From: Escherichia phage PJNS034 | Direction: 5' to 3' (one strand) | DNA: 64,000 nucleotides | Sequence record: PP391266.1 | In this document: positions 1-64,000 of the stretch, one piece after another | Layout of the letters: each line of letters starts with the position of its first letter | Numbering within the stretch: the first letter of the stretch is position 1 | Translations under genes and position numbers: made by a program | The notes under the pieces: generated by a model | What the model was told of the DNA's origin: nothing | What the model saw: the letters and a program-made list of their open reading frames with translations, nothing else | Databases searched by the model: none

Positions 1-91
1 GTTTGAGCATGTCTCAGAGTTTACTACTGTGACGGAACGTGGTGATGGTGCCTTTGGTTCTACTGGTAACACAATTGAGGGTTCCAAGTGA
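1..91 (+). CDS. 3' end of a gene that starts upstream of the window (last 29 codons)
   Basis: Open frame from base 2 to TGA at 89-91; contains in-frame copy of ACTACTGTGACG. Confidence 0.3.
   Translation, partial: FEHVSEFTTVTERGDGAFGSTGNTIEGSK
23..34 (+). repeat. 12-mer ACTACTGTGACG, copy 1
   Basis: Exact match, in frame (TTVT) in partial upstream ORF. Confidence 0.9.
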
Positions 92-387
92 TTGATAAAG
101 TTCTTGAACAATGTGCGTCGATTAATCAGCCTCGTTCGCTGGCTTCTGTGGCTCTTAAAGTTTCCGAAGAGACTGGTGAACTCGCACAAGCGGTCAACAA
201 GAACATCGGGAATGTTGTCGAAGAAGCAGCAGATGTAATCATCGCAGCAACTGACACGGCATTCCTCTATATCCGTGAAAAGTATGGTGCTGAAGAAGCT
301 ACGGCTGCTGGTGCTTTACTTGAAATGGCTGTAGCTGATAAACTCCAGAAGTGGAAAAATCTTTATTCTTTAGAAGGAAAGCGCTAA
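88..387 (+). CDS. MazG-like nucleotide pyrophosphohydrolase
   Basis: 99 aa; EETGELAQAV and EEAADVIIA motifs typical of MazG NTP-PPase; GTG start with GAGGG upstream. Confidence 0.55.
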   Translation: MIDKVLEQCASINQPRSLASVALKVSEETGELAQAVNKNIGNVVEEAADVIIAATDTAFLYIREKYGAEEATAAGALLEMAVADKLQKWKNLYSLEGKR

Positions 388-623
388 TGCTGAAAGTATA
401 TACCTCCCCTATGTGTGGCCCGTGTCATGTCCTGAAGAACCGCATCAAAGCGGCAACTGAAGCTGGTAAAGAACTTCCAGAACATGAAATTGTGGATATC
501 ACGAAGGTAGATAAATCTACTCTACCTGAAGGTGTGCGTACCATTCCAACCATCATCGACGAAGAAACTGGTGATGTGTTCACTGGTATTCAGGCAACCT
601 CTGAACGTATGGGTGTGAAGTAA
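387..623 (+). CDS. glutaredoxin/thioredoxin-fold redoxin (CGPC active site)
   Basis: 78 aa from internal ATG (RBS AGGAAAG); VYTSPMCGPCHVLK then TIPTIIDEETGDVFTG, glutaredoxin-fold pattern. Confidence 0.55.
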   Translation: MLKVYTSPMCGPCHVLKNRIKAATEAGKELPEHEIVDITKVDKSTLPEGVRTIPTIIDEETGDVFTGIQATSERMGVK

Positions 624-847
624 TGGAAGTACGTGACCTCCGTAACGTTCCGATTGACTCGTTGACTCCGCAGGAGATAGCTGGACGTCTGGCTCTGATT
701 TCTGATAGAATGAAGGAAGTCAGCGAGGAGTTCAGCGAGTTACAAGACATGTACTCCGCCCTCGTTGAAGAAACTCAACGACGTGTAAAACGAAAGGCGG
801 AAGAATATGATTCCATTACTCGCAGCGGCGATTCCAGCCGTAGCTAA
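623..847 (+). CDS. hypothetical protein
   Basis: 74 aa ORF, ATG start overlapping preceding stop. Confidence 0.35.
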   Translation: MEVRDLRNVPIDSLTPQEIAGRLALISDRMKEVSEEFSELQDMYSALVEETQRRVKRKAEEYDSITRSGDSSRS

Positions 848-1253
848 AATGTTAGGTATGGCAGCAGGAGCAGCGGCTGCCGGAGGCGGAGCAGCAGCAG
901 GTGGTGCAGCAGCCGCAGGTGCTGGTGGAGCGGCGGCAGGGGGTGCTGCTGCTGGGGCTGGTGCTGGAGGTGCTGCCGCAGGTGGAGCCGCCGCTGGTGG
1001 TTCAGGTGGTGGCATCCTCGGTTCTCTGGGCAATATGTTCGGAGGCGGTGGTGGCGGAGGTGGAATGTCCTTTGAGATGGGTTCGAAGGAAGATGAAGCC
1101 GGAGCCGCTGCTGTCATGAACCAAGCTAAGCAAGGTGCTCAGGGTGGTGCTGGTGGCGGTAACATGGGTTCACTTGATGCTGTAATGGCAATGAATGAAC
1201 GCCAACGCCGTGAAGCCGAAGAAGCTGCCCGTCGCTATGGAGGTGTTCGATAA
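807..1253 (+). CDS. Gly/Ala-rich low-complexity protein
   Basis: 148 aa; ATG with RBS; hydrophobic N-terminus, about 80 residues of G/A repeats encoded by GCN/GGN repeat DNA, charged C-terminus. Confidence 0.4.
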   Translation: MIPLLAAAIPAVAKMLGMAAGAAAAGGGAAAGGAAAAGAGGAAAGGAAAGAGAGGAAAGGAAAGGSGGGILGSLGNMFGGGGGGGGMSFEMGSKEDEAGAAAVMNQAKQGAQGGAGGGNMGSLDAVMAMNERQRREAEEAARRYGGVR

Positions 1254-1376
1254 TGCCTGTCCATAAGGTGAAGGGTGGCTATAAGTGGGGTTCGAAGGGT
1301 AAGGTGTACAAGAAGAAGTCTGACGCTGAGAAGCAAGGACGTGCAGCTTACGCTAATGGTTATCGAGGAGTATTAG

Positions 1377-1685
1377 ATGCCGTCAAGTCCTAACTATGTT
1401 CGTGACTACGACCAAGAACGCAAGACAGCCAAAAAGCGTGGTGAGACTGGTGTTGGTAAAAAGTCTGGTGACGCTCAGCGTCATCGTGCTCGTCGTAAGT
1501 TTGAGAAGGCAACAGGTCGCAAACTCGACAAAGACGAACACGTAGACCACAAACGTACAATTAAGAATGGAGGGACTAACAATCCTAAAAATCTTCGAGT
1601 GCGTAGCGCTTCTGATAATATGGCTGCTGGTGGTCGCAGTGGTAGTAAGGCGGGGAAAGCCGCCGGTGGTCGCAAAGGCAAGTAA
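1377..1685 (+). CDS. HNH endonuclease
   Basis: 102 aa; DEHVDHKRTIKNGGTNNPKNLRV matches HNH core; RBS GGAG before ATG. Confidence 0.55.
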   Translation: MPSSPNYVRDYDQERKTAKKRGETGVGKKSGDAQRHRARRKFEKATGRKLDKDEHVDHKRTIKNGGTNNPKNLRVRSASDNMAAGGRSGSKAGKAAGGRKGK

Positions 1686-1697
1686 GTGAGGTTGTGA

Positions 1698-1982
1698 ATG
1701 GGTAAAACAATTCGTCGTAAAGATGTAAAAGGTAATGGCGGTTACTACGAACACAAAGATGAAATCAGCATGGGTAAATCTACTGCTTATTATCACAGTG
1801 ACATGCCTTCTCGTGGAGGCCGCTGGAGAATGACCGGCCCTGCTAAGGAGGACGAAAAGGTAACTCGTCGCAACTACATGCACAACGTCAATGCTCGTGA
1901 TTTGTTGGATGAAGATGTTGACCTTGTTAATTGTGATAAGGTTTCTCGGAAACAAACCAACAAACACTATGCCCATTACTAA
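1698..1982 (+). CDS. hypothetical protein
   Basis: 94 aa ORF with RBS. Confidence 0.35.
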   Translation: MGKTIRRKDVKGNGGYYEHKDEISMGKSTAYYHSDMPSRGGRWRMTGPAKEDEKVTRRNYMHNVNARDLLDEDVDLVNCDKVSRKQTNKHYAHY

Positions 1983-1988
1983 AATCAA

Positions 1989-2016
1989 GGCTGGCTGAAA
2001 AGCTGGCCTTTCTTGT
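1989..2016 (+). terminator. rho-independent terminator (GNRA-loop hairpin plus T-run)
   Basis: GGCTGGCT-GAAA-AGCTGGCC followed by TTTCTTGTCTCT directly after stop of 1698-1982. Confidence 0.5.
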
Positions 2017-2028
2017 CTCTGAGGTATT

Positions 2029-2226
2029 ATGAAAGTCAGCATTGATTATATTATACGTTCTGCCATTCTTAAACATGGTGAACGGAAGTGGGCTTTGCTA
2101 GAAATCCAGCATAGCTTAGGTGTCAGTCGAACTCGTGCAAAAGAACTCTTCTTTGCTTTTACCTATCATGCAAATGAAGAAAACTTACAACGTATTGCTC
2201 GTGGTGAAAAGGTAGGTAAAATTTGA
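2029..2226 (+). CDS. hypothetical protein
   Basis: 65 aa ORF. Confidence 0.3.
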   Translation: MKVSIDYIIRSAILKHGERKWALLEIQHSLGVSRTRAKELFFAFTYHANEENLQRIARGEKVGKI

Positions 2227-2474
2227 GTATACAACGCATTATCGGTGAACTTGAAGATATCGAAGTTCGCATGGATTCTCTTGAAACAGAGAATGCTGAG
2301 TTACGTGATGAACTTAACCGTCTCGCTGAAGAACGTGATGAAGCTATCGAGGAGCGTGATGAAGCATTAGAGCAACTGGAAGTCGTAAACGACGCTCTTG
2401 CTCAGGGTGCAGATATCATTGCTCGTCAAAACGACGTGATTCGTGAATTAGAAAACGAACTCCAAGGAAGTTAA
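2223..2474 (+). CDS. hypothetical coiled-coil protein
   Basis: 83 aa, heptad-rich acidic sequence. Confidence 0.35.
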   Translation: MSIQRIIGELEDIEVRMDSLETENAELRDELNRLAEERDEAIEERDEALEQLEVVNDALAQGADIIARQNDVIRELENELQGS

Positions 2475-2475
2475 T

Positions 2476-4161
2476 TTGGCAAATATTTGGACAACTCCGC
2501 TCGCTTTGGAAGCGAAGATAGCAAACATTATCTCCAATCAAGGGAAACATGGTGTTAACTTCAACAAGGCCAAAGCAGCGTTCGGTGTGTTTGTTCTTGC
2601 AGAGAAGATTATAAACATCGACAAAGAGCTTGTCCCTATGCTTCCCATGATGATGCACGTGGGCACTGAATATAAGGCTCCATTCAAAGCGAATGGCGAC
2701 TTTAAGGTGTTTGTGCAGAAATATGCGGATAAGGTAGGGTTAAGTCGTTGCGATGTTGGTGGGCCGTTTACAGCGGTTCATTTCACACCATTTGACCCTT
2801 CCAAGACTGACCGCATGAAGCACGTCATGGCTGACGCTGGATGGGTTCCGGCAGTTTGGAATATCAAGAAGAATCCGATTCAAGAGTTGGATGGTCTTGG
2901 TTATATAGAGCGTCAGAATGCGGAAGCATTGCTTCTTGATAAGTATATCGAGAAGAACATCTTAGGTCATGGTGCTGCATGGACTGAGTTGATGTTGAAA
3001 GAGCTTAAATTCCGTGGACAGCGGAAGATTAGTAAGCTCAAAGAACACATCAGAAAGGCTCGTTATTGGCCTACTTCACCGAAGATTACACCAGATGAAG
3101 ACAAGTTCGTTGGTGATTCAAGAATCGGTGAATTAATTCAATCTCGTATGGTATGGTCACATCGTCGGTCATTACTTGAAGGATTGATTAAACTTGTCAG
3201 ACCAGATGGGAAGATTAGCGCTGATGCAAACAGTTGTGCAACACCCACTGCTCGTATGCGGCATCGTGGTGTGGTCAACATTCCTGCCGCTCGTGCTCCT
3301 TTTGGTTATTGGTGCCGAAGTCTTTTCATGGGAGACTATGACAAGACGGTTAAGAAAGGTTCTGTGTTCTATCCGTTTGGTAAGGAATTGCCAGAAGGAT
3401 TAAGACGTAAACCGGGCACAAACATTGTCGAGGAATACGACAAGAAGAAAGATAAATGGAAACACGCTGGTAAATATCGGAAGTTTGTTCCAGCGGGTCA
3501 ACATATCTTTGTTGGTTATGATGGTGCAGGTCTTGAACTTCGTATGTTGGCTCACTATGTTGGTGATGAAAACTTTACGAACCAGATTCTTCACGGTGAT
3601 ATTCATAGCCACAACCAGTCACTTGCTGGTCTTCCAACTCGTGATAACGCAAAGACGTTTATCTACGCATTCCTGTATGGTGCAGGTGATGCGAAAATCG
3701 GTTCTATCATCGGTGGTACTGCTGATGATGGTGCAGAAATCAAAGCTCGATTCATGAAATCACTTCCGAAACTTGCAGCACTGATTGAGCGTGTTCAACA
3801 GATTGCAGGAACTGATGGTTATGTCGAAGCGATTGATGGTCGTCGTTTGTATCTTCGTAAAGGTACGAATGGTAAGTATCAGACTCACAAAGCATTGAAC
3901 GTCTTGTTACAAGGTGCAGGTGCAATTGTCATGAAGTATGCGATGGCTTGGTTGGATTCTCAGATTAAGAAACAAGGTCTGAGGGCTTACAAGGTTATCG
4001 ACATGCACGATGAAGGGCAATTCTCAGTGCATCCTGATGATGTTCCAGCGGTTCGTGAACTGATGGAAAGTTGTGTTAAATGGGCTGGTGAGTTCTTGAA
4101 AATGAACTGTCCACTGGCATCCGATTCAATTGTTGGTCATGACTGGTTTGACACGCATTGA
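2476..4161 (+). CDS. DNA polymerase, family A, polymerase domain only (T7 gp5-like)
   Basis: 561 aa; motif A GYDGAGLELRMLAHY, motif B RDNAKTFIYAFLYGAG, motif C DMHDEGQF, C-terminal HDWFDTH; N-terminus aligns to T7 gp5 after its exonuclease domain; TTG start with AGGAAG RBS. Confidence 0.88.
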   Translation: MANIWTTPLALEAKIANIISNQGKHGVNFNKAKAAFGVFVLAEKIINIDKELVPMLPMMMHVGTEYKAPFKANGDFKVFVQKYADKVGLSRCDVGGPFTAVHFTPFDPSKTDRMKHVMADAGWVPAVWNIKKNPIQELDGLGYIERQNAEALLLDKYIEKNILGHGAAWTELMLKELKFRGQRKISKLKEHIRKARYWPTSPKITPDEDKFVGDSRIGELIQSRMVWSHRRSLLEGLIKLVRPDGKISADANSCATPTARMRHRGVVNIPAARAPFGYWCRSLFMGDYDKTVKKGSVFYPFGKELPEGLRRKPGTNIVEEYDKKKDKWKHAGKYRKFVPAGQHIFVGYDGAGLELRMLAHYVGDENFTNQILHGDIHSHNQSLAGLPTRDNAKTFIYAFLYGAGDAKIGSIIGGTADDGAEIKARFMKSLPKLAALIERVQQIAGTDGYVEAIDGRRLYLRKGTNGKYQTHKALNVLLQGAGAIVMKYAMAWLDSQIKKQGLRAYKVIDMHDEGQFSVHPDDVPAVRELMESCVKWAGEFLKMNCPLASDSIVGHDWFDTH

Positions 4162-4577
4162 TTCACCCTAATCATTTTAAAGGTGCGGCATCTGAAATGA
4201 AGGCTGCTGCACACTTCCTATCGAAAGGTTACGAAGTATTCTTTCCAGCTATCACACAAAGTGCGGCTGACTTCGTTGTAAAAAGTGAAAGGGGTTATGA
4301 AGGTGTTCAAGTCAAATCTGCAACACCTTTGAAGTCTGGTGAGGCGAACTACCTCCAAATACGACTACAAGGGAAACCTACTCCATATGCTACCCACAAC
4401 TATTTAGAAGGTGATTTCGAACATCTGGTAGTGGTTTATGGTGATATGATGTGGGACTTTCCGTGGGAATTAGTCAAAGACAAAACATCAATGACCTTCG
4501 GACGCCTGAATGAAGATGGAACGATATCTACATCAGGGCGAGGTGGTTATAACCCAGAGGATTACAGACTACGATGA
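4158..4577 (+). CDS. PD-(D/E)xK-type nuclease-like protein
   Basis: 139 aa; AAAHFLSKGYEVFFP...ADFVVKS...GVQVKS resembles Hjc/restriction-endonuclease-fold core. Confidence 0.35.
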   Translation: MIHPNHFKGAASEMKAAAHFLSKGYEVFFPAITQSAADFVVKSERGYEGVQVKSATPLKSGEANYLQIRLQGKPTPYATHNYLEGDFEHLVVVYGDMMWDFPWELVKDKTSMTFGRLNEDGTISTSGRGGYNPEDYRLR

Positions 4578-4765
4578 TTCGTGTATACTATATGACTCGT
4601 GACTGTGGCGACGGTACTTCCGTCGTCGATTTCTTCACTGACTTAGCATTTGCTGAGAGCCTTCGTGAAAACGACGAAGAGTTCTTCATGAACGAAAGCA
4701 TTGATTACTTTGATGTTCCTGCTCTCGGTACTATCTCTATCTCAACTCCCAAGGATTATGAATAA
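4574..4765 (+). CDS. hypothetical protein
   Basis: 63 aa ORF, overlapping stop/start. Confidence 0.3.
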   Translation: MIRVYYMTRDCGDGTSVVDFFTDLAFAESLRENDEEFFMNESIDYFDVPALGTISISTPKDYE

Positions 4766-5019
4766 TGTCTCACTTATCTACTCAGAAAACTCTCAAATGG
4801 TCTGTAGCCTATCAGATTGATACTTCTAAAGCTGTGACACACAGCCTCTTCAATACTCGTGAGGAGGCTCGTGAGCATAAGCGTGGTATGCAGAAGCTGT
4901 TAGCTGGTATGCCTAACCAGAAGAATCACAAAGTCTGGCTGGAGCGTCATGAGACTGTGTACGACTTCAAAGATGGCAAACGCCACTTCACTATCACCAA
5001 CGTATCTCGTATTCGCTAA
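4765..5019 (+). CDS. hypothetical protein
   Basis: 84 aa ORF. Confidence 0.3.
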   Translation: MSHLSTQKTLKWSVAYQIDTSKAVTHSLFNTREEAREHKRGMQKLLAGMPNQKNHKVWLERHETVYDFKDGKRHFTITNVSRIR

Positions 5020-5312
5020 TGCAAAAGGAAACTACTGTGACGAACCCTATTAAACTGGAAGACGATGCAATCGCTGTTGTGGCATTCTCTGGCAAAGTTA
5101 TCAAGAAGTCCTTCGAAGACCTTGACCGACTGATTCCTGACGATGCTGTAGTATCTAACGAGCTTGTGGAGTTCATGAGCACTATGTGGGCAATCATCGA
5201 GAAAGGTGTTGAACCAGTGACACCTGAAATGATTGCTGAAATGGAGGCTGAGGAAGGTGAGATTCAGCCAGACGACCGTTCTGCAATTGAGGGAGAACGT
5301 AAAGATGGGTAA
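5019..5312 (+). CDS. hypothetical acidic protein
   Basis: 97 aa; contains in-frame 12-mer at codons 5-8. Confidence 0.35.
   Translation: MQKETTVTNPIKLEDDAIAVVAFSGKVIKKSFEDLDRLIPDDAVVSNELVEFMSTMWAIIEKGVEPVTPEMIAEMEAEEGEIQPDDRSAIEGERKDG
5031..5042 (+). repeat. 12-mer ACTACTGTGACG, copy 2
   Basis: Exact, codons 5-8 of ORF 5019-5312. Confidence 0.9.
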
Positions 5313-5438
5313 ATTCTTCCTGAAACTGGTTAAGATTTTCAACATGATGGTTGATATCTTTGTCCTGTATGTTCTGCTGTTTGGTCATATGTCAGCGAAC
5401 ATCGGTGGTAAACTTTACGAATTTAATGGACTGTTCCT

Positions 5439-5762
5439 ATGATTCTATCTGGCACTGTAAATCTTCAAACTGTTAACACTGAGAAGTTAGTAGAAATTGG
5501 TGAAGCTGTCTGCATCGCTATGGAGCAACGTAAGCAGCTCCTACGCAAGAAGTTCCGAAAGCATGGTAAGGATGCCCTTACTGACTTTGAACTCCGCCTG
5601 ATTGACGAGGCGCACGATTTGGGCACAGACTTCAACGAAGCACTGACTCTTGAATCAAAACGACACGATGAACAACTTGAATCTGACTTCGCTGCTATGA
5701 ACGCTGCTGATAACGTCGGTTCAGAAACATTAAAACTGTTAGACATTCCAGCAGAACGATGA
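5439..5762 (+). CDS. hypothetical protein
   Basis: 107 aa ORF. Confidence 0.35.
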   Translation: MILSGTVNLQTVNTEKLVEIGEAVCIAMEQRKQLLRKKFRKHGKDALTDFELRLIDEAHDLGTDFNEALTLESKRHDEQLESDFAAMNAADNVGSETLKLLDIPAER

Positions 5763-5805
5763 TACTCTAGGGCTTCCCGTTAGGGGAGAGTAAGAAATAA
5801 TATAA

Positions 5806-5831
5806 GGAATATTAGTAAGATATAATATTCC
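5806..5831 (+). promoter_or_regulatory. perfect 9-bp palindrome GGAATATTA-N8-TAATATTCC containing TATAAT
   Basis: Hairpin/operator-like element 25 nt upstream of ORF 5856 and the tRNA cluster; shares GGAATATTAsTAAGA with element at 47265. Confidence 0.4.
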
Positions 5832-5855
5832 TTAATATTACTCCTGAGGTGACTC

Positions 5856-6050
5856 ATGCTTGACTCAAAATGTTCACTATGCGGTTGCACTGGTATTCAT
5901 GCCTGTATGGGCAAGCCTTTAAGTGATGGTGTTATCTATTCAACTTACGGTAACACCGAAGTTAGAAAGTTAGCCGCGAAAGAGATTCAAGAAATCCAAG
6001 AATTATTGGAAAAGATTGTTGACACACAACCCAATAACTTGGTATCTTAA
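5856..6050 (+). CDS. hypothetical Cys-rich small protein
   Basis: 64 aa; RBS TGAGGTGA; CSLCGC...HAC. Confidence 0.35.
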   Translation: MLDSKCSLCGCTGIHACMGKPLSDGVIYSTYGNTEVRKLAAKEIQEIQELLEKIVDTQPNNLVS

Positions 6051-6137
6051 ATACATGGGGTGAGCAATCACCTCTTCCAGAAGTAGTTGGTGTCCACTGT
6101 CCCACAAGGGCTGAAACGGAACAGAACTTCTGGGTAT

Positions 6138-6215
6138 CTTGATGTAGCTCAGTTTGGTAGCAGCACTTGCTTTGGGAGCAAGGGGTCGAAGGTTCGAATC
6201 CTTCCATCAAGACCA
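6138..6215 (+). tRNA. tRNA-Pro (anticodon TGG)
   Basis: Manual cloverleaf: 7-bp acceptor CTTGATG/CATCAAG, anticodon arm CTTGC-TTTGGGA-GCAAG, T-arm GAAGG-TTCGAAT-CCTTC, 3' CCA. Confidence 0.7.
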
Positions 6216-6216
6216 A

Positions 6217-6298
6217 GTGGGATTGGCTGAGTGGTCGAAAGCACCTGACTGTAAATCAGGCATATCACGCGGTGGTTCGAATCCATCATCCCACACCA
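6217..6298 (+). tRNA. tRNA-Tyr (anticodon GTA)
   Basis: Acceptor GTGGGAT/ATCCCAC, anticodon arm CCTGA-CTGTAAA-TCAGG, long variable arm, TTCGAAT T-loop, CCA. Confidence 0.7.
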
Positions 6299-6300
6299 AA

Positions 6301-6377
6301 GCGTCACTAACTCAATTGGTTAGAGTAGCGGTCTTTTAAACCGCAGGTTCTGAGTTCGAGTCTCAGGTGGCGTACCA
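6301..6377 (+). tRNA. tRNA-Lys (anticodon TTT)
   Basis: Anticodon arm GCGGT-CTTTTAA-ACCGC, T-arm CTGAG-TTCGAGT-CTCAG, CCA. Confidence 0.7.
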
Positions 6378-6379
6378 AA

Positions 6380-6469
6380 GGAAGTTAGGGCTTTGTGGAA
6401 AGCAATCGGTCTTGAAAACCGACCCACTGTAGCGATATGGTGATGGTTCGACTCCATTAGCTTCCTCCA
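6380..6469 (+). tRNA. tRNA-Ser (anticodon TGA)
   Basis: Anticodon arm TCGGT-CTTGAAA-ACCGA, long variable arm, TTCGACT T-loop, CCA. Confidence 0.65.
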
Positions 6470-6471
6470 AT

Positions 6472-6548
6472 TGTTTCGTAGCTCAGTTGGTAAGAGCGTT
6501 CGGCTGATAACCGAAAGGTCACAAGTTCGAGTCTTGTCGAAACAACCA
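6472..6548 (+). tRNA. tRNA-Ile (anticodon GAT)
   Basis: Canonical cloverleaf: TGTTTCG/CGAAACA acceptor, GCTC-AGTTGGTAA-GAGC D-arm, TTCGG-CTGATAA-CCGAA, TTCGAGT T-loop, CCA. Confidence 0.8.
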
Positions 6549-6551
6549 AAT

Positions 6552-6640
6552 GACGGGTTGGCAGAGTTGGTTTATTGCAGCAGCTTGCTAAGTTGCCGAG
6601 TCGAAAGGCTCCGTGGGTTCGAATCCCACACCCGACGCCA
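6552..6640 (+). tRNA. tRNA-Ser (anticodon GCT)
   Basis: Anticodon arm GCAGC-TTGCTAA-GTTGC, long variable arm, GTGGG-TTCGAAT-CCCAC, CCA; one acceptor mismatch. Confidence 0.55.
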
Positions 6641-6641
6641 A

Positions 6642-6717
6642 GGACGATAAGCACATGTGGATGTGCGGCAGGCTGTTAACCTGATGGCAGTTGGTTCGAA
6701 TCCAACATCGTCCGCCA
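6642..6717 (+). tRNA. tRNA-Asn (anticodon GTT)
   Basis: Acceptor GGACGAT/ATCGTCC, loop CTGTTAA, T-arm GTTGG-TTCGAAT-CCAAC, CCA. Confidence 0.6.
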
Positions 6718-6719
6718 AT

Positions 6720-6794
6720 AGCGAGATAGTTCAGTGGTAGAATATCGGTTTCATACGCCGACCGTCGATGGTTCGATTCCATCTCTCGCTACCA
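6720..6794 (+). tRNA. tRNA-Met (anticodon CAT; elongator, initiator or lysidine-Ile not distinguishable)
   Basis: Acceptor AGCGAGA/TCTCGCT, anticodon arm TCGGT-TTCATAC-GCCGA, T-arm GATGG-TTCGATT-CCATC, CCA. Confidence 0.65.
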
Positions 6795-6810
6795 AACCTC
6801 TTTATCCGAT

Positions 6811-6882
6811 GGGAGTGTCCTTCTGGGAAGGATGTGGATTCCAACCCCACTAAGTAGAGTTCGATTCTTTACACTCCCGCCA
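6811..6882 (+). tRNA. tRNA, anticodon TCC (Gly) or alternatively CCA (Trp) depending on stem register
   Basis: Acceptor GGGAGTG/CACTCCC, loop region GGATTCCAACCCC, T-arm TAGAG-TTCGATT-CTTTA, CCA. Confidence 0.5.
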
Positions 6883-6889
6883 AATCCCT

Positions 6890-6966
6890 AGCCTTGTAGT
6901 GTAGTCTGGTTAGCACACGTGACTTTGACTCACGGAGCTTAGGTTCGAATCCTGACAGGGCTGCCA
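6890..6966 (+). tRNA. tRNA-Gln (anticodon TTG)
   Basis: Acceptor AGCCTTG/CAGGGCT, anticodon arm CGTGA-CTTTGAC-TCACG, T-arm TTAGG-TTCGAAT-CCTGA, CCA. Confidence 0.7.
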
Positions 6967-6982
6967 ATAAGAGGTAATATCA

Positions 6983-7273
6983 ATGTCTGTTCGTTGTTGG
7001 AATGCCGCTGGAAAGCTGGTAGCAGATGTTGGTGACTACAATGTCCGATACTTAGGACGTCAGACGATTACTTACCCTGCGAAAGCTGCTTCAGCAAGAG
7101 GCAACTTAGCGGGGTTAACTGCATCTGGCTCCTTTGGAGTCATTGTGGGAGCCAGTCAAGGTGCCTTTAATGATTATGTAGTAAAGGCAGTTAACGGTGG
7201 GTATGAAGTTCTGGCTAACAGGACAATCTACCAAAATACGACACTTACAGTGGATTTATATAGCTTCGTATGA
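6983..7273 (+). CDS. hypothetical protein
   Basis: 96 aa ORF starting 17 nt after tRNA cluster. Confidence 0.35.
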   Translation: MSVRCWNAAGKLVADVGDYNVRYLGRQTITYPAKAASARGNLAGLTASGSFGVIVGASQGAFNDYVVKAVNGGYEVLANRTIYQNTTLTVDLYSFV

Positions 7274-7935
7274 GTACCATTCAACTTCGTAATTCAGCAG
7301 GTGCGATAACGGTAGACTCAGATAACAAGGCTGCCCACTACCGTGACCACGTAGCCATGACCACTATTACTGACCGAGGGTATTATGTTTTACCCAATAA
7401 GTTAGGTGGTACTGGTGATATGGGTTATCCTGCAAGGAATCAGCAATTTAAAGCTGATGATAACCTTCAATGGTTCCGATTCAATAACAATGCCAAAGCA
7501 ATGTTCTGCATCAACCAATACCTTGGTGGTGGCTTAGTTACACAGAATGCTGGAGTGATGGCTCGTACACACTTCAACCTTCCGGTAGCTAAAGGCTATA
7601 TCAACATCTGGAATGCTCAAGGTCAGTTGATTTGGTCAGATGCTCAGGCAGCGAAGATTCCACGTATTGTGGGCTTCTTCACAATTCCTCCAAACTTTGA
7701 CTTAGACAACAACGTGTACTCCCAAAACATTGGTCTGGACAAGTTCATTCTTGCCAGTATGTGTCCGGGTGAAATCAGTGATGATGGTACAGTAGCAGGT
7801 TGGTCAGGCTTGTTCTTTCGAATGGTAAATGGAACGCTGCAAGTGCAGTGGCTCAACAAATACCAGAAAACATGGGCGCAAACTTTTAAGGCAACAGGGA
7901 TGAAAATCCCATATGCAATTTTTCCAAACTTATAG
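7270..7935 (+). CDS. hypothetical protein
   Basis: 221 aa ORF, ATG overlapping upstream stop. Confidence 0.4.
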   Translation: MSTIQLRNSAGAITVDSDNKAAHYRDHVAMTTITDRGYYVLPNKLGGTGDMGYPARNQQFKADDNLQWFRFNNNAKAMFCINQYLGGGLVTQNAGVMARTHFNLPVAKGYINIWNAQGQLIWSDAQAAKIPRIVGFFTIPPNFDLDNNVYSQNIGLDKFILASMCPGEISDDGTVAGWSGLFFRMVNGTLQVQWLNKYQKTWAQTFKATGMKIPYAIFPNL

Positions 7936-8136
7936 TTGACGCCAAAGGTTCAATTTAGTATATTGAACTTAACAGAGATGTGTTCCCTGTTACGGCATTG
8001 CGTTCGTCATCACAGCACATCCTTCAACAAATTACCTTGGGACTTAGCCTCTACGCTTCTTCGGAACTAGAGGCTTTTCTTCCCTCATGAGGTTGTCCAA
8101 GCGACAACAAAACAATCGACAAAGTGAGTATACATA

Positions 8137-8916
8137 ATGGCTAAGATTCCTTCTTCTCGTTCCGCTAAAGTTTCCAAAGTTCAGTACGAAGCAACCAAAC
8201 CGGGTCTGTACCCTGCACGTCTGGTTCGTTTCACCGGTCTGGGCACTCAGCCTCAGCCAGAGTTCCAAGGTCAGGCTAAAGACCCTGCACCGAAAGTAGC
8301 TGTAATGTTTGAGTTGTATGACCCGCAGACAGCGAAACCTCTGGATGTTATCGGTGTGAACATCGAAACGGAAGAGAAGGTGGCACGTCCTTCTTGTGTG
8401 TTCCAAGACTACTTCCTGTTCCCAGGCGCTACTCGTGGTAAAGTCTTCGAGTTGACTCAGGCTCTGGATGCAAGCATGGAAAAAGTTCCAGATGATTTCG
8501 AATGGTTCCTGTCTCGTCTCGGTGCTCCAGTTCAGGTTCAGGTAGGCAACTACAAGAAGAAAGATGGTTCTGTTGGTGTTAAAGTTGTTTCCGTAACAGG
8601 TGTCAACTCTTTCGTTTCCAACGCAATGGAACCTGCTCGTTCTGAACTGGTTGGCTTTGACCCATACGATGATAACGTTGAGAAGTTCGAACGTGCTTAT
8701 GCTCAGATGTTCCCATTCCAGCGTACCATGCTGAAAGATGCACTGGATGCGAAACACATTCCTCTGGCTGGTACTGAACCAGTTAAGATTGACGATAACC
8801 CAGCTAACACTGAAAACCGTCAGACTTCCAAGCCGGAAACTACTGTGACGCAAACTGGTTCTGCTCCAAGCGAACCGACTGGTAATTGGGAAGATGACGA
8901 CGACCGTCCTTTCTAA
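8137..8916 (+). CDS. single-stranded DNA-binding protein-like (acidic C-terminal tip)
   Basis: 259 aa; C-terminus WEDDDDRPF resembles the acidic DDD-IPF / terminal-Phe tail of SSB and T7 gp2.5; strong RBS. Confidence 0.5.
   Translation: MAKIPSSRSAKVSKVQYEATKPGLYPARLVRFTGLGTQPQPEFQGQAKDPAPKVAVMFELYDPQTAKPLDVIGVNIETEEKVARPSCVFQDYFLFPGATRGKVFELTQALDASMEKVPDDFEWFLSRLGAPVQVQVGNYKKKDGSVGVKVVSVTGVNSFVSNAMEPARSELVGFDPYDDNVEKFERAYAQMFPFQRTMLKDALDAKHIPLAGTEPVKIDDNPANTENRQTSKPETTVTQTGSAPSEPTGNWEDDDDRPF
8839..8850 (+). repeat. 12-mer ACTACTGTGACG, copy 3
   Basis: Exact, codons 235-238 of SSB-like gene. Confidence 0.9.
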
Positions 8917-8927
8917 TTAAATAATAA

Positions 8928-8952
8928 CCTCGCCTTCGGGCGGGGTTTCTTT
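8928..8952 (+). terminator. rho-independent terminator (UUCG tetraloop)
   Basis: CCTCGCC-TTCG-GGCGGGG then TTTCTTT, just after SSB stop. Confidence 0.6.
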
Positions 8953-8974
8953 GTCCCTAAATTCGAGGTAATAC

Positions 8975-9172
8975 ATGGCTGCTAAGCTGACAATTAAACG
9001 TACTGAAAAAGATAACTTCCACATTCGCTTTGGTAACTTCGAAACTTACCTGACCTTTGTTGAACTGAGCGAAATCAGTGAACAAATTCGTGAAGTGGTA
9101 AGTGATGAAGAGTCTCGTCTGCTACAGGCAGAACTGAGCGGTTCTCTGGTTTGTGATGGTTGCACTATTTAA
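8975..9172 (+). CDS. hypothetical protein
   Basis: 65 aa ORF with RBS. Confidence 0.35.
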   Translation: MAAKLTIKRTEKDNFHIRFGNFETYLTFVELSEISEQIREVVSDEESRLLQAELSGSLVCDGCTI

Positions 9173-9175
9173 GGA

Positions 9176-9475
9176 ATGAAGATGGAAAAGTTAAAGATTG
9201 CAGGTTGTGGTAAAGTTCATCGTGAAGGTCGTTTCATTCACTTCGAAGTAAAACAGAAATCTCCCGGTTCTGCTTACCTGAAGGTAGTAGGCCAGATTCT
9301 GAATATCGTTGATGCTACTGGTCAGCGTGAGAACATCATCATTGACGTGAACAGTGACCACCCTGAGTTACATGCAATGCGAGCTAACTTGCATCGTATG
9401 CACCGTCATACTGGCATCAAGGTAATGATTCGTCGTCATGGCGTACATGGCACTGTAACTGAGTTCGGGTGGTAA
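9176..9475 (+). CDS. hypothetical protein
   Basis: 99 aa ORF. Confidence 0.35.
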   Translation: MKMEKLKIAGCGKVHREGRFIHFEVKQKSPGSAYLKVVGQILNIVDATGQRENIIIDVNSDHPELHAMRANLHRMHRHTGIKVMIRRHGVHGTVTEFGW

Positions 9476-9476
9476 T

Positions 9477-9698
9477 ATGGAATTAGAGGTTGGTCGTCGC
9501 TATAAAGTGCTTTACCGTAATTACAAAGGTGAATGGGCTTGGCGTAAGATTGAAGTCATTGGCTTCAACTTCAAGGTCAACACATTCCATAGCCCACAGG
9601 AGGCTCTATACTTAACTGTGCTGGACGTAGAGCGTGAAGTAGTACGAGACTTCAAACCGTCTGACATTCGTGCTGTAACTCGCAAGGGAGCGAAATGA
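9477..9698 (+). CDS. hypothetical protein
   Basis: 73 aa ORF. Confidence 0.35.
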   Translation: MELEVGRRYKVLYRNYKGEWAWRKIEVIGFNFKVNTFHSPQEALYLTVLDVEREVVRDFKPSDIRAVTRKGAK

Positions 9699-9846
9699 CA
9701 GTATATGTCTTAATGGTTGAGAACCAAGTTGAAAGTGAGTGGGTGTTTGAGATGGACTCTATCTACTCCACTCACGAGAAAGCAACTGCGGCAGGGAAAG
9801 CCTTGCCAAGTGATTTTAATTTCTATGTCGAACCGATGGAGGTCGA

Positions 9847-10119
9847 ATGAGCGCATTAAATACTATGGTTGGTGGTTCACACTATCAGGCAGAAGGTGGC
9901 ATTCAGCCGATTCAGTTCTACCACGCAAATCCACAGTTGAACTTTCAACAGTGTAATATGATTAAGTATGCTTTCCGTCACAAAGATAAGAACGGTTTGC
10001 AGGACTTACTCAAGGTTGTGCATTATGCCATGCTGGAGGCAGAGTTCCATTATCCGAAAGAAGATGTTGAGAAGTGGAAGTTACAGGTAGCGAATCTGAT
10101 TGACCCACCTGCTTTTTGA
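9847..10119 (+). CDS. hypothetical protein
   Basis: 90 aa ORF. Confidence 0.35.
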   Translation: MSALNTMVGGSHYQAEGGIQPIQFYHANPQLNFQQCNMIKYAFRHKDKNGLQDLLKVVHYAMLEAEFHYPKEDVEKWKLQVANLIDPPAF

Positions 10120-10178
10120 TGTTACATTGGCTTTATTGATTCAGAACAATTTTAATTTCCATTCCAAGGTGGCAATAC

Positions 10179-10487
10179 ATGAACATGATTTACTCTAACG
10201 CACATTACGCAATCTACTTCGTACCGAACGGTACTCCTGAGAAAGAACACGACTTTACCAAGCAGTTCACCATCGTGAATATGCACCTCGGTACTGTCGA
10301 AGCTCAGGTTGGTTCTTTCCCACATGCTGTACAGTATTGCGATGTGTTTGCTGCTGATTGGGAAGCACTGGTAATGAATGCAAAAGGCCAGTTCAATCCT
10401 GAGATTCAGGGCAACGATAATGGTGCTGATAAAGCCGAAGCAAAAGCTGGTCTGAAACTGGCAACTGTGGATGGTGAAAACGTATAA
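10179..10487 (+). CDS. hypothetical protein
   Basis: 102 aa ORF. Confidence 0.35.
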   Translation: MNMIYSNAHYAIYFVPNGTPEKEHDFTKQFTIVNMHLGTVEAQVGSFPHAVQYCDVFAADWEALVMNAKGQFNPEIQGNDNGADKAEAKAGLKLATVDGENV

Positions 10488-11512
10488 TGAGCAAAATCCC
10501 CGTATGTAAGACAACACGACCTACGGTGGATTTAGCACTCATTGACGCAGACGTACTGCGTTACGAATTAGGGGCTGTGCAACTAGACCATCCTTATATC
10601 AAGGGTGAGAAGGTTCCAGCCCCTTCCTCGTTTGTTGAGGGCTTAGTTCAAGACCGTATTGAAACTATTCTGGACAGAACTGGTGCGAAAGACTTCTTAT
10701 TGTTCCTCACAGGGCCGGGAAACTTCCGGTTTGATATTGCCAAACAGCAACCATATAAAGGCAACCGAGAAGATTTTGAAAAGCCTTTCCATTGGAAGAC
10801 TGTTGACCGTTACCTCCGAACCGTTTATCCCTCCAAAATCCGTGAAGCATTCGGTAACGAGGCAGATGATGAATTGGGCATTACTCAATTACGTTCTGTC
10901 CTCGCAGGGGATAAGGATAACACCTGCATCGCTTCTCGTGACAAAGACCTGAGAACAGTGGAAGGATGGCATTACTCTTGGGCATGTGGTGAAGACCAGC
11001 CTGAGAAACCACTACGTTACATCACTCAGCTTGAAGGTTATCGCTTCTTCTTCCAACAGATGCTTACTGGTGATAACACTGATAACATCATTGGTTGTGG
11101 TAAAAAGAAAGAAGTGATGTGGGGTGGTAAGCTCATGATGCGGCGTAAAGGCGTGGGCAAGAAAACTGCTGAGAAGTTACTTGCAGAGCTTGAGAACCAA
11201 CAACAAATGTACGATGTTGTTCGTGAACAGTATGTCGAAGTGTTTGAGGATGAAGCTGATACAGTGATGCTCGAACAAGCTCGGTTATTGTTTATTGGAC
11301 AGACTGAGAAACAACAATTTAAATGGCACTGGATTGAGGTGGTTGAATATGGAATTGGCTCCGAAGAAAGCGAAGTTGTGGAAGGAAAAGAACCTGAAGG
11401 GACGTTGGATGTTCCTGAGGAAAATCGACGGAGTGAGAGCACTTCGGAACCTAGACCCAACGATTCCAGCGAAGTATGTGAGCCGGAATGCGAAACCTCT
11501 GTACAATCTTGA
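10487..11512 (+). CDS. 5'-3' exonuclease (T7 gp6-like)
   Basis: 341 aa; LALIDADVLRY, YKGNRE, EADDELG, SRDKDLRTV, TGDNTDNIIGCG align to conserved blocks of T7 gene 6 exonuclease; C-terminal about 55 aa overlap the ligase gene. Confidence 0.7.
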   Translation: MSKIPVCKTTRPTVDLALIDADVLRYELGAVQLDHPYIKGEKVPAPSSFVEGLVQDRIETILDRTGAKDFLLFLTGPGNFRFDIAKQQPYKGNREDFEKPFHWKTVDRYLRTVYPSKIREAFGNEADDELGITQLRSVLAGDKDNTCIASRDKDLRTVEGWHYSWACGEDQPEKPLRYITQLEGYRFFFQQMLTGDNTDNIIGCGKKKEVMWGGKLMMRRKGVGKKTAEKLLAELENQQQMYDVVREQYVEVFEDEADTVMLEQARLLFIGQTEKQQFKWHWIEVVEYGIGSEESEVVEGKEPEGTLDVPEENRRSESTSEPRPNDSSEVCEPECETSVQS

Positions 11513-12047
11513 CCACTTGGAGTTTGATGATGCTGAAATCTTTAATCAAAATTGGGAAACTTCCGTTTCAATGGTGCGTACTCATTGTGCGGCTCCTGTT
11601 CCTGCTGATTGCGTTTATCGTCTTGGTGATGGTCAGACCGATTCACGATTATACTTGTTCACGGTGCAAGACCCAACCGAAGAGTTCATTCGGAAGCATC
11701 TGGAAGAAGCTCTGGCGAAAGGTGATGAAGGCTTAATATTAAGGGAGGCCGATGTTGACGACCCGAAATGGCTCAAAGTCAAAAATAAAGAAACTCATGA
11801 CGTGGTGGTTACGGGTTATCAGCCGGGCACCGGTAAGCATGAAGGACGGATGGGTGCTCTACTTACGACGAGAGGCAAAGTTGGTACAGGCTTCACAGAC
11901 AGTGAACGAGACTACTGGCAGCAACGCTGGGAAGAGGGTACTGTCGTAGGTGTTACGATTGAGGTGGAATGTATGGAGTTAACTTCCACTGGTAAATTCA
12001 GACACCCACGCTTTATCCGTGAACGCCTTGATAAAGATGGCGAATAG
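11349..12047 (+). CDS. ATP-dependent DNA ligase (compact)
   Basis: Motif I KIDGVR, motif IV-like DEGLILR, motif V WLKVK, motif VI FRHPRFIRERLDKD; ATG at 11349 with GAGGTGG RBS; only about 233 aa. Confidence 0.7.
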   Translation: MELAPKKAKLWKEKNLKGRWMFLRKIDGVRALRNLDPTIPAKYVSRNAKPLYNLDHLEFDDAEIFNQNWETSVSMVRTHCAAPVPADCVYRLGDGQTDSRLYLFTVQDPTEEFIRKHLEEALAKGDEGLILREADVDDPKWLKVKNKETHDVVVTGYQPGTGKHEGRMGALLTTRGKVGTGFTDSERDYWQQRWEEGTVVGVTIEVECMELTSTGKFRHPRFIRERLDKDGE

Positions 12048-12267
12048 CAGTATATTAACTAAGGTCACTTCGGTGGCCTTTTCTTTCATCTAACTATAGG
12101 CAAAACAATGAAACAGGCTGTATTTGATTTCGCTTCTCGCATGGTCGATAAGCTGACTGCTGATTATGACAAAGCAGAAACCTCTGACGTTGCAGAACGC
12201 ATCATGTCAGAACTCAAAAACTACATCAAAATGCGTGATGATGCACAACGTTCTCTGGAGAAAGCTA

Positions 12268-12807
12268 ATGCGTAAGGTTTATATTGCAGGTCATATGTTA
12301 ACTCGTGGTGCTCAGATGCAACGTGCTGAGGAACGTGAGCTGGTATCTTCTTTGGGTCATCAACTCTACAACCCAATGGACAACAAGGAAATTAACGACA
12401 AGAAGCTCCACAAGGACGATACAGGGCTGGCTGAACGAATCGTTAAGCAAGACACCGACGCTATTTTCTGGGCTGATACAGTGCTGATTGAGCCGCTTGC
12501 TGAGGCAAATGGCACTCTGGTTGAGTTAGGACAGATTAAAGGTATGAAAGACCTCGCCAAGAAGCTGATGGAGTTACCTGCAACAAATGAGATTGAGTTC
12601 GCTGACCAAGCAATTGAATTGCTCAAACGAATCCTAGACCAGAAGGTTGTTGCTCACTTCGAAGATATCCGACGTGTCGAAGGTATCACCGAAACAGGCG
12701 ACCGTCGCTCTCTTGGCATTAACCAGTATGTATATGGTACTGTCCTTGACCTGACAGATGGCAAAGGCTTCACTGAGTTTAAAGACTTGCCGGAGGCTCT
12801 TGCTTGA
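12268..12807 (+). CDS. nucleoside 2-deoxyribosyltransferase / Rcl-like N-glycosidase family protein
   Basis: N-terminal VYIAGHM and C-terminal NGTLVELG match the NDT-family Rossmann and catalytic-Glu motifs; ATG 12268 with GGAG RBS. Confidence 0.55.
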   Translation: MRKVYIAGHMLTRGAQMQRAEERELVSSLGHQLYNPMDNKEINDKKLHKDDTGLAERIVKQDTDAIFWADTVLIEPLAEANGTLVELGQIKGMKDLAKKLMELPATNEIEFADQAIELLKRILDQKVVAHFEDIRRVEGITETGDRRSLGINQYVYGTVLDLTDGKGFTEFKDLPEALA

Positions 12808-13466
12808 ACTGGAGATTAATATGGTCAGTCTTTGCCGTGCTATCCATTCTGTTTGGGTGCGTTGTTTCAAAAGCAAGTTACGAAGTAATGGCGACGTCCC
12901 TAGTGGGCGTCATGTTCGTGATAGGGGTAGCCTTCAAGAAAGCAAGTGCGAATCTTTTGGGGGCTATACTGTGCGCTATGCTTGGGTTGATGAGCTGGCA
13001 AGCTGGATACTACATGAACGCGATTATCAACATCTTCTTATTGCTACCACTCCAGTTATTAGCTTACGCCAATTGGACGACAGGGGTGTCGAAGCGAGAG
13101 CATCACAGGTACTTGGTGGAAACGGTCTGTCGCAAACGATTCTTGATTTACACATGTTGGCTAATTCCTCTCTTGGTAGCCGCATACTTCTCAGGCAGCC
13201 GTTTGTGGGTACACGATGCTGTGACAGCCTCACTTGTGATTGTCGCAACACTTCTCCTCATGTTCAATACCAAAGAGCAATGGCAATTCTGGATTCCATA
13301 CAATCTGGTAGAAGTCTTCATGTGGTTCATCGCAGCGAGTACAGCCCCTGAAATGCTTGCAATTATGTTCATGCGTATTGTATTCTTCATTAACAGTCTG
13401 ATTGGCTATTACGAATGGAGGAACGATGGCAATCCACGGACGCTACTTTCGACAGAAACCCGCTGA
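12804..13466 (+). CDS. PnuC-like (nicotinamide riboside/nucleoside transporter family) membrane protein
   Basis: 220 aa, multiple TM segments, AYANW...KREHH region resembles PnuC signature; start codon uncertain (TTG 12804 or downstream ATG). Confidence 0.4.
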   Translation: MNWRLIWSVFAVLSILFGCVVSKASYEVMATSLVGVMFVIGVAFKKASANLLGAILCAMLGLMSWQAGYYMNAIINIFLLLPLQLLAYANWTTGVSKREHHRYLVETVCRKRFLIYTCWLIPLLVAAYFSGSRLWVHDAVTASLVIVATLLLMFNTKEQWQFWIPYNLVEVFMWFIAASTAPEMLAIMFMRIVFFINSLIGYYEWRNDGNPRTLLSTETR

Positions 13467-13887
13467 GTTAAAAGGTACTGACTATGACTCACGTCTTGAG
13501 AAAAGGCTGCATGAGGCGCTTCCCGTCCTCAACCACCATCCAGCGAAAAGGCCGTATGTTCGACACCATACCTACGAGCCAGATTTCGAAGTACAAGGAA
13601 ACAAGACATATCTTGTTGAAGCCAAAGGTTACTTCCAAGACCGTAACGAACTTGGCAAGTACCTCCCCATTGCGGAGTCTCTGGGCGATAGTGCTGAGTT
13701 GGTATTTGTGTTTGAGAATGCCGACAAACCAATCCACTTCCAAGCCAAACGTAAGGATGGAAGCAAAATGACACATCGTGAGTGGTGTGTTAAGAATGGA
13801 TTTCAAGTCTTTGACGAGGATGAGTTCCGAGTATGGATTCCAAGTGTTACTACTGTGACGGAATCGGGAGACACAGAGCTTTCGTAA
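13426..13887 (+). CDS. endonuclease I / Holliday-junction resolvase (T7 gp3-like)
   Basis: HTYEPDF and LVEAKG (T7: HTYTPDF, FVETKG) catalytic blocks, C-terminal HREWCVKNGFQVFD; ATG 13426 with GGAGGA RBS. Confidence 0.7.
   Translation: MAIHGRYFRQKPAELKGTDYDSRLEKRLHEALPVLNHHPAKRPYVRHHTYEPDFEVQGNKTYLVEAKGYFQDRNELGKYLPIAESLGDSAELVFVFENADKPIHFQAKRKDGSKMTHREWCVKNGFQVFDEDEFRVWIPSVTTVTESGDTELS
13849..13860 (+). repeat. 12-mer ACTACTGTGACG, copy 4
   Basis: Exact, codons near 3' end of endonuclease I gene. Confidence 0.9.
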
Positions 13888-13987
13888 TGAAAGTTCTTCT
13901 CTGCGAGAAATGTCATGCCGCTGAATTAGCCAGTGTTCGTAAAGAGTACATGCCGATTCGCAAATACCGCCCCTATTGATACAACAA

Positions 13988-14024
13988 AGCCCCAAGGGAT
14001 TTCTCCCAAGGGGCTTTTCTTTTA
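13988..14024. terminator. convergent (bidirectional) terminator hairpin
   Basis: AGCCCCAAGGGA-TTTC-TCCCAAGGGGCT with T-rich flanks on both strands, between converging + and - arms. Confidence 0.5.
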
Positions 14025-17000
14025 CGCCATTCCTGCCACAGAACCACCGAGATTCATGTACTCTGCAAGGTTAGTGCCGTAAGCATCAGTTGCTCGTAAG
14101 TTACGAGACTGGAGAGCTTTCTTAACAGCACCATGACCAAGCAAGTGAGCAGAAGCTCGGATGCCTTCCATAGTTACCGGAACACCATCAATAGTCTGAC
14201 CGATGTACTGGTCAAGACCCATGTTTTTGGTACGACGGTCTAACATCTTATTCCAATCTTCAAAAGCCTTTTCCTGTGCTTCTGGAGAGTTCAGGAACTC
14301 CTCTTTCGAGTTAACCCCATACTTACCAGTCCAGTTAGACTTCTCGTTCAGAATAGATTTCTGACCACGACCAACACGACCTTGTGACTTGATAATACCT
14401 AAGTCAACAAGAGCAGGCCATCCAAATTGGTACTTACCGACATAACCGAGAGTGTTCTCGATATCGTACTTACCACCGGATTCACGCTGGCCTAACACGT
14501 CACCATATGCACTCATCATACCTCCTGCATAAGCGCTACCAGCAAACATAGAAGTCAGACCAATTGCACTCAAACCTAATTTCTTAGCCAGTGCATTAGC
14601 TGATTTCTCGTTACGGGCATAACGAACGATAGTTTCTTTATCAGGGTCAACCATCGCATACTCATAGCCTTTATCAAAGGCTACCTCTGGTGAATCAACA
14701 CCTTCTGCCAGTTCGTATGGGTTTACCACTTTGATTTCTGGGTCAGATTCCAGTGCTTTACCATCCAGAGCTTCTGCTGCGGTGTCTACAACTTGCTTAA
14801 CCTGTTCGGTTGGCATGTCTTGCATAGCATCGAGCATATTCTCTACTGGTGCTTCTGGAGTAGGAGTCGGTTCAGGTTGTGGTTCAGTTACCACTGGTTC
14901 TTCACGTACTGGAGCAGCAAAGTCTTCCTCAGCCATAACTACTGGCTTCTGTACTGGTTCATCCATCATCGCCTTAGCAATTGGGGATTCATCAGCACGT
15001 AAGGCTTGTTTGTAGTCTTCCAGACTGTTGTAAACCTTCGGAGCACGTTCTGGGTCATACAGGCCGTAAGCAGATGCGATTGCTCGCTGGTTAGCTGGCC
15101 CCATATAGTTGGTAGTCTCACCTTTCCCGAACACTGCTTTAATCTGGTTACGCATGTCCATAGTGTACAGGCCGTTAGCCCCATTCACCATTTTATCGTA
15201 GCCTTTAGAGCGACGGTATTCGATAGCACCAAGTACATCACCCATCGTCTTCGCCTGAGTCATTACGTCAGTAACAGATTCAGAAGCCTTACCTGCGTTG
15301 ATTGCTTTCTTACCGAAGTTCTGAATTTGTTTCAGCATCGCATTGGATGCAGTAGCAATGTCAGCTTTCAGGGAATCAGCAATTGCAGCCACTTCTTCTG
15401 GAGTGTTACGGGCAATGATTTCATCCAACGATGCACGAGTCTGTGCAGCCGTTTCTTCCAGTGACTTAACTTGCTCTTTCAGTGCCTTGATTGGAGCATC
15501 CAGTTGAGTTGCTTTCTTCTCAAGAATTTCCAGCTTACGTTCGTGTGCTTCTTTGCGTTTCTGCTCAGCAGCTTGTTCACGTTTCTGTTTGTCTTGGAGA
15601 GCCTTCTCTTCCTTCGCCTGTTTATCACGGAGAGCTTTGTCAGCAGCTTCTTGCTTATCGTGCATCTTCTGATATTCAGCAGCCAGTTTACGTTGTTCAC
15701 GTTCCCAAGCCATATCAGCTTTCTCACGAGCAGCTTCGTCTTTCGCTTGAGCTTTCGCTTCATCACGTTTAACACGAGCAGCATCTAACAGTTCTTTCTC
15801 ACGGGCTTTGAAAGCAGCAATTTCCTCAGCATGTGAATCACGCTGTAAACGTTCTTCTGCACGTTGAGTTTCTTTCAGACGTTTCTGTTCAGCACTTGCT
15901 TGTTCTTTCTTCAGACGGTCGCCACGTTGTAACAGCTTGTTAGCAGTTGCACGAAGTTCTTTCTGAGTCAGTGGAGCAGTAGAGCCGAAGGTCTGTGCTT
16001 CAACAACTTGTAATGCTTGTTCTTTCGGAATGCCAAGTGAATCAGCAAAGTCCATCAGGTTTTCATGCTGAGCATAAATCTGATTAACTGCATCATCTTC
16101 AGCTTTACGGGCTACAGTCTCTTCTGGAGTCTCAGCACCTTTAGCCAGAGCATCACGCTCACGTTGCATTGCCTTAATCAGTGAAGCCTTCTCACTATTC
16201 GTAAGCTGACGCATAGAGCCAGTTACAGGGTCAATGTAAGGTGAAGTCAGGTCGTCCATTACGAACTGGTCAAGGCCGTACTTACTTGCCAAACCGGAAA
16301 TATGTTCGTTCTGGGTTGTGATGTTTTTAGCTGCTTCATCACGGATACCTGCTTTAACTTCCTCTGCCTCTGTCTTAGCTTTCTCAGCCTGTGCATTACG
16401 AGCTTCCTCACGAGCACGTTGAGCCAATTCAGTAATCTCACCAGCATCACGGATGTTAGCGATTTGGTCTTCCGGTACACCTGCACGACGAGCACGTTCT
16501 TCCAATGCTTGACGTTCAACTTGTGCTGCACGGTTACGAATGGTTTCAGTTTCACGAATAGCTGCACCCAATACTGCATCCAGACCACGAGGTGCTGGAG
16601 CATTTGGAGCAGGAGCCGCTGGAGTAGGTTCACCAGTTGCCAGTGCTTGCAGGTCAGATGGGTCACGAACTACAGGGGCAGGTTCTGGAACAACAGTAGG
16701 CTCTACAACCGTTGGTTCAGGAGTACGAGCGTATTCCATTGAAGCCAGAGATTGTAATGCTGCTTGTTCTTCTGCACGACTAATGAATCGAGCAGCCTGT
16801 TCAGAGTTAACTTCCGCAATCTGAGCATCAGACCAACCTTTGTTACGAAGCACTTCTGCCTGTACAGGAGAAACACCACCATCAGGTGCTGGCTGAGTCA
16901 TTTCTGGAGTAACAACTGGTTCAGGAGTTACAGTCTGTTCTGGAGCTACAGGTGGTACATCTGGAGTCGGCTCTGGAGCAACATCTGCTGGTGGCGGAGT

Positions 17001-18854
17001 TGGTTCTTCTGGAGCACGAGCAGCCATAACACGGTTCTGAGCATCTGAGTCACGAGCGATTGCACGTAAGCCTTCGAAGTCCTGAGCCATACGAGCACGA
17101 GCTTTACCTTCACGAGAACGAGCGATGATACCCGGTAATTCAGTTGCACCGAAGGTTTTCAGAGCTACTACTGGCTTAGCCACTTTACCGATTGTCGCTG
17201 GTTGTGAAGCATAATCTTCAATACCGTAACGATAAGCAGGGTCTTGGTTTGCCAACATCTTATCTTTGTAGATAAAGGATGCAGCATTCATTGCTGGGTT
17301 AAAACCTTTGTCACCAACAGTGAAACCATAGGTATCAAGTTGACGAGAGAGGTTTTCAGCACGTTGACCAATTGCATCGTAAATCAGTGAACGGTCAGAA
17401 GCGGTATCACGCATTGCTTTCACAATAGCGTTTGCATCGTTCATCATGTTACGCAGATTACGTTGCTGAGATATAGAAGCAGCAGGGTCAATCTCACCCA
17501 TATCTTGACGCAGTTTCAGTTCCTGAATTGAATCATTCAACTGGTTAACTACATCTTCGAAAGCTGATACGTCTTGTGCTTGTGCTTTCTTACCATTACG
17601 ACGGGCAGTAGCCAATTCTTCTGGAGAGAACACGCGAGAACCGAAGTCCAAGTCACCAAGTGCTGATGCACCTGAAATCTTACGACGACGAGCAGCAGAG
17701 CGAATGTCACCTTCAGTCAGACCCATCATAGCTGCGGCAGAGCCGTAATCATCAGACAGTTCAGACAAGCCACGTTTCACACCAATGTCACGCATTGCTT
17801 CTGGAGAAATATCAACACCAGCATCTTTCAAATCACCAAACGCTTTATAGAAAGCAGATGGGCCGATGTTTTCATTTACCTGAGCACGTTCCGTTACCAG
17901 TGCTTCACGCTGTTCTGGAGTAAGGTCTTTACCTACGAGGCTATTCAGTTCTTCATCACGGTGAAGGTTACGCATAGCTTCAACTTGGTCACGTTCAGTC
18001 AGGGCTGGATTACCACCTGCTTCACGGATGTTACGGTCATTACGACCTGCAAAGCTACGAACTGCTGGAGCAATTTCCATTGGGGCACGAATACCACCAG
18101 AAACCAGACCACCAGTTACTGCATAATCCAACAGGTTTTGTGGGTCAACAGCAAGTTCCTGACGACGACCCATTTCGTATGCTGCACCAGAAGCGCCTGC
18201 ACCGATTGCACCAGTTGCTACGGTTTCCGCCATTCGTCCAAGAGCAGTTTTACCGACAGTTGCAAAAGGCTTCCCATAGGGAATAAGCCCTAGAGCGGCT
18301 GCGGCAGTACCAGCAGTACGAGCGATATCCGTGTTACCAGCACCCTCTTGTTCAGCGTAGATAGAACCAGTGGTAGGGCCATATGAAGTAGCACCGAATG
18401 CTAAGTCACCAGCCATTGTTGGTAAGCCAGATGCAGTTTGTTCTGCAACAAACGTACCCAAGTCACCTAAACCACGAATGTCACGCCAGTTTTCCACGGC
18501 ATAACGTTGGTTCTTCTCACCATGCTCACGTAACTTACGGGCAAGTTCACGGTCATGATAAGACTGTTTAGTAACTTCACCTTCTTGCGTCTGACCAGCT
18601 TTCTGAGCCAAATCAGCCTGACGTGCTGCTGCTGCACCAAACAAACCTGATGCCAGTTCAGTACGTCCACGAGTAAACGCATTAGAGATGTTACCGAAGA
18701 ATCCACGGTCTTCTGTTGGAGCTTCTTGTACAGGCAGGGGAGCCTGAGAGATGTTTTGTTCCTGAGCCATTGGGACATTGCCCGTAGGTTGTGGAGAGCC
18801 ACCGCTTCCACTTTCCAATTGACGCAGTAATTCTGGGTCTGTAATTGGAGTCAT
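14022..18854 (-). CDS. large virion protein (tape-measure/internal-core-like) with C-terminal lytic transglycosylase-like domain
   Basis: 1610 aa; Pro-rich linkers, long Lys/Glu coiled-coil, C-terminal RESGG...GYVGKYQFG resembling SLT E-S...G-x-x-G-x-x-Q-F catalytic block (compare T7 gp16 N-domain). Confidence 0.55.
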   Translation of the reverse strand: MTPITDPELLRQLESGSGGSPQPTGNVPMAQEQNISQAPLPVQEAPTEDRGFFGNISNAFTRGRTELASGLFGAAAARQADLAQKAGQTQEGEVTKQSYHDRELARKLREHGEKNQRYAVENWRDIRGLGDLGTFVAEQTASGLPTMAGDLAFGATSYGPTTGSIYAEQEGAGNTDIARTAGTAAAALGLIPYGKPFATVGKTALGRMAETVATGAIGAGASGAAYEMGRRQELAVDPQNLLDYAVTGGLVSGGIRAPMEIAPAVRSFAGRNDRNIREAGGNPALTERDQVEAMRNLHRDEELNSLVGKDLTPEQREALVTERAQVNENIGPSAFYKAFGDLKDAGVDISPEAMRDIGVKRGLSELSDDYGSAAAMMGLTEGDIRSAARRRKISGASALGDLDFGSRVFSPEELATARRNGKKAQAQDVSAFEDVVNQLNDSIQELKLRQDMGEIDPAASISQQRNLRNMMNDANAIVKAMRDTASDRSLIYDAIGQRAENLSRQLDTYGFTVGDKGFNPAMNAASFIYKDKMLANQDPAYRYGIEDYASQPATIGKVAKPVVALKTFGATELPGIIARSREGKARARMAQDFEGLRAIARDSDAQNRVMAARAPEEPTPPPADVAPEPTPDVPPVAPEQTVTPEPVVTPEMTQPAPDGGVSPVQAEVLRNKGWSDAQIAEVNSEQAARFISRAEEQAALQSLASMEYARTPEPTVVEPTVVPEPAPVVRDPSDLQALATGEPTPAAPAPNAPAPRGLDAVLGAAIRETETIRNRAAQVERQALEERARRAGVPEDQIANIRDAGEITELAQRAREEARNAQAEKAKTEAEEVKAGIRDEAAKNITTQNEHISGLASKYGLDQFVMDDLTSPYIDPVTGSMRQLTNSEKASLIKAMQRERDALAKGAETPEETVARKAEDDAVNQIYAQHENLMDFADSLGIPKEQALQVVEAQTFGSTAPLTQKELRATANKLLQRGDRLKKEQASAEQKRLKETQRAEERLQRDSHAEEIAAFKAREKELLDAARVKRDEAKAQAKDEAAREKADMAWEREQRKLAAEYQKMHDKQEAADKALRDKQAKEEKALQDKQKREQAAEQKRKEAHERKLEILEKKATQLDAPIKALKEQVKSLEETAAQTRASLDEIIARNTPEEVAAIADSLKADIATASNAMLKQIQNFGKKAINAGKASESVTDVMTQAKTMGDVLGAIEYRRSKGYDKMVNGANGLYTMDMRNQIKAVFGKGETTNYMGPANQRAIASAYGLYDPERAPKVYNSLEDYKQALRADESPIAKAMMDEPVQKPVVMAEEDFAAPVREEPVVTEPQPEPTPTPEAPVENMLDAMQDMPTEQVKQVVDTAAEALDGKALESDPEIKVVNPYELAEGVDSPEVAFDKGYEYAMVDPDKETIVRYARNEKSANALAKKLGLSAIGLTSMFAGSAYAGGMMSAYGDVLGQRESGGKYDIENTLGYVGKYQFGWPALVDLGIIKSQGRVGRGQKSILNEKSNWTGKYGVNSKEEFLNSPEAQEKAFEDWNKMLDRRTKNMGLDQYIGQTIDGVPVTMEGIRASAHLLGHGAVKKALQSRNLRATDAYGTNLAEYMNLGGSVAGMA

Positions 18855-18920
18855 TTAAAGTCCTCACTCGTTAGGTCGTTTTAGAGAGTTTATTGGGTAA
18901 TTATACACCGTACTCTACAA

Positions 18921-18944
18921 ATAAGAAAGCCCTCCGAAGAGGGC
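18921..18944 (-). terminator. rho-independent terminator (minus strand)
   Basis: On minus strand GCCCTC-TTCG-GAGGGC followed by TTTCTTATTT; a TATAAT lies just downstream. Confidence 0.5.
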
Positions 18945-18950
18945 AGTATA

Positions 18951-20444
18951 TTATTTACGATGCGTTGGGTCGCCACCAACAAGGTCAGAAACTTTGTACC
19001 AGTTTCCATCTTCCAGTTTAACAGCACCTGCACCACGGTTGTAATCACGCACTTTACCAGCGTAACCAGCCATTTCCTGAACGACTTTCTCACCTTGGTT
19101 ATCAGACATGTTACCAGACTGAGCAAGGTTATACAGACTCTGAACAGTCATGTCACGTAACCACTGTTTCTGTCGGATAGATTGCTGAGTATCACCACGA
19201 CGAGGGAAGTAGATGTGACCGTAGTTCTTCCATTCAGCCAAGCCGATAGCAGAACCAGATTCAGGACGCAGAACACCAGCCAGATAACCCATTTCGTTAT
19301 CACGAGCTTTGATGATTTCTGGATACACCGCTTTGAGAGCCGCAGGAATCATTCCCGGTTTCCAGTCAGAGACTTCATCCATGTACATCGCTGGAAGCGT
19401 TGCAAGTGGGTAGTCTTTAACATCCTGAGCAACATCACCATAGCTTTCCATCCAACGGTTCTGAGAAGCCAGAGCACGGTCAGCACCGAACTGAGCTTTC
19501 GCTTGTTGTTCAGTTAAACCTTTCGCACCTTTAGCCTGAGCAGCAGCCAGCTTGTCTTGAGCCATTTGCAGCTTAGTAGCTGATGGAATTTCAGGAAGAA
19601 CACCTTCGTGAACGTAGTTATTAATCTCCGCAGAGTTATAACCTTTGCCATAAAGTTCTTTGGCATCTTGTTCACGTTGACGCATACCTTCTGTACCAGC
19701 CCAAGCAGCACCAGCGGCAGCAAGAGCAAATGGAATACCTGCACCAGTAGCAATGAACCCACCAAAGGTTGCCAGAGTAGCAAGGCTAGATACCAGTTTG
19801 GCACCGAAACTTTCACGCTGTACATCGGCATCTTTCCCGGTCAGTACACCCTCTTTTCCCGGAGCTTGTTGAGCCTTTTGTGCTTCTGCCATCTTAGCGT
19901 TAGCTAAATCTTTAGCAAATGCAGTTGAGTCTGCAACAGTCTGAGCAGCAGGGTCGTCTACAGCGGCACGTTCAGCATTAGCCTGAGCGGTACGAGTAGG
20001 GTCAGTCGGGGTCAGAGGCTTAGCACCAATTGGTGATGGAGTACCAACCTCAGCTTCTGCTGCTTCGAGAACACCTTTAGGTGCAATTCGAGTTGCAACA
20101 CCACGCTGTAAATCAGTCAACCAGTCACCTGAGCCACTCTCACCATACTGCTTATTCAGATAGGCTTGTTCATCCGCTGGCATACCACCTTGTGCCTTGA
20201 CAGCCATTTGCCCTTCTGGAGTAGCCAGTTGAGCTTGAGCAGCAGGAGATAACTTCCCACCACCAGTAGCAATCATCAATTTACGTTGACGTGCTTCTTC
20301 ATCCTCACGAGCTTTCTTCTGCTTCTGCATTTCGAGGACAGTAGGGTCAGTAGAACGCTTCTCGTACTTCAATCCCGTTTCAGGGTCAGTTGGACTCCAA
20401 TCAGGCATCCAACCTTTAATTGTATCGAGTACACCGCCAGCCAT
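18951..20444 (-). CDS. virion structural protein (hypothetical)
   Basis: 497 aa ORF in structural arm, ATGA overlap with next gene. Confidence 0.45.
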   Translation of the reverse strand: MAGGVLDTIKGWMPDWSPTDPETGLKYEKRSTDPTVLEMQKQKKAREDEEARQRKLMIATGGGKLSPAAQAQLATPEGQMAVKAQGGMPADEQAYLNKQYGESGSGDWLTDLQRGVATRIAPKGVLEAAEAEVGTPSPIGAKPLTPTDPTRTAQANAERAAVDDPAAQTVADSTAFAKDLANAKMAEAQKAQQAPGKEGVLTGKDADVQRESFGAKLVSSLATLATFGGFIATGAGIPFALAAAGAAWAGTEGMRQREQDAKELYGKGYNSAEINNYVHEGVLPEIPSATKLQMAQDKLAAAQAKGAKGLTEQQAKAQFGADRALASQNRWMESYGDVAQDVKDYPLATLPAMYMDEVSDWKPGMIPAALKAVYPEIIKARDNEMGYLAGVLRPESGSAIGLAEWKNYGHIYFPRRGDTQQSIRQKQWLRDMTVQSLYNLAQSGNMSDNQGEKVVQEMAGYAGKVRDYNRGAGAVKLEDGNWYKVSDLVGGDPTHRK

Positions 20445-20770
20445 TACTGTAACTCCCGTGCAATGAACAACTGAACTTGACGTTTGGCTTCGTCAGGAGA
20501 AATGTTCGGGTTAGTCTCACGAAGACCTTCTGCGAATTGCTGAACCTTCTGCATAGCGTTCTGTAAATCAGGGTCGCTATTCATATAGTTCTCAAACTGA
20601 GAAGCCTTCTCTTGGGTATCAACGTGTCGGGATAAGGCACTTGGAGGTTCCATCATCCCTTCCATACCAGATACATTGGGACGGGAAGTTTGATAACCTG
20701 CGTTGCCTGAAGTGATTTGTTGTTGACGAACACTTGCATTACCACGAATGCGGTCATAAATATCTGGCAT
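20444..20770 (-). CDS. hypothetical protein
   Basis: 108 aa; RBS AAGGAGG. Confidence 0.45.
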   Translation of the reverse strand: MPDIYDRIRGNASVRQQQITSGNAGYQTSRPNVSGMEGMMEPPSALSRHVDTQEKASQFENYMNSDPDLQNAMQKVQQFAEGLRETNPNISPDEAKRQVQLFIARELQ

Positions 20771-20830
20771 GTTGCCTCCTTCTTTTTAGTTATTATATCC
20801 CAACGGATTTACAAACTCAAAATTATATGG

Positions 20831-20867
20831 TATTTTAAGCTTCTAGCGTCCGAAGGGAAATAATAGG
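20831..20867. promoter_or_regulatory. conserved intergenic element, copy A
   Basis: TATTTTAAGCTTCTAGCGTCCGAAGGGAAATAATAGG; near-identical copy at 34719-34754, core copies at 47255 and 43104. Confidence 0.45.
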
Positions 20868-20911
20868 TAATAATATAGAAGGGAGAGATGTTACTCCCTC
20901 CCAACATACTA

Positions 20912-21928
20912 TTACTTAAATGAACCTGTAGCACCCATAGAGGTATTCGAGGTAGAGCCAGAGGTTTTGCCAGAGCCAGTGGTGGTTTTGTCCATCAGTG
21001 GGTTCATCTTATTCAGAATATCCATGATAGTGTTAATATCCGTCACACCTGCATCTTTCAACTGCTGACCGACTTGGTTCATGTAGCCAGTGTCCAGTTC
21101 CTTCTGACCTTGTTGCTGCTGGAGATTACCAGACAGTAACTGGTTGAGGATAGACTGCTGACCTGCACCACTGATACGGTCAAGCTGGCCTAACGCCGAA
21201 GTACCACCTGAGATGGAGCCTAACAGACCTTGCAGACGGTTTTGAACGTTCTGCTGGTTCATGTTCTGAGAGATACCAAGACCTTGCTGATACATCTGAG
21301 AAGTCAAGTCAGCTTTCTGCTGGTTCGCTTGGTTCAAGATGTTTTGAGCAACATTGGAACTCTGCTCCATAGCTCCACGAGCAGCCACACCTTGAGCGAT
21401 AGCAGAACGACTAGAGCCAACGTTGCCTTCGCCAACACCCTGACGGTAGATTGAGGGCATTGTGTTTTCTTGGAGGTTACGCTGGATAAGGCGGTTTGCT
21501 TGCTCAACTGAGCTTTGTGCAGACTGGTCGATTGCATCAGTTTGGTTCTTGAGAAAGTCACTGTTGACCATATCAAGAGCGCCCTGAGTCAGCTTACCAG
21601 TGGTCTGGTCAAAAGCACCTTCACCCATTTGGTTCAGGCTATCAACTGTACCCCACAGCTTATCAATACCGCCCTGAGTTTGGTCAAGAACAGATTGTAA
21701 GTGACCTGACTGATTGAGACGTTGAAGCGCAGCAAGCTGTTCTTCATTCATGCTCTCAATCTGTTTCTCAGTATAGCCTTGTTCTTTTAGCTTGTTATAG
21801 ACACCATTGGCATCACCTTTAATGGCATCAATGACGTCTTTTGGCAAGCCGGTTTGAGAAGTAGAAGTCGAAGACGACTTGCTGCTGCTCTTACCTTTAC
21901 TCTTACCGAAACTTAATCCGAAACCCAT
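20912..21928 (-). CDS. Gln/Asn/Ser-rich virion protein (hypothetical)
   Basis: 338 aa, low-complexity Q/N-rich. Confidence 0.4.
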   Translation of the reverse strand: MGFGLSFGKSKGKSSSKSSSTSTSQTGLPKDVIDAIKGDANGVYNKLKEQGYTEKQIESMNEEQLAALQRLNQSGHLQSVLDQTQGGIDKLWGTVDSLNQMGEGAFDQTTGKLTQGALDMVNSDFLKNQTDAIDQSAQSSVEQANRLIQRNLQENTMPSIYRQGVGEGNVGSSRSAIAQGVAARGAMEQSSNVAQNILNQANQQKADLTSQMYQQGLGISQNMNQQNVQNRLQGLLGSISGGTSALGQLDRISGAGQQSILNQLLSGNLQQQQGQKELDTGYMNQVGQQLKDAGVTDINTIMDILNKMNPLMDKTTTGSGKTSGSTSNTSMGATGSFK

Positions 21929-24198
21929 TATGGAGTCTCCTCGTTGTTGATAGGAGGAGCCTCCGTAGAGACTCCATTCATCTTGTCATTATACAACGCA
22001 TCCAGCTTCATCTCAAGCACTTGGACTCGTTCGTCAATCAGCCCCTTCACATTACTCTGTAACAGCTCTAAGGTCGTCCTGAGTGTCTCATTGTCGGCTT
22101 TGAGTTGTCGGTTCTGAGCAGAAAGTTCCTTGATAGCCTCGATGTGCAAAGCATGTAGCTGGTTGTAATCTACAGTGTAATAGTCCTCTTCATCCTCTTC
22201 GTCATTTGGATTGTTCCCAACGAAGACGGCATTGTCATATACTCCAAGCAATTCCTGAGCAATAACGCCTGCACTTGGTACATCGGAACCGTTATACATG
22301 AACGTATAACCATTCAGCTTCTCTACAGTTTCCAAGGCATTATCAACCTTTGTAACACTGTGTTTGAGACGTTCATCCGAGGCATTAACAACCTGACCAG
22401 TAATCTGACCATTCACAGATAACTTAGATTGGTTATTTGCCAGACCTGTATTACGCTCCAGATACATGCCGTAGGGAAGACCTTCCCAACCCCATTCCAG
22501 AACAGTCTCACGAGCACCAGAGCCCCACAAACGAAGGTTAGCCTCACGACCAGCACCATTAATACGTTTCCAGTATTGAGTAGAGTTGTAGTAAGTTGCA
22601 CCATTCAAATGCGTAGGACAACCAAAAGAGGTAGCACCGTCGGTCATATTGATAGTGATAGGACGATGCCCTGTCCAGCCTCCCCAGCCGCCATCTGTAT
22701 GAGATAACAGGAAGTACATGTTTGCACCATCCTGACGGAATATGAAACCTTTGTTACCGTAGACAGCTCGGAATGAGTCAGCATGGGTCGAAGCTACACC
22801 GTAATACACAAACTTGTTAGGGTCGAAGTAACCTTTAACTGCACTGTTTGACCAGAGGTTTACTGCACCATCTGCTCGGAAGCCAAAACCTGAGTCATTA
22901 TCGCCAATAGCTAACTGTAAGGTGTTGTTAGCTTTGCTCTCAAGTTGGATTCGATTCCCAACATTCACAATGTCCTTGATGTTTGCATTACCTGAAGATG
23001 TAATGCTACGGTTGCAGATGTAACTATCTGTAGAAGTCTTCAGGTCAACTAACAAGTTGGCATTGGTTGGAGTTGTTACAGGGCCGACAGGAAATACAGC
23101 AGCATTAGGGGCAGTTCCCAACGATACTTGAGCTTTATGCAGAATTGGTGGAGTCTGAGACTCAATGTGGTATACATTATCTCCACGGACATAAACTACA
23201 AAACCGTAAAAATCCCTGCTACCAGCGAAAATGCCACCAAGTGTACGTTCATTATAATCGTAGACTGACAAAACACCGGAAACTACTTGAGGTGTATCAG
23301 ACCAACCAGATGCTTGTACAAAACCAATAAATGAGTTCTGGTTGAAGGGGTCAGTACCGCCACGAGCTGTAGATTTGATACTCAGTCGAGTAGAGTTCCA
23401 AGTTTGGTCAAGGTTAAACTGGATTGGATAGAACCAGTCTTTATTCAATCCACGGGTATCAATTACATACCGTTTACCAATGTCCTGAGAAGCAGCATTC
23501 AATTCATCAAGAGAAGGTTTACGGCCTGTATGGTACACATCTTGGTCACTGTAAGTAAGGCGCCCATCATCTTTTAGTTGAAGGTACTTATTGGTTGCAC
23601 CATTCTTCAGATAAATGTCACCAGAACCAACGCCAAGGTCAAGAACTTTATTACCAGTTAGTTGTAGGTTCCCACCCTTCGGGATGTACTTACTGTCAGA
23701 TTCACCTTTGGTATAAACACTAATCTTAGCCGCATATCCATTATCTGACTGAGCTTTAGTGTAGTATCGACCATCAGCTTCTGCTTTTGAATAGTATTGT
23801 TTGAGAGCTACCTGTACTCGTGATTCTAGGTCTTGAATCCCTTCCGCTTGCTTGTTGAAATATGCAATAGCTGCTGAGATACGTTTAGCAAAGTCAGCAA
23901 TTGTTTCATTCAGTGTGTTGATAATTGCATACTCCGTATCAGTCACACTGTCTTTGTTGAAAGCGGTACGAAGTTCAATCTCTGTGTTGGAGTTGACAGT
24001 CTTAATCTCTGCCATCATGACATTATCGTCAGCAATAGAAATCAACACCAAGTCACCCGGAGTGATTCCCATCTTATCATCAGCCCACAAGGTATTTTTA
24101 CCAGTGATTAAGGCTGAACCTGCCTTGTACGTTACCGTACCAGTTTTATACCACATACTACCTCCGAGGGAAGAAAGGCTCCAGAAGGAGCCAGTCAA
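21928..24198 (-). CDS. tail fiber/spike protein with C-terminal intramolecular chaperone (peptidase S74-like) domain
   Basis: 756 aa; C-terminal SDERLKHSVTKVD...LNGYTFMY...AQELLGVY block typical of self-cleaving chaperone domains of endosialidase-type fibers. Confidence 0.55.
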   Translation of the reverse strand: MTGSFWSLSSLGGSMWYKTGTVTYKAGSALITGKNTLWADDKMGITPGDLVLISIADDNVMMAEIKTVNSNTEIELRTAFNKDSVTDTEYAIINTLNETIADFAKRISAAIAYFNKQAEGIQDLESRVQVALKQYYSKAEADGRYYTKAQSDNGYAAKISVYTKGESDSKYIPKGGNLQLTGNKVLDLGVGSGDIYLKNGATNKYLQLKDDGRLTYSDQDVYHTGRKPSLDELNAASQDIGKRYVIDTRGLNKDWFYPIQFNLDQTWNSTRLSIKSTARGGTDPFNQNSFIGFVQASGWSDTPQVVSGVLSVYDYNERTLGGIFAGSRDFYGFVVYVRGDNVYHIESQTPPILHKAQVSLGTAPNAAVFPVGPVTTPTNANLLVDLKTSTDSYICNRSITSSGNANIKDIVNVGNRIQLESKANNTLQLAIGDNDSGFGFRADGAVNLWSNSAVKGYFDPNKFVYYGVASTHADSFRAVYGNKGFIFRQDGANMYFLLSHTDGGWGGWTGHRPITINMTDGATSFGCPTHLNGATYYNSTQYWKRINGAGREANLRLWGSGARETVLEWGWEGLPYGMYLERNTGLANNQSKLSVNGQITGQVVNASDERLKHSVTKVDNALETVEKLNGYTFMYNGSDVPSAGVIAQELLGVYDNAVFVGNNPNDEEDEEDYYTVDYNQLHALHIEAIKELSAQNRQLKADNETLRTTLELLQSNVKGLIDERVQVLEMKLDALYNDKMNGVSTEAPPINNEETP

Positions 24199-24450
24199 TT
24201 ACTGCAACTTGCTGGCTAAGTCGCCATACAGATTATTCAATTCCATCATCTGATTAGTCAGGTCGAAAATTTGATTAGAGGTTTCAATTTTAAATGAAAC
24301 CAACTGAGAGTTAAGTTCATCCACTTCTTTCTGAAGCTTACGGTTATTCTCAGCATTACTCTCAATCAAATCACGAAGTTCTTGAAGACGGCTATCGTGA
24401 GAAGACAGGGAATTTTCGATACCTGACAAGCGAAGTTCTAGTTCAGTCAT
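24199..24450 (-). CDS. small coiled-coil protein
   Basis: 83 aa ORF. Confidence 0.35.
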   Translation of the reverse strand: MTELELRLSGIENSLSSHDSRLQELRDLIESNAENNRKLQKEVDELNSQLVSFKIETSNQIFDLTNQMMELNNLYGDLASKLQ

Positions 24451-24479
24451 TATTCACCTCAATGTTGTTGATAAATTAA

Positions 24480-27362
24480 TTATAACGAAATTTGTACACG
24501 CAGTACACCGGCATTGTCGTAGAGTCGGATTGCATTATTAGAAATCTTCAGACCACGGTTTGCGGCAGTGTTATCTTGAATCAAGATATTACCATTTGAC
24601 TCCACCTTCATTCGGTTTGAAATATTCAAAGTACCACCTGTGATGTTAGTACCATTGATATTACCTCCATTAATGTTAGAGCCAGTGATGGTTGCACCAT
24701 TCAAGTTCTTAACATTAATCTGCTGTGCTGCAAGGTTCACAATAGCAGCAGTATCGATGTAGGCAGTCTTGATTCGGACTGTACCATTGATAATCTCAAA
24801 TGGATTGATGGAGTTCTTTGAGTCTCGGTTACGAACAATGAATCGGTCAGCATCAACCACAAATGCAGAGTTAGCACCACCGTTAATCAAGCCAAAACCA
24901 GCAGGTACACCAGCCACATTTGAACGAACAGCCCAAAGAGCTTCGTGCTTGTTGTTAGCACTAGATGCAACACTTGAGACTTGCTGTAAGGTAGTTTTAG
25001 TACCATTCAGGTCAGTCTGTAAAGTGTTTGCCTGAGAGGTAAGTGCATTCGTCTTATCAGTCAGAGTTTTTACCTCGTTCGTGATTCGAGAAGTGTTTGC
25101 ATTCACCTTAGCATCAACGGAAGATACACGAGATGCCATTGCGGTATCTTTGGCAGTCACCACCTTTTCCAGTGCGGCAATCTGAGCCTTAACAGAAGTG
25201 TTCACTGTTGACTCAAGGCTGTTCAGTCGAGAGGTTACGTTACCATCGAGAGTAGAAACAGATTTCTTCACATCGTTGATAGAACCTTCGGCTGTACCTA
25301 AACGAGTGCTCAGTCCAGATACCTGAGTAGCGGTTGCGTTGGCTTTATCTGCTGTTGCCTTAACATCAGTTGTCACTTGTGCAATAGTTTTGCTCTGTGA
25401 ATCTAAATTAAGAGCATTATTAACTCCCGCTTTAGAAGCAGAATCAACACTAGCAACAAGATTGTCAACCCGCTGTGCAAGAGAAGAAGTGGAATCAGCA
25501 ACTGTCTTCTTGAGTGCTTGTACCGATGCGTCATTGTCATTTACCGTTGATTGCATCGCTTCTACTTGCTTTGAAATAGCCAAGATAGCAGTAGAACGAG
25601 CTTCGCTTTCCGCCTGAATCTTAGATTCGTTACCGGCAACACGAGAATCCATGCTGTCTACTTTCTTAACTGCTGCATCCATTTTGGTGGTTACAGTGCT
25701 TTCCAGTTCGGTAACTTTAGCGATAGTCTCGCCAATACGAGATTCAGCCCCAGATACTTTCTCAGTCACAGCTTTCAGTGCATCAGCCTGAGTCTGAGTT
25801 TGTTCTTTGATTGCAGCCTCATTGTGGTTAGCTTTTGCCTCGACACCACTTAACTGAGTAGCCAGAGAACCCATAGCATCTGAGCGAGCTTTGCTTTCAT
25901 CAGTAATTCGAGTATTAGCTAACTGCACTTCTTTCTCAAAGCGTTCAGCCTGAGAGTTGATACGGTCTTCAATCTCTTGGAATTGAGTAGCGGTAAAGCC
26001 ATCTAAACCAGTCAATTGGTCACGATACATAGAAGTGGTAACGTTGATTTTACCATCCATTTCAGGACGACCCACATGCTCCATACCTTGACCAGCGGGG
26101 ATAGTGTCATATCCCATCAGGGCATAAGAACCACCTTCTGCAACTGAGTCGATGCCAATTTCCGTACCACCAAGAGCAATCAGAGATTCTTTCAGTTTTG
26201 GAAGGAACTCACCAGCATACTGATAAGTATAAACCATCTGTAAGTAATCACGATTGAAGGATGCTACACGGTCTTTGAAATCTTGAACCCATTTAGCATC
26301 ATCACCATCATTGAACGACCAGTTGTAAGCACCAGTACGTTCCTGAGTCTTACGATTGATAACGACTAAGTTAATACCGGGTTTTGCAGTTGACAGGACA
26401 GTTTCTTCACGCAGTTCACGTACACCAAAGAACTCAGGGGCAGCCGCTTCACGTGAGGATGAAGCCACTTCTTCGTGAGGAGCACCGGCAGTAGACATAT
26501 TATATGTCTTCATGAACTCAGTGCTGTTCATTGCCATCTCTCCAGCTTTCTTCGCCTCGACAAAGGCTTGGTTCGCTGTATCGTTGACGTTGGTGTACTT
26601 GGTTTCTAGATTATCAATCTTCTGAGCAGTTGATTCCTTGTCAGTAGTGATAGTCTGCTTCATCTGCTCAATGTCAGCTTTGTTGGTGTTGGACTGTGAC
26701 TTAACACCTTCAATCTGAGTAGCTGTAGCTTTGTCCTGTTCAGTTACAACCTGTTGGAATGCAGCCAATTGAGCCAGAACCAAATCATCACCAGCTTTCA
26801 CCTTCTCAGCGATATCAGATGATAGCGCATCCTTAATCCCCTGAAGGGCTTCCCCATCTGCACCAATGTTATCCCATTTCTCTTGAGCCTCTGTTGCTGA
26901 CTTATTCAGATTCGAAATCTGTTCAGACAGTTTGGTTTGAGACTCTTTAAGAGCTTCACGAGCTTCATTGGTTTCTTTCAGGAGTTGGTTAACGACTTCA
27001 TCCTGAGCGTGGGAGATATCTTCACGGAGAAACTCACTCAACTTCTTGGTAAGGGCATCTTCATCAGTAGAGATTGCATCAAGTTGCTTTTTAACTTCAT
27101 CAACTTGCTTTCCAATGTCACCAAGTTCTGTCCCATTCAGTTTGTTGATAGCCTCCCAAAGTTTCTTGATTTCTTCCTTGAGAGCTTCAATAGCAGCGGG
27201 GTCGCCTCCCGAAGAAGAGAGGCGCATCAGTTCATCAATAGCGATTTCGAGTTTGTCGAACTCAGCCATTACGTCTGCCACCGACTGAGTTAAGTCGTTA
27301 GCGGTAATAAAACCACGACGATATGGTAACGCTACTTCTAAACGCTTATTAGTGGCAGCCAT
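24480..27362 (-). CDS. long coiled-coil fiber/structural protein
   Basis: 960 aa, extensive Ser/Thr/Ala-rich helical repeats, Asn/Gly-rich C-terminal beta region. Confidence 0.45.
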   Translation of the reverse strand: MAATNKRLEVALPYRRGFITANDLTQSVADVMAEFDKLEIAIDELMRLSSSGGDPAAIEALKEEIKKLWEAINKLNGTELGDIGKQVDEVKKQLDAISTDEDALTKKLSEFLREDISHAQDEVVNQLLKETNEAREALKESQTKLSEQISNLNKSATEAQEKWDNIGADGEALQGIKDALSSDIAEKVKAGDDLVLAQLAAFQQVVTEQDKATATQIEGVKSQSNTNKADIEQMKQTITTDKESTAQKIDNLETKYTNVNDTANQAFVEAKKAGEMAMNSTEFMKTYNMSTAGAPHEEVASSSREAAAPEFFGVRELREETVLSTAKPGINLVVINRKTQERTGAYNWSFNDGDDAKWVQDFKDRVASFNRDYLQMVYTYQYAGEFLPKLKESLIALGGTEIGIDSVAEGGSYALMGYDTIPAGQGMEHVGRPEMDGKINVTTSMYRDQLTGLDGFTATQFQEIEDRINSQAERFEKEVQLANTRITDESKARSDAMGSLATQLSGVEAKANHNEAAIKEQTQTQADALKAVTEKVSGAESRIGETIAKVTELESTVTTKMDAAVKKVDSMDSRVAGNESKIQAESEARSTAILAISKQVEAMQSTVNDNDASVQALKKTVADSTSSLAQRVDNLVASVDSASKAGVNNALNLDSQSKTIAQVTTDVKATADKANATATQVSGLSTRLGTAEGSINDVKKSVSTLDGNVTSRLNSLESTVNTSVKAQIAALEKVVTAKDTAMASRVSSVDAKVNANTSRITNEVKTLTDKTNALTSQANTLQTDLNGTKTTLQQVSSVASSANNKHEALWAVRSNVAGVPAGFGLINGGANSAFVVDADRFIVRNRDSKNSINPFEIINGTVRIKTAYIDTAAIVNLAAQQINVKNLNGATITGSNINGGNINGTNITGGTLNISNRMKVESNGNILIQDNTAANRGLKISNNAIRLYDNAGVLRVQISL

Positions 27363-27365
27363 AAT

Positions 27366-29090
27366 TTATCGAACTCCTCCTGCGACAATATCTAAGTCGT
27401 AGCCTGTAAATGCCCAACGACCGATATTATCATCTGTGAATCGCATAGCGATGTATTTATTGTTGGTTCGGAATGAAGTTTGGTACTGCTGACCAATGGT
27501 AAACATTTGCTGTTCTTTCCAATTTGGTGCCGAGTTAGAGTCATTAACACCACCAACTTCGATACGAACTGAACCCTCACCAGTGAATTGAGGGTAGCAT
27601 TTACGAACCTTCACATTCCCCCAAGTCTGTAGGCCAACCTCGTCAAAGTCCAACTGACGACGTTCCATTCGTGCCAGAAGAGGCTTCTGAACACTTTGAT
27701 AAACATCCTGAGTAATTGGGATAATAGCACCTGAGTCGGGCTTGTTATATGCCTCTGTGAACTCGTCGTTATAGAATCGCTCACCAGTATCAATCTGGAA
27801 TACTGTACCGAACTTGCCCATAGCAACAAAGTGTTGAGATGCAAAGTTCTGAGAAGTGATTTCCCACTGTTCAAGAGGGTCAACATTTGCCCAAGAGTGT
27901 TTCGGGTCGTTAACATCCTGACCATCATAGTCTTCCCATTTACGGGTATCAACTGCCAGAGGTGCTACGAGGTTTACGTCTGTGTTATCTGGAAGGTCAT
28001 AGAAAGTCCAAGTATCGAACTCCCAATTCCATACAGCAGCACGGTTCGTAGTCCAGTCACCTTCGTTACGTAAGTCAGTACCGGGACGTGCATAACACAC
28101 CCAAATCTCTTTCTTTGGATAAATGGTGAATACACGAGTTGCCAGTGGGTTAACAGAGGTAATCTCACGCATCAATCGTTCACGAATACGACCAGCAACA
28201 ATAGACTTACGAGAAGAACCGTCATGAACGTATACGTCGTTGTTAGAGATTACGAAGTGCTTACCATCGAACTCTGCAACACATTGACGTCCAAGAATAC
28301 CGGAACCAGAGAACAGCTTGGTGAAACGGAAGATAGAGTTACCACCGATGAACTGCATCTGGAAGGTATCTTCTGTAGTGTAGATGATGAATGAGTCACG
28401 CATAGGCAGACCATCAATAATCTCACCAGTTGCATCAGTCAGGTCGTTAAAACCAGCACTGTTAGTTGTAGAGCGGTCATCCCAATCTTGTGGAAGGTCG
28501 TTTACATCGGCAATGTCACTCCAGCGAATACGCTGTGGATACTCTTTACCATCCTCGAAGGTGTTCAGAGCAATCAGGAAGTTTTTGTATGAACGCATCA
28601 GATAGGTACGCCATTCCAACTTCACCTTCTTACCATCTGCACCAGTAACCATACCCCACTCAGGTAATGGCTGGAACTTCTCTTCTGTTGGACGAATGCC
28701 TTGAGGTTCATCACCAAGGTTGTTCATTACCAAGCAGTTTGACAAGGTTGTATAGTACCAAGTCTGAGAAGGACGAGCATTGTATCCATCGAGAGTAGAA
28801 GAAGCAATAATTACATCTGTTGGAGATTTAATTTTGTAGAGATTCTTGGTTGTACCGATAATCCATGAAGAGTCTGTACGGGTATCACGAAGCCCTGCAA
28901 TTGCCAGAGTTACTTCACCATCCTTAACCTTACGCTCCATTGCACGGGAGTTACCACCAAACTTCTCAACCTTAGAACCTTCAAAGCGAACGTTCTGAGC
29001 ATCATTCCACGCATTAGGTGGAAGGTCATATGGAGGGATATCTGAGATAACTCCCACCTGACCAACATTTCGAACTTTATACGTTGGCAT
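27366..29090 (-). CDS. virion structural protein (tail/baseplate-like)
   Basis: 574 aa; RBS AAAGGA. Confidence 0.4.
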   Translation of the reverse strand: MPTYKVRNVGQVGVISDIPPYDLPPNAWNDAQNVRFEGSKVEKFGGNSRAMERKVKDGEVTLAIAGLRDTRTDSSWIIGTTKNLYKIKSPTDVIIASSTLDGYNARPSQTWYYTTLSNCLVMNNLGDEPQGIRPTEEKFQPLPEWGMVTGADGKKVKLEWRTYLMRSYKNFLIALNTFEDGKEYPQRIRWSDIADVNDLPQDWDDRSTTNSAGFNDLTDATGEIIDGLPMRDSFIIYTTEDTFQMQFIGGNSIFRFTKLFSGSGILGRQCVAEFDGKHFVISNNDVYVHDGSSRKSIVAGRIRERLMREITSVNPLATRVFTIYPKKEIWVCYARPGTDLRNEGDWTTNRAAVWNWEFDTWTFYDLPDNTDVNLVAPLAVDTRKWEDYDGQDVNDPKHSWANVDPLEQWEITSQNFASQHFVAMGKFGTVFQIDTGERFYNDEFTEAYNKPDSGAIIPITQDVYQSVQKPLLARMERRQLDFDEVGLQTWGNVKVRKCYPQFTGEGSVRIEVGGVNDSNSAPNWKEQQMFTIGQQYQTSFRTNNKYIAMRFTDDNIGRWAFTGYDLDIVAGGVR

Positions 29091-29150
29091 CTAATAAATC
29101 CTTTGGGTTTGTGTCAAGTTTTATTTTAGCACATTTGCTGTCGTTGTATA

Positions 29151-29174
29151 CAAGAAAACCCTCCGAAGAGGGTT
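29151..29174 (-). terminator. rho-independent terminator (minus strand)
   Basis: On minus strand AACCCTC-TTCG-GAGGGTT followed by TTTCTTG. Confidence 0.5.
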
Positions 29175-29180
29175 AACTTA

Positions 29181-30065
29181 TTAGGCAGTACGTTGCCAGA
29201 TGAACATCGCAAAGCCTGGGTCATATGTATCGAAACGAGCGTTACCACCAGTGTTCTGAGAACGGAAGTCGATTCGGTGTGAGTGATTACCAGCCGCAGA
29301 GGTGTTGGTATCAATATACAGGAATCGGTCGTTATCGTTATCTGAACCTTTGGAACCGAGGTTACGGTTATAGCCACCCGGAGTTGGTTCGATAAAAGGC
29401 AGTGACCATACAGTCGTGTTTGCTTCGATGTAGTAACGGTCACGGTATGGGTGGGTGTGGTTCCCAGCATCCTGGGTCTGACCTACAACTTGGTGGCTGT
29501 GAGCAGGTAAGTTACCTTCAACCAACTGAGTTTTATAGAAGCCCGGAGTCTTACCAACGTTAGGGAAGTTGATAGAATCACGACCATCTGAGTCAGAGCC
29601 TTGACCTACAATATAACGACCAGCAGCAATACGAACCCAAGTACCTACGCCAAGTAACTGAGCAGGGTTTTGGTTTACCATAGTGAAGTACACAGAGCCT
29701 ACAGGCCATGCTTGTCCACGAGCTGCTGCTGAGTTGAAGTAAGCAAGAGTTACTGCATCCTGAGGAGCAGCAGGGTTGGATACGTTCTGAAGACGGTTGC
29801 CACCACAGTTCATGGTCTTATTAGCTGCCATCGTTACAGAACCATTGATAGTCACATCACCATTCGTGTTAGTAGCTGAGAACGTCTTATCAAGGTTATT
29901 CAACTTGTCAGCACTCATTGTGACAACTTTGTTGATATTCGGGAAGGTAGTTTTCAGTACCTGCTTAATCAAACGGAGGTGGTCATCACCTTCTTTAATC
30001 AAGTCAACGTTACGCGGGAATGATGGATTGAGTTGGTCAATAGTGTTAGCTACTTCTACACTCAT
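29181..30065 (-). CDS. tail fiber protein
   Basis: 294 aa; DAVTLAYFN and G-rich beta region reminiscent of phage fiber/collar domains. Confidence 0.45.
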   Translation of the reverse strand: MSVEVANTIDQLNPSFPRNVDLIKEGDDHLRLIKQVLKTTFPNINKVVTMSADKLNNLDKTFSATNTNGDVTINGSVTMAANKTMNCGGNRLQNVSNPAAPQDAVTLAYFNSAAARGQAWPVGSVYFTMVNQNPAQLLGVGTWVRIAAGRYIVGQGSDSDGRDSINFPNVGKTPGFYKTQLVEGNLPAHSHQVVGQTQDAGNHTHPYRDRYYIEANTTVWSLPFIEPTPGGYNRNLGSKGSDNDNDRFLYIDTNTSAAGNHSHRIDFRSQNTGGNARFDTYDPGFAMFIWQRTA

Positions 30066-30310
30066 TTGCGTTTGTCCTCTTTCAGTTCTCGAAGTGCATC
30101 TTTCACTGCATCAAGAGCTTGGTTATTCAGGGCGACTTGCTTTTCCAGAGAAGCTACAACAGTAGACAAACTTGATTGCTGCTCTTGCTTCGCTTTCAGG
30201 ATTTGCACGTCAGTATAGAGAGTTAAGGCTAATCCAAGAGTAATAACAGATAGGGATGTTGCCACCCCTACCAACCACTCTTTCATAACCCCTTGTGGTT
30301 TGTTGTCCAT
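30062..30310 (-). CDS. small membrane protein
   Basis: 82 aa; TM segment WLVGVATSLSVITLGLALTLY, coiled-coil tail. Confidence 0.4.
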   Translation of the reverse strand: MDNKPQGVMKEWLVGVATSLSVITLGLALTLYTDVQILKAKQEQQSSLSTVVASLEKQVALNNQALDAVKDALRELKEDKRK

Positions 30311-30314
30311 TCGA

Positions 30315-33182
30315 TTACTTGTTCGTTTTGTCAGGTTTGATAGTCAGGTCGTACATGTCGTCGCCGACGTTCATCTGTTTCGTCAACAGATACAAGGCCA
30401 TTCCTCGGAGAATCTCACCAGACCAGAAACCGAAGAACATACCGTTGTCAGTGCCCAGACGTACTGCTGGACTCCAAGAACCATTCATGATTTGGTCAGG
30501 TACACCAGTGTTAATGAAGTTGTTTTCCAACTCAGTCACACAAGTTTCAATGAGGAAATCAAGACCTTCAACCTTACTACCAGCCAGCTTAGCGAAACAA
30601 GAACCTGCTAACCACAGACCACACATGTGACCAGTGAAGTCATTCGGGTCAGGCTTAGGAAGGCTTTCTGGTGGGAAGTCAGTTGGAGTGATACCACCAC
30701 TGTCCTTCACGAACTGTACAAGCCATTTAATCCAGTTCTCGGAATAATCTTTGAGCTTCTGAGGGATGGGCTTGCCTTGCAGCATAAGCTCATACCAAGC
30801 TCGACATGCACCCATCATAGCACGAGGTTGGTATCCAGACCAAGCAGTTCCATCACCCCAATGGTACATTGTCCACGTATCAGGTTTACCATATTTCAGG
30901 TTATCCCAACGGTTCCAGATGTAAGCACTCATGCCCGGCCCAACGACACCAAATTTCTTCGTGTATGCAACCTGAGAGTCCCACAACATGTTAACCATCT
31001 GTGTCATGTGTCCCGCCCACTCGTTTGGAGTCTGGTCAATGGTGTAGATGAATGGATACTGATATCCCGGATAAGGCATACCACGCCAACCATCGAACTG
31101 AGCAGTATCAGGAACAGAGATGTTCGAGAATGGAATAGTTCCCGGTGTGTACGCCAAGTTATTCTCTTTGAAGTCAACAATCGTACAGTCACCAACCTTA
31201 GCTACGAAGTCTTTCTGACCACTAATAGTTAAGGAGAATAGGAGAGTGTAAGTATCATTGGTAGTGAATCGACGAGGCAGTTCGTTTACAGAGTACCACT
31301 GGAAATAGCAATCCTTCTCGGTGTCCAGAATCACAGCAACAACTTGTTTCAGCTTGGTGTAATTAGGACGAGAAGGACGAGGAGGTGGAACCCAACCCGG
31401 AGGCTTGCCTTCTGGGTCTTCATTTGGCTGATACTCATTCAGAATCAAAGAAGAGCGAGGTAATGATTTATTTACCCACTTATCTTTTGTATCCTGCATC
31501 ACCCAATGCCAACGCCAACCATCATCATCGACAACACGAAGCTCGAATGAGTTGTTAGTCTTGAACGACATTGCTGTTACATCCAGCGCTTCATCATCTA
31601 GAAGCCAGAAGCCGATAATCAAGCCATCACTGAATTTAGACATATCCACTCGGTTAGTCAAGGCAGAGCGAGTATCAACAACATTGTTCTCATACACCAT
31701 GTCTGATTTGGCATCACCATAGACTACCACAGAACGAGAATCTGACAGGACGAATGATGAACCATCTGCTTTAGTTGCTTCAACCAAGCCAGAGAACGGA
31801 ATATCAAAAGTATTAACTGCACTCGTCTTTGAAACAGGGAAAGGGGCAGCCCAACGAGTTGAACCCGGAGCATCTGAATCTTTAACTGAGTTTAAGCGTA
31901 ATACAGCACGAGCCTCTAATGCACTACCATCTGATGCAACACCACCGTATTGAACACGCAGTTTGGAGTTCTGACCAGCACGGAACCAAATAGCCTGTTG
32001 CTCAATCGTAACCTGAGCACCAGTTGGCTCTTTAATTTGGATGTTGATATAACCTTCTTCATCACGAGTGTAGATGGGTTCTACTTCAGATGGGTAGGTG
32101 TAATCGTAGGAGATGCCATCAGTGAATGGGGTATTATCGTTGACTGACTTACGGAAGAATTTATCTTTGCTGTCAATCTCTGAATAAGCACGACATGTTT
32201 CAAGGGCACATTGCCAACCCATCCAATACTTATCTTCGCCAGTAACACGCCACATCAGGTAACAAGCATCCGCCCACCATAACTCAGCATCCGCAGCATT
32301 ACCAAGATAGTCAGGAGGTACAGGAACGTTCAAGGGGCGGTTGTGCCAAGGTTGGTTACGTTCGATATACTCACCACCAAACTCGATAGGTTGACGGTTA
32401 GCGAAGTTAGTTTTGTGTTCACCATTCACAGTGGTGTCTTGAAGTTTAATCAGACCTTTCTGGTCTTCAGGTAAACCTTCCTCAATTACATCACCATCCC
32501 AATTGATTTTCTTCCCTTCCCAATTGACAATCCAATCCACTGGATAAACAACACCGTCGTGATTCCAGTCAGTTGAACCATCTTCATTGATAGCCTGTAC
32601 ACTTGCGTTGATTGCATCCCAAGCAAGAGCACCATCAAATGCGAAGGTAGCTTTATCAAGGAACTGACCGAAGTATTTATCATCGTGTGGAATCTGAGTG
32701 ATACCATTATTGTAGAACATCATCTCACCCTTAAAACCTGAGTGAGTTGGAGCCTTACGGTCAATAGGCCAGTTAGCAAGGATAGGCTCCTTACCATTCA
32801 CAATCCAGTTACAAATGAACGGTTGTGGTGAGGTCGGCATCTTCTGACCCCAATAGAAGAAGTTGAAGTAAGCATCCCAACACCACTTCGCTTTCTCCAA
32901 CCAAACTTCATCACGAGTTGCAATGTACATGTACACATAACCCATCACCTGAAGAGACTGACCTTCCGTGGTCGCGTCTCCATTAGGCTGTGCTTCCATC
33001 TGTGATGCAGCAATGAAGTGACGGTTGTTTGCAAGTACGCCATCAGGGTTAAACACAAAGTGGTCTACCTGAGCGTCATTAGTCAGGCCAGTGTTACGGT
33101 CGAGAAAGTATTGGTGGCCTTTAGCCATTTGCAATACACCTGCCGTATCACTAATGTTCTCGAAGCACAGCGATTTAATCAT
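30315..33182 (-). CDS. large Trp-rich virion protein (possible carbohydrate-active tail protein)
   Basis: 955 aa, aromatic-rich; no specific motif recognised. Confidence 0.4.
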   Translation of the reverse strand: MIKSLCFENISDTAGVLQMAKGHQYFLDRNTGLTNDAQVDHFVFNPDGVLANNRHFIAASQMEAQPNGDATTEGQSLQVMGYVYMYIATRDEVWLEKAKWCWDAYFNFFYWGQKMPTSPQPFICNWIVNGKEPILANWPIDRKAPTHSGFKGEMMFYNNGITQIPHDDKYFGQFLDKATFAFDGALAWDAINASVQAINEDGSTDWNHDGVVYPVDWIVNWEGKKINWDGDVIEEGLPEDQKGLIKLQDTTVNGEHKTNFANRQPIEFGGEYIERNQPWHNRPLNVPVPPDYLGNAADAELWWADACYLMWRVTGEDKYWMGWQCALETCRAYSEIDSKDKFFRKSVNDNTPFTDGISYDYTYPSEVEPIYTRDEEGYINIQIKEPTGAQVTIEQQAIWFRAGQNSKLRVQYGGVASDGSALEARAVLRLNSVKDSDAPGSTRWAAPFPVSKTSAVNTFDIPFSGLVEATKADGSSFVLSDSRSVVVYGDAKSDMVYENNVVDTRSALTNRVDMSKFSDGLIIGFWLLDDEALDVTAMSFKTNNSFELRVVDDDGWRWHWVMQDTKDKWVNKSLPRSSLILNEYQPNEDPEGKPPGWVPPPRPSRPNYTKLKQVVAVILDTEKDCYFQWYSVNELPRRFTTNDTYTLLFSLTISGQKDFVAKVGDCTIVDFKENNLAYTPGTIPFSNISVPDTAQFDGWRGMPYPGYQYPFIYTIDQTPNEWAGHMTQMVNMLWDSQVAYTKKFGVVGPGMSAYIWNRWDNLKYGKPDTWTMYHWGDGTAWSGYQPRAMMGACRAWYELMLQGKPIPQKLKDYSENWIKWLVQFVKDSGGITPTDFPPESLPKPDPNDFTGHMCGLWLAGSCFAKLAGSKVEGLDFLIETCVTELENNFINTGVPDQIMNGSWSPAVRLGTDNGMFFGFWSGEILRGMALYLLTKQMNVGDDMYDLTIKPDKTNK

Positions 33183-33997
33183 TTAAACCAACCTCCATTG
33201 AAGAATCCTAACCAAGTTTTACCTTCGTCATAAGTCAGGAGCGTAACAACATCCTTACGTCCCATTTCCAATGATAACACAGGTTTACGGTCTTGACTCC
33301 ACTTAATCTTGCTGTCCCAATTTGGAATCTTGTTCGCACCAGTACCTTGTTCCAGAATAACAGTCAACTGACGTGCTACTGTAGGCTCTGTCTTGAACTC
33401 AGCAAAACTGACAGAGGTTTCTGCTTCCATGAGTACATGGTGAGATACAGAACCCTTAGTTGGGTCTAGTACGATGAAGTTGGATGCGTCTTCTTCCCAG
33501 AAAGAGTAAGCAGAAGCAAGGGCGTAAGACTTAATCAAAGCTAAGGTTTCATTTACTTCTTTTCGGAAGTTAGCCATCTGAACTTCAAGGGCATTCATCT
33601 CACCCTTCAGTTCTTCTGACATTTGACGAATCACAACAACTTGAGCATCAATGTAAGGCTTCTGAACATTAACAATGTCGTCGTACACTTCCATGATGTT
33701 ATCCAGAACACCGAGCTTATCAATGATTTCTTCCAGACGAGGATAGTAATCATCAATCAGCTTCATATAGTCCTGCATCTTTTCATCAATCTGACGAACC
33801 TCTTTAAGCGTATCCTCAATCAACTGAGTCTTATACAGCAGAGAAATGATATCCATAATCTCTGCTGTGTTATTCCCGAACTGACCAACGTTTGCCTCAT
33901 AACGTTCGATGATTGCACGTTGCTCAGCATCGAGAGCTTCAGCGGGCATGATTGAGTTGGGAGCATAAGATTCGACAGTACGTGAATATAAGCCCAT
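33179..33997 (-). CDS. virion protein (hypothetical)
   Basis: 272 aa ORF. Confidence 0.4.
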   Translation of the reverse strand: MGLYSRTVESYAPNSIMPAEALDAEQRAIIERYEANVGQFGNNTAEIMDIISLLYKTQLIEDTLKEVRQIDEKMQDYMKLIDDYYPRLEEIIDKLGVLDNIMEVYDDIVNVQKPYIDAQVVVIRQMSEELKGEMNALEVQMANFRKEVNETLALIKSYALASAYSFWEEDASNFIVLDPTKGSVSHHVLMEAETSVSFAEFKTEPTVARQLTVILEQGTGANKIPNWDSKIKWSQDRKPVLSLEMGRKDVVTLLTYDEGKTWLGFFNGGWFK

Positions 33998-34006
33998 CTC
34001 TAGTCC

Positions 34007-34672
34007 TTACCAGTAAACGCGAGAACGAGTCTCACTATAGAATTGAGTATTCTTCTCAACCACCTGAGGAGAACCTGACATGTCATCGTCTTCGAGTTGT
34101 TGCTTAACTTCACCCATGACGTTATCTGCACGTTGTTCCCAAATCGCAGCCTTCTCCATGTCTTCCGCGTAAACAGAACCATGACGTAACGCTGTGAACA
34201 AAAGCAGGTCAGGGGATAGAGTCAGGAGGGGAGTTACTTGGTTGTTATAGCTCAACTCTTCTGGGTCACAGAAATAGTGACAATATACTTCCAACTTCCC
34301 TTCATCACCCGGAGCACTATCCATGTCCTTGAAGAAGTGGTACTCGTTACCAACACGAGAGAAATAGAACTGCTCATGCAGAACATCATCTGATTGGTGA
34401 CGAATCAATTCTCGGTGTGAGGTATGACGACCGACACGTTTGTCGTTTGTATAAATCTCGATAAGCTGGACGAGGTTAAATGGAACCTCTGCACGACCAT
34501 TCTTAATAGTCAGTTGCACTACCGATTCATAAACAGGAAGTTTCAGAACACGATAGATTTCCTTCTCAGCGAAGTTGATGAACGTTGGGATTCGGTTGAT
34601 TGTGTCAGGGTCATCTCGGTTGAGCCAAGCCTTAACTTCTTCAACCAGTTCCGCATAGTTAGTTGCTGCCAT
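34007..34672 (-). CDS. virion protein (possible head-tail adaptor)
   Basis: 221 aa, position downstream of capsid genes. Confidence 0.35.
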   Translation of the reverse strand: MAATNYAELVEEVKAWLNRDDPDTINRIPTFINFAEKEIYRVLKLPVYESVVQLTIKNGRAEVPFNLVQLIEIYTNDKRVGRHTSHRELIRHQSDDVLHEQFYFSRVGNEYHFFKDMDSAPGDEGKLEVYCHYFCDPEELSYNNQVTPLLTLSPDLLLFTALRHGSVYAEDMEKAAIWEQRADNVMGEVKQQLEDDDMSGSPQVVEKNTQFYSETRSRVYW

Positions 34673-34718
34673 GTTTCACCTCGTTGAAATAACACTTCCC
34701 TTCTTCAACTTTTCATGC

Positions 34719-34754
34719 TATTTTAAGCTTCTAGCGTCCGAAGGGAATAATAGG
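34719..34754. promoter_or_regulatory. conserved intergenic element, copy B
   Basis: TATTTTAAGCTTCTAGCGTCCGAAGGGAATAATAGGG, 35/37 identical to copy A. Confidence 0.45.
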
Positions 34755-34929
34755 GTATGTATTACCAACCCATAGTTTTCTTCACCTTCTCCCACACTTC
34801 ATCATCGTATGGGGTCTTGGTGTTCTTCACTAACACATCAATTGATGCTTTAGCGATAGCTTGAGTCAGTTGCAAACCAAGAGCCTTCATAGCCCAAGTC
34901 AGAACGATTGGCATAATGCCTCCTACAAT

Positions 34930-35193
34930 TTAGATTTCATCCCACCAGTTTACACCCATCTCACTAAAAGGTACACCCGACATTGAGGGATTGTTGACGT
35001 ACTGTTTGTACGCTTTCAAAGCTCGCTTACGCCATTTCAGTTTGTAACCGTAACGTTGCAAGTTGTCTGCTGCATTACTCTCATCCAGTGAGAATGCGAT
35101 GATTGCTTTCACTTGGTTAAGGATATGAGGTGATGCCCAGAATTTCTGAGCTTCGGGAGTTTCAATTGGAAAGTTGAGAATGGTCTTTGCCAT
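34930..35193 (-). CDS. hypothetical protein
   Basis: 87 aa ORF. Confidence 0.35.
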   Translation of the reverse strand: MAKTILNFPIETPEAQKFWASPHILNQVKAIIAFSLDESNAADNLQRYGYKLKWRKRALKAYKQYVNNPSMSGVPFSEMGVNWWDEI

Positions 35194-35208
35194 ACAAACC
35201 TCATAAAC

Positions 35209-35247
35209 GAAAAAAGGGAGGCGGAGAGATTAACCCTCCAACCTCCC
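35209..35247 (-). terminator. rho-independent terminator (minus strand)
   Basis: On minus strand GGGAGG...CCTCCC hairpin followed by TTTTTT. Confidence 0.55.
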
Positions 35248-35295
35248 ATTCAGGTTGTTACTCCTATTAACTCCATAGAGTTATTTAAGAGCTTC

Positions 35296-35511
35296 TTAGT
35301 GTGAAACCACACACTTACTTGACTCTACCGACCCATGCAGAGGTGCGGAGGCTACGAAATGAACCGTACCTACGCGGTTGTCGATAAGAGTATCCTGTAG
35401 TGTCTCTAATGACTCGTCTCGAATAAGACTCCCATCAAGGAACCACTGGAAAGTAGAACGCTTATCTACTACTCCTGTTAGCTGCCAGTTCTCCCCTTCC
35501 GTTGCTTTCAA
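35296..35511 (-). CDS. hypothetical protein
   Basis: 71 aa ORF. Confidence 0.3.
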   Translation of the reverse strand: MKATEGENWQLTGVVDKRSTFQWFLDGSLIRDESLETLQDTLIDNRVGTVHFVASAPLHGSVESSKCVVSH

Positions 35512-35531
35512 CGTTGGAGGAAGGTCGGTTA

Positions 35532-35993
35532 CTACATTACCGCTTCAAGGTCTTCCGCAGGGATTACATTCACTCGGCTACCACCAGTAGGGCCGGTAGT
35601 CCACTCGCTACCATCAACGGTAACTTTAAAACCAATACGACCACCGCCACCCGCTGTAACACCAGTTAGGTCACAAGACTTACCATCAGCAGATTGTTTG
35701 AAAGTGAAGCTTCCTTCTTGCCCAGAGTCATAAGTAGCGAACCACTCATACACAGCAGAATCAGGAAGAGTACCACCAGAAATAACCACTTTGTCAGTTT
35801 TAGTCTCACCTACTTTGAGGTCTTGACCAATACCATCAGTATCAATTGAAATGTCTAACACTTCAACTTCGATTGAATCTTTCTTAGTTGCATCACTCAC
35901 AGACTCTACAGTAATAGTGCTGGTGCCCTTATCGACACCAGTCACTTCAAGAGCCTGAGTAGCGAGAGCAGCTTTAGCTTGACGCTTCGCCAT
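35532..35993 (-). CDS. bacterial Ig-like (Big_2-type) domain protein, probable capsid decoration or fiber
   Basis: 153 aa; own RBS GAGGAA; beta-rich TITVESVSD...KVTVDGSEW pattern. Confidence 0.45.
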   Translation of the reverse strand: MAKRQAKAALATQALEVTGVDKGTSTITVESVSDATKKDSIEVEVLDISIDTDGIGQDLKVGETKTDKVVISGGTLPDSAVYEWFATYDSGQEGSFTFKQSADGKSCDLTGVTAGGGGRIGFKVTVDGSEWTTGPTGGSRVNVIPAEDLEAVM

Positions 35994-36005
35994 TCACGAT
36001 TCCTC

Positions 36006-37303
36006 TTATGCTACAGTTGCAGCAGCAGGGTCGCTAGAGGTTGCTTTAATTTCCTGAGGAGCACCATCTGGAGAGACAGTTACTGACAGAGGAAGTTTAG
36101 CACCCTTCTTAACGTACCGCTTTTTTGCACCGGCTATTGCCACACTTTCTACGGCTGGTTGTTCGTCGTTGACTACCACAGTTGCTGCATTGGTAGGAGT
36201 AGTACCAACTTTGTTAGTAAACTCGGCTACATACGAACCTGCATCTTCTTTCTGAGCATTAGCTTTGGTGAAAGATGGAGAGGTTGCACCTTCGATTGCA
36301 GCCCCATCCTTTTTCCACTGCACGGAGTCAAAGTTCTCCGCAGCAGCAGTTAAGGTAAAACTACCGCCAACAACGACGGTAGCATTACTTGGATGGGTTA
36401 GGATTTTGGGGCAGTATCTCCACCCGCTTTAGCAGTAATCATAGCCGCTGCTTTAGGGTTGTTCAGACGCAGACCAACTTCCTGCTCAATCATGAACTTC
36501 TCAGCAGAACCAGATTTCGCCAGAGCTACTTTCTTAGGAGCACGCAGTACAGCCATACCGAGGTCAGATGGGTTGAAGATGTAGATAACATCTTTCGGCA
36601 TCCAACGGTTAGGAATGCACTTCAGTTCCTGGCCCAGCGGGTCAACGATGTACTCAACCTGCTTAACAAAGCGTTTGTCGTTCTCGAAGATACGCATACG
36701 AGTACCAGACTTCTCTTGCAGTGAAGCGAAGAAGTCAGCTTTGCTTGGGTGGTACATGATGATGCTTGGGTCAGCACCTTCGGTGTACAGCAGAGCAGTA
36801 GTTTCGAACAGCAGTTCTTCTTTCAGCTCGCCAGTTTTCTTCATGGTTGCATCAATCATCGTACCGAAAGAAGCAGTCAGACGAGCAGTACCAGCAGCAC
36901 CCGGAGTTGCTTTCTGGTCAGCCAACAGGAAGATACCTTCGTTGTCACGCTTCAGCTCTTTAGCAGCTTTCTTCAGTTGATAGAACAGCTCTTTCTCACG
37001 ACCATGAGAACTAACGGCGTTAGCAGAGTCAGATACGAACACAACTTTACGCATAATCTGAGTGTAGTTCTGAACCACAGTGGTTGGGGTCAGGTCTACG
37101 TCTTCAGCATCAGATGCTTCAGCGAATGCGTTGCCGGTGTTGATATCACTCAGCTTATCCCACTGCCACTGGAACATAGTGTTGTGAACAGGGAATTTGC
37201 GAATCATGGAAATCAGCGGAGTGTATTCAGGAGAGATGTTGCTGACCCAATCAGCAAAGTCTTCCTTGATGCCAGCCATCTTGTAAGTCTGGTAAGTTGC
37301 CAT
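36006..37303 (-). CDS. major capsid protein, long form (MCP-Ig fusion via -1 frameshift)
   Basis: -1 frame is open across the MCP stop and encodes a complete Ig-like domain; slippery CCCAAAA sits two codons before the stop. Confidence 0.5.
36398..37303 (-). CDS. major capsid protein (short form)
   Basis: 301 aa; between scaffold and Ig-extension, size and position typical of T7-supergroup MCP. Confidence 0.65.
36404..36410 (-). other. -1 programmed ribosomal frameshift slippery heptamer C_CCA_AAA
   Basis: X_XXY_YYZ heptamer in zero frame (gcC CCA AAA tcc TAA); -1 frame continues as [16 protein letters not shown]... Confidence 0.5.
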
Positions 37304-37324
37304 GAGTTTGTTTCCTCAATAGTG

Positions 37325-38344
37325 TTAAATGAATTTCAAGAACTCGGTAAACTCAGAGGCTTCCGAACCTTGTAGGCCAGTAGTATTCACAGGCTTCTTA
37401 GAAGCAGTGGATTTCTTGGCTTGAGCAGAGACTACACGTGATGGAGACTTAACAGCCTTCTTCACTTTCGCCTTAACAACATTCTCGCCCTTAGCTAAAC
37501 GCATAGAGTCGTAGAACGCCTTGAGTACGCTGGCATCAGTACAGGTGGTAATGTATTTTTCATCCACACCTGAGTTCACAGCATATTCTAGGATTTGGTG
37601 ATACAGACCATTGCTCCAGCCCGGAATGTTCTTCTGAAGAGAACGAACACACTCTACAGCTTTCGCTTGGTTTTCTGTTTCGGCTTTCTTAGCTTCTTTA
37701 GCATTAAGGTCAGCCATTGCTTTCTGAATGTCTTGGGAACGCTTCTGATAGCGCTCGACAAACATTTTAGTTTTGCCAAACTCTTCTGGCGATTCTTGCA
37801 GGAGTGCATTCCAGTCGAAGCCTTCAAACTTCTCTAGCACATCATCTGCTTCCAGCTTAGCCAGTTTCAGCTTATCGGACAGGTCAGCATACTGAGAAGC
37901 ATATTCATCTTCTTTTGCTTTCAGAGCTTGTTCACGTTCAGCGATAAGGGTGTTATCGGCAAAGCCTTGAGTCAATTCTTCAATAGTACGTTCAGTACCA
38001 TCGGGCAGAGTAATAACGGTATCGAGGTCAACTTCGAGAGGGGAATCATCCTCCTCAGCCTCTTCTTCATCGTTTTCTTCTGCGGGGAGTTCTTCTTCCT
38101 CTTCCTCAGTTTCAGACTCTTCTTCGTCTTCATCTGCTGGGAGTGGTTCATCGTTTTCTTCATCGACCGCTTCATCAGGGTCAACAGGAATTTCGTTTTC
38201 GTCGGACTCAGGTTCAGCAGTGACGGATTCACCGTTCATCATTGCTAGGAAACCTTCATAGTCGTCTTCGGGGCGAATCACGCTATCGGTGATTACTTCG
38301 TTTTCGTCATCCATCGTTTCAACCTTCGTCGTCTTCAAGTTCAT
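37325..38344 (-). CDS. scaffolding protein
   Basis: 339 aa, strongly acidic Glu/Asp runs, helical, between portal and MCP. Confidence 0.55.
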   Translation of the reverse strand: MNLKTTKVETMDDENEVITDSVIRPEDDYEGFLAMMNGESVTAEPESDENEIPVDPDEAVDEENDEPLPADEDEEESETEEEEEELPAEENDEEEAEEDDSPLEVDLDTVITLPDGTERTIEELTQGFADNTLIAEREQALKAKEDEYASQYADLSDKLKLAKLEADDVLEKFEGFDWNALLQESPEEFGKTKMFVERYQKRSQDIQKAMADLNAKEAKKAETENQAKAVECVRSLQKNIPGWSNGLYHQILEYAVNSGVDEKYITTCTDASVLKAFYDSMRLAKGENVVKAKVKKAVKSPSRVVSAQAKKSTASKKPVNTTGLQGSEASEFTEFLKFI

Positions 38345-38537
38345 TCATGACATTTTGGATTTCAGATTCAAGTGCTTTCAACCCACGAATCATATTGATA
38401 GTATCGTCTAATGCCTTCGGATTGTCAATAGTTAATTTGAAGGAATTGTAACATTTTTTATCAATGATTGATGTTAGGGTTGAAAGGGCACCCGACTCTA
38501 CAAGATTGCGAATACACGCACGTTGGTAGTCGTTCAC
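38319..38537 (-). CDS. hypothetical protein
   Basis: 72 aa ORF. Confidence 0.3.
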   Translation of the reverse strand: MNDYQRACIRNLVESGALSTLTSIIDKKCYNSFKLTIDNPKALDDTINMIRGLKALESEIQNVMNELEDDEG

Positions 38538-38550
38538 CCTTTCTTACCTC

Positions 38551-40731
38551 TTATTGTGGAAGTGTGGTTGTTGGTTTGCGAGTTCCCATAGACAGGGCTA
38601 CAGGTCGCTGTTGAGCCATTTCAAGTTGAGCTTCAATCTCAATCTGACGAGCCTTGAGGTCTAACTCTTGCTTCATCAGCTCAAGCTCCAGCATCTTGAG
38701 TTCCAGCTTACGTTCTTCAAGTTCCAATCCACGTTCAGCAACAAACGAATCACTAGCCATCTTACTCTGACGAGATTCAGATTCAGCTTGGTCAATGTTC
38801 ATCTTATCACCTGCAACCGCTTCATCCAACTCAGCACGTTTCAGCTTAGCTTGCGCTTCCATCTGCTCAGCCTGCATACGACCAGTTGCAACTTCCATCT
38901 CATTCTGAATCTTCTGGAGTTCAAGTTGAACACGTTGTGATTCGAGTTCGATACGTTGCTGCTCAGCTTGCTGTTCTGGAGTCGGGCCTTGAGGTTGAAC
39001 TTGTTCCATCGGAGTGATGAAGTTGTTCACATCATAGAATCCCATTGCCAGTGTAAGTTCACGAGCAAGGTGGTTTGCATTCTCAGCGGTGAAAGTAGTA
39101 CCAGCCAGTAACGGGTTCTGGGTCAAGAACTGAGAGAGTTGTACAAGGTTGTTAGCACGTTCACGACGTTCGTTCTGACCAATCGCAACTGCAACAATCA
39201 CTTTGTCTCGGTCAGGCCAATTCGCTGGCATGACTTCCTTCATCTCACCATTAACTTCAATACGGAGGGTGTTTGTTTCACTCTCTTTCAGAAGACGGTA
39301 GATAGCAAGGAACAGTTGAGTCATGAAGTTCTGAGCGATGTTACGAGCAACCATACGCATACGGTTCTGTGCAGCACTCATCATCATATCAACAGTAGCG
39401 TAGCTGTTGTCGTTCTTAAACACTTCAGGGGACAAGCCCATGCCGATACGGGTTACACCAGTACGACGTTCTTTAGCTTGTTCGATTTGTTCAAGGATAT
39501 TATCAACACCTGCTGGCAGGGGGTGATGTGGGAACAGGTCTACCATCCCTACAGCATTCTCTTCTACTACACCACCCGGACGGTTATCCAGAAGGGAGCG
39601 CTTATCATACTGACCTTTAACAGCACGGAAGCGACCATAGTTAGCAGACATGATGTTATCAATGTAACCACGAACCAGTGCAGTCTTAACGTTCTGAATG
39701 TCACGAGTAATATCGAAGACTGACTCACCAATGATGCTGCCCGGAACAGGGAATGGGGTACAGACGTCGAATGGAATCTCACTCACTTCCTCGTAACTGA
39801 CAATCTGGTTGTTCACTTGGAACACCTGATACAGACGAGTCTTACGTCCTTTCAGATTAGTACGAACATAGACTTCATCTACGATGTACTTCTCAAAGTC
39901 ACGTGGGTCGCCAAAGTCCAGACCAGTCATGTCTTGGTCACGAGTCATTTCGATATCTTCTGCCACAAGGTCAGTTGAACCTGCACGAGCACGTTCGATA
40001 TCTTCTTCATCAAAGCCAAGGTCTACCAGTTCGTTACGAGTCTTCTGAACACGATGGCGGAAGTATGAACATTCCTGAATATTCTTGGAGAATTGGTCGA
40101 AGTCGATTTCCTCAGCGGGAACAAACTCAACACGTACACCAGAGGTATTCACTGGAATGGAGATAGTAGCAGAAACAGTACCATCGTCATTCTTCTCAAT
40201 CGTCAACATTGAATCGTCAACTTCATCATTGTCGTCATATTCAGACAGGATGATTTTCAGTTCGTCTTCAGTGACATGCTCCACCTTACGAACGTCTTGT
40301 TCAACAGAATGCTGCCAGTAACGTTTAACAAACGAAACTTTAGACAGGAGACACTCTTTGAATGCGTCGTGAAGTGTGATGTAACCGGGGTTGTCACGCA
40401 GCAGAACTTTGTTAACCATTGCAGTAGCAGCACGGGCACCATCTGCATCGTAACTGTTTAGAGGAGCAAATCGAACAGCATCTTCACCTGATGTAAATAC
40501 ATTGAGCAGGTCTTGAAGAGTACCGTTAACTGATTCCCATACAGTTCGGTCAACATAAGAACTACCACCGCGAGTATAAGCAGCAGGAAGTTCACCATAG
40601 TAATACTTGTATGCCTCCTTGATTGATTCACCCAACTTACCTTCCGTAATCGTCAGACTACGACCAGTAAATTGGGTGATGGCTGACTTGAGTTTAGTTA
40701 ACTCTTTCGTGTCACGTTTAATCGCCATCAC
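38551..40731 (-). CDS. portal protein
   Basis: 726 aa, directly downstream of terminase large subunit, C-terminal Gln/Glu coiled-coil. Confidence 0.6.
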   Translation of the reverse strand: MMAIKRDTKELTKLKSAITQFTGRSLTITEGKLGESIKEAYKYYYGELPAAYTRGGSSYVDRTVWESVNGTLQDLLNVFTSGEDAVRFAPLNSYDADGARAATAMVNKVLLRDNPGYITLHDAFKECLLSKVSFVKRYWQHSVEQDVRKVEHVTEDELKIILSEYDDNDEVDDSMLTIEKNDDGTVSATISIPVNTSGVRVEFVPAEEIDFDQFSKNIQECSYFRHRVQKTRNELVDLGFDEEDIERARAGSTDLVAEDIEMTRDQDMTGLDFGDPRDFEKYIVDEVYVRTNLKGRKTRLYQVFQVNNQIVSYEEVSEIPFDVCTPFPVPGSIIGESVFDITRDIQNVKTALVRGYIDNIMSANYGRFRAVKGQYDKRSLLDNRPGGVVEENAVGMVDLFPHHPLPAGVDNILEQIEQAKERRTGVTRIGMGLSPEVFKNDNSYATVDMMMSAAQNRMRMVARNIAQNFMTQLFLAIYRLLKESETNTLRIEVNGEMKEVMPANWPDRDKVIVAVAIGQNERRERANNLVQLSQFLTQNPLLAGTTFTAENANHLARELTLAMGFYDVNNFITPMEQVQPQGPTPEQQAEQQRIELESQRVQLELQKIQNEMEVATGRMQAEQMEAQAKLKRAELDEAVAGDKMNIDQAESESRQSKMASDSFVAERGLELEERKLELKMLELELMKQELDLKARQIEIEAQLEMAQQRPVALSMGTRKPTTTLPQ

Positions 40732-40740
40732 CGCTCCTAA

Positions 40741-42240
40741 TTAATAAGCGTTATTGAAGTTATTCCAGTTGTCATTATAACTCATTGAGCCATTAAGTCC
40801 AGCATGTTCTGAAATACCTCGATGGGTAACAGACAATGCTGCATAACGCATAGCATCCACAGAGTCATCTTCGACCTTTTTAATCTTACCTTCTTTACGT
40901 TGGTAAGAGCGCATTTCTTCGAAGATTTTATGACAAGTGTTGAAGATTTTGAATCGACCGGTTTTCATTCGCTGGAGAATTTCCATGATGCCGGGTTCAA
41001 CAAAGTTATTTTTCTTCCCATCAAACCCGATTGGGTTGTAGAAAGTGTCTGGCTGTACGTTCACACCAGCTTCACGATAGTACATAGCAACACTACGTCC
41101 AGAACCACGTTCAACGTTGTCAGCGTCGTGAGGCAGAACAACAGGAATCCAAGTCCCTCGTTGGTTAATGGCGTGTGCGTGGATGGCTGGGATGCCTTCG
41201 GCTGCTGCATAGTGGTCATAGATGTAAATCGTGTCTGTATCGACGTCATAAGCCGCCCAAGAAGCCGCAGTATCGTGGTTGATACCGATATCAACACCAC
41301 ATACACGAGGCCAATGGTCTGGAATTTTGAAGGGTTCCACCTTAATGGATTCTTCACTAACTGGATACACGAGTCCGCTCCCCAAGATTGGTAAACCTTT
41401 AGAACGCATGTCATGTTGCCACTCAGGAATAGACGCCAGAAGCTCTTTCTTCGTCTCTTCACTCAGGTGAGGTGCATCATCCCACGTTGCGTTCTGCCAA
41501 TACAGTGCTCCAGACTCATCATTCATGAACTTCTTAACCAGTTCAGTCAGACCGTTCTCAGGAGTAGCTGTGATAGTTACAAGACCGCCTGTAGTAGCTG
41601 TACGAGTAACACATTGTGCATAAATCTGCATTGAACGATAAGGGTCTTCTTCGTCAATCCAGATAAAATCAACTGTAGCACCCATCAGAACGTGTTCACC
41701 CTGCTGGGTAGAACGAAATTCGATAGTGCTGTAACCATCTTGACGTCCTTTCGCATCAAAATGCTTAATTCGACAGGCCAGAATACGTTGACCGTCTTTT
41801 GCCAGCGAATCAAAGTCGATATATTTCTTCGGAATAGCACCAGTACCAATAGCTTTTGTATCACGCACGTCAGCAGTACCGAACAATTCCTTCTGAAGCA
41901 CCTTCTGGGTTGATTCACCAGTAATACCAACACACCAAGCTAGAATCGGCTTCTCAAAACGATGCCCATCCCACCAATCCTTATATACGCCTGTAAGGTG
42001 CTGAGACACTTCCTGTGCCTCTGAAAAGGATTTACCAATACGGTTAGCTGCACAAAGAAAACGTCGCTTAAAACGCTTCCCAGCCGCATAGAAATCGCGT
42101 TGGAATTTGTAAGGTTTGAAGTAATCCAGCGAGTTGTAGCGTTGATACTGCTCTCGCATCTGGATTAGCTCCAGTAACTCAATCTTGTCGTCAGGAGATA
42201 AGGCTGACAGGTCGAGTCCTTGCAGAATTTCATCAATCAT
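40741..42240 (-). CDS. terminase large subunit
   Basis: 499 aa; Walker A CAANRIGKS, Walker B DFIWIDEE, C-terminal RNase-H-like nuclease block GVDIGINHD. Confidence 0.85.
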   Translation of the reverse strand: MIDEILQGLDLSALSPDDKIELLELIQMREQYQRYNSLDYFKPYKFQRDFYAAGKRFKRRFLCAANRIGKSFSEAQEVSQHLTGVYKDWWDGHRFEKPILAWCVGITGESTQKVLQKELFGTADVRDTKAIGTGAIPKKYIDFDSLAKDGQRILACRIKHFDAKGRQDGYSTIEFRSTQQGEHVLMGATVDFIWIDEEDPYRSMQIYAQCVTRTATTGGLVTITATPENGLTELVKKFMNDESGALYWQNATWDDAPHLSEETKKELLASIPEWQHDMRSKGLPILGSGLVYPVSEESIKVEPFKIPDHWPRVCGVDIGINHDTAASWAAYDVDTDTIYIYDHYAAAEGIPAIHAHAINQRGTWIPVVLPHDADNVERGSGRSVAMYYREAGVNVQPDTFYNPIGFDGKKNNFVEPGIMEILQRMKTGRFKIFNTCHKIFEEMRSYQRKEGKIKKVEDDSVDAMRYAALSVTHRGISEHAGLNGSMSYNDNWNNFNNAY

Positions 42241-42460
42241 AGAAGCCTCTCACTTCTGTATCGACGGCTCGACACCGCCAACCTTTAACTTTCACATCAC
42301 AGTGCATTAAAAGGGTTAAGTCTTCATCCTTAATCCCTTGTTCCAGAGCAAATTTTCGAGGGTGGCTGACGACGACATGTTCAAATGGGTCAGCATCCTT
42401 GTAGAACTCATAGGTGCGTACAGTCAGAATACCATCATCCGAGTAAATCATCGCCAGCAC
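42233..42460 (-). CDS. hypothetical protein
   Basis: 75 aa ORF between terS and terL. Confidence 0.3.
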   Translation of the reverse strand: MLAMIYSDDGILTVRTYEFYKDADPFEHVVVSHPRKFALEQGIKDEDLTLLMHCDVKVKGWRCRAVDTEVRGFYD

Positions 42461-42463
42461 CTC

Positions 42464-42919
42464 TTAGTTACTTTCTGGAACAGCAACAGTCAGCTTAATA
42501 CCAGCCAACTTGTCTGCAATCATCTTGTCCAGCTCTTCAGCAGTCAGTTCTTCATCATTCTTAATGTCCACTTCAACAGAAGCAGCTTTAGGATAGACGA
42601 TATCGACCAGCTTCATAGCAGCCATCAGACGCTCTTTAGGAGTAGCTGTGGGGCTTTCCATCACATCAATGAGGTATTCATCAGGGCGAATACGAGCGTT
42701 TGCTATAGCGTCTAACATTTGCTGTGTGAGCTTGTTACGGGAGCCTTTCTTACGACCGCGACCAAAATTATTGCCGGGTAAGAAGGTGTTTTTGACAAGA
42801 TTTCGACCTTTCGAGCAGGGATGGCCTTCTTCACTGAAAAATTCAATGGTTTTGCCTTTATACTCGTCTCCTACGCTGAGATGAGAGTAATCATCCACAT
42901 AAGTCTTTTCATTAGACAT
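42464..42919 (-). CDS. putative terminase small subunit
   Basis: 151 aa, basic GRGRKKGSRNK region, first gene of late arm. Confidence 0.4.
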   Translation of the reverse strand: MSNEKTYVDDYSHLSVGDEYKGKTIEFFSEEGHPCSKGRNLVKNTFLPGNNFGRGRKKGSRNKLTQQMLDAIANARIRPDEYLIDVMESPTATPKERLMAAMKLVDIVYPKAASVEVDIKNDEELTAEELDKMIADKLAGIKLTVAVPESN

Positions 42920-42920
42920 T

Positions 42921-43048
42921 CATGCCACCTAATAATGGGGTTAGTTGAAAGATACACTGTAAGATGGAACCATTCATGCCAGTTCATCTACATGCCATGT
43001 CATAAGTATACACTGATAAGAGGCTATCATGCCACCTCATACATGCCA
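42921..43048. repeat. five direct repeats of CATGCCA (minus strand TGGCATG) upstream of terS
   Basis: Copies at 42921, 42975, 42991, 43028, 43042 with similar flanks. Confidence 0.55.
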
Positions 43049-43103
43049 GTCCATACTTCTGTGGGGATATAGGTAAGAGATGCTACATCTTACACTACTT
43101 ATA

Positions 43104-43125
43104 CCTATTATTTCCCTTCGGAATA
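43104..43125 (-). promoter_or_regulatory. conserved intergenic element, copy D (inverted)
   Basis: Minus strand reads TATTCCGAAGGGAAATAATAGG; contains TATTCC-GAAG-GGAATA hairpin. Confidence 0.4.
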
Positions 43126-43793
43126 TAATGTTTAGGGTACAGGAAGAAGTGCCATATGACAAGACTTATTTACCAATTGAATTACAAATTCAGTGAATTT
43201 ATAAGTGTGAGATAACAAAGTGTGGATATTGCTCACTTTTTAACCAGAAACGTAAATTTCACTTGAGCGGTATGTGGCATATCAGCTTTAGCATAATGTT
43301 CAAAAAGGGGGAACGGGTTCCGCTCATGTTCCGGCGTGTGAATGAGGCGTGTAGACTACCACTAGCCCCTACCCTGAGTCAATACCCTCACTGGTCTGAT
43401 GAGTGTGACTGCTCAAGTAGTAACCGTGTGATGCCGTGTGATGAGTACCCATCGTGCATAGTTATTCATGATAATTTATTTTTGGATAGCCTGAATAAAT
43501 AATAGCCAGTGACCCGTTAGAATCTGCGTGCGTGTCTGATACTGCCTGAGTTATACCTCCATAACGCCAACGTTTAAACGGTGTATTGATAACGGGTAAC
43601 AAGCCAGCGACAAGTGAATAAATATTCCAAGAGATAGCATATCTAATCAATCTATCTTCTCTTTATTCCTTTTACAGTGTAATTCTTATTTGTTTATAAG
43701 TAATAATTCTCCTCGACCTATTGACAATTACCGTCGAGTAAATTACGCGTGTGTTTCATTACGTCTTAAAGAAATGATTTGTTTGTTTTGCTA

Positions 43794-43821
43794 TTGACTT
43801 TTTAACTCATTCGTTTAATAT
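43794..43821 (+). promoter_or_regulatory. sigma70-like promoter candidate
   Basis: TTGACT, 16-17 nt spacer, TAATAT. Confidence 0.4.
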
Positions 43822-43876
43822 AGCTCCCCGTTGAAACGCAGAACATCGCGGAGTAAACAAGTTAATCACTAAGTGG

Positions 43877-43905
43877 TTGACTGAATCGGGTTAGTATGTT
43901 TTAAT
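43877..43905 (+). promoter_or_regulatory. sigma70-like promoter candidate
   Basis: TTGACT, 17 nt spacer, TTTAAT. Confidence 0.35.
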
Positions 43906-44086
43906 GCTTACCGATTCAAACGCTCTTTAAAAATGTGGTCTGTCTTTAGGTGGTGTTTAACATCATTACTACAAGGCGCTTAGTTAGTTATCTGGTTTTG
44001 ATTCCTGTTTCATTAGTGATTCAGGCGGATTGATAAAGCATCTTCAATAAGTCTTTAACAGTTCGATACTTCGAAGAAATTAACGA

Positions 44087-44114
44087 TTGACAGCGTACTA
44101 GATTCCTGTAAGAT
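44087..44114 (+). promoter_or_regulatory. sigma70-like promoter candidate
   Basis: TTGACA, 16 nt spacer, TAAGAT. Confidence 0.4.
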
Positions 44115-44232
44115 AGACCACGTTTTAACGCTCTTTAACAATATGAATCATTAACGCTTAAACGTTAGTTTAATCAGACGTTATCAAGTGAAGCTGAAAA
44201 GTAACACGATAACAAATGATGAAAATAAACGG

Positions 44233-44260
44233 TTGACAGCGTGAAATGATTCGGTATAAT
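44233..44260 (+). promoter_or_regulatory. strong sigma70-like early promoter
   Basis: Consensus TTGACA, 16 nt spacer, consensus TATAAT, about 480 nt upstream of first early gene. Confidence 0.6.
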
Positions 44261-44741
44261 GAGCGCCATCGAATGACAGAACGTTGTCAGACGATAGCCG
44301 GATAAGTGGATAACTTATAACGGCAGTTCGATAAAGTAGTGTGGTAGCGGGTAGCGGTATGTAACACGGATAATCTACGGATTAACGGCTTATTTGTTGC
44401 TTGCTTAAAGCATAAAACGTCGGGCGGCACGATGGGAGAAGTGCATAAAATCAATTAGGCTCCCTGACTCTTTAACAATTAGGAAACTACGCACCACAAT
44501 TAACGTTGGATAACGTAAAGAGTGGGTTAATTTAGGGTGATTCCCTGCGTAGGCTTGTCGAGCTGATAACAGCGGTATGTGATGGACGCTTATATACTCC
44601 CTCCATGATAGTGTATGACTGATTCCACCTAGGCCAAAGTGAAAGGGCGATAACGAATAGCAAGTAACAATCTCGTTTGATATGGGCATTTAATAGTGAG
44701 TGTCCAGATTAAACGATAAAACTGAATTGAGGATTAAACCT

Positions 44742-45323
44742 ATGTCTATCTTAATTGCTGACCTGATTCGTAACGCTGACGGTGTTAACTCTCTGGCTGA
44801 CTCTATCCAGTCCGAAGGTAAAAAGCTGGATAACATGATTCATCTGGCGCTGGCTTCTGCTACTGTTCTGGTGCATGAGCATGGCGATGTTACCGTGTTA
44901 AACCGTGTCATTAACAAGCTGTCTTCTGGTGTCCGTACCAATGCGGCTCGTGCTTTCGCTGAAACTTTCGCTCCGGTAACTTTCGATAAGAAAGCAAAAG
45001 AGTTCCGCTTCAACAAACACAAACGCAATGAAGCATTCATTGACAGTGAAGCGGCGAAAGAAATGTGTGAAACTGTCTGGACTAAATTCCGTCCTGAGCC
45101 TGAGTATAAGCCAATGAATCTGGCTGACTCTTTCACTAAGCTGATTGACCGTGCCGCTAACGATATGGATAAGAACGACACCATTTCCGAAGCACAAATC
45201 GCTCTGCTGCGCTCTTTCCAAGAGCAATTGGTAACACTCCAGACCAAAGAAGCGGCTGAACGTGATGCGGCAAAGGCACAAGCTGCAATCGCTGACGCTC
45301 CGGCTGAGGAAGTAGCGGCATAA
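44742..45323 (+). CDS. first early protein (hypothetical)
   Basis: 193 aa from ATG with RBS GAGGA. Confidence 0.5.
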   Translation: MSILIADLIRNADGVNSLADSIQSEGKKLDNMIHLALASATVLVHEHGDVTVLNRVINKLSSGVRTNAARAFAETFAPVTFDKKAKEFRFNKHKRNEAFIDSEAAKEMCETVWTKFRPEPEYKPMNLADSFTKLIDRAANDMDKNDTISEAQIALLRSFQEQLVTLQTKEAAERDAAKAQAAIADAPAEEVAA

Positions 45324-45348
45324 GATAGGCGATAGTCTATAAACATCT

Positions 45349-45387
45349 AGCCCCTTGCATTGAATAAATGTGAGGGGCTTTTTGTTT
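45349..45387 (+). terminator. rho-independent terminator
   Basis: AGCCCCT-N17-AGGGGCT followed by TTTTTGTTT. Confidence 0.55.
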
Positions 45388-45396
45388 ATGTACTGA

Positions 45397-45717
45397 ATGG
45401 AATTAATCCGCATGACTCCTTTACAGATTAGACGTAACGCCAAACGTAAGGCGGCAGCAATGAAACAAGTTGTAACTCTCAAGTCTAAGCGTGAGAAAAC
45501 TTTACTCATTACTCCACCTGACGATGTTAAAAAGATTGTGGATAACTTTAAGTTCCCATCTGGTAAAACGTTTCGGGCTGTTCCCACTCGCAACAAAGGC
45601 ACTGATGCGAAAGGTGCTAGCAGTGCTGATAAGATTGCTTGCCGTGGTAAACAGAAGTGTAAAGGGTCTAGCGTTAGGCCGTCTGGTTGGTATAGCAAGT
45701 CACAATTAGCGGGGTAA
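45397..45717 (+). CDS. hypothetical basic protein
   Basis: 106 aa, Lys/Arg-rich. Confidence 0.35.
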   Translation: MELIRMTPLQIRRNAKRKAAAMKQVVTLKSKREKTLLITPPDDVKKIVDNFKFPSGKTFRAVPTRNKGTDAKGASSADKIACRGKQKCKGSSVRPSGWYSKSQLAG

Positions 45718-45718
45718 C

Positions 45719-45979
45719 ATGGCTGCGGGATATTTAGGCGGTGATTGTGTACACGGTGAGATTCAAGCCGTTGTAGATAACGCCGTTGACTTTGCCCGTT
45801 CTCAATTGAATTGTGGCGAGTCAGAAATGTTTTGTCTTGAATGTGATGAAGAAATCCCACAAGCAAGGCGTGAGGTTGCGAAAGGCTGCAAGTATTGTAT
45901 TACCTGCCAGTCTAAGCACGATAGAAAACAAGCCAGCCAATTCAACAGGCGAGGCAGTAAAGATAGTCAATTGAGGTAA
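45719..45979 (+). CDS. TraR/DksA-family C4 zinc-finger protein
   Basis: CLEC-x17-CITC spacing matches TraR/DksA C-x2-C-x17-C-x2-C finger. Confidence 0.5.
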   Translation: MAAGYLGGDCVHGEIQAVVDNAVDFARSQLNCGESEMFCLECDEEIPQARREVAKGCKYCITCQSKHDRKQASQFNRRGSKDSQLR

Positions 45980-45983
45980 TAGA

Positions 45984-46565
45984 ATGAGTCAGTGGTCTGA
46001 GTTTTACAAAGGGCGTCTAGGTGGACGCTATCAAGCCCACGTTTTAAAGCAGTATGCCCCATTCATCAATCGAATCATTCAGGCTGGGCGTGGTATCAGT
46101 TCGCCAGTGGTTAACTTCCGTGAGGAGGGCGCTGGTATTGGTACGGTTACGGCTATCCTGCAACAATATGCTGAGTCTCGCTTTGACTTAGACAACTGGA
46201 AGTTTGAAATGGTTGACCGTTGCCCTGAAATGGCTGAGTTAGCTTTTCAAAATACCGGTGTACGCTGTGAGATATTCGATATCCTTAAACGGCGTGAAAT
46301 GCTGGATTCTTTACGGCCTCACATTATCCATTCTCATGGTGTACTTGAACACTTCGAGGACGATGATATACGGGCAATCATTGACAATCAGCGTACACTT
46401 GCAAAGTCTTGTGTAATTGCATACGTTCCCACTAACGGCTATGAAAAGCCTAGCTTCGGTGATGAACGGCTCTTAGATGTGAAACATTGGGTCAAAGAGT
46501 TTAGACCTACAGATGTTCACGCTTTCAACAATGGCTGCGACCTGATGCTTTACTGGCGGGCGTAG
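45984..46565 (+). CDS. putative SAM-dependent methyltransferase
   Basis: 193 aa; FREEGAGIG resembles class-I MTase motif I, acidic FEMVD motif II; substrate unknown. Confidence 0.35.
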   Translation: MSQWSEFYKGRLGGRYQAHVLKQYAPFINRIIQAGRGISSPVVNFREEGAGIGTVTAILQQYAESRFDLDNWKFEMVDRCPEMAELAFQNTGVRCEIFDILKRREMLDSLRPHIIHSHGVLEHFEDDDIRAIIDNQRTLAKSCVIAYVPTNGYEKPSFGDERLLDVKHWVKEFRPTDVHAFNNGCDLMLYWRA

Positions 46566-46568
46566 TTT

Positions 46569-46580
46569 ACTACTGTGACG
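46569..46580 (+). repeat. 12-mer ACTACTGTGACG, copy 5
   Basis: Exact, 3 nt after stop of methyltransferase-like gene. Confidence 0.9.
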
Positions 46581-46688
46581 GGTGGCTCTTATGGTCGAGT
46601 ATGGTGAAGAAGATTTTGTTAAGGCGGCTAATCGCTTCTGGCTTTGGGTCGCTATCGTTGGGACTGTAATTATCTGGGCGGTGTGCTG

Positions 46689-46886
46689 ATGGAAGTATTA
46701 ACAATGTTCGCTGTGTTCGTCATAGAGCTTCTCTGGGTGCATCCTATGGCATTCTTCGCAGACTTAGGTGCTGCGGGTCACTTTGGCTGGTCTTTGGCCT
46801 TCCTGATGGTGTACGGGCTGTTTATCGCTACGTTGCCATACAATATCCTCAAGCTATTCATTAAACGTAAGGAAATCCCTGCATGA
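46689..46886 (+). CDS. small membrane protein
   Basis: About 65 aa, two hydrophobic helices; start uncertain. Confidence 0.35.
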   Translation: MEVLTMFAVFVIELLWVHPMAFFADLGAAGHFGWSLAFLMVYGLFIATLPYNILKLFIKRKEIPA

Positions 46887-47209
46887 TTACTATCGGAGAC
46901 CGTGTACTGTATCGTTATTCACCTGCTGGCTTACCTGTGTATGGTGTGGTAGCTGATGTGTTTCAAGGTGTTGCGGCTGTAAGGGTTAACATTGAGAACC
47001 CAAACCAGACAAGAAGCGGCACTAAGGCGCTAGTCATGTATCGTAAGGTGGAAAGCTGGGAGCCTTTGAGTGAGAAGTCGCCTCTTCACGATGATTTTGT
47101 GTTGCTTGTACTGCCTCATAACGTTCGTATTTGGATTGTTAAGCAGTTGAAACGACACTCCGTAACACCCGTCATGCTTGAAAAGCTGATGGATATGAGC
47201 CGAGTTTAA
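46883..47209 (+). CDS. hypothetical protein
   Basis: 108 aa ORF, ATGA overlap. Confidence 0.4.
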   Translation: MITIGDRVLYRYSPAGLPVYGVVADVFQGVAAVRVNIENPNQTRSGTKALVMYRKVESWEPLSEKSPLHDDFVLLVLPHNVRIWIVKQLKRHSVTPVMLEKLMDMSRV

Positions 47210-47217
47210 TCCGGCTA

Positions 47218-47246
47218 TTGACAACCTTCGGATGTGACGGTAAGCT
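47218..47246 (+). promoter_or_regulatory. weak sigma70-like promoter candidate
   Basis: TTGACA, 17 nt spacer, TAAGCT (poor -10). Confidence 0.3.
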
Positions 47247-47263
47247 AAGCCCAAGCGTCCGAA

Positions 47264-47331
47264 GGGAATATTACTAAGAAATAATATAAGAAAGATTATA
47301 TCTAACTATATTACTTCTTATTAATATTCCC
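47264..47331 (+). repeat. long inverted repeat: 17-bp stem (1 mismatch) with 34-nt AT-rich loop
   Basis: GGGAATATTACTAAGAA ... TTCTTATTAATATTCCC; left arm overlaps conserved element copy C. Confidence 0.55.
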
Positions 47332-47349
47332 TTACTTATTGGAGGAGTT

Positions 47350-47436
47350 ATGTTATCTCTTATCAAACTTCATCAAGATAAACTAATCATTGCACTGGTT
47401 GTGATTCTGTCCTGCTTGAACATGGATGGTGTGTGA
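47350..47436 (+). CDS. small hydrophobic peptide (28 aa)
   Basis: Strong RBS GGAGGAG then ATG; MLSLIKLHQDKLIIALVVILSCLNMDGV; TGATG coupling to next gene. Confidence 0.3.
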   Translation: MLSLIKLHQDKLIIALVVILSCLNMDGV

Positions 47437-47792
47437 TGCAGGGTGTTTATCTTAAACCTCGCATTCAAGACCACATTAAAGCGACTCTGGACTTTCACTC
47501 TGCGGGTGGCAAGATTAACGAGGTGATGGTGTTGGAGTTGTGTGATGTGATGCTGACCTTCGGCATATGTCTGCGAAATCATCCACCAGAAGCTCAAGGA
47601 CAGGCTCTAAAGGGTTGCGCTAGGGAAATGCTCAAGCGGATTAAATATCCTGCCCTGCGTATTCTGGTGCGTAAAATGCTAGTGCCTTTCGCTTTACCTA
47701 AAGGTGTGTTTAACGAGTTGGAACACATCATGGAATCCTGCATCAACGGGATGAATGAAACAACTCACCAAACGATTGAACAAAAGGATTAA
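47436..47792 (+). CDS. hypothetical protein
   Basis: 118 aa ORF. Confidence 0.4.
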   Translation: MQGVYLKPRIQDHIKATLDFHSAGGKINEVMVLELCDVMLTFGICLRNHPPEAQGQALKGCAREMLKRIKYPALRILVRKMLVPFALPKGVFNELEHIMESCINGMNETTHQTIEQKD

Positions 47793-47796
47793 TAAC

Positions 47797-48051
47797 ATGG
47801 CTAAGATTGCAACTGTGTGGTTTAACAAAACTGGTACTAACACTGTGTACCTCAAGCTGAATGGTAAGCTGCACAAGACTGAGGTGACTATCCCTCGTAC
47901 TCACCTTATCAGCGGTCACATGCTAAATGATGCTGTTAAGAAGAAGCTGGTCGAAGAAGCGATTCGTGCTGACCTCGGCTGTGGCGTAGTTATCGCTGAC
48001 AACCTCAAGAACTATCAACACAATGGGGTACGCTTCCAGTATGGAAAATAA
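47797..48051 (+). CDS. hypothetical protein
   Basis: 84 aa from ATG with RBS AAGGA. Confidence 0.4.
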   Translation: MAKIATVWFNKTGTNTVYLKLNGKLHKTEVTIPRTHLISGHMLNDAVKKKLVEEAIRADLGCGVVIADNLKNYQHNGVRFQYGK

Positions 48052-48052
48052 A

Positions 48053-48469
48053 ATGAAGCGTGTGCTTAACCTGTCTGCCGATAAGGTGAACGGGTATGTG
48101 TTTAAAGATAGCCCGTCTATCTACTGGTCATGGTGGCATGTATTGCTCACCGTGGCCTTTGTTGTATTGGTGGTGTTCGCTTTGTGTGCTCCATTCAGTA
48201 AGGCACACGCTGCATCATTCCCTGCTGGTGAGCATTTACAATGCCGCATTGAATTAGAAAGTGTTGGTGGTGGTCGTAAGCTGACGTTTAAATCTTACGA
48301 TGATTCACACATCAAACTTGCTAATAGTAATACTCTGGTGCTTCGCGGTGATGCTCAAGTGCCTGAGTCAACTGTTAACCTGAACAATGGTGAGTTGTTC
48401 GCAACAAGGGGTAGCTGGACTTATCGCGGCCTCTGTAAAAACGTAGATAATATCAGGATAAACCCATGA
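48053..48469 (+). CDS. membrane-anchored protein (N-terminal TM)
   Basis: TM segment WSWWHVLLTVAFVVLVVFALCAPF then soluble domain. Confidence 0.4.
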   Translation: MKRVLNLSADKVNGYVFKDSPSIYWSWWHVLLTVAFVVLVVFALCAPFSKAHAASFPAGEHLQCRIELESVGGGRKLTFKSYDDSHIKLANSNTLVLRGDAQVPESTVNLNNGELFATRGSWTYRGLCKNVDNIRINP

Positions 48470-48789
48470 AAAAGATTTTTACTACTGTGACGATTCTGGC
48501 TGGCCTGTTTGCTTCATCGGCTAACGCCTTTGTTTGCACTGGTACTGCTACCCATAAAGACGGTGGCACGGCTGACATTATCGTTAACACCAACGATATG
48601 GTGTTTGATGATGCTGTCGGTCTGTATCGTGCTGAAACTCAGTGGCATCCTAAGCTGGCCTCTACGCTGTATGTAGACCAGTCTGAAAAGACAATCGAAG
48701 GTGTTGGCTTCCGTGGCATGTACACCGCCGTAGCAGTCGATAGCAAAGACGTTATCATGATTGCTGACGACCTTGTTTGCTATGAGTAA
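48466..48789 (+). CDS. secreted/periplasmic protein (signal peptide)
   Basis: MKKIFTTVTILAGLFASSANA-F: Sec signal with AxA cleavage site. Confidence 0.45.
   Translation: MKKIFTTVTILAGLFASSANAFVCTGTATHKDGGTADIIVNTNDMVFDDAVGLYRAETQWHPKLASTLYVDQSEKTIEGVGFRGMYTAVAVDSKDVIMIADDLVCYE
48481..48492 (+). repeat. 12-mer ACTACTGTGACG, copy 6
   Basis: Exact, codons 6-9 of signal-peptide protein. Confidence 0.9.
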
Positions 48790-49174
48790 ACTTGAGTGGG
48801 CTTGGTATATCTTTGCAATTACTGCCATAGTTGCATGGGGTGTATGGCTCAATAGTCTGCTGTAAGCTGCCTAATGCCTGCCTCATTGGTGGGCATTGTG
48901 AAGCATACCGCTTCAAACAACATTCTCATTAATTCCCTTTAGGGACTATCGCTATGTCTGAATGGCAATCCGATAGCCAACTTGGAACCTGTCCGTGAGT
49001 TGAAAAGAATCCTCTATATGAGGGGTTTTGGGATAAGTAACGCAATATGGTAATCAACCTCAGGGGTGGGGTTGGTTATCTAAGTGTGTTTACGGAAATC
49101 ATTGGTCATTGAGCTAAAGTACCAGTGGTAACTGATAAGCATACTTAGACAACCAACTAAATAAGGAATCCCCA

Positions 49175-49453
49175 ATGAAAAGAATTGCAATGCTGTTAAG
49201 TGCTGTAATGCTGACTGGCTGTGTATCACTGACTGAGCAGACTGATAAAGAGTTGTGCTTTGGTTATGGTCGTGCTGAGTCAGAAGCGATGCGTGATGCT
49301 ATCTTGCAAGAGATGCAAGAGCGTCAGGATGCTGGTATGTTCCCGATTGCTATCGAGGAATGTAAGAAGCAAGTGTTTCGTGGTATTCAATCACGGAATG
49401 AATCAAACCTTCTATCTGCGAGCATGATTGGTGCTCGTTACCAACAACAATAA
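49175..49453 (+). CDS. lipoprotein
   Basis: MKRIAMLLSAVMLTGC lipobox (L-T-G-C); 92 aa. Confidence 0.5.
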   Translation: MKRIAMLLSAVMLTGCVSLTEQTDKELCFGYGRAESEAMRDAILQEMQERQDAGMFPIAIEECKKQVFRGIQSRNESNLLSASMIGARYQQQ

Positions 49454-49463
49454 GGATGTAACA

Positions 49464-49913
49464 ATGTCTCAAGTTCTGAATGATGTAAACCGCAGCTTTG
49501 GTTATGAGTTCTACGAAGAATCAAAAGCTCTGTCTGGTGTTCAAGGCTATCTGGCTGACCAGCCTAAGTTTCGTGTGTTCCTCAAGCTGCGTCGTCGCAT
49601 GATTGAAGGTGAACTGCGTCAACTGAAAGTGATGCTGAAAACTGCCTCTGGTCTGGATGCTGCCGCTATCTACAAGCTGCGCTCTGCACTGAAAGATGAT
49701 TTGCGTCGTATCGGTCAGCAACTGAAAGACCTGCGACTGCATACGCTGGGTGCTAAGAAAGCAGAAGCACAGCGTTACCTGAACGTAATGGCAATGCACG
49801 ACCAGTGTGAGAAGGTCGGTGTTGATGGTACAAAACTCCTGAATGAAGTACATGCTGAAATTCAGGCTCGTAAGGCTTTGGATAATGAGTCTCGCAAACT
49901 GGTTTCTGAATAA
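49464..49913 (+). CDS. hypothetical protein
   Basis: 149 aa from ATG with RBS AAGGATG. Confidence 0.4.
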   Translation: MSQVLNDVNRSFGYEFYEESKALSGVQGYLADQPKFRVFLKLRRRMIEGELRQLKVMLKTASGLDAAAIYKLRSALKDDLRRIGQQLKDLRLHTLGAKKAEAQRYLNVMAMHDQCEKVGVDGTKLLNEVHAEIQARKALDNESRKLVSE

Positions 49914-50102
49914 GATGGAAGCAGGGGTTGATTTGACCCCTGTTAAAAATGTAGGGCTGGTTAAGGCCAGCACCTCACACAATGGCGGCGTTAACTTATC
50001 TGAGAAAGAACGTTATCGTCGTCGTGAATTATCTGGAGGGATTGCTGAGCATCATTGCACACATCCCGGTTATCAAATCTTCCCTTCATAAGAGAGTACA
50101 AA

Positions 50103-50774
50103 GTGAAACGTCCTGAAACTGCAATCCGACCGTTTATGAAGTCCAGCATTGAGAAGCTGGAAGCTGGTCAACTGTTCTATGTTCGCAATGAGAAAGGTAG
50201 TGGTTATCGTCCTCGTTGCTTTGTTGGTGTGTTGCCTGATGGTAAGACGTATCAGTATCAGTCTTACATGAACAACGATATCTTTGATTCGGTTTATGAA
50301 GAACCGCATCTTGACGACCAGCCTGTGTTTGTCCCGAAACCATTTGCAATGAAAATCATGCAACGTGGTAAGGCACTGGCTGAGGAAGTTGCTGAGGTAT
50401 TCAGCGAGATTCCAGCGAACGAAATTCAACGTTCGAATCTGGATGAACTGTTCGACCGTCTGCCTGATGAAGTTATCGACTACGACGCTTATGAAGCGAT
50501 TCGTCAGGCTGTACGTCGTTTGGGTTGGCAGGACGCATCAATTGTTCGTCGTCAGAATGGCGGCTGGATGGTTGATGATGAAGCGTTTGAATATATGTAC
50601 AACGCTGTGACTGGCAAGGCTGAGCGTGAAGCAGCGGATACTACTGTGACGATTGCTCCGGTGGTTGATGTGGTTGATAGCTCGATTAGCCGACCAAAAG
50701 CTAATTCATTCGTTAAGAAGCTGAGCGGTTTCTTGTTTGGTAATTCTAAGCAAGGGGATAGCTGCGGCATCTAA
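50103..50774 (+). CDS. hypothetical protein
   Basis: About 223 aa; start uncertain (GTG 50103 or ATG 50136); contains in-frame 12-mer. Confidence 0.4.
   Translation: MKRPETAIRPFMKSSIEKLEAGQLFYVRNEKGSGYRPRCFVGVLPDGKTYQYQSYMNNDIFDSVYEEPHLDDQPVFVPKPFAMKIMQRGKALAEEVAEVFSEIPANEIQRSNLDELFDRLPDEVIDYDAYEAIRQAVRRLGWQDASIVRRQNGGWMVDDEAFEYMYNAVTGKAEREAADTTVTIAPVVDVVDSSISRPKANSFVKKLSGFLFGNSKQGDSCGI
50640..50651 (+). repeat. 12-mer ACTACTGTGACG, copy 7
   Basis: Exact, within ORF 50103-50774. Confidence 0.9.
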
Positions 50775-50785
50775 ACGGTGATTGT

Positions 50786-51235
50786 ATGAGTGTTGCAGCA
50801 ACAGCAGCATTTCTGTGTATGACGTTAGTTATTCACGAAGAAGCACGAGGCGAGCCTATCGCTGTGAAATACGAGGTAGGCCACGTGGTGAAGAATCGGA
50901 TGGATTCACGCCAGTATCCAGATACATGCGAGGCGGTTGTACTGCAACCCAAACAGTTCTCGTGGACAAAAACAAAAGGTGTACAAGATGAGTACGATTT
51001 GCGACAACGTTATTATCGCGTCCTTGACTCGCTCGACACTCCCCAAAAGCGACTTTCGTTTGCTGCTTCTCAAAGAGCGGCAGATGAAGTGCTCAGTGGT
51101 AAGCATAAATCTCGAATCGGAGCTGCGCTCCACTTCGTTACTCGCGGTCACTCAACTCATTGGGCGTCCAAATTTAAACGCCATACTATAGCAGGTATGG
51201 ATTTCCTACTCCCAAGGAAGAAGAAAAATGCTTAA
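50786..51235 (+). CDS. cell-wall hydrolase, SleB/CwlJ-like (Hydrolase_2 family); candidate endolysin
   Basis: HEEARGEPIAVKYEVGHVVKNRM...YPDTCEAVVLQPKQFSW matches Hydrolase_2 signature. Confidence 0.55.
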   Translation: MSVAATAAFLCMTLVIHEEARGEPIAVKYEVGHVVKNRMDSRQYPDTCEAVVLQPKQFSWTKTKGVQDEYDLRQRYYRVLDSLDTPQKRLSFAASQRAADEVLSGKHKSRIGAALHFVTRGHSTHWASKFKRHTIAGMDFLLPRKKKNA

Positions 51236-51431
51236 ATGGCTGTTCCGTCAGGGAAAAGACCTGAACTCTATTCTGGCTCCGCTTCGTAAGATGAAGCTGG
51301 AACTGGAAGAACGCCTCCACAAGAATGCTGATGATATTGTGGAAGCACAAAAGACCATCACCGAAAAGACCAAAGAAAATGGTTCTATTGGTGAAGCCCT
51401 GCAAACTGACCTGTTCAAATCTATCAAGTGA
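51228..51431 (+). CDS. hypothetical small protein
   Basis: 67 aa; RBS AGGAAG. Confidence 0.35.
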   Translation: MLKWLFRQGKDLNSILAPLRKMKLELEERLHKNADDIVEAQKTITEKTKENGSIGEALQTDLFKSIK

Positions 51432-51442
51432 GACAAACGACT

Positions 51443-52360
51443 ATGATTCGCACCCCATTCGGTAACTTCTCTGGTAAGACTATCGGTATCACTGCTGGCG
51501 TGATTGTGTTCCTCTTCATCCTGCTGCTGTTGAAGCCGTTCAAAGTTATCTCTGACACCGAGGAGGGTGTGCAGAAGTCGTGGTCAGGCCAGATTTACAG
51601 TCAACCAATGACTGCTGGCTTCCACTGGATGAACCCGTTCAACAGCGTCACAACGTTCCCAATGACGTATAAGAACGTTCAACTGACAAATATCGGCGTT
51701 CCTGCTCAGGACGGTTTCAAAACCACGATGGATATCAGCGTAACTGGTAAATTTATTCCGGGCATGACCCCTGCTGTCCTGAAGTCTACCGGTAATTCTG
51801 AACAGTTTGCAGCAGTGCATATCTCTAAACGTATCACAGCTAAGCTGATTGATGCTGGTAAGAAGCACGCTGTAATCAGTCAGAACTTCTACGATGAAAG
51901 CACTCTGAACAAAGTTCGTGAAGAAATCATCGTAACGGCTAACCAAGAGCTTGAGCCTCTGGGTTGGAAAGTGACTGCGGTTGAAATCAGCAACATCGAC
52001 CTGCCGGACGTTATCAAGAACGCTATCAGCGAGTCCAAGGTTCGTGCTGAACAGGTTAAGCGTCAGAAAGAATCCTTAGCAATTGCTGCTCTGAAAGCAC
52101 AAGAGATTGAGAAAGTTGCAGAGTCTAACTCTAAAGCAACTATCCTCGATGCTGATGCTAACGAGTACAAAGCTAAGAAAGAAGCTGATGCTAAAGTGTA
52201 TGCTGCTGCTCAGGAAGCAAAAGGTAACAAAGAAGTTGCTGCCTCTGTAACTCCTGCTCTGGTTGAATACATGAATGCTCAAGCTAAGATGAAGTGGGAT
52301 GGTCAGATGCCAACAACGAATGTTGGTTCTAACACTCCTGTCATCATGAGCATGAAGTAA
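51443..52360 (+). CDS. SPFH/band-7 (HflK/HflC-like) membrane protein
   Basis: N-terminal TM, SPFH core ...VTAVEISNIDLPDVIKNAISE..., C-terminal Ala/Lys coiled-coil. Confidence 0.5.
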   Translation: MIRTPFGNFSGKTIGITAGVIVFLFILLLLKPFKVISDTEEGVQKSWSGQIYSQPMTAGFHWMNPFNSVTTFPMTYKNVQLTNIGVPAQDGFKTTMDISVTGKFIPGMTPAVLKSTGNSEQFAAVHISKRITAKLIDAGKKHAVISQNFYDESTLNKVREEIIVTANQELEPLGWKVTAVEISNIDLPDVIKNAISESKVRAEQVKRQKESLAIAALKAQEIEKVAESNSKATILDADANEYKAKKEADAKVYAAAQEAKGNKEVAASVTPALVEYMNAQAKMKWDGQMPTTNVGSNTPVIMSMK

Positions 52361-52368
52361 TATACTCA

Positions 52369-52393
52369 AGCCCATCTATATGGTGGGCTTTAT
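52369..52393 (+). terminator. terminator/attenuator hairpin in conserved cassette
   Basis: stop-TATACTCAAG, AGCCCATC-TATAT-GGTGGGCT, TTTATGAAT. Confidence 0.45.
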
Positions 52394-52730
52394 GAATGTT
52401 ACTTAAACGAGGAACTAAAAGATGTTTGAATTTATCGGTGATTGTATTGCAACAACACTCAAGGCTGGATTGGGTGTGGTATTCATTGTGCTTATCTGGG
52501 TTGGCTTCCAGATGGCATGGAACTGGACGCTTGACCGTATTCGCTGGGGATTCAAATGAAAATTGAGTTCACTGGAATGAAAGGTGGTCAGCATTGCTTC
52601 AAGAAAGGGGCATTGACTTACCGCTTTAGCGAGGACGAACTCGCACAAATCGTTGGCTATGCTGTACGTATGGCAAAGGCTAACAACAACAAAACCCTGA
52701 AACAAACTAACTCCAAAAAGGACAAATGAA

Positions 52731-54128
52731 ATGCCAATCGTAACTATCGTAACTAACCGTAATAACTCTGAAACTAAGCGTGTTGAAGCTCAGTCAGGCG
52801 GTTGCTTCGGCTTTATGGCATCAACCTCTTTCTTCCGTGACCATCGCCGCGATGTTGAGTACGTTGGTTATCATATGGAGTCATCCAATCAGGCTAAGCA
52901 TTGTAGCGAAGTCTTTGATGGTAAGAATAAGTTATTCCCGTATCACAAATTCATGACCAACAATGAGTTCCATGCTATGTTCGGTGAGAACTTTGTGGAT
53001 ACTCGCCACGGTACTGTTAGTCACCACGGTTATGTGGTTGTTGAAATGCAGCCAGAAGGTTTTGAAGGTGTTGGTATTCCACAGGACATGTTCATCTCTG
53101 GTCTGTTCACTGCTCGTCAGTTGAGCTATGGCCTGTATCCGAACATGCGTGACACCATTAAGAAAGGTGTTCACCCAATGATGGCTTACGTTATCAGTGA
53201 GCTGATTCAGTGGGAAGATACAAGCACTGCTCTTGCTGCACAGCTTCGCTGGAAACGTCAGCGTGTTAGTTCTTCCAACATCGACAGCACAGCGTTCGGT
53301 AAGAAGAACCTGATTAACATGTTCAACTGCCTGAAAGGTAAGAAGCATGTGCCTTACTTCGGTCACGAAGGTGGCATCATTCAGCGTGGTGGTTACAAGC
53401 GTGACCATAACTTCAACACCTCTGCTGATAATCGTCCGGGTATTTATCAGACAATCACGGCGAACATGAACACTTCATCTGCACCGATTGAAGCTGATGA
53501 ACCAATCATCAACCCGTTCCACTTCTCTCCAGCTTACCTCGGTCATGTACTGAATGAACTGCTGGGTTGTGAAGTATTTGATATGTCGAAGATGCTTGAC
53601 CGTCAGGGTATGAAAGTTAACCCAAAATCTTCGGTGTACAAGTTCTACCAGATGCGTGATGTGAAGTTCCGTAAGTCATATCGAAAAGGTGATATGGTTG
53701 AAGTTCGTGCTGATATGTTCGGTGCTGACCAGTACATCAACCGTCACAACACTCCGCTGAGCAATCTGGTTTCTTATCGTCATGGTGAGAACAACACCAC
53801 TAACCGTGTTGGTTTCGTACCGGTTAAGACTCATGTTGAGAAGGTCAGCGTGAAGAACGGTGTGGAAAGCGTTAAGCTGGAAAACGGTTGCTGGGTATCT
53901 CCACGTTACATCAAAACTGCTGGTACTCATGCGGTTGAAGGTGTGAAGATTCAGGCAGGTACTGACACTCCGGTAAATGCACTGTATACAGTTCGTAATT
54001 CAAAAGAAGTGTATGCTGCACGTACCTTTGACTTGTTCGAAGCATCTGTTCGACTGATTCAGGTTACTGGTAACAGTATCGGTCAAGAGATTATCAAGCG
54101 TCCACGTGACCTGATTCCAGCGCTCTAA
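52731..54128 (+). CDS. hypothetical protein (first gene of amidoligase module)
   Basis: 465 aa; no motif recognised. Confidence 0.45.
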   Translation: MPIVTIVTNRNNSETKRVEAQSGGCFGFMASTSFFRDHRRDVEYVGYHMESSNQAKHCSEVFDGKNKLFPYHKFMTNNEFHAMFGENFVDTRHGTVSHHGYVVVEMQPEGFEGVGIPQDMFISGLFTARQLSYGLYPNMRDTIKKGVHPMMAYVISELIQWEDTSTALAAQLRWKRQRVSSSNIDSTAFGKKNLINMFNCLKGKKHVPYFGHEGGIIQRGGYKRDHNFNTSADNRPGIYQTITANMNTSSAPIEADEPIINPFHFSPAYLGHVLNELLGCEVFDMSKMLDRQGMKVNPKSSVYKFYQMRDVKFRKSYRKGDMVEVRADMFGADQYINRHNTPLSNLVSYRHGENNTTNRVGFVPVKTHVEKVSVKNGVESVKLENGCWVSPRYIKTAGTHAVEGVKIQAGTDTPVNALYTVRNSKEVYAARTFDLFEASVRLIQVTGNSIGQEIIKRPRDLIPAL

Positions 54129-54282
54129 TGGGTATTAATAAGACCATGACTACAGCGTTCTTTATCCTCGCTGTAGCATCGCCAATACTTGCCTGTTTCA
54201 ATACAACAGCAGCAGCATTTAGTGCTGGCATGGCTGTCTTCGCAATGCTTTGTTATGTTGTAGCGAACGGTTGATATACTCA

Positions 54283-54312
54283 AGGTCATTCACAAAGTGA
54301 GTGGCCTTTATG
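54283..54312 (+). terminator. terminator/attenuator hairpin in conserved cassette
   Basis: stop-TATACTCAAG, GGTCATTCAC-AAA-GTGAGTGGCC, TTTATGAAT. Confidence 0.45.
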
Positions 54313-54360
54313 AATATCATCTGCCAATAACGGCAACTTAAACTGAACGAGGAAACTACT

Positions 54361-55170
54361 ATGACGATTCGCCTGATTACTCTTGGTGCTGACCCTGAAA
54401 CTATTGTTGCTCGCAACGGTGTTCCAACTCACGCTATTGGTCTTATCGGCGGTACTAAGGAAGAACCACGTAAGATTATCCGTGGTGGTCGTGAAGTTGG
54501 TGCGGTGCAGGAAGATAATGTCCTGTATGAGTTCAACATCATGCCACACGATACTCGTCAGGGATTCATTGACAACATTCAGCAGATGTTGGAAGTGGGT
54601 CGTGAGATTCTGGGTGATGGTTACGAAATCACTAATAAGACTTCTCACATCTTCTCTGATGAAGACATGGCTCATTTCCCTGACTCAGCGTTTATCTTCG
54701 GTTGTGAACCGGATTTCTTCGCTGGTAATGGTGAGATGAATCCGAAGCCTGCTGCACCGTGGCCGGGTCTGCGTACCGCAGGTGGTCATGTTCACTTCGG
54801 GTTCGATGAGCGTGTAGTTCGTGATGATGAGAATGTTCGTTCTCTGATTCAACTGTGCGATATGTATATGGCGTTGCCGTCAATGCTTCTGGACACTGAC
54901 GACCTGCGTAAAGAACTGTATGGTAAGGCCGGTGCATTCCGTCCGAAAGCATATGGTGCTGAATATCGTACACTGTCAGGTTTCTGGATTCATAATCCTG
55001 AAAATACTGGCTTCGTGTTTGACCAAGCGCAGAAAGCGTATGATGCGTTGGCAACTGGTCTGGGTCGTGAGATGTTGGCACGTTTCCCATACGAACTGGT
55101 TGTCGATATCATCAACAGCAATGACCGTGGACGTGCTGAACGTGCCCTGAAAGTTATGCAGGTTGCATAA
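54361..55170 (+). CDS. amidoligase-like (GCS2/carboxylate-amine ligase-like) protein, divergent paralog
   Basis: 269 aa; GGHVHFGFD (H-x-H) and GAEYRTLSGFW (E-x-R) as in GCS2-type ligases; N-terminal E-x-E replaced by D-P-E. Confidence 0.4.
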   Translation: MTIRLITLGADPETIVARNGVPTHAIGLIGGTKEEPRKIIRGGREVGAVQEDNVLYEFNIMPHDTRQGFIDNIQQMLEVGREILGDGYEITNKTSHIFSDEDMAHFPDSAFIFGCEPDFFAGNGEMNPKPAAPWPGLRTAGGHVHFGFDERVVRDDENVRSLIQLCDMYMALPSMLLDTDDLRKELYGKAGAFRPKAYGAEYRTLSGFWIHNPENTGFVFDQAQKAYDALATGLGREMLARFPYELVVDIINSNDRGRAERALKVMQVA

Positions 55171-55352
55171 TGGAAGAAGGTCTGCTGATTAGCTGGGTTG
55201 AATCTCCAGCGAACCGTAAGACCAAGACTCATACCCTCTTCTTCGAAAGCCTGGACGAGGGTTATGAGTTCATGGCCTCTAAAAGTTGTGTAATTCAAGT
55301 ACAACGCATTCCACTGGTGAGAAAGAATGGCGAAACTGGTAACGGTAAATAA
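55170..55352 (+). CDS. hypothetical small protein
   Basis: 60 aa, ATG overlapping upstream stop. Confidence 0.3.
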   Translation: MEEGLLISWVESPANRKTKTHTLFFESLDEGYEFMASKSCVIQVQRIPLVRKNGETGNGK

Positions 55353-55518
55353 CGCAGATAAAACTGTAACTCGTCGTGTCTTTATGGACAACGAAGAGGG
55401 TATCATGTGGGCAGTTGACCAAGCCCGCACAGCACTGTCAGTCGTGACTGATGATGTGGAAGTGGTCGAGGCTTCCAGCCGTAAAGGTTGGGAAGGTCAT
55501 ATCGCATGTGATTGCTAA
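55327..55518 (+). CDS. hypothetical small protein
   Basis: 63 aa ORF. Confidence 0.3.
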   Translation: MAKLVTVNNADKTVTRRVFMDNEEGIMWAVDQARTALSVVTDDVEVVEASSRKGWEGHIACDC

Positions 55519-55542
55519 TTTAAACTGAACGAGAGAACTAAA

Positions 55543-56151
55543 ATGTCAATCAATATGTCAAGTGGTGATTTACGTCTGTATTGGGGTGGGTGTTATGCAC
55601 CTGTTGCATGGGATGCAGCAGATAGTGGCGTAGCAACACTGGTAATTCACGACGTTCGTGTGATAAATCCAATGTCACGTGACTACACCGAAGCACGAGT
55701 TCAAGGTGAACTATTCTTCATTCGTAATGGAGAAGAGGCTCGTGGTAATTTTGAAGGTCGTATGTCTGACCTCCTCGGTGATGGGTTCACCACTCCTCAA
55801 CGCAATATCGGTTATATCCGTGTTCACGGTCAACCGTATTGGATTACCTTCAAACGTCGTCGTACAAATCGTAAAGGCATCACCAATGACCGTCTGGCTG
55901 TGTATGTAGCTGGGCATCGTGGTGAAGCAGGTTTGAACTTCGGTAGTGATGTGTTGTGTCGTCTGTATGCAACCTTTGATGGTCGTATCTCTGATGATTT
56001 CTGTATTCATCAGAACATGATTCATTATAAAGGTGTGGTTGTCGGACGTTATGAGCGTCACAATCGTATTGTATTAGCTGAACGTTTTGCGTATCTTAGC
56101 TGGTCGCTGGAACGTATCGGTGGTTACGACGTAACGGTGGAGGTTGAGTAA
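55543..56151 (+). CDS. hypothetical protein
   Basis: 202 aa; RBS GAGAGAA. Confidence 0.4.
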   Translation: MSINMSSGDLRLYWGGCYAPVAWDAADSGVATLVIHDVRVINPMSRDYTEARVQGELFFIRNGEEARGNFEGRMSDLLGDGFTTPQRNIGYIRVHGQPYWITFKRRRTNRKGITNDRLAVYVAGHRGEAGLNFGSDVLCRLYATFDGRISDDFCIHQNMIHYKGVVVGRYERHNRIVLAERFAYLSWSLERIGGYDVTVEVE

Positions 56152-56975
56152 TGATTATTGCTGACATTTTAGGGCATGGTCGTGGGTCGGATGTTGTTGA
56201 TACGCATCCGTTGATTGTTGGTCGAGGCCGTGTAGGACTCGAATTAGAACTGGAGAATATGCCAAATGCTCGACAAGCTGCTGGTTGGACAGTTACTGGT
56301 GACGGTTCTCTGCGTAATAGCGGCGTGGAATATGTACTCCGTGGTGCTCAGGGAGGTATGGAGTTATTTAATTCGATACTTTCTCTGGAAGAAGCACTCA
56401 TGGCACATCAATGTGATGCTAACCTTCGCTGCTCTACTCACGTTCACCTTGATATACGTCGGCTCACTGTGGCTCAACTCAAGCGTTTACTTCTGGCTTA
56501 TACAGTCTTTGAGCCATTAATCTTTGAGTTGTCCGGTGCGCATCGTCGTACTAACAACTTCTGTCCGTCGTTTAGTTTCGCTCAGCAACAAATTCGTAAG
56601 CTGAGTAACAACTGGCATCATGATGGTGAACGATTCCTTGCTCGTATTGTGGAAGGTCGTGACCGCCAATCCAGTGATAAGTATTCAGCACTGAATCTGG
56701 TTCCAATCTTCACTCAGGGTTCTGTAGAGTTCCGTGGTGCAGAAGCGAAGCCAAGTGCAGGTAAGATGATTCGTCTGGCTAACCGTATTCTAAGTCTGTA
56801 TGACTTAGCGGTTAACTCTGATATGAATCAGTCTGATGCTGAGTTCATTAACTCACTGGCGAACCTTGATGTTCAACAGGCATTGATGGGTACGATTCCT
56901 CGTGACTTCGAACTCAGCGAAGAACTGGTGAATGAAGGACGTGTCTTAGCGTTCGATATTATCTCTCTGGGGTGA
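56151..56975 (+). CDS. amidoligase (GCS2-like carboxylate-amine ligase)
   Basis: 274 aa; VGLELELE (E-x-E), CSTHVHLD (H-x-H), GSVEFRGAE (E-x-R): the three signature blocks of gamma-glutamyl-cysteine-synthetase-2-like amidoligases. Confidence 0.55.
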   Translation: MIIADILGHGRGSDVVDTHPLIVGRGRVGLELELENMPNARQAAGWTVTGDGSLRNSGVEYVLRGAQGGMELFNSILSLEEALMAHQCDANLRCSTHVHLDIRRLTVAQLKRLLLAYTVFEPLIFELSGAHRRTNNFCPSFSFAQQQIRKLSNNWHHDGERFLARIVEGRDRQSSDKYSALNLVPIFTQGSVEFRGAEAKPSAGKMIRLANRILSLYDLAVNSDMNQSDAEFINSLANLDVQQALMGTIPRDFELSEELVNEGRVLAFDIISLG

Positions 56976-56976
56976 C

Positions 56977-57192
56977 ATGAGCTGGAACGAACGAGAGTAT
57001 CGTAAACCAAAGTTGGGCACTGTATGTGTCCACTTCGAACCTTCGTATAAGTCAACCTTTGGAAGTACGAAGAAGTTCCCTAACGCATCGTTCTACTTGA
57101 GTACGAACGGTGTAATCATCATCCGTGATATGGATGGTGACAACATCTGTGCATACCCTGAAGGTGTGTGGCTGAATGTTGAAATGAAGTGA
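56977..57192 (+). CDS. hypothetical small protein
   Basis: 71 aa ORF. Confidence 0.3.
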   Translation: MSWNEREYRKPKLGTVCVHFEPSYKSTFGSTKKFPNASFYLSTNGVIIIRDMDGDNICAYPEGVWLNVEMK

Positions 57193-57202
57193 TTAACTCA
57201 AG

Positions 57203-57224
57203 CCCTTCTTCGGGAGGGTTTTAT
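57203..57224 (+). terminator. terminator/attenuator hairpin in conserved cassette (UUCG loop)
   Basis: stop-TTAACTCAAG, CCCTTC-TTCG-GGAGGG, TTTTATGG. Confidence 0.5.
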
Positions 57225-57278
57225 GGTAATCATTACCACAAACTATTGAAACTAACTATTGAACTTGAGGAAAGTATT

Positions 57279-58871
57279 ATGTGCGGAATCGTTGGAATTA
57301 TGCGTGGCGTTATGACTGAAGGTATGGTGGACATGTTTGAACAACTGCTGTATGCAGATGTGTTCCGTGGCCCGCACTCCACTGGCGTCTATCGTGTTAA
57401 TAAAGATGGTCAATCAGGGTTGTATAAGGATGCAGTACCTGCGTCTTTATATCTTGGCTCGAAAGGCTGGGATGATTTACGTGGGAATCTGAATGGAACT
57501 GCTGGTCATCAGGCACTGTCTCAAGTTTATGTTGGTCATAACCGTTGGGCAACTGTAGGTGCAGTTAACGCTGTGAACTCACATCCATTCAAGTGCGGTA
57601 ACATCACGATGGTACACAATGGTACTGTTGCGAAGTGGCGTTTGAATGACCACCTGAAGTATGACGTTGATAGTCATGCGGTGTGTGCGATGTTGGATTC
57701 ACATGGTCTGGCTGAAACTCTGAAAGTTCTGGATGGTAAGTTTACTCTGGTGTGGCATGACGCATCTGATAACACCATGAACTTTATCCGTAATGCAGAA
57801 CGTCCTCTGCACATGGTTGAGTTCACTGATGGTGGTTGGGCGTTTGCATCAGAAGGTGAGATGTTAACGTGGATTAATGGTCGTCGTAAGACCCCGTTTG
57901 GTATTAAACGTGCTTTCGAACTGCCAGTTGGCTTCCATCATAAATTCCAGTTATCCGCGAGCAAAGTAGAGCTTGCGGAGGTCGTTAAGTACGAACTCCC
58001 AAAGTTCACCAGCTACGCCAGCAACAGCACGTATTATCCAAACCGAAGCTCAGTCGCAAGCAGCAGCGCAAGCTCAACAAACTCAGAAAGCGCAACCGCT
58101 AGACGTGTGCGTCTGATGAAAGAGTGGGGCATTGACGTTGGAGACCGCAAAGATGTAGAGAACATGATTGTGTCTCTGGATAACATCGCGTTCACAGCGT
58201 ACTCAACCAATGCAGCATCAGGTCGTATTGATGCAGACGCATGGGGTTACGATGAAGCTGTTGATGCCTGTGATGCTGGTCATATGGAAATTGACTGTAA
58301 GCGTGGTGGTAAAACTGAAGATGTTCAGGTAACAGTTTACGGTGTTGATACTGTTAAGTGGAAAGACAACTACTCTCAGGGCGACCGTCTGTACGGTAAG
58401 ATTGACAGTGTGTTTGAATCCACTGAGCATGGCAAGACTCGTCTTCGTATCACTTTGAAACCACTGACTCTGTGTACTGAGTTGGCTGATGGCGTTGAAG
58501 CCTTTAATGAGAAAGTGTTCCCGCTCCTCATTAAGAAAGAGGCCGAAAAGGTTGATGCCGACAAAAGTAAATCAGATGTTGCAGGAAGCACTGGAAGCGC
58601 AGGAACTGCAACTGGTCAGGGAACTCAGTTATCGGTTGTAGTGGATAACACTGCAAAAAAGCCGGAAGGTACGGACTCATCAAGCGGCTCGCCGAACTTG
58701 TTCAACATGTCCGCAATTCCAATGAGTCTTAAAGACTTGCGTGAAGACAAGCTGAGTTGTGCTTGGTGCGGAAATGCAATCCACGAACATAACTACGAAA
58801 TGTCTGATATGTTCTTTAAATCTCACATCTGCCCAGATTGTGCCAAGGAGTTACCGGGTTATGGCGACTGA
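57279..58871 (+). CDS. class-II glutamine amidotransferase (Ntn hydrolase) domain protein with C-terminal extension and Zn-ribbon
   Basis: N-terminal Met-Cys-Gly-Ile-Val-Gly (catalytic Cys after Met removal), Ser-rich linker, C-terminal CAWCG...CPDC. Confidence 0.55.
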   Translation: MCGIVGIMRGVMTEGMVDMFEQLLYADVFRGPHSTGVYRVNKDGQSGLYKDAVPASLYLGSKGWDDLRGNLNGTAGHQALSQVYVGHNRWATVGAVNAVNSHPFKCGNITMVHNGTVAKWRLNDHLKYDVDSHAVCAMLDSHGLAETLKVLDGKFTLVWHDASDNTMNFIRNAERPLHMVEFTDGGWAFASEGEMLTWINGRRKTPFGIKRAFELPVGFHHKFQLSASKVELAEVVKYELPKFTSYASNSTYYPNRSSVASSSASSTNSESATARRVRLMKEWGIDVGDRKDVENMIVSLDNIAFTAYSTNAASGRIDADAWGYDEAVDACDAGHMEIDCKRGGKTEDVQVTVYGVDTVKWKDNYSQGDRLYGKIDSVFESTEHGKTRLRITLKPLTLCTELADGVEAFNEKVFPLLIKKEAEKVDADKSKSDVAGSTGSAGTATGQGTQLSVVVDNTAKKPEGTDSSSGSPNLFNMSAIPMSLKDLREDKLSCAWCGNAIHEHNYEMSDMFFKSHICPDCAKELPGYGD

Positions 58872-59154
58872 TAAAATTGTAATTCGTATGCCGAAAGACG
58901 ACATTGAATGTGAGCGGAAATATCCGTTCACTTACTTCATGAATGCAGCGCTGCGTGGTATGCAGCGTCGCTACTCTGAACAAGCGTCGGCAAAGTTTGG
59001 TAGTGAAGTTGAGATTCTATTCCCAACTGCATTATCAAAAATGATTCATGACCACATGGTCACTCTGTATCAACAGGAAGGATTCGAACTCGCTGAAGAA
59101 GATTTCGAAGACTCCGAACAATACCGCAAATATCTGAAACTAATTAAGGGCTAA
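58861..59154 (+). CDS. hypothetical protein
   Basis: 97 aa from ATG overlapping upstream stop. Confidence 0.35.
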   Translation: MATDKIVIRMPKDDIECERKYPFTYFMNAALRGMQRRYSEQASAKFGSEVEILFPTALSKMIHDHMVTLYQQEGFELAEEDFEDSEQYRKYLKLIKG

Positions 59155-59159
59155 AACAA

Positions 59160-60653
59160 ATGCTGCGTATCTTCAACTACAACAACGGTTCTCAAGGTCT
59201 GGGTGCTCTGCGTGAACATGTAGAGCCATTGATTCGTGAGATGAATACTCATCGTGGTTTCCGTAACATTCGTCCGGTTATGGGTAGCGAGAATGGTTCT
59301 GCTCGTCTGTTTCAGGCGACTAACCGCTTCATTATGAACTGGGGTTCTTCGCAACCCCTGAACACTGATGAAAGCAACTTCGTTCTCAACAAACCGGAAG
59401 CTGTTGGTTTAGCAACTCATAAACTCCGCTTCTTCCAACATGTTCACCAGTGGAACCAAGAGAAGATTGCTCAGGGTGTGAATGGCCTGACTGTTCCGAT
59501 TCCTGAGTGGACAACTTCTCGTGATGAAGCTCAGACTTGGGCAGGGCATGACCATCTGGTTTATGCCCGTCAACGTCTGCAAGGTCATAGCGGTGAAGGT
59601 ATCGAAGTATACGGTATCAATCAGGTTGTTGAACGTGCTCCACTGTACACCAAAGGCATCATCGGTGCTCGTCGTGAGTATCGTGTTCATGTCATTGCTG
59701 GTCAGGTGGCACTGGTTCAGTTGAAGAAACGCCGCAATGGTGGTGAGGCTGTGGGCAATGGTAATGACCATGTTCGTAACCTCGGCTCTGGTTGGGTGTA
59801 TGCAGTAAGTGATGCTCGTCCATCACCAGTCGTATTGAGTGCAGCACAGAATGCAGTTCGTGCTCTGGGTCTGGACTTTGGTGCGGTAGACATTATCGCT
59901 AAAGGTCGTAAAGGTCAGGAGCGTGAGTGCTGGGTGTTGGAAGTTAACACTGCACCGGGTCAGCGTGGTGATACTACTGTGACGCTGTATGCTCGTGCTG
60001 TTGCATCGGCATATGCAATCTGGATGAATCGTGATAGCGTTGACGTCCGTGATTTAGGAGGTGTCAAAGCTGCATGGGAAACACTTCCTTGGCTGAACGA
60101 TGAAACCTTCCTTGCTCTGATGCGTGATGAAGGTGCAGATGGTTCGGTACTTCTGCGTTCTCAGCGTGAAACTCAGGCAGCAGAGGCAGAAATGCCTAAC
60201 ACTGACGATGATGTGGCGGCAGATGAAAACTTTGCCCTTCCTGCTGATGAACTGACACCTGCTCGTGCAACCTCTGGTGCTCATGTAGTTCACACTGGTA
60301 CTCGTTGGGTTGATGTAGAAGCAGCACCTCAAGTTCGTGCTGAGCCTGTACGTCGTCGTGACGGTGAGCCAATGCCGTTCAATGGTAATCCATTCGATGC
60401 ACGTATTCGTCGTGAACCTGCACCACGTCCTGCACCTGAACCGGTTGTAATGCCAGAACGTCGTGTCATGTTGTCTCGTCTGGGACAGAATGACCCACAG
60501 AACGAACAGTTCGTGGTATTCACATGGAACGGTCGTCGTGAAGTCGGTGTAGTCAATACTCGTCTGGGTGTTGTTTACATGGCTGGTAGCGAAGTTCAAC
60601 TTCCACTGGCTCAGGTTGATTTGATTGCGGTAGTTGATACCGAAATTCGTTAA
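59160..60653 (+). CDS. ATP-grasp family ligase (RimK-like) with C-terminal extension
   Basis: 497 aa; GEGIEVY, EYRVHVIAG, LGLDFGAVDII, WVLEVNTAPG (E-x-N) ATP-grasp blocks; about 200-aa extension. Confidence 0.5.
   Translation: MLRIFNYNNGSQGLGALREHVEPLIREMNTHRGFRNIRPVMGSENGSARLFQATNRFIMNWGSSQPLNTDESNFVLNKPEAVGLATHKLRFFQHVHQWNQEKIAQGVNGLTVPIPEWTTSRDEAQTWAGHDHLVYARQRLQGHSGEGIEVYGINQVVERAPLYTKGIIGARREYRVHVIAGQVALVQLKKRRNGGEAVGNGNDHVRNLGSGWVYAVSDARPSPVVLSAAQNAVRALGLDFGAVDIIAKGRKGQERECWVLEVNTAPGQRGDTTVTLYARAVASAYAIWMNRDSVDVRDLGGVKAAWETLPWLNDETFLALMRDEGADGSVLLRSQRETQAAEAEMPNTDDDVAADENFALPADELTPARATSGAHVVHTGTRWVDVEAAPQVRAEPVRRRDGEPMPFNGNPFDARIRREPAPRPAPEPVVMPERRVMLSRLGQNDPQNEQFVVFTWNGRREVGVVNTRLGVVYMAGSEVQLPLAQVDLIAVVDTEIR
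59973..59984 (+). repeat. 12-mer ACTACTGTGACG, copy 8
   Basis: Exact, codons 272-275 of ATP-grasp gene. Confidence 0.9.
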
Positions 60654-60682
60654 TTGCTTTAGGGTATTCTTCGGAGTACCCT

Positions 60683-60904
60683 ATGTCGATTGAACCGAAC
60701 GAGGAATATATGAAAGTATGGGTAGTTATGTTCCAAGAGTATGACCTAGCCGAAGTGCTGGAAATCTACTCGAAGGAAGAAGATGCTATAGCACATCGTC
60801 AGGCTGAAATTGATAAGAGCTTGTCATACGCTAAGAAGTGGAATGTCAAACCACACCCTGCGCTCGAACAGTTTTATACAATTCACGAAAAAGAGGTAAA
60901 GTAA
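60683..60904 (+). CDS. hypothetical small protein
   Basis: 73 aa ORF. Confidence 0.3.
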   Translation: MSIEPNEEYMKVWVVMFQEYDLAEVLEIYSKEEDAIAHRQAEIDKSLSYAKKWNVKPHPALEQFYTIHEKEVK

Positions 60905-61311
60905 TGAGCAATTTAGTCGCTGTATATGGTTCCCTTCTGTCTGGTCTGCATAACCACGGTGTTATGGAACGTGCAAAGGGTAAGTTGATTGGTGCTGGTG
61001 AATCGGTGCAGAACATCAACATGTATTCTCTGGGTGGTTTCCCTTCCATCTCTCTGGAACACTCCAGCCACGGTAATACAATTCGTGTTGAAGTATATGA
61101 AGTACCGGATGAAGGTATGCGTCCTCTGAATGCACTGGAAGGTTATCGTGGTGAAGATGGCCCGAACTTCTACAACCGCACTCCAATCAAAATTAAGATG
61201 GACAACGGTGATATGCTGGAAGCGTTCATCTATCACATCGACGAAACTCAATCCCATCCGGTTATTGATGGTGACTGGCGTAAATATCTGGAACAGCGAG
61301 GTCGTGCATAG
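60904..61311 (+). CDS. gamma-glutamyl cyclotransferase (AIG2/GGCT-like)
   Basis: 135 aa from ATG 60904; N-terminal VAVYGSLLSG (YGSL motif) and size typical of AIG2-like cyclotransferases. Confidence 0.5.
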   Translation: MSNLVAVYGSLLSGLHNHGVMERAKGKLIGAGESVQNINMYSLGGFPSISLEHSSHGNTIRVEVYEVPDEGMRPLNALEGYRGEDGPNFYNRTPIKIKMDNGDMLEAFIYHIDETQSHPVIDGDWRKYLEQRGRA

Positions 61312-61523
61312 TGGAATATGATGCAATCCTTGAAGACCCAAGACTCTCACCAATTAGTAAGAGCAAGAAGGTCGCCGTAGGTTATATCTACGAAGATAAG
61401 AAAGGCCGCTGGCCTGATGGAACTTTCATTCGTACCTCTCTGATTGAAAAGGAAATCAAAGAAGGGAATGATGTTTACATCAAAACAATGAACACTGTGT
61501 ATAAGGTGCGTGAGAATGCCTAA
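61311..61523 (+). CDS. hypothetical protein
   Basis: 70 aa ORF. Confidence 0.3.
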   Translation: MEYDAILEDPRLSPISKSKKVAVGYIYEDKKGRWPDGTFIRTSLIEKEIKEGNDVYIKTMNTVYKVRENA

Positions 61524-61935
61524 TGTTGTAATTTTCCAGAAGCGTAATGGTCTGTATGTTCAATTCAATGAACGTGGTGAGCGTATTGCAACACCGTACA
61601 TTCATCTGGCTAAACGTTACGAAGCTGGTGAGGAAACTCGTCGTGTCATTACGCAGTTGAATGCGAATGGTCATGAGTTCTCCGCTGTAGTGGTAACTAA
61701 TCCGCCGTATTACAGTGAACGTGGTGGCTGGCACCTGACGTCAGTGAAGGAAGCTAAGAAATTAGCTGAAGCTCTGGGAATTAAGAATGTATCCCGTTTC
61801 ATTAACCAAATCCCACACATGCGAGCATTAGCCGATGCTGGGAAGATTGAGGAGTTAAACGAGTATGTCTTATCCATCAAATCTAGTCGGGTCGCAATCG
61901 GTTATCCTAACTCGTATACCTACTACAACGGTTGA
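61516..61935 (+). CDS. hypothetical protein
   Basis: 139 aa from ATG 61516. Confidence 0.4.
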   Translation: MPNVVIFQKRNGLYVQFNERGERIATPYIHLAKRYEAGEETRRVITQLNANGHEFSAVVVTNPPYYSERGGWHLTSVKEAKKLAEALGIKNVSRFINQIPHMRALADAGKIEELNEYVLSIKSSRVAIGYPNSYTYYNG

Positions 61936-62111
61936 GTTTCTCAGAGACTTAGCTGATGTATGTAACAAACATGGGATGGGCATTCACCCGTCCCACGAAC
62001 CACTTGAAGTGTACAAATTTGACCGGATGGATTTTCACTTTGACTTCCGGTTCTCTAACTCCAGTGAATTGGTAGATAAATTTCTACCGTCCCTTTTCCC
62101 AATCCAAGGTA

Positions 62112-62570
62112 ATGATAATGAATCTGTCTAAAATCGAAAACAAAGCTGACTTCCTGCGTCGTGTCTCTGCTGGTAAGTTCATTGTTCGTAAGCGTGGTGT
62201 GAGTGTTCTGGGCTTCTATAAGGTTCGCTCTGTCACTGAGCGTCATATCATCACTGATACCCGTACCTTTACCTATCAGGAGCTGTTCAACTTCGCTAAG
62301 GTGTTCCTGCTGACTGGCGAGATTGCACCGAAGGAAGAGACAGCACCTCAATTCAAGAAAGATGCGAAGTTCATCCTGTGGGCACCGAAGTCAAACAAGC
62401 CACCTCGTGTAGTGCTGGAAGATGGTATCGACGCTGCCCTGCATGTAGCGAATGATATGGCTCGTCGTCACGGTGGCAAGTTCTACGTTGCCCATCTGGT
62501 CGCTGAGGCTGAGAAGAAAGTAACTCGTCGTGTTATCGAAGATGTTACTCAAACCTCTCGTATGCTGTAA
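62112..62570 (+). CDS. hypothetical protein
   Basis: 152 aa ORF. Confidence 0.4.
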   Translation: MIMNLSKIENKADFLRRVSAGKFIVRKRGVSVLGFYKVRSVTERHIITDTRTFTYQELFNFAKVFLLTGEIAPKEETAPQFKKDAKFILWAPKSNKPPRVVLEDGIDAALHVANDMARRHGGKFYVAHLVAEAEKKVTRRVIEDVTQTSRML

Positions 62571-62737
62571 GGAGCCATCATGCTACCATTATCTTGCCTC
62601 CTAATTGGAGGCTTGATTGGCTTCTTTATCAGCGGTATGATTGTCTCCTCTGTCTACAAGCGTCAGATTCGTGATGGCTATGTGGAAATCAAAGGTGTGG
62701 TCTACCGTACCTATAAAGCAAGCAAGTGAGGTAAACA

Positions 62738-64000
62738 TTGTCCCAAGAGTATCAAGGTGGTAAACGATTAACGCACGACGGCCCATGTCCAACATGTCGT
62801 TCTCATGGACGTGACAGAACTGGCAACCACTTACAGTTCTGGGAGAATGATAAAGGCGAGCATTGGGCTTTCTGTAACCGATGCGGTCACTACGAAGACG
62901 ATGGAAACAAACTCGGCTCGTATGAAAAGAAAGAACGTCGTGAGTTAAGCGATGAAGAAGTAGCGGAGGTGTTGTCAGAGATTGCCGAACTTCCGTATCA
63001 AGCGTTGGGTAGTCGTGGTATCACATTAGCAGTTGCCGAACGTTATGGTGTTCGTGTTGGATTAAGTCCACAGGACGGACAAACTCAAGTCTCTCACTTC
63101 TATCCGAAGATGAAGGGCAAGGATATCACTGGTTACAAAGTACGTCAGTTGAATCCGAAGTTCTTTTATCATCAAGGTCGTGGTGGTGGATGTGACTTGT
63201 TTGGTATGCAGCAAGCGTTGTTGAAGGATGTGTTTAAACATTCGTTGTATATCTTCGAAGATGAGTTGTCGGCAATGTCTGGTTTTCAGGTATTGAAACA
63301 ATTCGCAAAAGAGGGTTACAAGAACTACTCACCAGCGGTTGTTTCATTGCCAGATGGAACGAAATCAGCAGCACGAGTGTGTGGTCAGAACCGTGAGTTC
63401 ATCCAGAGTTTCAAAGAAGTTGTTGTCTGTATGGATAACGACAAAGCTGGTGATGATGCGGTTGAAGTGATTCGTTCACTTTATCCTGACAAAGTAAAAG
63501 TGGTACGACTTCCGCTGAAAGATGCGAACGATATGCTTATGGCAGGTCGTGAAATGGAGTTGTATCAGCACTTACGATTCAATGCCAAGACTGAGACGCC
63601 AGACGGTGCAGTATCCATTATGGATTGCATTGAAGATGCGTTGAAGAAACCGGAATGGGGTTTATCATTCCCGTGGCAGGGTCTTACGAACTTAACTTAT
63701 GGCATTCAGTACGGTGAGATTATCGCTGTTGGTGGTGGTGTAGGTTTGGGTAAGACCTTGATTGGTCATGAGTTGTGTGCTCACTTGATTAATGTCGAGA
63801 AACAACGAATCGGCATGTTCATGCTGGAGGAAACTGTTGGCAATACCATCAAGAACATTTCTGGTAAGGTTGCTAATATTCCTTTCCATCGCCCAGATGT
63901 TGAGTATGACCCTCAAACCCTTCGTGACGTAGCAATGTCGTTTGGCGACAATGTAGCGTTGTGGCAGAACAAAGGTCAGAACTCATGGGAGAACATTAAG
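62738..64000 (+). CDS. DNA primase-helicase (T7 gp4-like), 5' part; continues beyond window
   Basis: TTG start after GAGGT RBS; Zn-ribbon CPTCRS...CNRCGH, TOPRIM-like VVVCMDNDKAGDDA, helicase Walker A GGGVGLGKT; open to window end. Confidence 0.8.
   Translation, partial: MSQEYQGGKRLTHDGPCPTCRSHGRDRTGNHLQFWENDKGEHWAFCNRCGHYEDDGNKLGSYEKKERRELSDEEVAEVLSEIAELPYQALGSRGITLAVAERYGVRVGLSPQDGQTQVSHFYPKMKGKDITGYKVRQLNPKFFYHQGRGGGCDLFGMQQALLKDVFKHSLYIFEDELSAMSGFQVLKQFAKEGYKNYSPAVVSLPDGTKSAARVCGQNREFIQSFKEVVVCMDNDKAGDDAVEVIRSLYPDKVKVVRLPLKDANDMLMAGREMELYQHLRFNAKTETPDGAVSIMDCIEDALKKPEWGLSFPWQGLTNLTYGIQYGEIIAVGGGVGLGKTLIGHELCAHLINVEKQRIGMFMLEETVGNTIKNISGKVANIPFHRPDVEYDPQTLRDVAMSFGDNVALWQNKGQNSWENIK

What the first reader, a model, noticed from the sequence alone, without database searches (positions are those of the whole stretch)
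47264..47436. Large hairpin followed by a tightly coupled 28-codon hydrophobic ORF
A 17-bp inverted repeat with one mismatch encloses a 34-nt AT-rich loop at 47264-47331. Nine nt later a consensus RBS (GGAGGAG) drives a 28-codon hydrophobic ORF (47350-47436) whose stop overlaps the next start (TGATG). The hairpin's left arm overlaps the conserved GCGTCCGAAGGG element, and the GGAATATTAsTAAGA motif is shared with the perfect palindrome at 5806-5831 upstream of the tRNA operon. This looks like a regulated leader (attenuator, RNase III site or operator).
Basis: seen in the sequence. Interest (0 to 1): 0.45.

Follow-up and report, generated by a model that had tools for sequence, protein, structure and literature searches.

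The report
Conserved phage promoter-leader hairpin plus micro-gene
The hairpin and the 28-codon ORF are real and conserved: they form the 5' leader and first gene of an internal early operon in a phiEco32-like phage. The hairpin is probably an RNA processing or stability element rather than an attenuator, which makes this solid but fairly ordinary phage regulation.

Summary
Every detail of the observation checks out. The window is nearly the whole genome of a phiEco32/7-11-like podophage (Escherichia phage PJNS034; nearest database relative Pantoea phage TacPo2).

The site reads in this order:
- a sigma70-type promoter (TTGACA, 17 nt, TAAGCT; 47218-47246)
- an invariant 16-nt element, TCCGAAGG+GGAATATTA
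- an AU-rich hairpin of about 26 bp (47262-47333), the strongest local inverted repeat in the window
- an SD sequence
- a 28-codon hydrophobic ORF whose stop overlaps the start of a DUF7740 gene.

In ten related loci:
- The promoter keeps T1, A2 and T6 of its -10 hexamer.
- The hairpin keeps its pairing across six sequence variants: 96.8% of cells paired, two AU<->UA covariations, G.U pairs on the + strand only.
- The ORF keeps 28 codons and the TGATG overlap in two divergent alleles.
- No pipeline has ever annotated this ORF.

There is no U-tract after the hairpin, so attenuation is unlikely. The site is one of five paralogous promoter-leader cassettes. Two of them point antisense into the late operon, and one precedes the tRNA cluster.

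Best reading: an RNA leader hairpin, RNase III-type or stabilising, followed by a translationally coupled micro-gene. The mechanism is inferred, not shown.

The parts
47218..47246 (+). Sigma70-type promoter: -35 TTGACA (47218-47223), 17-nt spacer, -10 TAAGCT (47241-47246). Predicted transcription start about 47253-47255.
   Evidence: Read. In 10 related loci the -35 is invariant and the spacer is always 17 nt. The -10 is TAAGCT, TATGCT, TACAAT or TAAACT, so only positions 3-5 vary. The simple scan misses it in the window because TAAGCT matches only 3 of 6.
47225..47232 (+). CCTTCGGA, an inverted copy of the TCCGAAGG box, inside the promoter spacer.
   Evidence: Invariant in all 10 loci, with one extra C in L044 and L047. 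Function unknown.
47258..47273 (+). Invariant 16-nt initial-transcribed element: TCCGAAGG followed by GGAATATTA (the GRAATAWTA motif).
   Evidence: Invariant in all 10 loci. TCCGAAGGGAA has 4 exact copies in the window and the same 4 in TacPo2. GRAATAWTA gives 10 hits against 1.5 expected, 9 of them inside the five cassettes.
47262..47333 (+). AU-rich RNA hairpin in the 5' UTR, about 26 consensus base pairs.
   Evidence: 27-nt arms, 93% complementary, z = -4.5; 6 variants, 96.8% of cells paired against 43-53% when slid, 2 covarying pairs, 7 G.U cells on the + strand. Covariance model.
47341..47347 (+). Shine-Dalgarno GGAGGAG for the small ORF.
   Evidence: An SD (GGAGGA, AGGAG, GGAGA or GAGGA) is present in all 10 loci. 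It is predicted to be partly paired in every variant.
47350..47436 (+). 28-codon hydrophobic micro-gene (MLSLIKLHQDKLIIALVVILSCLNMDGV), unannotated everywhere.
   Evidence: 28 codons and the TGATG overlap are kept in 10 of 10 loci. There are two alleles differing at 14-17 codons, both hydrophobic at residues 12-24. The sequence is absent from the 15-billion-protein collection.
47436..47792 (+). DUF7740 gene, translationally coupled to the micro-gene (TGATG).
   Evidence: Pfam PF24886, 29.7 bits against a cut-off of 28. Homologues in Logan contigs.
5740..5850 (+). Paralogous cassette ahead of ORF 5856 and the tRNA cluster: TAGACA, 17 nt, (TG)aTACTCT; a GC mini-hairpin 5773-5788; an AU hairpin built on GGAATATTA/TAATATTCC (about 5798-5840).
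   Evidence: (z = -3.4). It is 100% identical in TacPo2. It is nearly invariant in relatives whose downstream ORFs differ. The hairpin model hits it at E about 6e-4.
20808..20865 (+). Cassette a: TTTACA, 17 nt, TGgTATTTT, 12 nt, TCCGAAGG, GAAATAATA. It points antisense to the late genes.
   Evidence: The + strand promoter has an extended -10. It lies back-to-back with a minus-strand TTGAGT-17-TATAAT promoter and next to a minus-strand terminator-like hairpin.
34716..34752 (+). Cassette b: TGcTATTTT (extended -10), 12 nt, TCCGAAGG, GGAATAATA. It points antisense to the late genes.
   Evidence: It is 88% identical to cassette a over 43 nt (D13).
43106..43161 (-). Cassette c: TTGTCA, 17 nt, TACCCT, 10 nt, TCCGAAGG, GAAATAATA, at the head of the late (terminase/portal) operon.
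   Evidence: TacPo2 has TGGACA, 17 nt, TACCCT at the same place.

Best explanation
The finding is the 5' end of an internal early transcription unit of a phiEco32/7-11-like lytic podophage.

Host sigma70 RNA polymerase starts at about 47253-47255 from TTGACA-17-TAAGCT. The transcript opens with an invariant 16-nt element (UCCGAAGG+GGAAUAUUA), which runs straight into an AU-rich hairpin of about 26 bp. Nine nucleotides after the hairpin an SD drives a 28-codon hydrophobic micro-protein. Its UGA overlaps the AUG of the DUF7740 gene, so ribosomes are handed on by translational coupling.

The hairpin acts as RNA on the + strand. I think it is most likely a processing or stability element of the kind phage T7 carries in its early mRNAs: an RNase III target, or a barrier or stabiliser. 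Such an element would set the 5' end of the downstream mRNA and the 3' end of read-through mRNA from upstream. It is not a terminator.

Shown: the promoter signature, conservation and covariation of the hairpin, conservation of the ORF, and the stop/start overlap. Inferred: the transcription start, that the hairpin is cleaved or stabilising, that RNase III is the enzyme, and that the peptide is made and inserts in the membrane.

My sub-confidences are: anatomy (promoter, leader, micro-gene) about 0.85; hairpin selected as + strand RNA about 0.7; RNase III specifically about 0.35.
For: Promoter. In 10 loci the -35 TTGACA and the 17-nt spacing are invariant. The -10 hexamer changes only at positions 3-5 (TAAGCT, TATGCT, TACAAT, TAAACT).

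Hairpin.
- It is the strongest inverted repeat in the window, at -30.1 kcal/mol with z = -4.5.
- Six distinct variants share a 26-pair consensus.
- 96.8% of cells are paired, against 43-53% with slid partners.
- Covariation score is 0.123 against 0.080 for shuffles; 3 of 500 shuffles reach it.
- AU<->UA swaps occur at two pairs.
- There are seven G.U cells on the + strand. Only one cell (an A.C mismatch) would be G.U on the - strand.

Not a terminator. The terminator scan finds nothing. The tails after the stem are UUACUUAU, UACUAAUA, UUAAUAUU and UAAUUAAU.

Fit to an RNase III substrate.
- The helix exceeds 22 bp.
- The interior is almost entirely A-U or G.U. GC pairs at proximal-box positions are the known antideterminants (PMC3867540, read).
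- It lies in an early phage leader, and the helix has internal loops like the T7 sites (own knowledge: Dunn and Studier).

ORF.
- 28 codons and the TGATG overlap are kept in 10 of 10 loci, across two alleles that differ at 14-17 codons.
- Within an allele the substitutions are conservative or synonymous.
- Only 13-17% of shuffles per allele stay open in frame.
- Both alleles are hydrophobic at residues 12-24.
Against: There are no transcript data of any kind. Sixteen of the 26 pairs never vary, so covariation rests on few events among closely related sequences. Quasipalindrome correction by template switching could also 'repair' the arms.

The lower stem and the box are invariant in sequence, which structure alone does not require and which fits protein recognition.

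With the predicted start, 7-9 nt precede the stem, more than a classic 5'-terminal stabiliser tolerates.

The conserved ends of the ORF (MLSLIK, DGV) coincide with its own initiation region and with the SD of the next gene. Part of the peptide conservation could therefore be nucleotide-level.

The RNase III cleavage position is unknown, so the antideterminant rules cannot be applied.
Confidence: 0.5

Rival explanations
1. DNA operator. The invariant TCCGAAGG box, with its inverted copy CCTTCGGA in the spacer, and the GGAATATTA/TAATATTCC repeats are binding sites for a phage-encoded regulator. That regulator switches a set of five promoters. On this reading the hairpin is only a by-product of inverted half-sites.
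For: The box plus GRAATAWTA sits at a fixed 10-12 nt after a -10-like hexamer in all cassettes. It is invariant in 10 loci and in the same positions in TacPo2. It occurs in both orientations relative to the neighbouring genes. TCC-N4-GGA is itself palindromic. The tRNA-leader copy is a perfect palindrome and is sequence-invariant even where the flanking genes differ.
Against: The inner stem, outside the motif, keeps its complementarity through AU<->UA swaps. G.U pairs are tolerated on the + strand only, which a duplex-DNA site does not explain. The spacing between inverted motifs is 8 nt in one cassette and about 48 nt in the other. No candidate regulator was identified. The two readings can both be true: the box as operator and the stem as RNA.
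Confidence: 0.2
2. Transcription attenuator. The hairpin terminates most transcripts from the upstream promoter unless a factor or a ribosome prevents it.
For: The hairpin is promoter-proximal and stable. In the window the tail UUACUUAUU is fairly U-rich.
Against: The scan finds no terminator-like site. There is no U-tract in TacPo2 or the other variants. The stem is AU-rich. No alternative antiterminator fold appears. The ORF lies after the hairpin, not before it, so translation cannot control it.
Confidence: 0.07
3. Type I toxin-like module. The 28-aa hydrophobic peptide is a membrane toxin, and its translation is held down by the structured leader and an antisense RNA.
For: The peptide is small and hydrophobic (GRAVY 1.0-1.4). 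The SD is predicted to be largely paired in every variant. A promoter-like TTAATA-18-TATAAT lies on the minus strand inside the hairpin.
Against: That minus-strand match lies in AT-rich palindromic sequence and is expected by chance. The hydrophobic run is only about 13 residues. The ORF is coupled to a downstream gene within a lytic phage's early operon. The SD partner differs between the two alleles.
Confidence: 0.05
4. Recombination cassette only. The conserved promoter-hairpin sequence persists because it mediates modular exchange, as proposed for PeSLs, and has no role in expression.
For: Hairpin variants and ORF alleles occur in shuffled combinations. The tRNA-leader cassette is invariant next to different downstream ORFs.
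Against: This does not explain the -10 signature, the compensatory changes or the fixed position of the SD. It is compatible with the main explanation rather than an alternative to it.
Confidence: 0.05

Closest known systems
RNase III processing hairpins of coliphage T7/T3 early mRNA (R0.3, R1.1 and others) and the conserved processing hairpins downstream of Bacillus phage SP82 early promoters (own knowledge; substrate rules from PMC3867540)
   Same: A hairpin of more than 20 bp with internal loops, in a leader or intercistronic region of host-RNAP-transcribed early phage mRNA, just upstream of an SD. Paralogous copies occur within one genome.
   Different: There is no sequence similarity and no Rfam match. 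The stem is unusually AU-rich. Cleavage has not been shown. Only two of the five cassettes carry the long hairpin.
PeSL (promoter-early stem-loop) cassettes of T4-like phages (PMC2839356, PMC4122927)
   Same: A repeated composite of a sigma70-type early promoter and a stem-loop. It is conserved in sequence next to variable small ORFs and shows signs of modular shuffling.
   Different: PeSLs are described as terminator/promoter composites. Here the stem-loop lies downstream of the promoter, inside the 5' UTR, and lacks a U-tract. There is also an extra invariant box at about +4 to +20. The phage family is different.
5'-terminal stem-loop mRNA stabilisers (ompA 5' UTR, T7 phi10 leader; own knowledge)
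   Same: A stable structure near the 5' end, followed by an AU-rich stretch and a strong SD.
   Different: Those are short GC-rich stems within 0-4 nt of the 5' end. This one is a 26-bp AU stem with a predicted 7-9 nt lead-in.
Small hydrophobic bacterial and phage peptides (type I toxins TisB, Ibs, ShoB; small membrane proteins such as KdpF; own knowledge)
   Same: Under 30 aa, one hydrophobic segment, and missed by annotation.
   Different: No homology. The hydrophobic run is short. The ORF is coupled to a downstream gene. No antitoxin RNA is evident.
phiEco32 gp36-dependent middle/late promoters (AATGTA at -11.5; PMC12276001, PMC4281155)
   Same: The phage lineage is the same, and a few conserved promoter-associated motifs sit at the heads of late transcription units.
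   Different: The motif is not enriched here. No gp36 homologue is detectable. The cassettes have sigma70-like hexamers, and two of them face away from the late genes.

Membership tests
Sigma70-dependent promoter | -35 and -10 hexamers with a 16-18 nt spacer | tested here: met
   TTGACA, 17 nt, TAAGCT. TacPo2 and L043 have TATGCT; L044 and L047 have TACAAT.
Sigma70-dependent promoter | Comparative signature: the critical -10 positions T1, A2 and T6 and the spacing are conserved while other positions drift | tested here: met
   10 loci, 4 different hexamers, variation only at positions 3-5, spacer always 17 nt.
Sigma70-dependent promoter | Mapped primary 5' end | not testable with these tools
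   No transcript data are available.
E. coli RNase III substrate (T7 early type) | Coaxial dsRNA of about two helical turns (22 bp or so) | tested here: met
   26 consensus pairs in 6 variants. The window copy has 27-nt arms at 93% complementarity.
E. coli RNase III substrate (T7 early type) | No GC/CG antideterminant pairs at proximal-box positions 2 and 4 | tested here: inconclusive
   The interior has only two G-C pairs, at alignment columns 27-67 and 40-52. The cleavage site is unknown, so the register cannot be set (rules from PMC3867540).
E. coli RNase III substrate (T7 early type) | rnc-dependent cleavage | not testable with these tools
   Needs rnc+ versus rnc- infection, or purified enzyme.
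Intrinsic terminator / attenuator | GC-rich stem followed at once by a U-tract | tested here: not met
   The scan finds none in 47100-47450. The tails are AU-mixed and not conserved.
Intrinsic terminator / attenuator | Leader peptide or alternative structure upstream that controls the terminator | tested here: not met
   The only ORF starts 17 nt after the hairpin. The minimum-free-energy folds show no competing fold.
PeSL promoter/stem-loop cassette | Repeated conserved composite of an early promoter and a stem-loop | tested here: met
   Five cassettes share -10, box and GRAATAWTA. Two of them carry long hairpins.
PeSL promoter/stem-loop cassette | Terminator-type stem-loop combined with the promoter (terminator/promoter composite) | tested here: not met
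   The hairpin lies downstream of the promoter and has no U-tract.
PeSL promoter/stem-loop cassette | Sits at junctions of variable gene content | tested here: met
   The tRNA-leader cassette is invariant next to three different downstream ORFs. Hairpin variants and ORF alleles are recombined at site d.
Protein-coding small ORF | Frame, length, start and stop conserved despite divergence, with substitutions biased to conservative or synonymous | tested here: met
   28 codons in 10 of 10 loci. The two alleles differ at 14-17 codons. Within alleles the changes are S/T, D/E, L/I or synonymous. Only 13-17% of shuffles stay open.
Protein-coding small ORF | Evidence of translation | not testable with these tools
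   Needs Ribo-seq or tagging. There is no match in Pfam or PHROGs.
Type I toxin-antitoxin | Antisense or divergent regulatory RNA | tested here: inconclusive
   Only an AT-rich, chance-level promoter match lies on the minus strand.
phiEco32 gp36-type promoter | AATGTA-type element at -11.5 and a gp36 sigma encoded by the phage | tested here: not met
   TAATGTATA gives 9 hits against 12 expected. tblastn with gp36 finds nothing at E below 0.1. About 1.7 kb of the genome lies outside the window.
Any Rfam family | Covariance-model match | tested here: not met
   Only sub-threshold chance hits at the site. The whole window yields tRNAs only.

The most novel reading that the evidence does not exclude
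The 16-17-nt element TCCGAAGG-GRAATAWTA, fixed about 10-12 nt downstream of the -10 hexamer of five sigma70-type promoters, could be the recognition site of an unidentified phage factor, acting on DNA or on nascent RNA. That factor would co-ordinate a small regulon. The regulon would contain the tRNA operon, an early membrane-protein operon and the head of the late operon. It would also contain two promoters that fire antisense into the structural genes. The long hairpins would be built from inverted copies of the same recognition motif. This would be a transcription-timing device in the phiEco32-like lineage, different from the known gp36/gp79 switch.
Probability: 0.2. Interest if true: 0.6.

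Novelty: new variant of a known kind. Interest (0 to 1): 0.35.

Why it matters
- It adds a conserved, never-annotated micro-gene to this phage group, and it exposes a spurious annotation in TacPo2.
- It defines a testable family of promoter-leader cassettes in a lineage whose transcription programme is known only from phiEco32 (gp36/gp79). That programme seems not to apply here: there is no gp36 homologue and no AATGTA motif.
- If the antisense-facing cassettes are active, they would be an example of early antisense transcription across late genes under a shared cis-element.
- On a practical level, the cassettes are compact host-RNAP promoter/leader parts from a coliphage.
- None of this overturns current understanding.

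Tried and rejected
- Further relatives in IMG/VR, using the flanking proteins and the box pattern: none found. The 36 box hits were all chance matches. Terminase large subunit (TerL) found only a distant Aeromonas phage, which lacks the box.
- JGI metagenomes and GTDB genomes, using promoter-plus-box patterns: nothing, apart from one chance hit in a Bacteroidetes-like gene.
- INPHARED phages: only TacPo2, by DNA or by protein.
- Rfam: no family.
- phiEco32-style transcription: the motif is not enriched and there is no gp36 homologue. PDB look-ups of two candidate proteins were uninformative.
- Box as an RNA mini-hairpin or boxB-like element: only 3 bp (UCC/GGA), so it is not supported.
- Box as a C(UUCG)G tetraloop on the minus strand: only one closing pair.
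- CsrA or Hfq sites: the GGA motifs are not conserved in the window variant.
- Hairpins at cassettes a-c: not conserved between the window and TacPo2, except the GC hairpin at a, which reads as a minus-strand terminator.
- Exact look-up of the 64-aa protein after the tRNA-leader cassette: not on record.
- Literature: no paper on PJNS034 biology or on TacPo2.

Full report
**What the window is**

A protein next to the site is 100% identical to one from Escherichia phage PJNS034, on a 65,715-bp contig. The only relative in the phage collection is Pantoea phage TacPo2, at about 76-78% nucleotide identity and 93% identity of the terminase large subunit (TerL). More distant TerL relatives are the C3-morphotype podophages 7-11, GAP52 and the phiEco32 group.

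The genome carries phiEco32-type COOH-NH2 ligase, amidoligase and GlmS-like genes. It also has a 10-tRNA cluster. A leftward late operon covers 14-43 kb, and rightward early and middle genes fill the rest.

**Checking the observation**

The inverted repeat is larger than reported. The arms are 47262-47288 and 47307-47333: 27 nt, 93% complementary, 18 nt apart. This is the longest inverted repeat in the window and the outstanding local one. As RNA it folds at -30.1 kcal/mol, z = -4.5. The 34-nt 'loop' is therefore mostly stem.

**What lies upstream**

A sigma70-type promoter precedes the hairpin: TTGACA (47218-47223), 17 nt, TAAGCT (47241-47246). The consensus scan misses it because TAAGCT matches only 3 of 6 positions. 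Comparison is more telling.

I recovered nine related copies of the locus: TacPo2 and eight Logan contigs. In all ten the -35 hexamer and the 17-nt spacing are invariant. The -10 hexamer reads TAAGCT, TATGCT, TACAAT or TAAACT. Positions 1, 2 and 6, which matter most for sigma70, never change, while the surrounding spacer and discriminator drift. I take this as good evidence for a functional promoter, with a start near 47253-47255. That start is inferred, not mapped.

**The hairpin**

The ten loci contain six distinct hairpin sequences. RNAalifold gives a common 26-pair structure. Counting pairs on that structure gives the following:
- 96.8% of cells are paired, against 43-53% when partners are slid by 1-3 columns.
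- Two pairs show AU<->UA exchanges, one of them split 3:3.
- Three pairs vary on one side only, through G.U.
- Only 3 of 500 column shuffles reach the observed covariation score.
- Seven cells are G.U on the + strand. Only one cell (an A.C mismatch) would be G.U on the - strand.

This favours selection on the + strand RNA rather than on duplex DNA or the antisense RNA. There are caveats. Sixteen of the 26 pairs never vary. The sequences are close relatives. Template-switch 'correction' of quasipalindromes could mimic compensation.

**Not an attenuator**

No variant has a U-tract after the stem. The tails are UUACUUAU, UACUAAUA, UUAAUAUU and UAAUUAAU, and the terminator scan is empty here. The small ORF lies after the hairpin, not before it.

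In the predicted folds the hairpin itself does not contain the SD. The SD is nevertheless predicted to be partly paired in every variant. In one group of leaders it pairs with the UCCGA of the box; in the other it pairs with codons 3-5 of the ORF. These are weak helices of 5-7 bp, and I treat this only as a hint.

**The small ORF**

All ten loci have exactly 28 codons, an SD, and the stop/start overlap TGATG with the next gene. There are two alleles:
- ...LHQ(D/E)K(L/I)(I/L)IALVVILSC(L/I)N(M/V)DGV
- ...SYRYEI(YF/LL)..MM.LMCVNVDGV

They differ at 14-17 codons yet keep the same length and a hydrophobic core at residues 12-24. Within an allele the changes are S/T, D/E, L/I or synonymous. Only 13-17% of shuffles of either allele stay open in frame. 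I conclude that it is a real gene.

One caveat applies. The invariant ends (MLSLIK, DGV) overlap its own initiation region and the SD of the next gene, so part of that conservation may be at the nucleotide level.

The peptide is absent from a 15-billion-protein collection, and it matches nothing in Pfam or PHROGs. TacPo2's annotators instead called a 34-aa ORF (TacPo2_85) across the promoter and hairpin. In the window that frame reads ATG TGA, so the annotation is spurious.

The downstream gene carries DUF7740. The operon continues with small proteins of unknown function; their N-termini read like a membrane segment, a signal peptide and a lipoprotein (Cor-like).

**The conserved box and a family of cassettes**

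TCCGAAGGGAA occurs four times: 20849+, 34737+, 43122- and 47258+. The same four syntenic sites carry it in TacPo2.

Each copy lies 10-12 nt downstream of a -10-like hexamer with a plausible -35 or an extended -10:
- TTTACA, 17 nt, TGgTATTTT
- TGcTATTTT
- TTGTCA, 17 nt, TACCCT
- TTGACA, 17 nt, TAAGCT

Each is followed directly by the 9-mer GRAATAWTA. That 9-mer occurs 10 times in the window against 1.5 expected. Nine of the ten lie in these four sites or in the leader at 5794-5831. The pattern is the same in TacPo2.

The 5740-5850 leader has the same layout: TAGACA, 17 nt, TGaTACTCT, then a GC mini-hairpin in place of the box, then GAAATAATA and GGAATATTA/TAATATTCC forming an AU hairpin. It shares a 16-nt identity, TAAGAAATAATATAAG, with the finding.

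A covariance model of the finding's hairpin picks up this second hairpin (E about 6e-4) and nothing else of note. The second cassette is 100% identical in TacPo2. It is almost invariant in Logan relatives whose downstream ORFs are quite different. At the finding itself, hairpin variants and ORF alleles occur in shuffled combinations. Both points recall the PeSL cassettes of T4-like phages (PMC4122927).

Cassettes a and b face away from the late genes around them. Cassette a is back-to-back with a minus-strand TTGAGT-17-TATAAT promoter and lies next to a minus-strand terminator-like hairpin. If a and b are active, they make antisense RNA.

Only the finding and the tRNA leader have significantly stable, conserved hairpins.

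**Mechanism**

I commit to an RNA leader hairpin that is processed or stabilising, with the micro-gene translationally coupled to DUF7740.

RNase III is the most likely enzyme, for three reasons:
- The helix exceeds two turns.
- The interior is almost free of the G-C pairs that act as antideterminants (PMC3867540).
- Its position in an early phage leader, and its internal loops, match the T7 and SP82 precedents (own knowledge).

This step is inferred. I give it about 0.35, against about 0.85 for the anatomy.

The main rival is that the invariant box and motif are an operator, or a recognition site on nascent RNA, for an unidentified phage factor. This could be true alongside the RNA hairpin.

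phiEco32's own system does not appear to apply. Its AATGTA-type motif is not enriched, and no gp36 homologue is detectable. About 1.7 kb of the genome lies outside the window.

**Verdict**

This is a real, conserved regulatory leader with an overlooked micro-gene. It is a new variant of known kinds of phage element (promoter/stem-loop cassettes, early-mRNA processing hairpins). Interest is moderate to low, and would rise if the five-cassette regulon with antisense promoters proves active.

Noticed in passing
window 22, 5030, 8838, 13848, 46568, 48480, 50639, 54354, 59972 (all + strand): The 13-mer (T/A)ACTACTGTGACG occurs nine times on the early/middle strand only (10 hits in all against 1.5 expected). 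Several copies follow GGA/AGGA and contain a GTG or ATG that could be a start codon. It may be a conserved initiation cassette or a regulatory or promoter motif.
   Followed up: partly
window 20808-20865 (+) and 34716-34752 (+): Two box-bearing sigma70-like promoters (extended -10 TGnTATTTT) point antisense into the late structural operon. They are conserved in TacPo2. The copy at 20.8 kb is back-to-back with a minus-strand TTGAGT-17-TATAAT promoter and next to a minus-strand terminator-like hairpin (20876-20903).
   Followed up: partly
window 5740-5850; loci L054-L057, L061: The promoter-leader cassette ahead of the tRNA cluster is 100% identical in TacPo2. It is nearly invariant in relatives whose upstream -35 region/spacer and downstream ORF differ (64-aa Cys-rich, 97-aa signal-peptide or 120-aa proteins). 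It behaves like a mobile regulatory cassette.
   Followed up: partly
window 42919-43048 (- strand): Four copies of TGGCATG(A/T)A lie in the roughly 200-nt leader between cassette c and the first late gene (42464-42919, upstream of terminase). The window has 6 copies in all against 1.4 expected. This may be a pac-like or regulatory repeat.
   Followed up: no
L001 3742-3846 (TacPo2_85, WXX18540.1): This annotated 34-aa CDS spans the promoter -10, the box and the hairpin. The frame is not conserved (ATG TGA in the window), so the CDS is probably spurious. The conserved 28-codon ORF just downstream is not annotated.
   Followed up: yes
window 42920-44700: A 1.8-kb non-coding divergent region lies between the late and early operons. 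It carries several near-consensus sigma70 promoters (for example TTGACA-16-TATAAT at 44233 and TTGACA-16-TAAGAT at 44087). None has the box. These are probably the immediate-early promoters.
   Followed up: no
window 13986-14017: A GC-rich palindrome, AAAGCCCCAAGGGA/TCCCAAGGGGCTTT, lies between the convergent rightward and leftward operons. It is probably a bidirectional terminator.
   Followed up: no
whole window: There is no detectable homologue of the phiEco32 sigma gp36 and no enrichment of its promoter motif, despite the clear kinship with phiEco32-like phages. How late genes are switched on in this 65-kb lineage is open.
   Followed up: partly
window 49175-49453 and 48466-48789: The operon downstream of the finding encodes a putative lipoprotein with a weak Cor-like N-terminal match (phrog_1119, E = 5e-4). 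It also encodes a protein whose N-terminus reads like a signal peptide. These may have superinfection-exclusion or envelope functions.
   Followed up: no

What the first reader, a model, noticed from the sequence alone, without database searches (positions are those of the whole stretch)
48053..52360. Early-arm cluster of envelope-targeted proteins: TM-anchored protein, secreted protein, lipoprotein, SleB-like cell-wall hydrolase and SPFH protein
Consecutive plus-strand genes encode an N-terminally anchored protein, a Sec-signal protein, a lipobox lipoprotein (LTGC), a Hydrolase_2-family muramidase-like enzyme without an obvious holin partner, and an SPFH/HflKC-like membrane protein. The hydrolase is the only candidate endolysin seen, yet it sits in the early arm. 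The lipoprotein and SPFH protein could mediate superinfection exclusion or interfere with host membrane proteases; spanin-like roles are possible but the sequences are not coiled-coil or Pro-rich.
Basis: partly seen in the sequence, partly recalled or inferred. Interest (0 to 1): 0.5.

Follow-up and report, generated by a model that had tools for sequence, protein, structure and literature searches.

The report
Phage envelope-protein cassette plus SleB-type endolysin–SPFH operon
This stretch of a 65-kb E. coli podophage holds a fast-evolving set of small exported proteins followed by a conserved operon that couples the phage's only free cell-wall hydrolase to a membrane-scaffold (SPFH) protein; the parts are real and mostly of known kinds, but their roles are inferred.

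Summary
They are not consecutive. The interval also holds a 27-aa membrane peptide gene, a conserved ~300-nt non-coding stretch with an 89-nt hairpin, and four more ORFs. The window matches Escherichia phage PJNS034; its nearest relative in the phage collection is Pantoea phage TacPo2.

The interval has two parts. (A) 47.4–50.1 kb is a hypervariable island (37–61% aa identity to TacPo2, against 78–94% in the flanks). It encodes a periplasmic beta-barrel protein, a Sec-secreted protein, a tiny TM peptide and an outer-membrane-type lipoprotein. One sister lineage lacks the lipoprotein, so it is accessory rather than an essential spanin. (B) 50.8–52.4 kb is a conserved, tightly packed trio (85–94%): a signal-less Hydrolase_2 (SleB-type) enzyme, a 67-aa helical protein and an SPFH protein.

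No other free endolysin, holin or spanin family was detected in the genome. The hydrolase is therefore probably the endolysin, and its holin is unidentified. A superinfection-exclusion role for the exported proteins and a lysis-related role for the SPFH protein are inferences. Verdict: a new variant of known kinds, of moderate interest.

The parts
48053..48469 (+). 138-aa exported protein. It has a nearly invariant 28-residue N-tail, a hydrophobic helix at residues 27-50, a conserved AHA|A site, and a variable ~85-aa periplasmic beta-barrel domain with a conserved Cys pair.
48466..48789 (+). 107-aa Sec-secreted protein (signal MKKIFTTVTILAGLFASSANA|F). The mature protein is 86 aa with Cys residues near both ends. 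It overlaps the upstream gene by 4 nt.
   Evidence: 46% identity to TacPo2_90. No family hit.
48782..48865 (+). 27-aa single-TM peptide ORF (MSKLEWAWYIFAITAIVAWGVWLNSLL). Its ATG overlaps the stop codon of the secreted-protein gene.
   Evidence: Conserved in length and hydrophobic character, with amino-acid substitutions, in TacPo2 and L011/L012.
48866..49174 (+). Conserved non-coding stretch. It contains an 89-nt near-perfect hairpin at 49070-49158.
   Evidence: The 430-column alignment covering 48780-49185 has 82% mean column identity, against 46-55% aa identity in the flanking genes. Hairpin MFE is -42.8 kcal/mol, z -8.2, versus -26.5 on the opposite strand. Compensatory pairs occur across 3 lineages. 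No Rfam family matches.
49175..49453 (+). 92-aa lipoprotein (lipobox LTG|C, +2 Val, which points to outer-membrane sorting). The mature 76 aa are modelled as three helices and carry two conserved Cys.
   Evidence: Only 2 database relatives. 54% identity to TacPo2_92. The gene is absent in lineage L011-L013. AF2 core pLDDT is about 90. No structural match.
49464..49913 (+). 149-aa coiled-coil protein with no TM segment or signal.
   Evidence: 37% identity to TacPo2_93. No family hit.
49885..50091 (+). About 68-aa conserved small ORF that overlaps the 3' end of the coiled-coil gene. The start codon is uncertain.
   Evidence: Homologues are TacPo2_94, L011 1461-1664 and L008 7017-7244.
50103..50774 (+). 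223-aa ORFan that sits directly upstream of the hydrolase in every lineage examined.
   Evidence: 70% identity to TacPo2_95 and 43% to L008. Only 4 representatives among 1.84 billion.
50786..51235 (+). 149-aa SleB-type (Hydrolase_2) cell-wall hydrolase with no signal peptide. It is the probable endolysin.
   Evidence: Pfam PF07486 60.2 bits. PHROG 938 'endolysin'. SleB structure 4F55, E 4e-4, with the Glu of Y-G-E-S-R-G-E aligned to E19, which is invariant in alignment A1. 85% identity to TacPo2_1.
51228..51431 (+). 67-aa hydrophilic helical protein. Its start overlaps the hydrolase stop by 8 nt and is preceded by AAGGA.
   Evidence: 94% identity to TacPo2_2 and 62% to L008. No TM segment and no family hit.
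51443..52360 (+). 305-aa SPFH/Band_7 protein with an N-terminal TM segment, an SPFH domain, a coiled coil and a C-terminal cap region.
   Evidence: PF01145 57.6 bits. PHROG 200, E 1e-40. QmcA cage 8Z5G, E 2e-5, over residues 157-302. 90% identity to TacPo2_3. 756 phage records hold relatives.
46692..46886 (+). 64-aa protein with two TM segments and a basic C-terminus. It lies outside the finding and is a topological holin candidate only.
   Evidence: 80% identity to TacPo2_83. No family hit.
14031..14504 (-). C-terminal lysozyme / lytic-transglycosylase-like domain of the 1610-aa virion protein. This is the window's other muralytic domain and is presumably used for cell entry.
   Evidence: PHROG 27932 'baseplate hub subunit and tail lysozyme', E 3e-20, residues 1451-1608. 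The motif RESGG...GKYQFG is present.

Best explanation
The interval is a composite of two units on the phage's plus-strand (early/middle) arm.

Unit A (about 47.4-50.1 kb; within the finding, 48053-50091) is a hypervariable accessory cassette. Its products are sent to the cell envelope. They are a small periplasmic beta-barrel protein (signal-anchored or cleaved), a Sec-secreted protein and a 27-aa membrane peptide, all three translationally coupled. After a structured RNA element comes a disulfide-containing outer-membrane-type lipoprotein. I infer that these proteins modify the infected cell's envelope. The most likely effect is to block adsorption or entry of related phages, in the functional style of T5 Llp, Cor or T4 Imm/Sp.

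Unit B (50103-52360) is a conserved operon. Its signal-less SleB-type lytic enzyme accumulates in the cytoplasm and serves as the phage's endolysin. It is released by a holin encoded elsewhere and not yet identified. The co-translated 67-aa helical protein and the membrane-anchored SPFH scaffold act at the inner membrane. The SPFH domain probably faces the periplasm and oligomerises like QmcA or HflK/C. Their role is plausibly to organise or time the membrane and cell-wall step of lysis.

Shown here: the gene structures, targeting signals, family memberships, conservation pattern and operon packing. Inferred: expression timing, the exclusion role, the endolysin role and any SPFH-hydrolase interplay.
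For: Families and signals.

Two evolutionary regimes: there is a contiguous low-identity block at 47433-50091 (37-61% aa identity to TacPo2). Its flanks are 78-94% identical and the trio is 85/94/90% identical.

The trio is conserved in the same order in TacPo2, in L011-L013 and in the 70%-identical L008 phage. Its junctions are an 8-nt overlap and an 11-nt spacer.

The lipoprotein gene is an indel between sister lineages. L008 carries different exported small proteins at the same position: two signal-peptide proteins, a lipoprotein and TM peptides.

No other endolysin, holin or spanin family is found in the genome.

Signal-less Hydrolase_2 genes sit in apparent lysis clusters elsewhere. In Vibrio phage VEN the gene lies next to a lipoprotein with a C-terminal TM segment at the genome end. 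Aeromonas LAh_6 and Cronobacter GAP52 show the same kind of neighbour. The SleB-like protein of Certrevirus is treated as the endolysin and has an overlapping class II holin candidate (PMC7344957; CR8 annotation).

Three tandem sigma-70 consensus promoters lie at 44.08-44.5 kb, with a terminator at 45349, at the head of this arm.

SPFH genes lie near lytic-transglycosylase-type or lysis-control genes in other phage groups. In Kayvirus the order is tgl-mbpS-mbpV-lysK-holA (PMC7150955). The same is seen in T5-likes, FP_Toutatis, and KP27 and Miller, where the neighbour is rI.
Against: There is no expression data, so 'early' is positional only.

No holin or outer-membrane disruptor could be assigned, so the lysis pathway is incomplete.

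In T5-likes the homologous SleB-like enzyme coexists with a separate endolysin/holin pair, so a Hydrolase_2 gene in an early region need not be the endolysin.

None of the exported proteins resembles a known exclusion protein in sequence or fold.

The membrane orientation of the window's own SPFH protein is ambiguous by the positive-inside rule: R3 and K12 lie before the TM segment and KPFK lies after it. It is clearer only in the T5, SE131 and Miller homologues.

The SPFH-lysis neighbourhood is anecdotal. It is absent in SE131, Vibrio 2.130.O and Enterococcus TJE1.
Confidence: 0.5

Rival explanations
1. The hydrolase is not the endolysin. As in T5-like phages, it would be an accessory peptidoglycan-remodelling enzyme made before lysis and working together with the SPFH protein, for example to loosen the sacculus. 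The real lysis genes would belong to unrecognised families elsewhere in the genome.
For: The gene sits on the early/DNA-metabolism arm, far from the structural genes. T5-likes carry both a SleB-like gene and an SPFH gene in their early region. From my own knowledge, T5 lyses with a separate endolysin/holin pair; PMC11180984 likewise reports Tequintavirus genomes with an M15 endolysin next to the holin plus a distant SleB-domain ORF. No holin is adjacent here.
Against: The T5 and Certrevirus enzymes carry Sec signal peptides, whereas this clade's enzyme has none. It therefore cannot reach the wall without a membrane lesion, which is the hallmark of a holin-dependent endolysin. No other muralytic ORF was found in the window or in the missing 1.7 kb. 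Signal-less relatives in VEN, LAh_6 and GAP52 sit beside spanin-like lipoproteins.
Confidence: 0.2
2. The whole interval is a dispersed lysis cassette. The 138-aa protein would be a T4-T-like class III holin, with a cytoplasmic tail, one TM segment and a periplasmic disulfide domain. The secreted protein would be its RI-like antiholin. The lipoprotein would be an o-spanin, partnered by the TM protein or the SPFH protein as i-spanin. The hydrolase would be the endolysin.
For: The window has a single lipoprotein and a single free hydrolase. The N-tail and TM segment of the 138-aa protein are nearly invariant. Its gene is translationally coupled to that of a periplasmic protein.
Against: The lipoprotein gene is absent from the L011-L013 lineage, which keeps everything else. 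The L008 homologue of the 138-aa protein has a plain cleavable signal, and the AxA site is invariant. The modelled periplasmic domain is a beta-barrel, not a coiled coil, and shows no match to T, RI or any spanin. The lipoprotein is helical and not Pro-rich, and it is separated from any TM partner by two genes plus 300 nt. The only spanin PHROG match covers just the signal peptide (E 0.0098). SPFH relatives also occur in phages of Gram-positive hosts, which have no outer membrane.
Confidence: 0.12
3. There is no functional unit. The interval is a chance run of unrelated accessory genes ('morons'), and their shared envelope destination reflects only the general abundance of small membrane proteins in phage early regions.
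For: Most products are clade-restricted ORFans. The enrichment statistic is modest (p 0.002-0.013). Gene content of the variable part differs between lineages.
Against: The order and tight packing of the trio are conserved down to 54-70% protein identity. Three exported genes are translationally coupled. The conserved structured RNA between the sub-operons argues for coordinated expression.
Confidence: 0.13

Closest known systems
SleB-like (Hydrolase_2) endolysins of Certrevirus phages (CR3_087, CR8 gp090, CB7_83) with a downstream class II holin candidate
   Same: They share the Pfam Hydrolase_2 family and the conserved catalytic-motif Glu. In both, a small ORF overlaps the 3' end of the hydrolase gene. 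Neither sits in a classic lysis cassette.
   Different: The Certrevirus enzymes carry Sec signal peptides, and their overlapping ORF is a 2-TM membrane protein. Here there is no signal peptide, the overlapping ORF is a soluble 67-aa helical protein, and an SPFH gene follows.
Signal-less Hydrolase_2 genes next to lipoproteins with a C-terminal TM segment (u-spanin-like topology) in Vibrio phage VEN, Aeromonas phage LAh_6 and Cronobacter phage GAP52
   Same: All lack a signal peptide. In all, the first helix of the domain is uncharged and hydrophobic at the extreme N-terminus. Identity is 31-41%.
   Different: Those phages pair the enzyme with a lipoprotein that also has a TM segment. This clade pairs it with a 67-aa protein and an SPFH protein, and its only lipoprotein has no TM segment and is dispensable.
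T5-like phages: SleB-like 'cell wall hydrolase' and the SPFH protein of PHROG 200
   Same: Both families are present, in the same order and on the same strand, in an early/accessory region. The SPFH proteins are 31% identical over 84% of their length.
   Different: The T5 enzyme is Sec-secreted. The two genes are about 1.6 kb apart, separated by other ORFs and tRNA-like sequence. T5-likes also have a separate M15 endolysin next to a holin (PMC11180984).
Kayvirus lysis region tgl-mbpS(SPFH)-mbpV-lysK-holA (PMC7150955)
   Same: A phage SPFH membrane protein is encoded beside a lytic-transglycosylase-type enzyme and the lysis genes.
   Different: The host is Gram-positive. Tgl is a secreted IsaA/SceD-like enzyme, not a Hydrolase_2 protein. 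The canonical endolysin and holin are present alongside. The role of MbpS is itself untested.
Bacterial SPFH cage proteins (E. coli QmcA, PDB 8Z5G; HflK/HflC)
   Same: They share an N-terminal TM segment, an SPFH domain, a coiled coil and a C-terminal cap region. The best solved match is QmcA, E 2e-5. HflC matches weakly, at 22.8 bits.
   Different: The score is far below the HflC equivalog cut-off of 134.4 bits. No NfeD or HflK partner gene is present. Orientation, oligomer state and any link to FtsH are unknown.
Phage exclusion proteins delivered to the envelope: T5 Llp and phi80/N15 Cor (outer-membrane lipoproteins), T4 Imm and Sp
   Same: These are small proteins made early that carry a lipobox or Sec signal. 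Llp has a functionally needed disulfide (my own knowledge). Here the Cys pairs are conserved, the genes evolve fast and they vary between lineages.

Membership tests
Pfam Hydrolase_2 / SleB-CwlJ cell-wall hydrolases | Profile score above the curated threshold | tested here: met
   PF07486 scores 60.2 bits against a cut-off of 27, E 3e-16, over residues 22-134. The precomputed PF07486 assignment is present on all 6 close relatives.
Pfam Hydrolase_2 / SleB-CwlJ cell-wall hydrolases | Conserved catalytic glutamate in the E-(A/S)-R-G-E motif | tested here: met
   E19 is invariant in alignment A1. It aligns with the Glu of YGESRGEP in B. cereus SleB 4F55. That this Glu is the catalytic residue rests on my recollection of Li et al. 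2012.
Pfam Hydrolase_2 / SleB-CwlJ cell-wall hydrolases | Muralytic (lytic transglycosylase) activity | not testable with these tools
   This needs a zymogram or muropeptide analysis.
Canonical holin-dependent endolysin | Soluble enzyme without an export signal | tested here: met
   The protein starts directly at helix 1 of the domain. The T5 and CR8 homologues have 20-40-residue N-terminal signal extensions that are absent here.
Canonical holin-dependent endolysin | Holin gene adjacent or identifiable in the genome | tested here: not met
   There is no holin family hit anywhere. Only topological candidates exist, at 46692-46886, 48782-48865 and 62580-62729.
SAR (signal-anchor-release) endolysin | N-terminal weakly hydrophobic TM domain of about 18-20 residues with a basic N-terminus | tested here: not met
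   The uncharged stretch S2-I16 is only about 14-15 residues and has no Lys or Arg before it. It is, however, clearly more hydrophobic (mean KD 2.4) than the same helix in the secreted homologues (-0.5 to 0.3).
SPFH / Band_7 superfamily | Profile score above the curated threshold, plus an N-terminal membrane anchor and a C-terminal coiled coil | tested here: met
   PF01145 scores 57.6 bits against a cut-off of 23.6. There is a TM segment at residues 16-30. Residues 157-302 align with the QmcA coiled coil and cap.
HflK/HflC (FtsH modulators) | Equivalog-level similarity and a paired K/C partner | tested here: not met
   TIGR01932 scores 22.8 bits against a cut-off of 134.4. There is only one SPFH gene, and no NfeD or HflK hit in the window.
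Two-component spanin (i-spanin + o-spanin) | An outer-membrane lipoprotein gene embedded in, overlapping or adjacent to a type II inner-membrane protein gene with a periplasmic coiled coil | tested here: not met
   A lipobox is present. The nearest TM-protein gene, however, is two genes and 300 nt away, and its modelled periplasmic domain is a beta-barrel. The coiled-coil ORF 49464-49913 has no TM segment.
Two-component spanin (i-spanin + o-spanin) | Conserved as an essential function across close relatives | tested here: not met
   The lipoprotein gene is missing in the L011-L013 lineage, which retains the flanking genes and the hairpin.
Unimolecular spanin (T1 gp11 type) | Lipobox plus a C-terminal TM segment in one protein | tested here: not met
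   The 92-aa lipoprotein has no C-terminal hydrophobic segment.
Cor / Llp-type exclusion lipoproteins | Homology of the mature domain | tested here: not met
   PHROG 1119 (Cor) matches only residues 1-31, which are the signal peptide, at E 5e-4. There is no structural match.
Cor / Llp-type exclusion lipoproteins | Blocks the phage receptor or phage entry when expressed | not testable with these tools
   This needs efficiency-of-plating and adsorption assays.
T4 holin T / antiholin RI / Spackle | Fold similarity of the periplasmic domains | tested here: not met

The most novel reading that the evidence does not exclude
The conserved, tightly packed trio is a previously undescribed lysis-control module. 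Its parts are a signal-less SleB-type lytic transglycosylase, a 67-aa helical protein and an SPFH cage protein. In this reading a phage-encoded SPFH scaffold organises, gates or times the membrane and cell-wall step of lysis, possibly replacing part of the usual holin/spanin set. This would explain why SPFH genes recur beside lytic-transglycosylase-type or lysis-inhibition genes in unrelated phages: Kayvirus tgl-mbpS, T5-likes, FP_Toutatis, and rI in the T4-like KP27 and Miller.
Probability: 0.15. Interest if true: 0.7.

Novelty: new variant of a known kind. Interest (0 to 1): 0.38.

Why it matters
If the SleB-type enzyme is the sole endolysin, this clade (PJNS034, TacPo2 and metagenomic relatives) lyses Gram-negative cells with no recognisable holin or spanin. 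That would make it a compact system for finding missing lysis functions.

Phage SPFH proteins (PHROG 200) have relatives in at least 756 phage genome records, including T5-like and T4-like phages, and I found no published functional test. A clade in which the SPFH gene is operon-coupled to the lytic enzyme offers the cleanest genetic handle on their role.

The hypervariable exported-protein island is a candidate source of new superinfection-exclusion proteins. This matters for phage cocktail design, because PJNS034 is being promoted as a broad-host-range food biocontrol phage.

Tried and rejected
- IMG/VR scans with the hydrolase and with the SPFH protein found no confirmed relatives.
- The word-indexed protein search returned only clade-restricted relatives: 6 for the hydrolase, 2 for the lipoprotein and 7 for the 138-aa protein. 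A full HMMER scan with the 223-aa ORFan found only 4 representatives.
- PADLOC and NCBIfam gave nothing significant for any product.
- The idea that the two beta-rich exported proteins are paralogues was rejected: hhalign probability was below 1%.
- The idea that the 67-aa protein is homologous to the 70-aa ORF after the GAP52 hydrolase was rejected: BLASTP gave no alignment.
- The T4 T/RI and Imm/Sp analogies found no fold support.
- A SAR-endolysin reading was rejected because of the length and charge of the N-terminal helix.
- The conserved non-coding blocks and the hairpin are unique in the window, so they are not a repeated promoter or terminator motif. They match no Rfam family; the only hits are weak miRNA-precursor-like scores that reflect a long hairpin.
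- Literature searches for TacPo2, for Hydrolase_2 with endolysin and SleB, and for phage SPFH with exclusion gave nothing useful. PJNS034 is known only from a reference to an LWT 2025 paper that is not held in the library.
- The look-up of encoding contigs holds no record for the PJNS034 proteins.

Full report
Context. The window is almost a whole podophage genome. Structural genes lie on the minus strand at 14.0-43.2 kb: terminase, portal, scaffold, an SU10-type adaptor, tail fibres and a 1610-aa virion protein. All other genes lie on the plus strand, running 43.3 kb to 64 kb and then 1 to 14 kb. These include DNA polymerase A, a primase-helicase cut by the window end, ten tRNAs, a PnuC-like transporter and a phiEco32-type amidoligase module. 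The lipoprotein and the 138-aa protein of the finding are 100% identical to proteins of Escherichia phage PJNS034, whose contig is 65,715 bp. The only close relative in the phage collection is Pantoea phage TacPo2, 65,025 bp, with every gene annotated as hypothetical. Three tandem promoter-like sites lie at 44.08-44.5 kb; one is a perfect TTGACA-16-TATAAT, and they share a repeated 20-mer. A strong terminator follows at 45349-45379. Together these head the plus-strand arm. The finding sits 4-8 kb downstream. 'Early arm' is therefore plausible by position, but timing was not measured.

Checking the observation. They are not consecutive. The interval 48053-52360 holds ten ORFs and one non-coding element:
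- a 138-aa TM/signal protein;
- a 107-aa Sec-signal protein, overlapping the previous gene by 4 nt;
- a 27-aa single-TM peptide, whose ATG overlaps the previous stop codon;
- about 300 nt of conserved non-coding DNA;
- the 92-aa lipoprotein;
- a 149-aa coiled-coil protein;
- an overlapping ORF of about 68 aa;
- a 223-aa ORFan;
- the 149-aa Hydrolase_2 enzyme;
- a 67-aa helical protein, overlapping by 8 nt and preceded by AAGGA;
- the 305-aa SPFH protein, after an 11-nt spacer.
All are syntenic in TacPo2. Membrane or exported products are enriched here: 4 of the 9 genes with a TM-like segment fall among these 11 genes, out of 88 in the window (p = 0.013). The p-value is 0.002 with the Sec protein and the 27-aa peptide counted and the hydrolase excluded.

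Two evolutionary regimes. Protein identity to TacPo2 is 78-94% for genes on either side. It drops to 37-61% in one contiguous block at 47433-50091, then rises to 85%, 94% and 90% for the hydrolase, the 67-aa protein and the SPFH protein. The Logan contigs L011-L013 (hydrolase 87% identical) keep the same order but lack the lipoprotein gene. In them the coiled-coil gene follows the conserved hairpin directly. A more distant phage, L008 (hydrolase 70%, contig 84.8 kb), keeps the 219-aa ORFan, the hydrolase, a 71-aa ORF and the SPFH gene in order. Upstream of them it carries a different set of small exported proteins. These are two signal-peptide proteins, an LSGC lipoprotein and TM peptides. One of the signal-peptide proteins is a 28%-identical homologue of the 138-aa protein's periplasmic domain. 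The finding is therefore a variable exported-protein cassette abutting a conserved operon.

The hydrolase. It is a bona fide Hydrolase_2 member (60.2 bits). The Glu of the E-A-R-G-E motif is conserved and aligns with the same motif in the solved SleB catalytic domain. The T5-like and Certrevirus homologues begin with Sec signal peptides. This enzyme, together with those of TacPo2, GAP52, VEN and LAh_6, begins directly at the first helix of the domain. It should therefore accumulate in the cytoplasm and need a membrane lesion to reach the wall, which is how holin-dependent endolysins behave. In the signal-less group that first helix is uncharged and much more hydrophobic than in the secreted homologues (mean KD 2.4 against -0.5 to 0.3). 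It is too short, and too lacking in basic residues, to count as a SAR domain. I leave this as an unexplained feature. Pfam and PHROG scans of the other called ORFs found no other endolysin, holin or spanin. The scans also covered the TacPo2 equivalents of the about 1.7 kb missing from the window, which encode the primase-helicase C-terminus, a 97-aa ORF, a 3'-5' exonuclease and a dUTPase. The only other muralytic element is the C-terminal lysozyme-like domain of the 1610-aa virion protein (RESGG...GKYQFG motif), presumably used at cell entry. In other phages, signal-less Hydrolase_2 genes sit beside lipoproteins that also carry a TM segment, a topology like that of unimolecular spanins. This is seen in VEN at the genome end, and in LAh_6 and GAP52. 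The Certrevirus SleB-like protein is treated as the endolysin in the literature, with an overlapping 2-TM holin candidate (PMC7344957; CR8). By elimination and by analogy, I rate the endolysin role at about 0.6. The holin is unidentified. The only conserved topological candidates are a 64-aa 2-TM protein at 46692-46886, the 27-aa peptide and a 49-aa TM protein at 62580-62729.

The SPFH protein and the 67-aa protein. The SPFH protein belongs to PHROG 200. Relatives occur in 756 phage records, mostly T5-like, T4-like (Slopekvirus, Pseudotevenvirus, Aeromonas phages), Moazamivirus, some Vibrio phages and Enterococcus herelleviruses. The best solved match is the E. coli QmcA cage, PDB 8Z5G with 26 chains, aligned over the coiled coil and C-terminal cap. 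Similarity to HflC is far below its cut-off. The T5, SE131 and Miller homologues have strongly basic N-flanks, which predicts a periplasmic SPFH domain. The window's own sequence is ambiguous on this point. The PHROG label 'lipoprotein' is not borne out, since none of the seven N-termini examined has a lipobox. The 67-aa protein is hydrophilic, helical and 94% conserved, and has no detectable relatives outside the clade. I found no functional study of any phage SPFH protein. One paper notes that the Kayvirus lysis region encodes an SPFH protein, MbpS, between the secreted lytic transglycosylase Tgl and LysK/HolA, and speculates that MbpS aids Tgl export (PMC7150955). In the few contexts I inspected, SPFH genes also lie:
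- 1.6 kb downstream of the SleB-like gene in T5-likes;
- 1.3 kb downstream of a '3D domain' protein in Faecalibacterium phage FP_Toutatis;
- two genes downstream of the antiholin gene rI in KP27 and Miller.
No such neighbour is annotated in SE131, Vibrio 2.130.O or Enterococcus TJE1. This recurrence is suggestive but anecdotal.

The non-coding element. The 'gap' between the secreted-protein gene and the lipoprotein gene is better conserved than the genes around it: the alignment spanning it has 82% mean column identity. It ends in an 89-nt hairpin at 49070-49158 with an MFE of -42.8 kcal/mol and z = -8.2. The hairpin is much weaker on the opposite strand (-26.5 kcal/mol) because it uses G-U pairs, and it shows several compensatory changes among three lineages. 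A second long hairpin at 47262-47333 (z = -7.3) precedes the variable island. Long double-stranded hairpins between sub-operons are reminiscent of RNase III processing sites in T7 early mRNA (general knowledge). This was not tested.

Verdict. The envelope targeting is real, the hydrolase is the sole free muralytic enzyme and has no holin partner, and spanin roles are unlikely. The exclusion and protease-interference ideas remain untested. The 'cluster' is really a variable accessory cassette followed by a conserved hydrolase-67aa-SPFH operon. Each component belongs to a known kind. The unusual features are the tight coupling of a signal-less SleB-type enzyme to an SPFH scaffold and the absence of any recognisable holin or spanin. 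I rate the finding a new variant of a known kind, with interest about 0.38.

Noticed in passing
window 48782-48865: An unannotated 27-aa single-TM peptide ORF is translationally coupled to the secreted-protein gene. It is conserved in TacPo2 and in Logan contigs, with amino-acid substitutions but the same length.
   Followed up: partly
window 48866-49174 (hairpin 49070-49158): This non-coding stretch is more conserved than the flanking genes. It ends in an 89-nt near-perfect, strand-specific hairpin (z -8.2) with compensatory changes. It could be an RNase III site or another mRNA-processing or stabilising element. It matches no Rfam family.
   Followed up: partly
window 47262-47333: A second long AT-rich hairpin (27-nt arms, 93% complementary, z -7.3) lies in the intergenic gap just upstream of the hypervariable island.
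   Followed up: partly
L011-L013 (Logan SRR332999xx contigs), for example L011 669-1055: This sister phage lineage lacks the lipoprotein gene entirely but keeps the 27-aa ORF, the conserved non-coding region and the hairpin.
   Followed up: yes
window 44077-44516: Three tandem promoter-like sites share a repeated 20-mer (AAATTAACGATTGACAGCGT). One of them is a perfect TTGACA-16-TATAAT at 44233-44260. A strong terminator follows at 45349-45379. They are probably host-RNAP early promoters, arranged like the A1-A3 promoters of T7.
   Followed up: no
window 14022-18854 (-), C-terminal residues ~1430-1610: The 1610-aa virion protein ends in a lysozyme / lytic-transglycosylase-like domain (RESGG...GKYQFG), preceded by a hydrophobic segment. 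It matches PHROG 'tail lysozyme' but has no Pfam or PDB sequence hit.
   Followed up: partly
window 54361-61311: A phiEco32 / 7-11-type peptide-modification module is present. It comprises a COOH-NH2 ligase, Amidoligase_2, a GATase_6 protein, a gamma-glutamyl cyclotransferase-like protein and a 497-aa ORF. It is shared with TacPo2 and L008.
   Followed up: no
window 12166-13466: A nucleoside 2-deoxyribosyltransferase-like gene is followed by a 7-TM PnuC-like nicotinamide mononucleotide transporter. A transporter of this kind is unusual in a lytic podophage. Relatives such as GAP52 and SE131 carry NAMPT and PRPP-kinase genes instead.
   Followed up: no
window 807-1253: A 148-aa ORF is dominated by Gly/Ala runs and has a hydrophobic N-terminus. 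It is 51% identical to a TacPo2 ORF. Its function is unknown.
   Followed up: no
window 52422-52559 and 54128-54274: Two tiny TM ORFs (45 aa and 48 aa) have no counterpart in TacPo2, where the corresponding intergenic gaps are only 62 nt and 18 nt. They may be spurious or lineage-specific.
   Followed up: partly
window 50786-50833 (hydrolase residues 1-16): In signal-less Hydrolase_2 proteins (this phage, L008, GAP52, LAh_6, VEN) the first helix is uncharged and hydrophobic. In the Sec-secreted T5 and CR8 homologues the same helix is amphipathic and charged. This correlates with the export mode and is unexplained.
   Followed up: partly
P0019 (representative library), against window 50175-50306: Residues 25-68 of the 223-aa ORFan match seven repeated stretches in an unrelated 423-aa protein. 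This suggests a small repeat-forming domain.
   Followed up: no
L020 (KP27) and L017 (Miller): In T4-like phages that carry an SPFH gene, it lies two genes downstream of the antiholin gene rI and behind its own sigma-70-like promoter.
   Followed up: partly

What the first reader, a model, noticed from the sequence alone, without database searches (positions are those of the whole stretch)
52361..57224. Repeated stop-(T)A(T/A)ACTCAAG-hairpin-TTTATG cassette between genes of the amidoligase module
At 52361, 54275 and 57192 a stop codon is followed by (T)ATACTCAAG or TTAACTCAAG, a GC-rich hairpin (one with a UUCG tetraloop) and TTTATG(A/G); a TTAAACTGAACGAG RBS context recurs upstream of the next gene. 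The short U-tract suggests partial terminators or processing sites that set relative expression within the operon.
Basis: seen in the sequence. Interest (0 to 1): 0.45.

Follow-up and report, generated by a model that had tools for sequence, protein, structure and literature searches.

The report
T7-type RNase III cut sites
The three repeated "stop codon, box, hairpin, TTTATG" cassettes are RNase III processing signals of the kind long known in phage T7, found here in an unrelated 65-kb phage; they most likely cut a long mRNA into separate messages that each end in a protective hairpin.

Summary
Three cassettes lie on the + strand, each directly after a stop codon, against 0.07 expected by chance. 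They are not short-U terminators. Each hairpin is the upper stem of a larger fold: an 8-9 bp lower stem that includes the stop codon, an asymmetric internal loop (ACUCA / UAUG), and a 9-12 bp upper stem-loop. This is the architecture, and nearly the sequence, of the T7 RNase III sites R0.3, R0.5, R1.1 and R18.5 ((A/U)ACUCAAGG-hairpin-CCUUUAU|G). A covariance model built only from six T7 sites finds exactly these three places in the 64 kb (E = 4e-9, 2e-8, 9e-6). In phiYeO3-12 it recovers 7 of 10 annotated RNase III sites, and it ignores the T7 terminators. The phage belongs to the phiEco32/KSP100 group. No T7 RNA polymerase or kinase homologue was detected. The sites recur at the same gene junctions in relatives (TacPo2 and metagenomic contigs), with compensatory changes. 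Predicted single cuts fall after 52393, 54311 and 57224. Cleavage itself is inferred, not shown. Verdict: a new member of a known kind, of modest interest.

The parts
52355..52404 (+). RNase III-type signal C1, between the SPFH/Band-7 gene and a 45-aa membrane ORF. Lower stem 52355-63/52396-404, internal loop, upper stem 52368-76/52382-90, loop UAUAU. Predicted single cut after U52393.
   Evidence: Fold of -21.7 kcal/mol, z = -4.6. T7-only covariance model: 47.3 bits, E = 2e-8. Orthologous sites in TacPo2 (36.2 bits) and L206 (48.5 bits).
54268..54323 (+). RNase III-type signal C2, between a 48-aa membrane ORF and the COOH-NH2 ligase gene. Lower stem 54272-77/54314-19 (extended by 54268-70/54321-23), upper stem 54282-93/54297-308, loop AAA. 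Predicted cut after U54311.
   Evidence: Fold of -23.3 kcal/mol, z = -4.3. Model score 50.1 bits, E = 4e-9. blastn hits fall on 'putative RNase III site R4.7' of phiYeO3-12 and on the R0.5 cut site of T7.1. Orthologues in TacPo2 (54.9 bits) and L206 (43.6 bits), weak ones in L207 and L211.
57188..57234 (+). RNase III-type signal C3, between a 71-aa ORF (after Amidoligase_2) and the class-II glutamine amidotransferase gene. Lower stem 57188-95/57227-34, upper stem 57200-08/57213-21, UUCG loop. Predicted cut after U57224.
   Evidence: Fold of -18.9 kcal/mol, z = -3.4; the antisense strand folds at only -8.7. Model score 35.9 bits, E = 9e-6, comparable to T7 R6.5 (36.2 bits), which was not in the training set. 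Absent in TacPo2. Weak orthologue in L210.
51428..52360 (+). SPFH/Band-7 gene. Its mRNA would end in the C1 hairpin.
   Evidence: Pfam PF01145, E = 2e-15.
52422..54274 (+). Message released between C1 and C2: a 45-aa membrane ORF (52422-52559), a 57-aa ORF (52556-52729), a 465-aa protein with no family hit (52731-54128), and a 48-aa membrane ORF (54128-54274).
54361..57192 (+). Message released between C2 and C3: COOH-NH2 ligase (54361-55170), two small ORFs, a phrog_4877 protein (55543-56151), Amidoligase_2 (56151-56975), and a 71-aa ORF (56977-57192).
57279..58871 (+). Class-II glutamine amidotransferase, the first gene of the message that starts at the C3 cut.
   Evidence: Pfam GATase_6, E = 3e-18.
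54338..54351 (+). TTAAACTGAACGAG translation-initiation-region repeat (second exact copy at 55520-55533). It lies downstream of the C2 lower stem and is not part of the RNase III fold.

Best explanation
C1, C2 and C3 are intercistronic RNase III processing signals of the T7 type. On the sense transcript, the stop-codon region pairs with the sequence just after TTTATG(A/G)A to form a lower stem. The hairpin extended by AAG/CUU forms an upper stem. Together they give about two turns of helix, interrupted by an asymmetric internal loop. By analogy with T7 R1.1, R0.3, R0.5 and R18.5, host RNase III would cut only the 3' side of the loop (CUUUAU|G). The upstream message is left with a 3' stem-loop that protects it from 3'-5' exonucleases, and the downstream message starts 28-54 nt before its start codon. 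The long transcript is probably made by the host polymerase, since no phage RNA polymerase was found. It would be divided into three or four messages with independent stability and translation: ...SPFH | unknown 465-aa block | ligase-to-Amidoligase_2 | amidotransferase.... What is shown: the motif, the fold, its statistical match to proven sites, strand specificity, covariation, and positional conservation. What is inferred: cleavage, the exact cut position, and the effect on expression.
For: (1) At the T7 positions I recall from Dunn & Studier 1983 for R0.3, R0.5, R1.1 and R18.5, the sequence is (A/T)ACTCAAGG-hairpin-CCTTTAT|G. R18.5 reads cagTGATATACTCAAGG...TCTTTAT|GGATGTCATTG, stop codon included.
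(2) The minimum-energy folds of C1-C3 have the same lower stem, internal loop and upper stem as the T7 sites. Sense-strand z-scores are -4.6, -4.3 and -3.4. The antisense strand is 7-10 kcal/mol weaker because of G.U pairs.
(3) A covariance model built from six T7 sites only finds just these three places in the 64 kb on either strand; the next hit has E = 1.1.
(4) The same model recovers 7 of the 10 stem-loops annotated 'putative RNase III site' in phiYeO3-12, with no extra hits there. In T7 it also finds R6.5 and R1.3, which were not in the training set, and no hit with E <= 5 covers the annotated terminators Te or Tphi.
(5) Across 21 sites from 5 genomes, 96.7% of cells are paired (36-51% when partners are slid), and 18 of 19 pairs show changes on both sides.
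(6) blastn of C2 hits 1,083 phage records, and some hits fall on features annotated as RNase III sites.
(7) The TacPo2 orthologue of C1 has a rewritten upper stem (AAGCCCAUC to GGAGUCGUUC) that still pairs fully, with an identical lower stem.
(8) Sites recur at the same junctions in contigs whose ligase is only 68-74% identical.
(9) Literature: internal loops limit RNase III to one phosphodiester, and the resulting 3' hairpin protects the RNA (PMC1540722, PMC3867540). The T7 early precursor is cut at five such sites (PMC4858673).
Against: There is no experimental end-mapping for this phage. The host is not known; Enterobacterales is inferred from the relatives (a Pantoea phage and a Serratia phage). 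C3 scores lower than the others, has a G.U pair in place of the G-C next to the loop, and is missing in TacPo2, so it may be weaker or dispensable. The TacPo2 C1 variant puts G-C pairs next to the loop; depending on the box numbering, which I could not verify, these could be antideterminants. The T7 cut coordinates come from my memory of Dunn & Studier 1983 and are only indirectly corroborated. Ribosomes terminating at the stop codon would melt the lower stem, though the same is true of T7 R18.5.
Confidence: 0.85

Rival explanations
1. Leaky intrinsic (Rho-independent) terminators. The G+C-rich hairpin plus UUUAU would make a fraction of polymerases stop, stepping expression down along the operon.
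For: The hairpins are stable and followed by 3-4 U. The simple terminator scan flags C3. Hairpins of similar style with true U-runs exist elsewhere in the window (12063-12078, 45349-45379), and T7 Te has the same style.
Against: Only 1 of the 3 passes the terminator scan. A terminator model does not explain the conserved 5' box, the lower stem, or their covariation. TacPo2 C1 keeps the fold but loses the U-run (UCUGAAU). The T7-site model gives no hit (E <= 5) at Te or Tphi. Near-identical T7 sites are read through by host RNA polymerase, which makes a ~7,000-nt precursor (PMC4858673).
Confidence: 0.06
2. Weak internal sigma-70 promoters. TG-n-TATACT acts as an extended -10 element, and the hairpin becomes a stabilising 5' stem-loop of the new transcript.
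For: C2 reads TGATATACT and C3 reads TGATTAACT. The promoter scan lists CTGTCA-17-TATACT at C1. In T7 the minor 'E. coli promoter E' is annotated at 36836, inside R18.5, which has the same TGATATACT.
Against: The -35 elements are poor or absent at C2 and C3. C1 has TAATATACT, with no TG. C3 has a T, not the key A, at the second position of the -10 element. This reading does not explain the lower stem, the 3' box or the covariation. The TGA is simply the stop codon.
Confidence: 0.04
3. Mobile or recombinogenic regulatory cassettes: short conserved patches that serve as joints for exchanging gene blocks between phages. This does not exclude RNase III processing.
For: Near-identical cassettes occur in unrelated phage families. 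Nucleotide homology between the window and TacPo2 is lost at 53405-54272 and resumes exactly at the 5' edge of C2. Small ORFs next to C1 and C2 differ between the two phages. An HNH endonuclease gene sits directly after the cassette in one T7-like contig.
Against: Only one breakpoint coincides with a cassette, and the other end of the divergent block lies inside a gene. The sites are positionally conserved over deep divergence, which fits vertical inheritance under functional constraint. Shared sequence can be explained by the requirements of RNase III.
Confidence: 0.1

Closest known systems
Phage T7 RNase III processing signals R0.3, R0.5, R1.1, R4.7 and R18.5 (Dunn & Studier 1983, recalled from memory; Nicholson laboratory R1.1 RNA, PMC1540722, PMC4858673)
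   Same: Same boxes ((A/U)ACUCAAG(G)...(C)CUUUAU|G). Same lower stem, asymmetric loop and upper stem. Same intercistronic position overlapping the upstream stop codon. Same conserved U.G wobbles in the upper stem. The TacPo2 C2 core matches T7 R1.1 at 31 of 32 bases by eye.
   Different: The carrier is a ~65-kb phage of the phiEco32/KSP100 group. No T7 RNA polymerase or gp0.7 kinase homologue was detected. There are only three sites, all in the amidoligase module. Cleavage is untested.
Annotated RNase III stem-loops of other Autographiviridae (phiYeO3-12, T3, SP6-like and Vibrio ICP3-like phages)
   Same: Found by the same model in the same score range, 35-61 bits. Hits of C2 overlap the annotated R4.7 site.
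   Different: Those genomes are 38-45 kb, carry 2-8 hits to the model each, and are largely transcribed by a phage RNA polymerase.
T7 early terminator Te
   Same: Same AAGG/GGCC-type G+C-rich hairpin with a tetraloop after a stop codon. A Te-like hairpin also follows the ligase gene in this window, at 12063-12078.
   Different: Te has a longer U-rich tail and no conserved ACUCA box or lower stem, and the RNase III model gives no hit there at E <= 5.
PeSL 'promoter-early stem-loop' mobile regulatory cassettes of T4-type phages (recalled from memory, not checked here)
   Same: Repeated intergenic regulatory cassettes with a stem-loop that flank variable small genes.
   Different: PeSLs combine an early promoter with a stem-loop and are proposed to act through recombination. 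Here the conserved parts are RNase III determinants, and no promoter is evident.

Membership tests
T7-type RNase III processing signal (single cleavage in an internal loop) | About two helical turns made of an upper stem-loop and a lower stem, separated by an asymmetric internal loop | tested here: met
   The folds of C1-C3 match those of T7 R0.3, R0.5, R1.1, R4.7 and R18.5. Sense-strand z-scores are -3.4 to -4.6.
T7-type RNase III processing signal (single cleavage in an internal loop) | Conserved loop and flanking sequence (A/U)ACUCAAG ... CUUUAU|G | tested here: met
   The T7-only covariance model gives E = 4e-9, 2e-8 and 9e-6, with no other hit below E = 1.
T7-type RNase III processing signal (single cleavage in an internal loop) | Both helices supported by compensatory changes across sites and genomes | tested here: met
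   96.7% of cells paired and 18 of 19 pairs changed on both sides; slid controls give 36-51%. Caveat: the alignment was fitted to the model. The orthologous TacPo2 C1 has a rewritten stem that still pairs.
T7-type RNase III processing signal (single cleavage in an internal loop) | Located between cistrons on the sense strand of a polycistronic transcript | tested here: met
   All three sites follow stop codons of co-oriented genes, 28-54 nt before the next start codon. The polycistronic transcript itself is inferred.
T7-type RNase III processing signal (single cleavage in an internal loop) | No antideterminant G-C/C-G pairs at the critical proximal-box and distal-box positions | tested here: inconclusive
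   The pairs next to the loop are C.U, A-U, A-U, then G-C (G.U in C3), as in R1.1. I could not verify the box numbering because the figures are not held (PMC1540722).
T7-type RNase III processing signal (single cleavage in an internal loop) | Actually cleaved by host RNase III at one phosphodiester | not testable with these tools
   Needs in vitro cleavage or rnc-dependent end mapping.
Intrinsic (Rho-independent) terminator | G+C-rich hairpin immediately followed by a U-rich tract (about 5 or more U in 8 nt) | tested here: not met
   The tails are UUUAUGAA, UUUAUGAA and UUUUAUGG. Only C3 passes the scan. The TacPo2 C1 tail is UCUGAAUG.
Sigma-70 promoter | A -35 and a -10 hexamer with 16-18 nt spacing, or an extended -10 element | tested here: inconclusive
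   C1 gives 9 of 12 matches. C2 has TGnTATACT but no -35 element. C3 has a poor -10 (TTAACT).

The most novel reading that the evidence does not exclude
T7-type RNase III signals are not a private feature of T7-like phages. They may be a shared 'optimal single-cut' module that has spread, or arisen repeatedly, among virulent phages of gamma-proteobacteria. Besides the lineage of this window, Aeromonas phage BUCT695 carries several, while phiEco32 carries none and no complete E. coli genome has a copy. In this lineage the sites may also act as recombination joints that bound exchangeable gene blocks of the amidoligase module, since homology with TacPo2 resumes exactly at C2.
Probability: 0.15. 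Interest if true: 0.5.

Novelty: new member of a known kind. Interest (0 to 1): 0.3.

Why it matters
The finding gives a concrete, testable map of mRNA processing for a poorly known phage group in which TacPo2 is annotated entirely as 'hypothetical protein'. It shows how the enigmatic phiEco32-type amidoligase module is probably split into separately stabilised messages. It extends a classic T7 regulatory device to phages in which no T7-type polymerase or kinase was detected. This suggests that the host enzyme's substrate rules, rather than T7 ancestry, shape these sites. Rfam has no family for this element, so a covariance model like the one built here could annotate such sites across more than 1,000 phage genomes. 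It is not a new mechanism.

Tried and rejected
- Protein-seeded searches for close relatives in viral contigs and metagenome contigs found nothing. Relatives came from the search for homologous proteins and the look-up of encoding contigs instead.
- The first loose DNA pattern scan returned mostly chance hits and had to be filtered for hairpins.
- An Rfam scan of 45-64 kb found no family.
- The 10-mer box alone (2 mismatches or fewer) and WAACTCAAG are not enriched, so the signal lies in the composite element.
- The terminator reading was rejected: weak U-run, loss of the U-run in TacPo2 C1, no model hit at Te or Tphi, and T7 read-through.
- The promoter reading was rejected as the main function: -35 elements are poor, and the TG comes from the TGA stop codon.
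- tblastn found no homologue in the window of T7 RNA polymerase or gp0.7 kinase (also absent from TacPo2 bases 1-59999; the last ~5 kb, which carries only ORFs shorter than 200 aa, was not in that search), nor of phiEco32 sigma gp36 or gp79. The transcribing polymerase is therefore assumed to be the host enzyme, possibly with an unrecognised phage factor.
- phiEco32 itself has no such sites, so the sites are not a general trait of the amidoligase module.
- No copy was found in 5,426 complete E. coli genomes.
Full report
**1. The observation**

The three places are as described. TAA (52358-60), TGA (54272-74) and TGA (57190-92) end real ORFs. These are an SPFH/Band-7 gene, a 48-aa membrane ORF and a 71-aa ORF. 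Each stop is followed by TATACTCAAG or TTAACTCAAG, a G+C-rich hairpin and TTTATG(A/G). The hairpin loops are UAUAU, AAA and c(UUCG)g.

The composite pattern ACTCAAG-N14-30-TTTATG occurs three times in 64 kb, all on the + strand. Chance predicts 0.07, and 0 of 100 shuffles reached three. The short box by itself is not enriched.

The 'RBS context' TTAAACTGAACGAG is exact only at 54338 and 55520. The second copy is not beside a cassette, so this motif is a separate feature.

**2. The genomic setting**

- The window is most of a ~65-kb phage genome. Its only close database relative is Pantoea phage TacPo2, at about 80% nucleotide identity.
- The portal protein is 93% identical to a fragment from Serratia phage KSP100 and about 40% identical to phiEco32-group phages.
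- The module runs SPFH, 465-aa protein, COOH-NH2 ligase, phrog_4877 protein, Amidoligase_2, class-II amidotransferase, ATP-grasp-like protein, gamma-glutamyl cyclotransferase, primase/helicase. This order is syntenic with phiEco32 genes 88-75.
- tblastn found no T7 RNA polymerase, T7 kinase, phiEco32 sigma gp36 or gp79 homologue in the window.
- Consensus sigma-70 promoters lie upstream on the same strand.

**3. What the cassette is**

A scan of IMG/VR with the window's own pattern, filtered for hairpins, showed the same cassette in many 38-45-kb contigs. It sat next to T7/SP6-type promoters and between T7 genes 18 and 18.5. That junction holds the T7 RNase III site R18.5.

I then read the T7 genome at the RNase III cut coordinates I recall from Dunn & Studier 1983. 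The sequences are:
- R0.3: AACTCAAGGGTATCGCAAGGTGCCCTTTAT|G
- R0.5: GACTCAAGG...CCTTTAT|G
- R1.1: AACTCAAGGTCATTCGCAAGAGTGGCCTTTAT|G
- R18.5: TGATATACTCAAGGCCACTACAGATAGTGGTCTTTAT|G

The cassette is therefore the canonical T7 RNase III processing signal.

The stop-codon region pairs with the bases after TTTATGA to form a lower stem. All three window sites fold into the same lower stem, asymmetric loop and upper stem as the T7 sites. Sense-strand z-scores are -4.6, -4.3 and -3.4. The antisense strand is much weaker because of G.U pairs.

**4. An independent statistical test**

I built a covariance model from six T7 sites only, with no window sequence. Run without filters over both strands, it gave these results:

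| Target | Result |
|---|---|
| Window | Exactly three hits: 54263-54325 (50.1 bits, E = 4e-9), 52349-52407 (47.3 bits, 2e-8), 57181-57238 (35.9 bits, 9e-6). Next hit E = 1.1 |
| phiYeO3-12 | 7 of the 10 stem-loops annotated 'putative RNase III site', nothing else |
| T7 | R6.5 and R1.3 (not in training) found; no hit at E <= 5 covers terminators Te or Tphi |
| SP6 | 2 hits |
| Vibrio phage JSF24 | 8 hits |

On the 21 aligned sites, 96.7% of cells pair, against 36-51% when partners are slid. Of 19 pairs, 18 show changes on both sides, and two U.G wobbles in the upper stem are conserved. The caveat is that this alignment was fitted to the model.

blastn of C2 against 50,697 phage records hits 1,083 of them. 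The records sampled across the whole ranking are nearly all 38-45-kb T7/SP6-type (Autographiviridae) genomes. Some hits fall on features annotated 'putative RNase III site R4.7' and 'putative RNaseIII cut site'. Rfam has no family for the element. No copy exists in 5,426 complete E. coli genomes.

**5. Conservation within the lineage**

| Junction | Where a site is found |
|---|---|
| C1 (after SPFH) | TacPo2, with identical lower stem, a completely rewritten but fully paired upper stem, and UCUGAAU instead of UUUAUGAAU; L206 (48.5 bits) |
| C2 (before the ligase) | TacPo2 (shorter stem, core matching T7 R1.1 at 31 of 32 bases by eye); L206 (43.6 bits); weak in L207 and L211 |
| C3 (before the amidotransferase) | Weak in L210; absent in TacPo2 |
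| Extra | L206, after its 528-aa gene |

L206-L211 are metagenomic contigs whose ligase is 68-74% identical to the window's. The sites therefore look like an old, positionally conserved feature of this clade rather than a recent insertion.

phiEco32 has none. Aeromonas phage BUCT695 (Grimontviridae) has four hits to the model, two of them strong, including a weaker one inside its amidoligase module.

**6. Mechanism**

These facts are established for T7:
- Host RNA polymerase makes a ~7,000-nt early precursor that RNase III cuts co-transcriptionally at five such signals (PMC4858673).
- R1.1 RNA is cut at a single phosphodiester (PMC4858673).
- Internal loops restrict cleavage to one strand, and the resulting 3' hairpin protects the RNA from 3'-5' exonucleases (PMC1540722, PMC3867540).

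For this phage I infer single cuts after U52393, U54311 and U57224. These would yield messages ending in the C1, C2 and C3 hairpins, and new 5' ends 28, 49 and 54 nt upstream of the next start codons. The amidoligase module would thereby be divided into units with their own stability and translation.

**7. Rival readings**

- Leaky terminators. The U-run is poor, and only C3 passes the scan. TacPo2 C1 loses the U-run yet keeps the fold. The lower stem and 5' box are unexplained. Near-identical T7 sites are read through by the host polymerase.
- Weak promoters. TGnTATACT resembles an extended -10 element, and T7 'promoter E' lies inside R18.5. However, the -35 elements are poor and the TG belongs to the TGA stop codon.
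- Recombination joints. Homology with TacPo2 resumes exactly at C2. This is a single coincidence, and it is compatible with processing.

**8. Verdict**

The element is a textbook kind of signal, the T7-type RNase III site, found in a lineage where, as far as my searches show, it has not been reported. It is a new member of a known kind, of modest interest.

Noticed in passing
window 12046-12090 (+): TAACTAAGGTCAC-TTCG-GTGGCCTTTTCTTTC lies directly after the DNA-ligase-like gene (11295-12047). The hairpin has the same AAGG/CCUU style as the cassettes, but with a true U-run and no lower stem. It looks like a T7-Te-type terminator, and T7 Te also follows the ligase gene.
   Followed up: partly
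window 60653-60712 (+): After the ATP-grasp-like gene there is a UAGGGUAUUC-UUCG-GAGUACCCUA hairpin without a U-run. It has a possible short lower stem (AAUUG/CGAUU) and is followed by TTGAACCGAACGAGGAATATATG. It may be a fourth, non-canonical processing site; the model scores only 11.9 bits.
   Followed up: partly
window 1983-2020 (+): A half-cassette reads aaaaTCAAGGCTGGCT-GAAA-AGCTGGCCTTTCTTGTCTC, just before an ATG at 2029. It is Te-like, and the model hit covers only the hairpin (14.2 bits).
   Followed up: no
window 54338-54351, 55520-55533; variants at 52404, 57255-57272, 60690: A translation-initiation-region motif recurs: TTAAACTGAACGAG(G/A)(A/G)AACTA..ATG. Related forms occur in TacPo2 (CTAAACTGAACGAGG, ACTGAATCGAGGAA). 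It may be a shared leader or translation enhancer.
   Followed up: partly
window 53405-54272 versus TacPo2 (L001 2476-3240): Nucleotide similarity to TacPo2 disappears inside the 465-aa gene and resumes exactly at the 5' edge of cassette C2. The 465-aa protein is only 44% identical, against 84-90% for the SPFH, ligase and Amidoligase_2 neighbours. The small membrane ORFs 52422-52559 and 54128-54274 have no counterpart in TacPo2.
   Followed up: partly
window 43794-44260 (+) and 45349-45379: Three sigma-70 consensus promoters face the + strand block (one is a perfect TTGACA-16-TATAAT at 44233). They are followed by a strong 12-13-bp terminator hairpin with a U-run, an arrangement reminiscent of T7 A1-A3.
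   Followed up: no
L205 (Aeromonas phage BUCT695) 704-1025 and 17345-17396: Three tandem T7-type RNase III-like hairpins sit in one intergenic region, and a fourth lies between amidoligase-module genes. This phage belongs to the Grimontviridae, so such sites occur outside the Autographiviridae beyond the window's lineage.
   Followed up: partly
L013 3760-3900 (IMG/VR T7-like contig): An HNH endonuclease gene is inserted directly downstream of the R18.5-type cassette, where sister contigs have gene 18.5.
   Followed up: no
TacPo2 record PP496723, CDS TacPo2_6 (3256-4119): The annotated start of the COOH-NH2 ligase gene lies inside the C2 hairpin and appears to use a non-standard ATT start. The likely true start is the ATG near 3310, after the GAGGA Shine-Dalgarno sequence.
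   Followed up: partly
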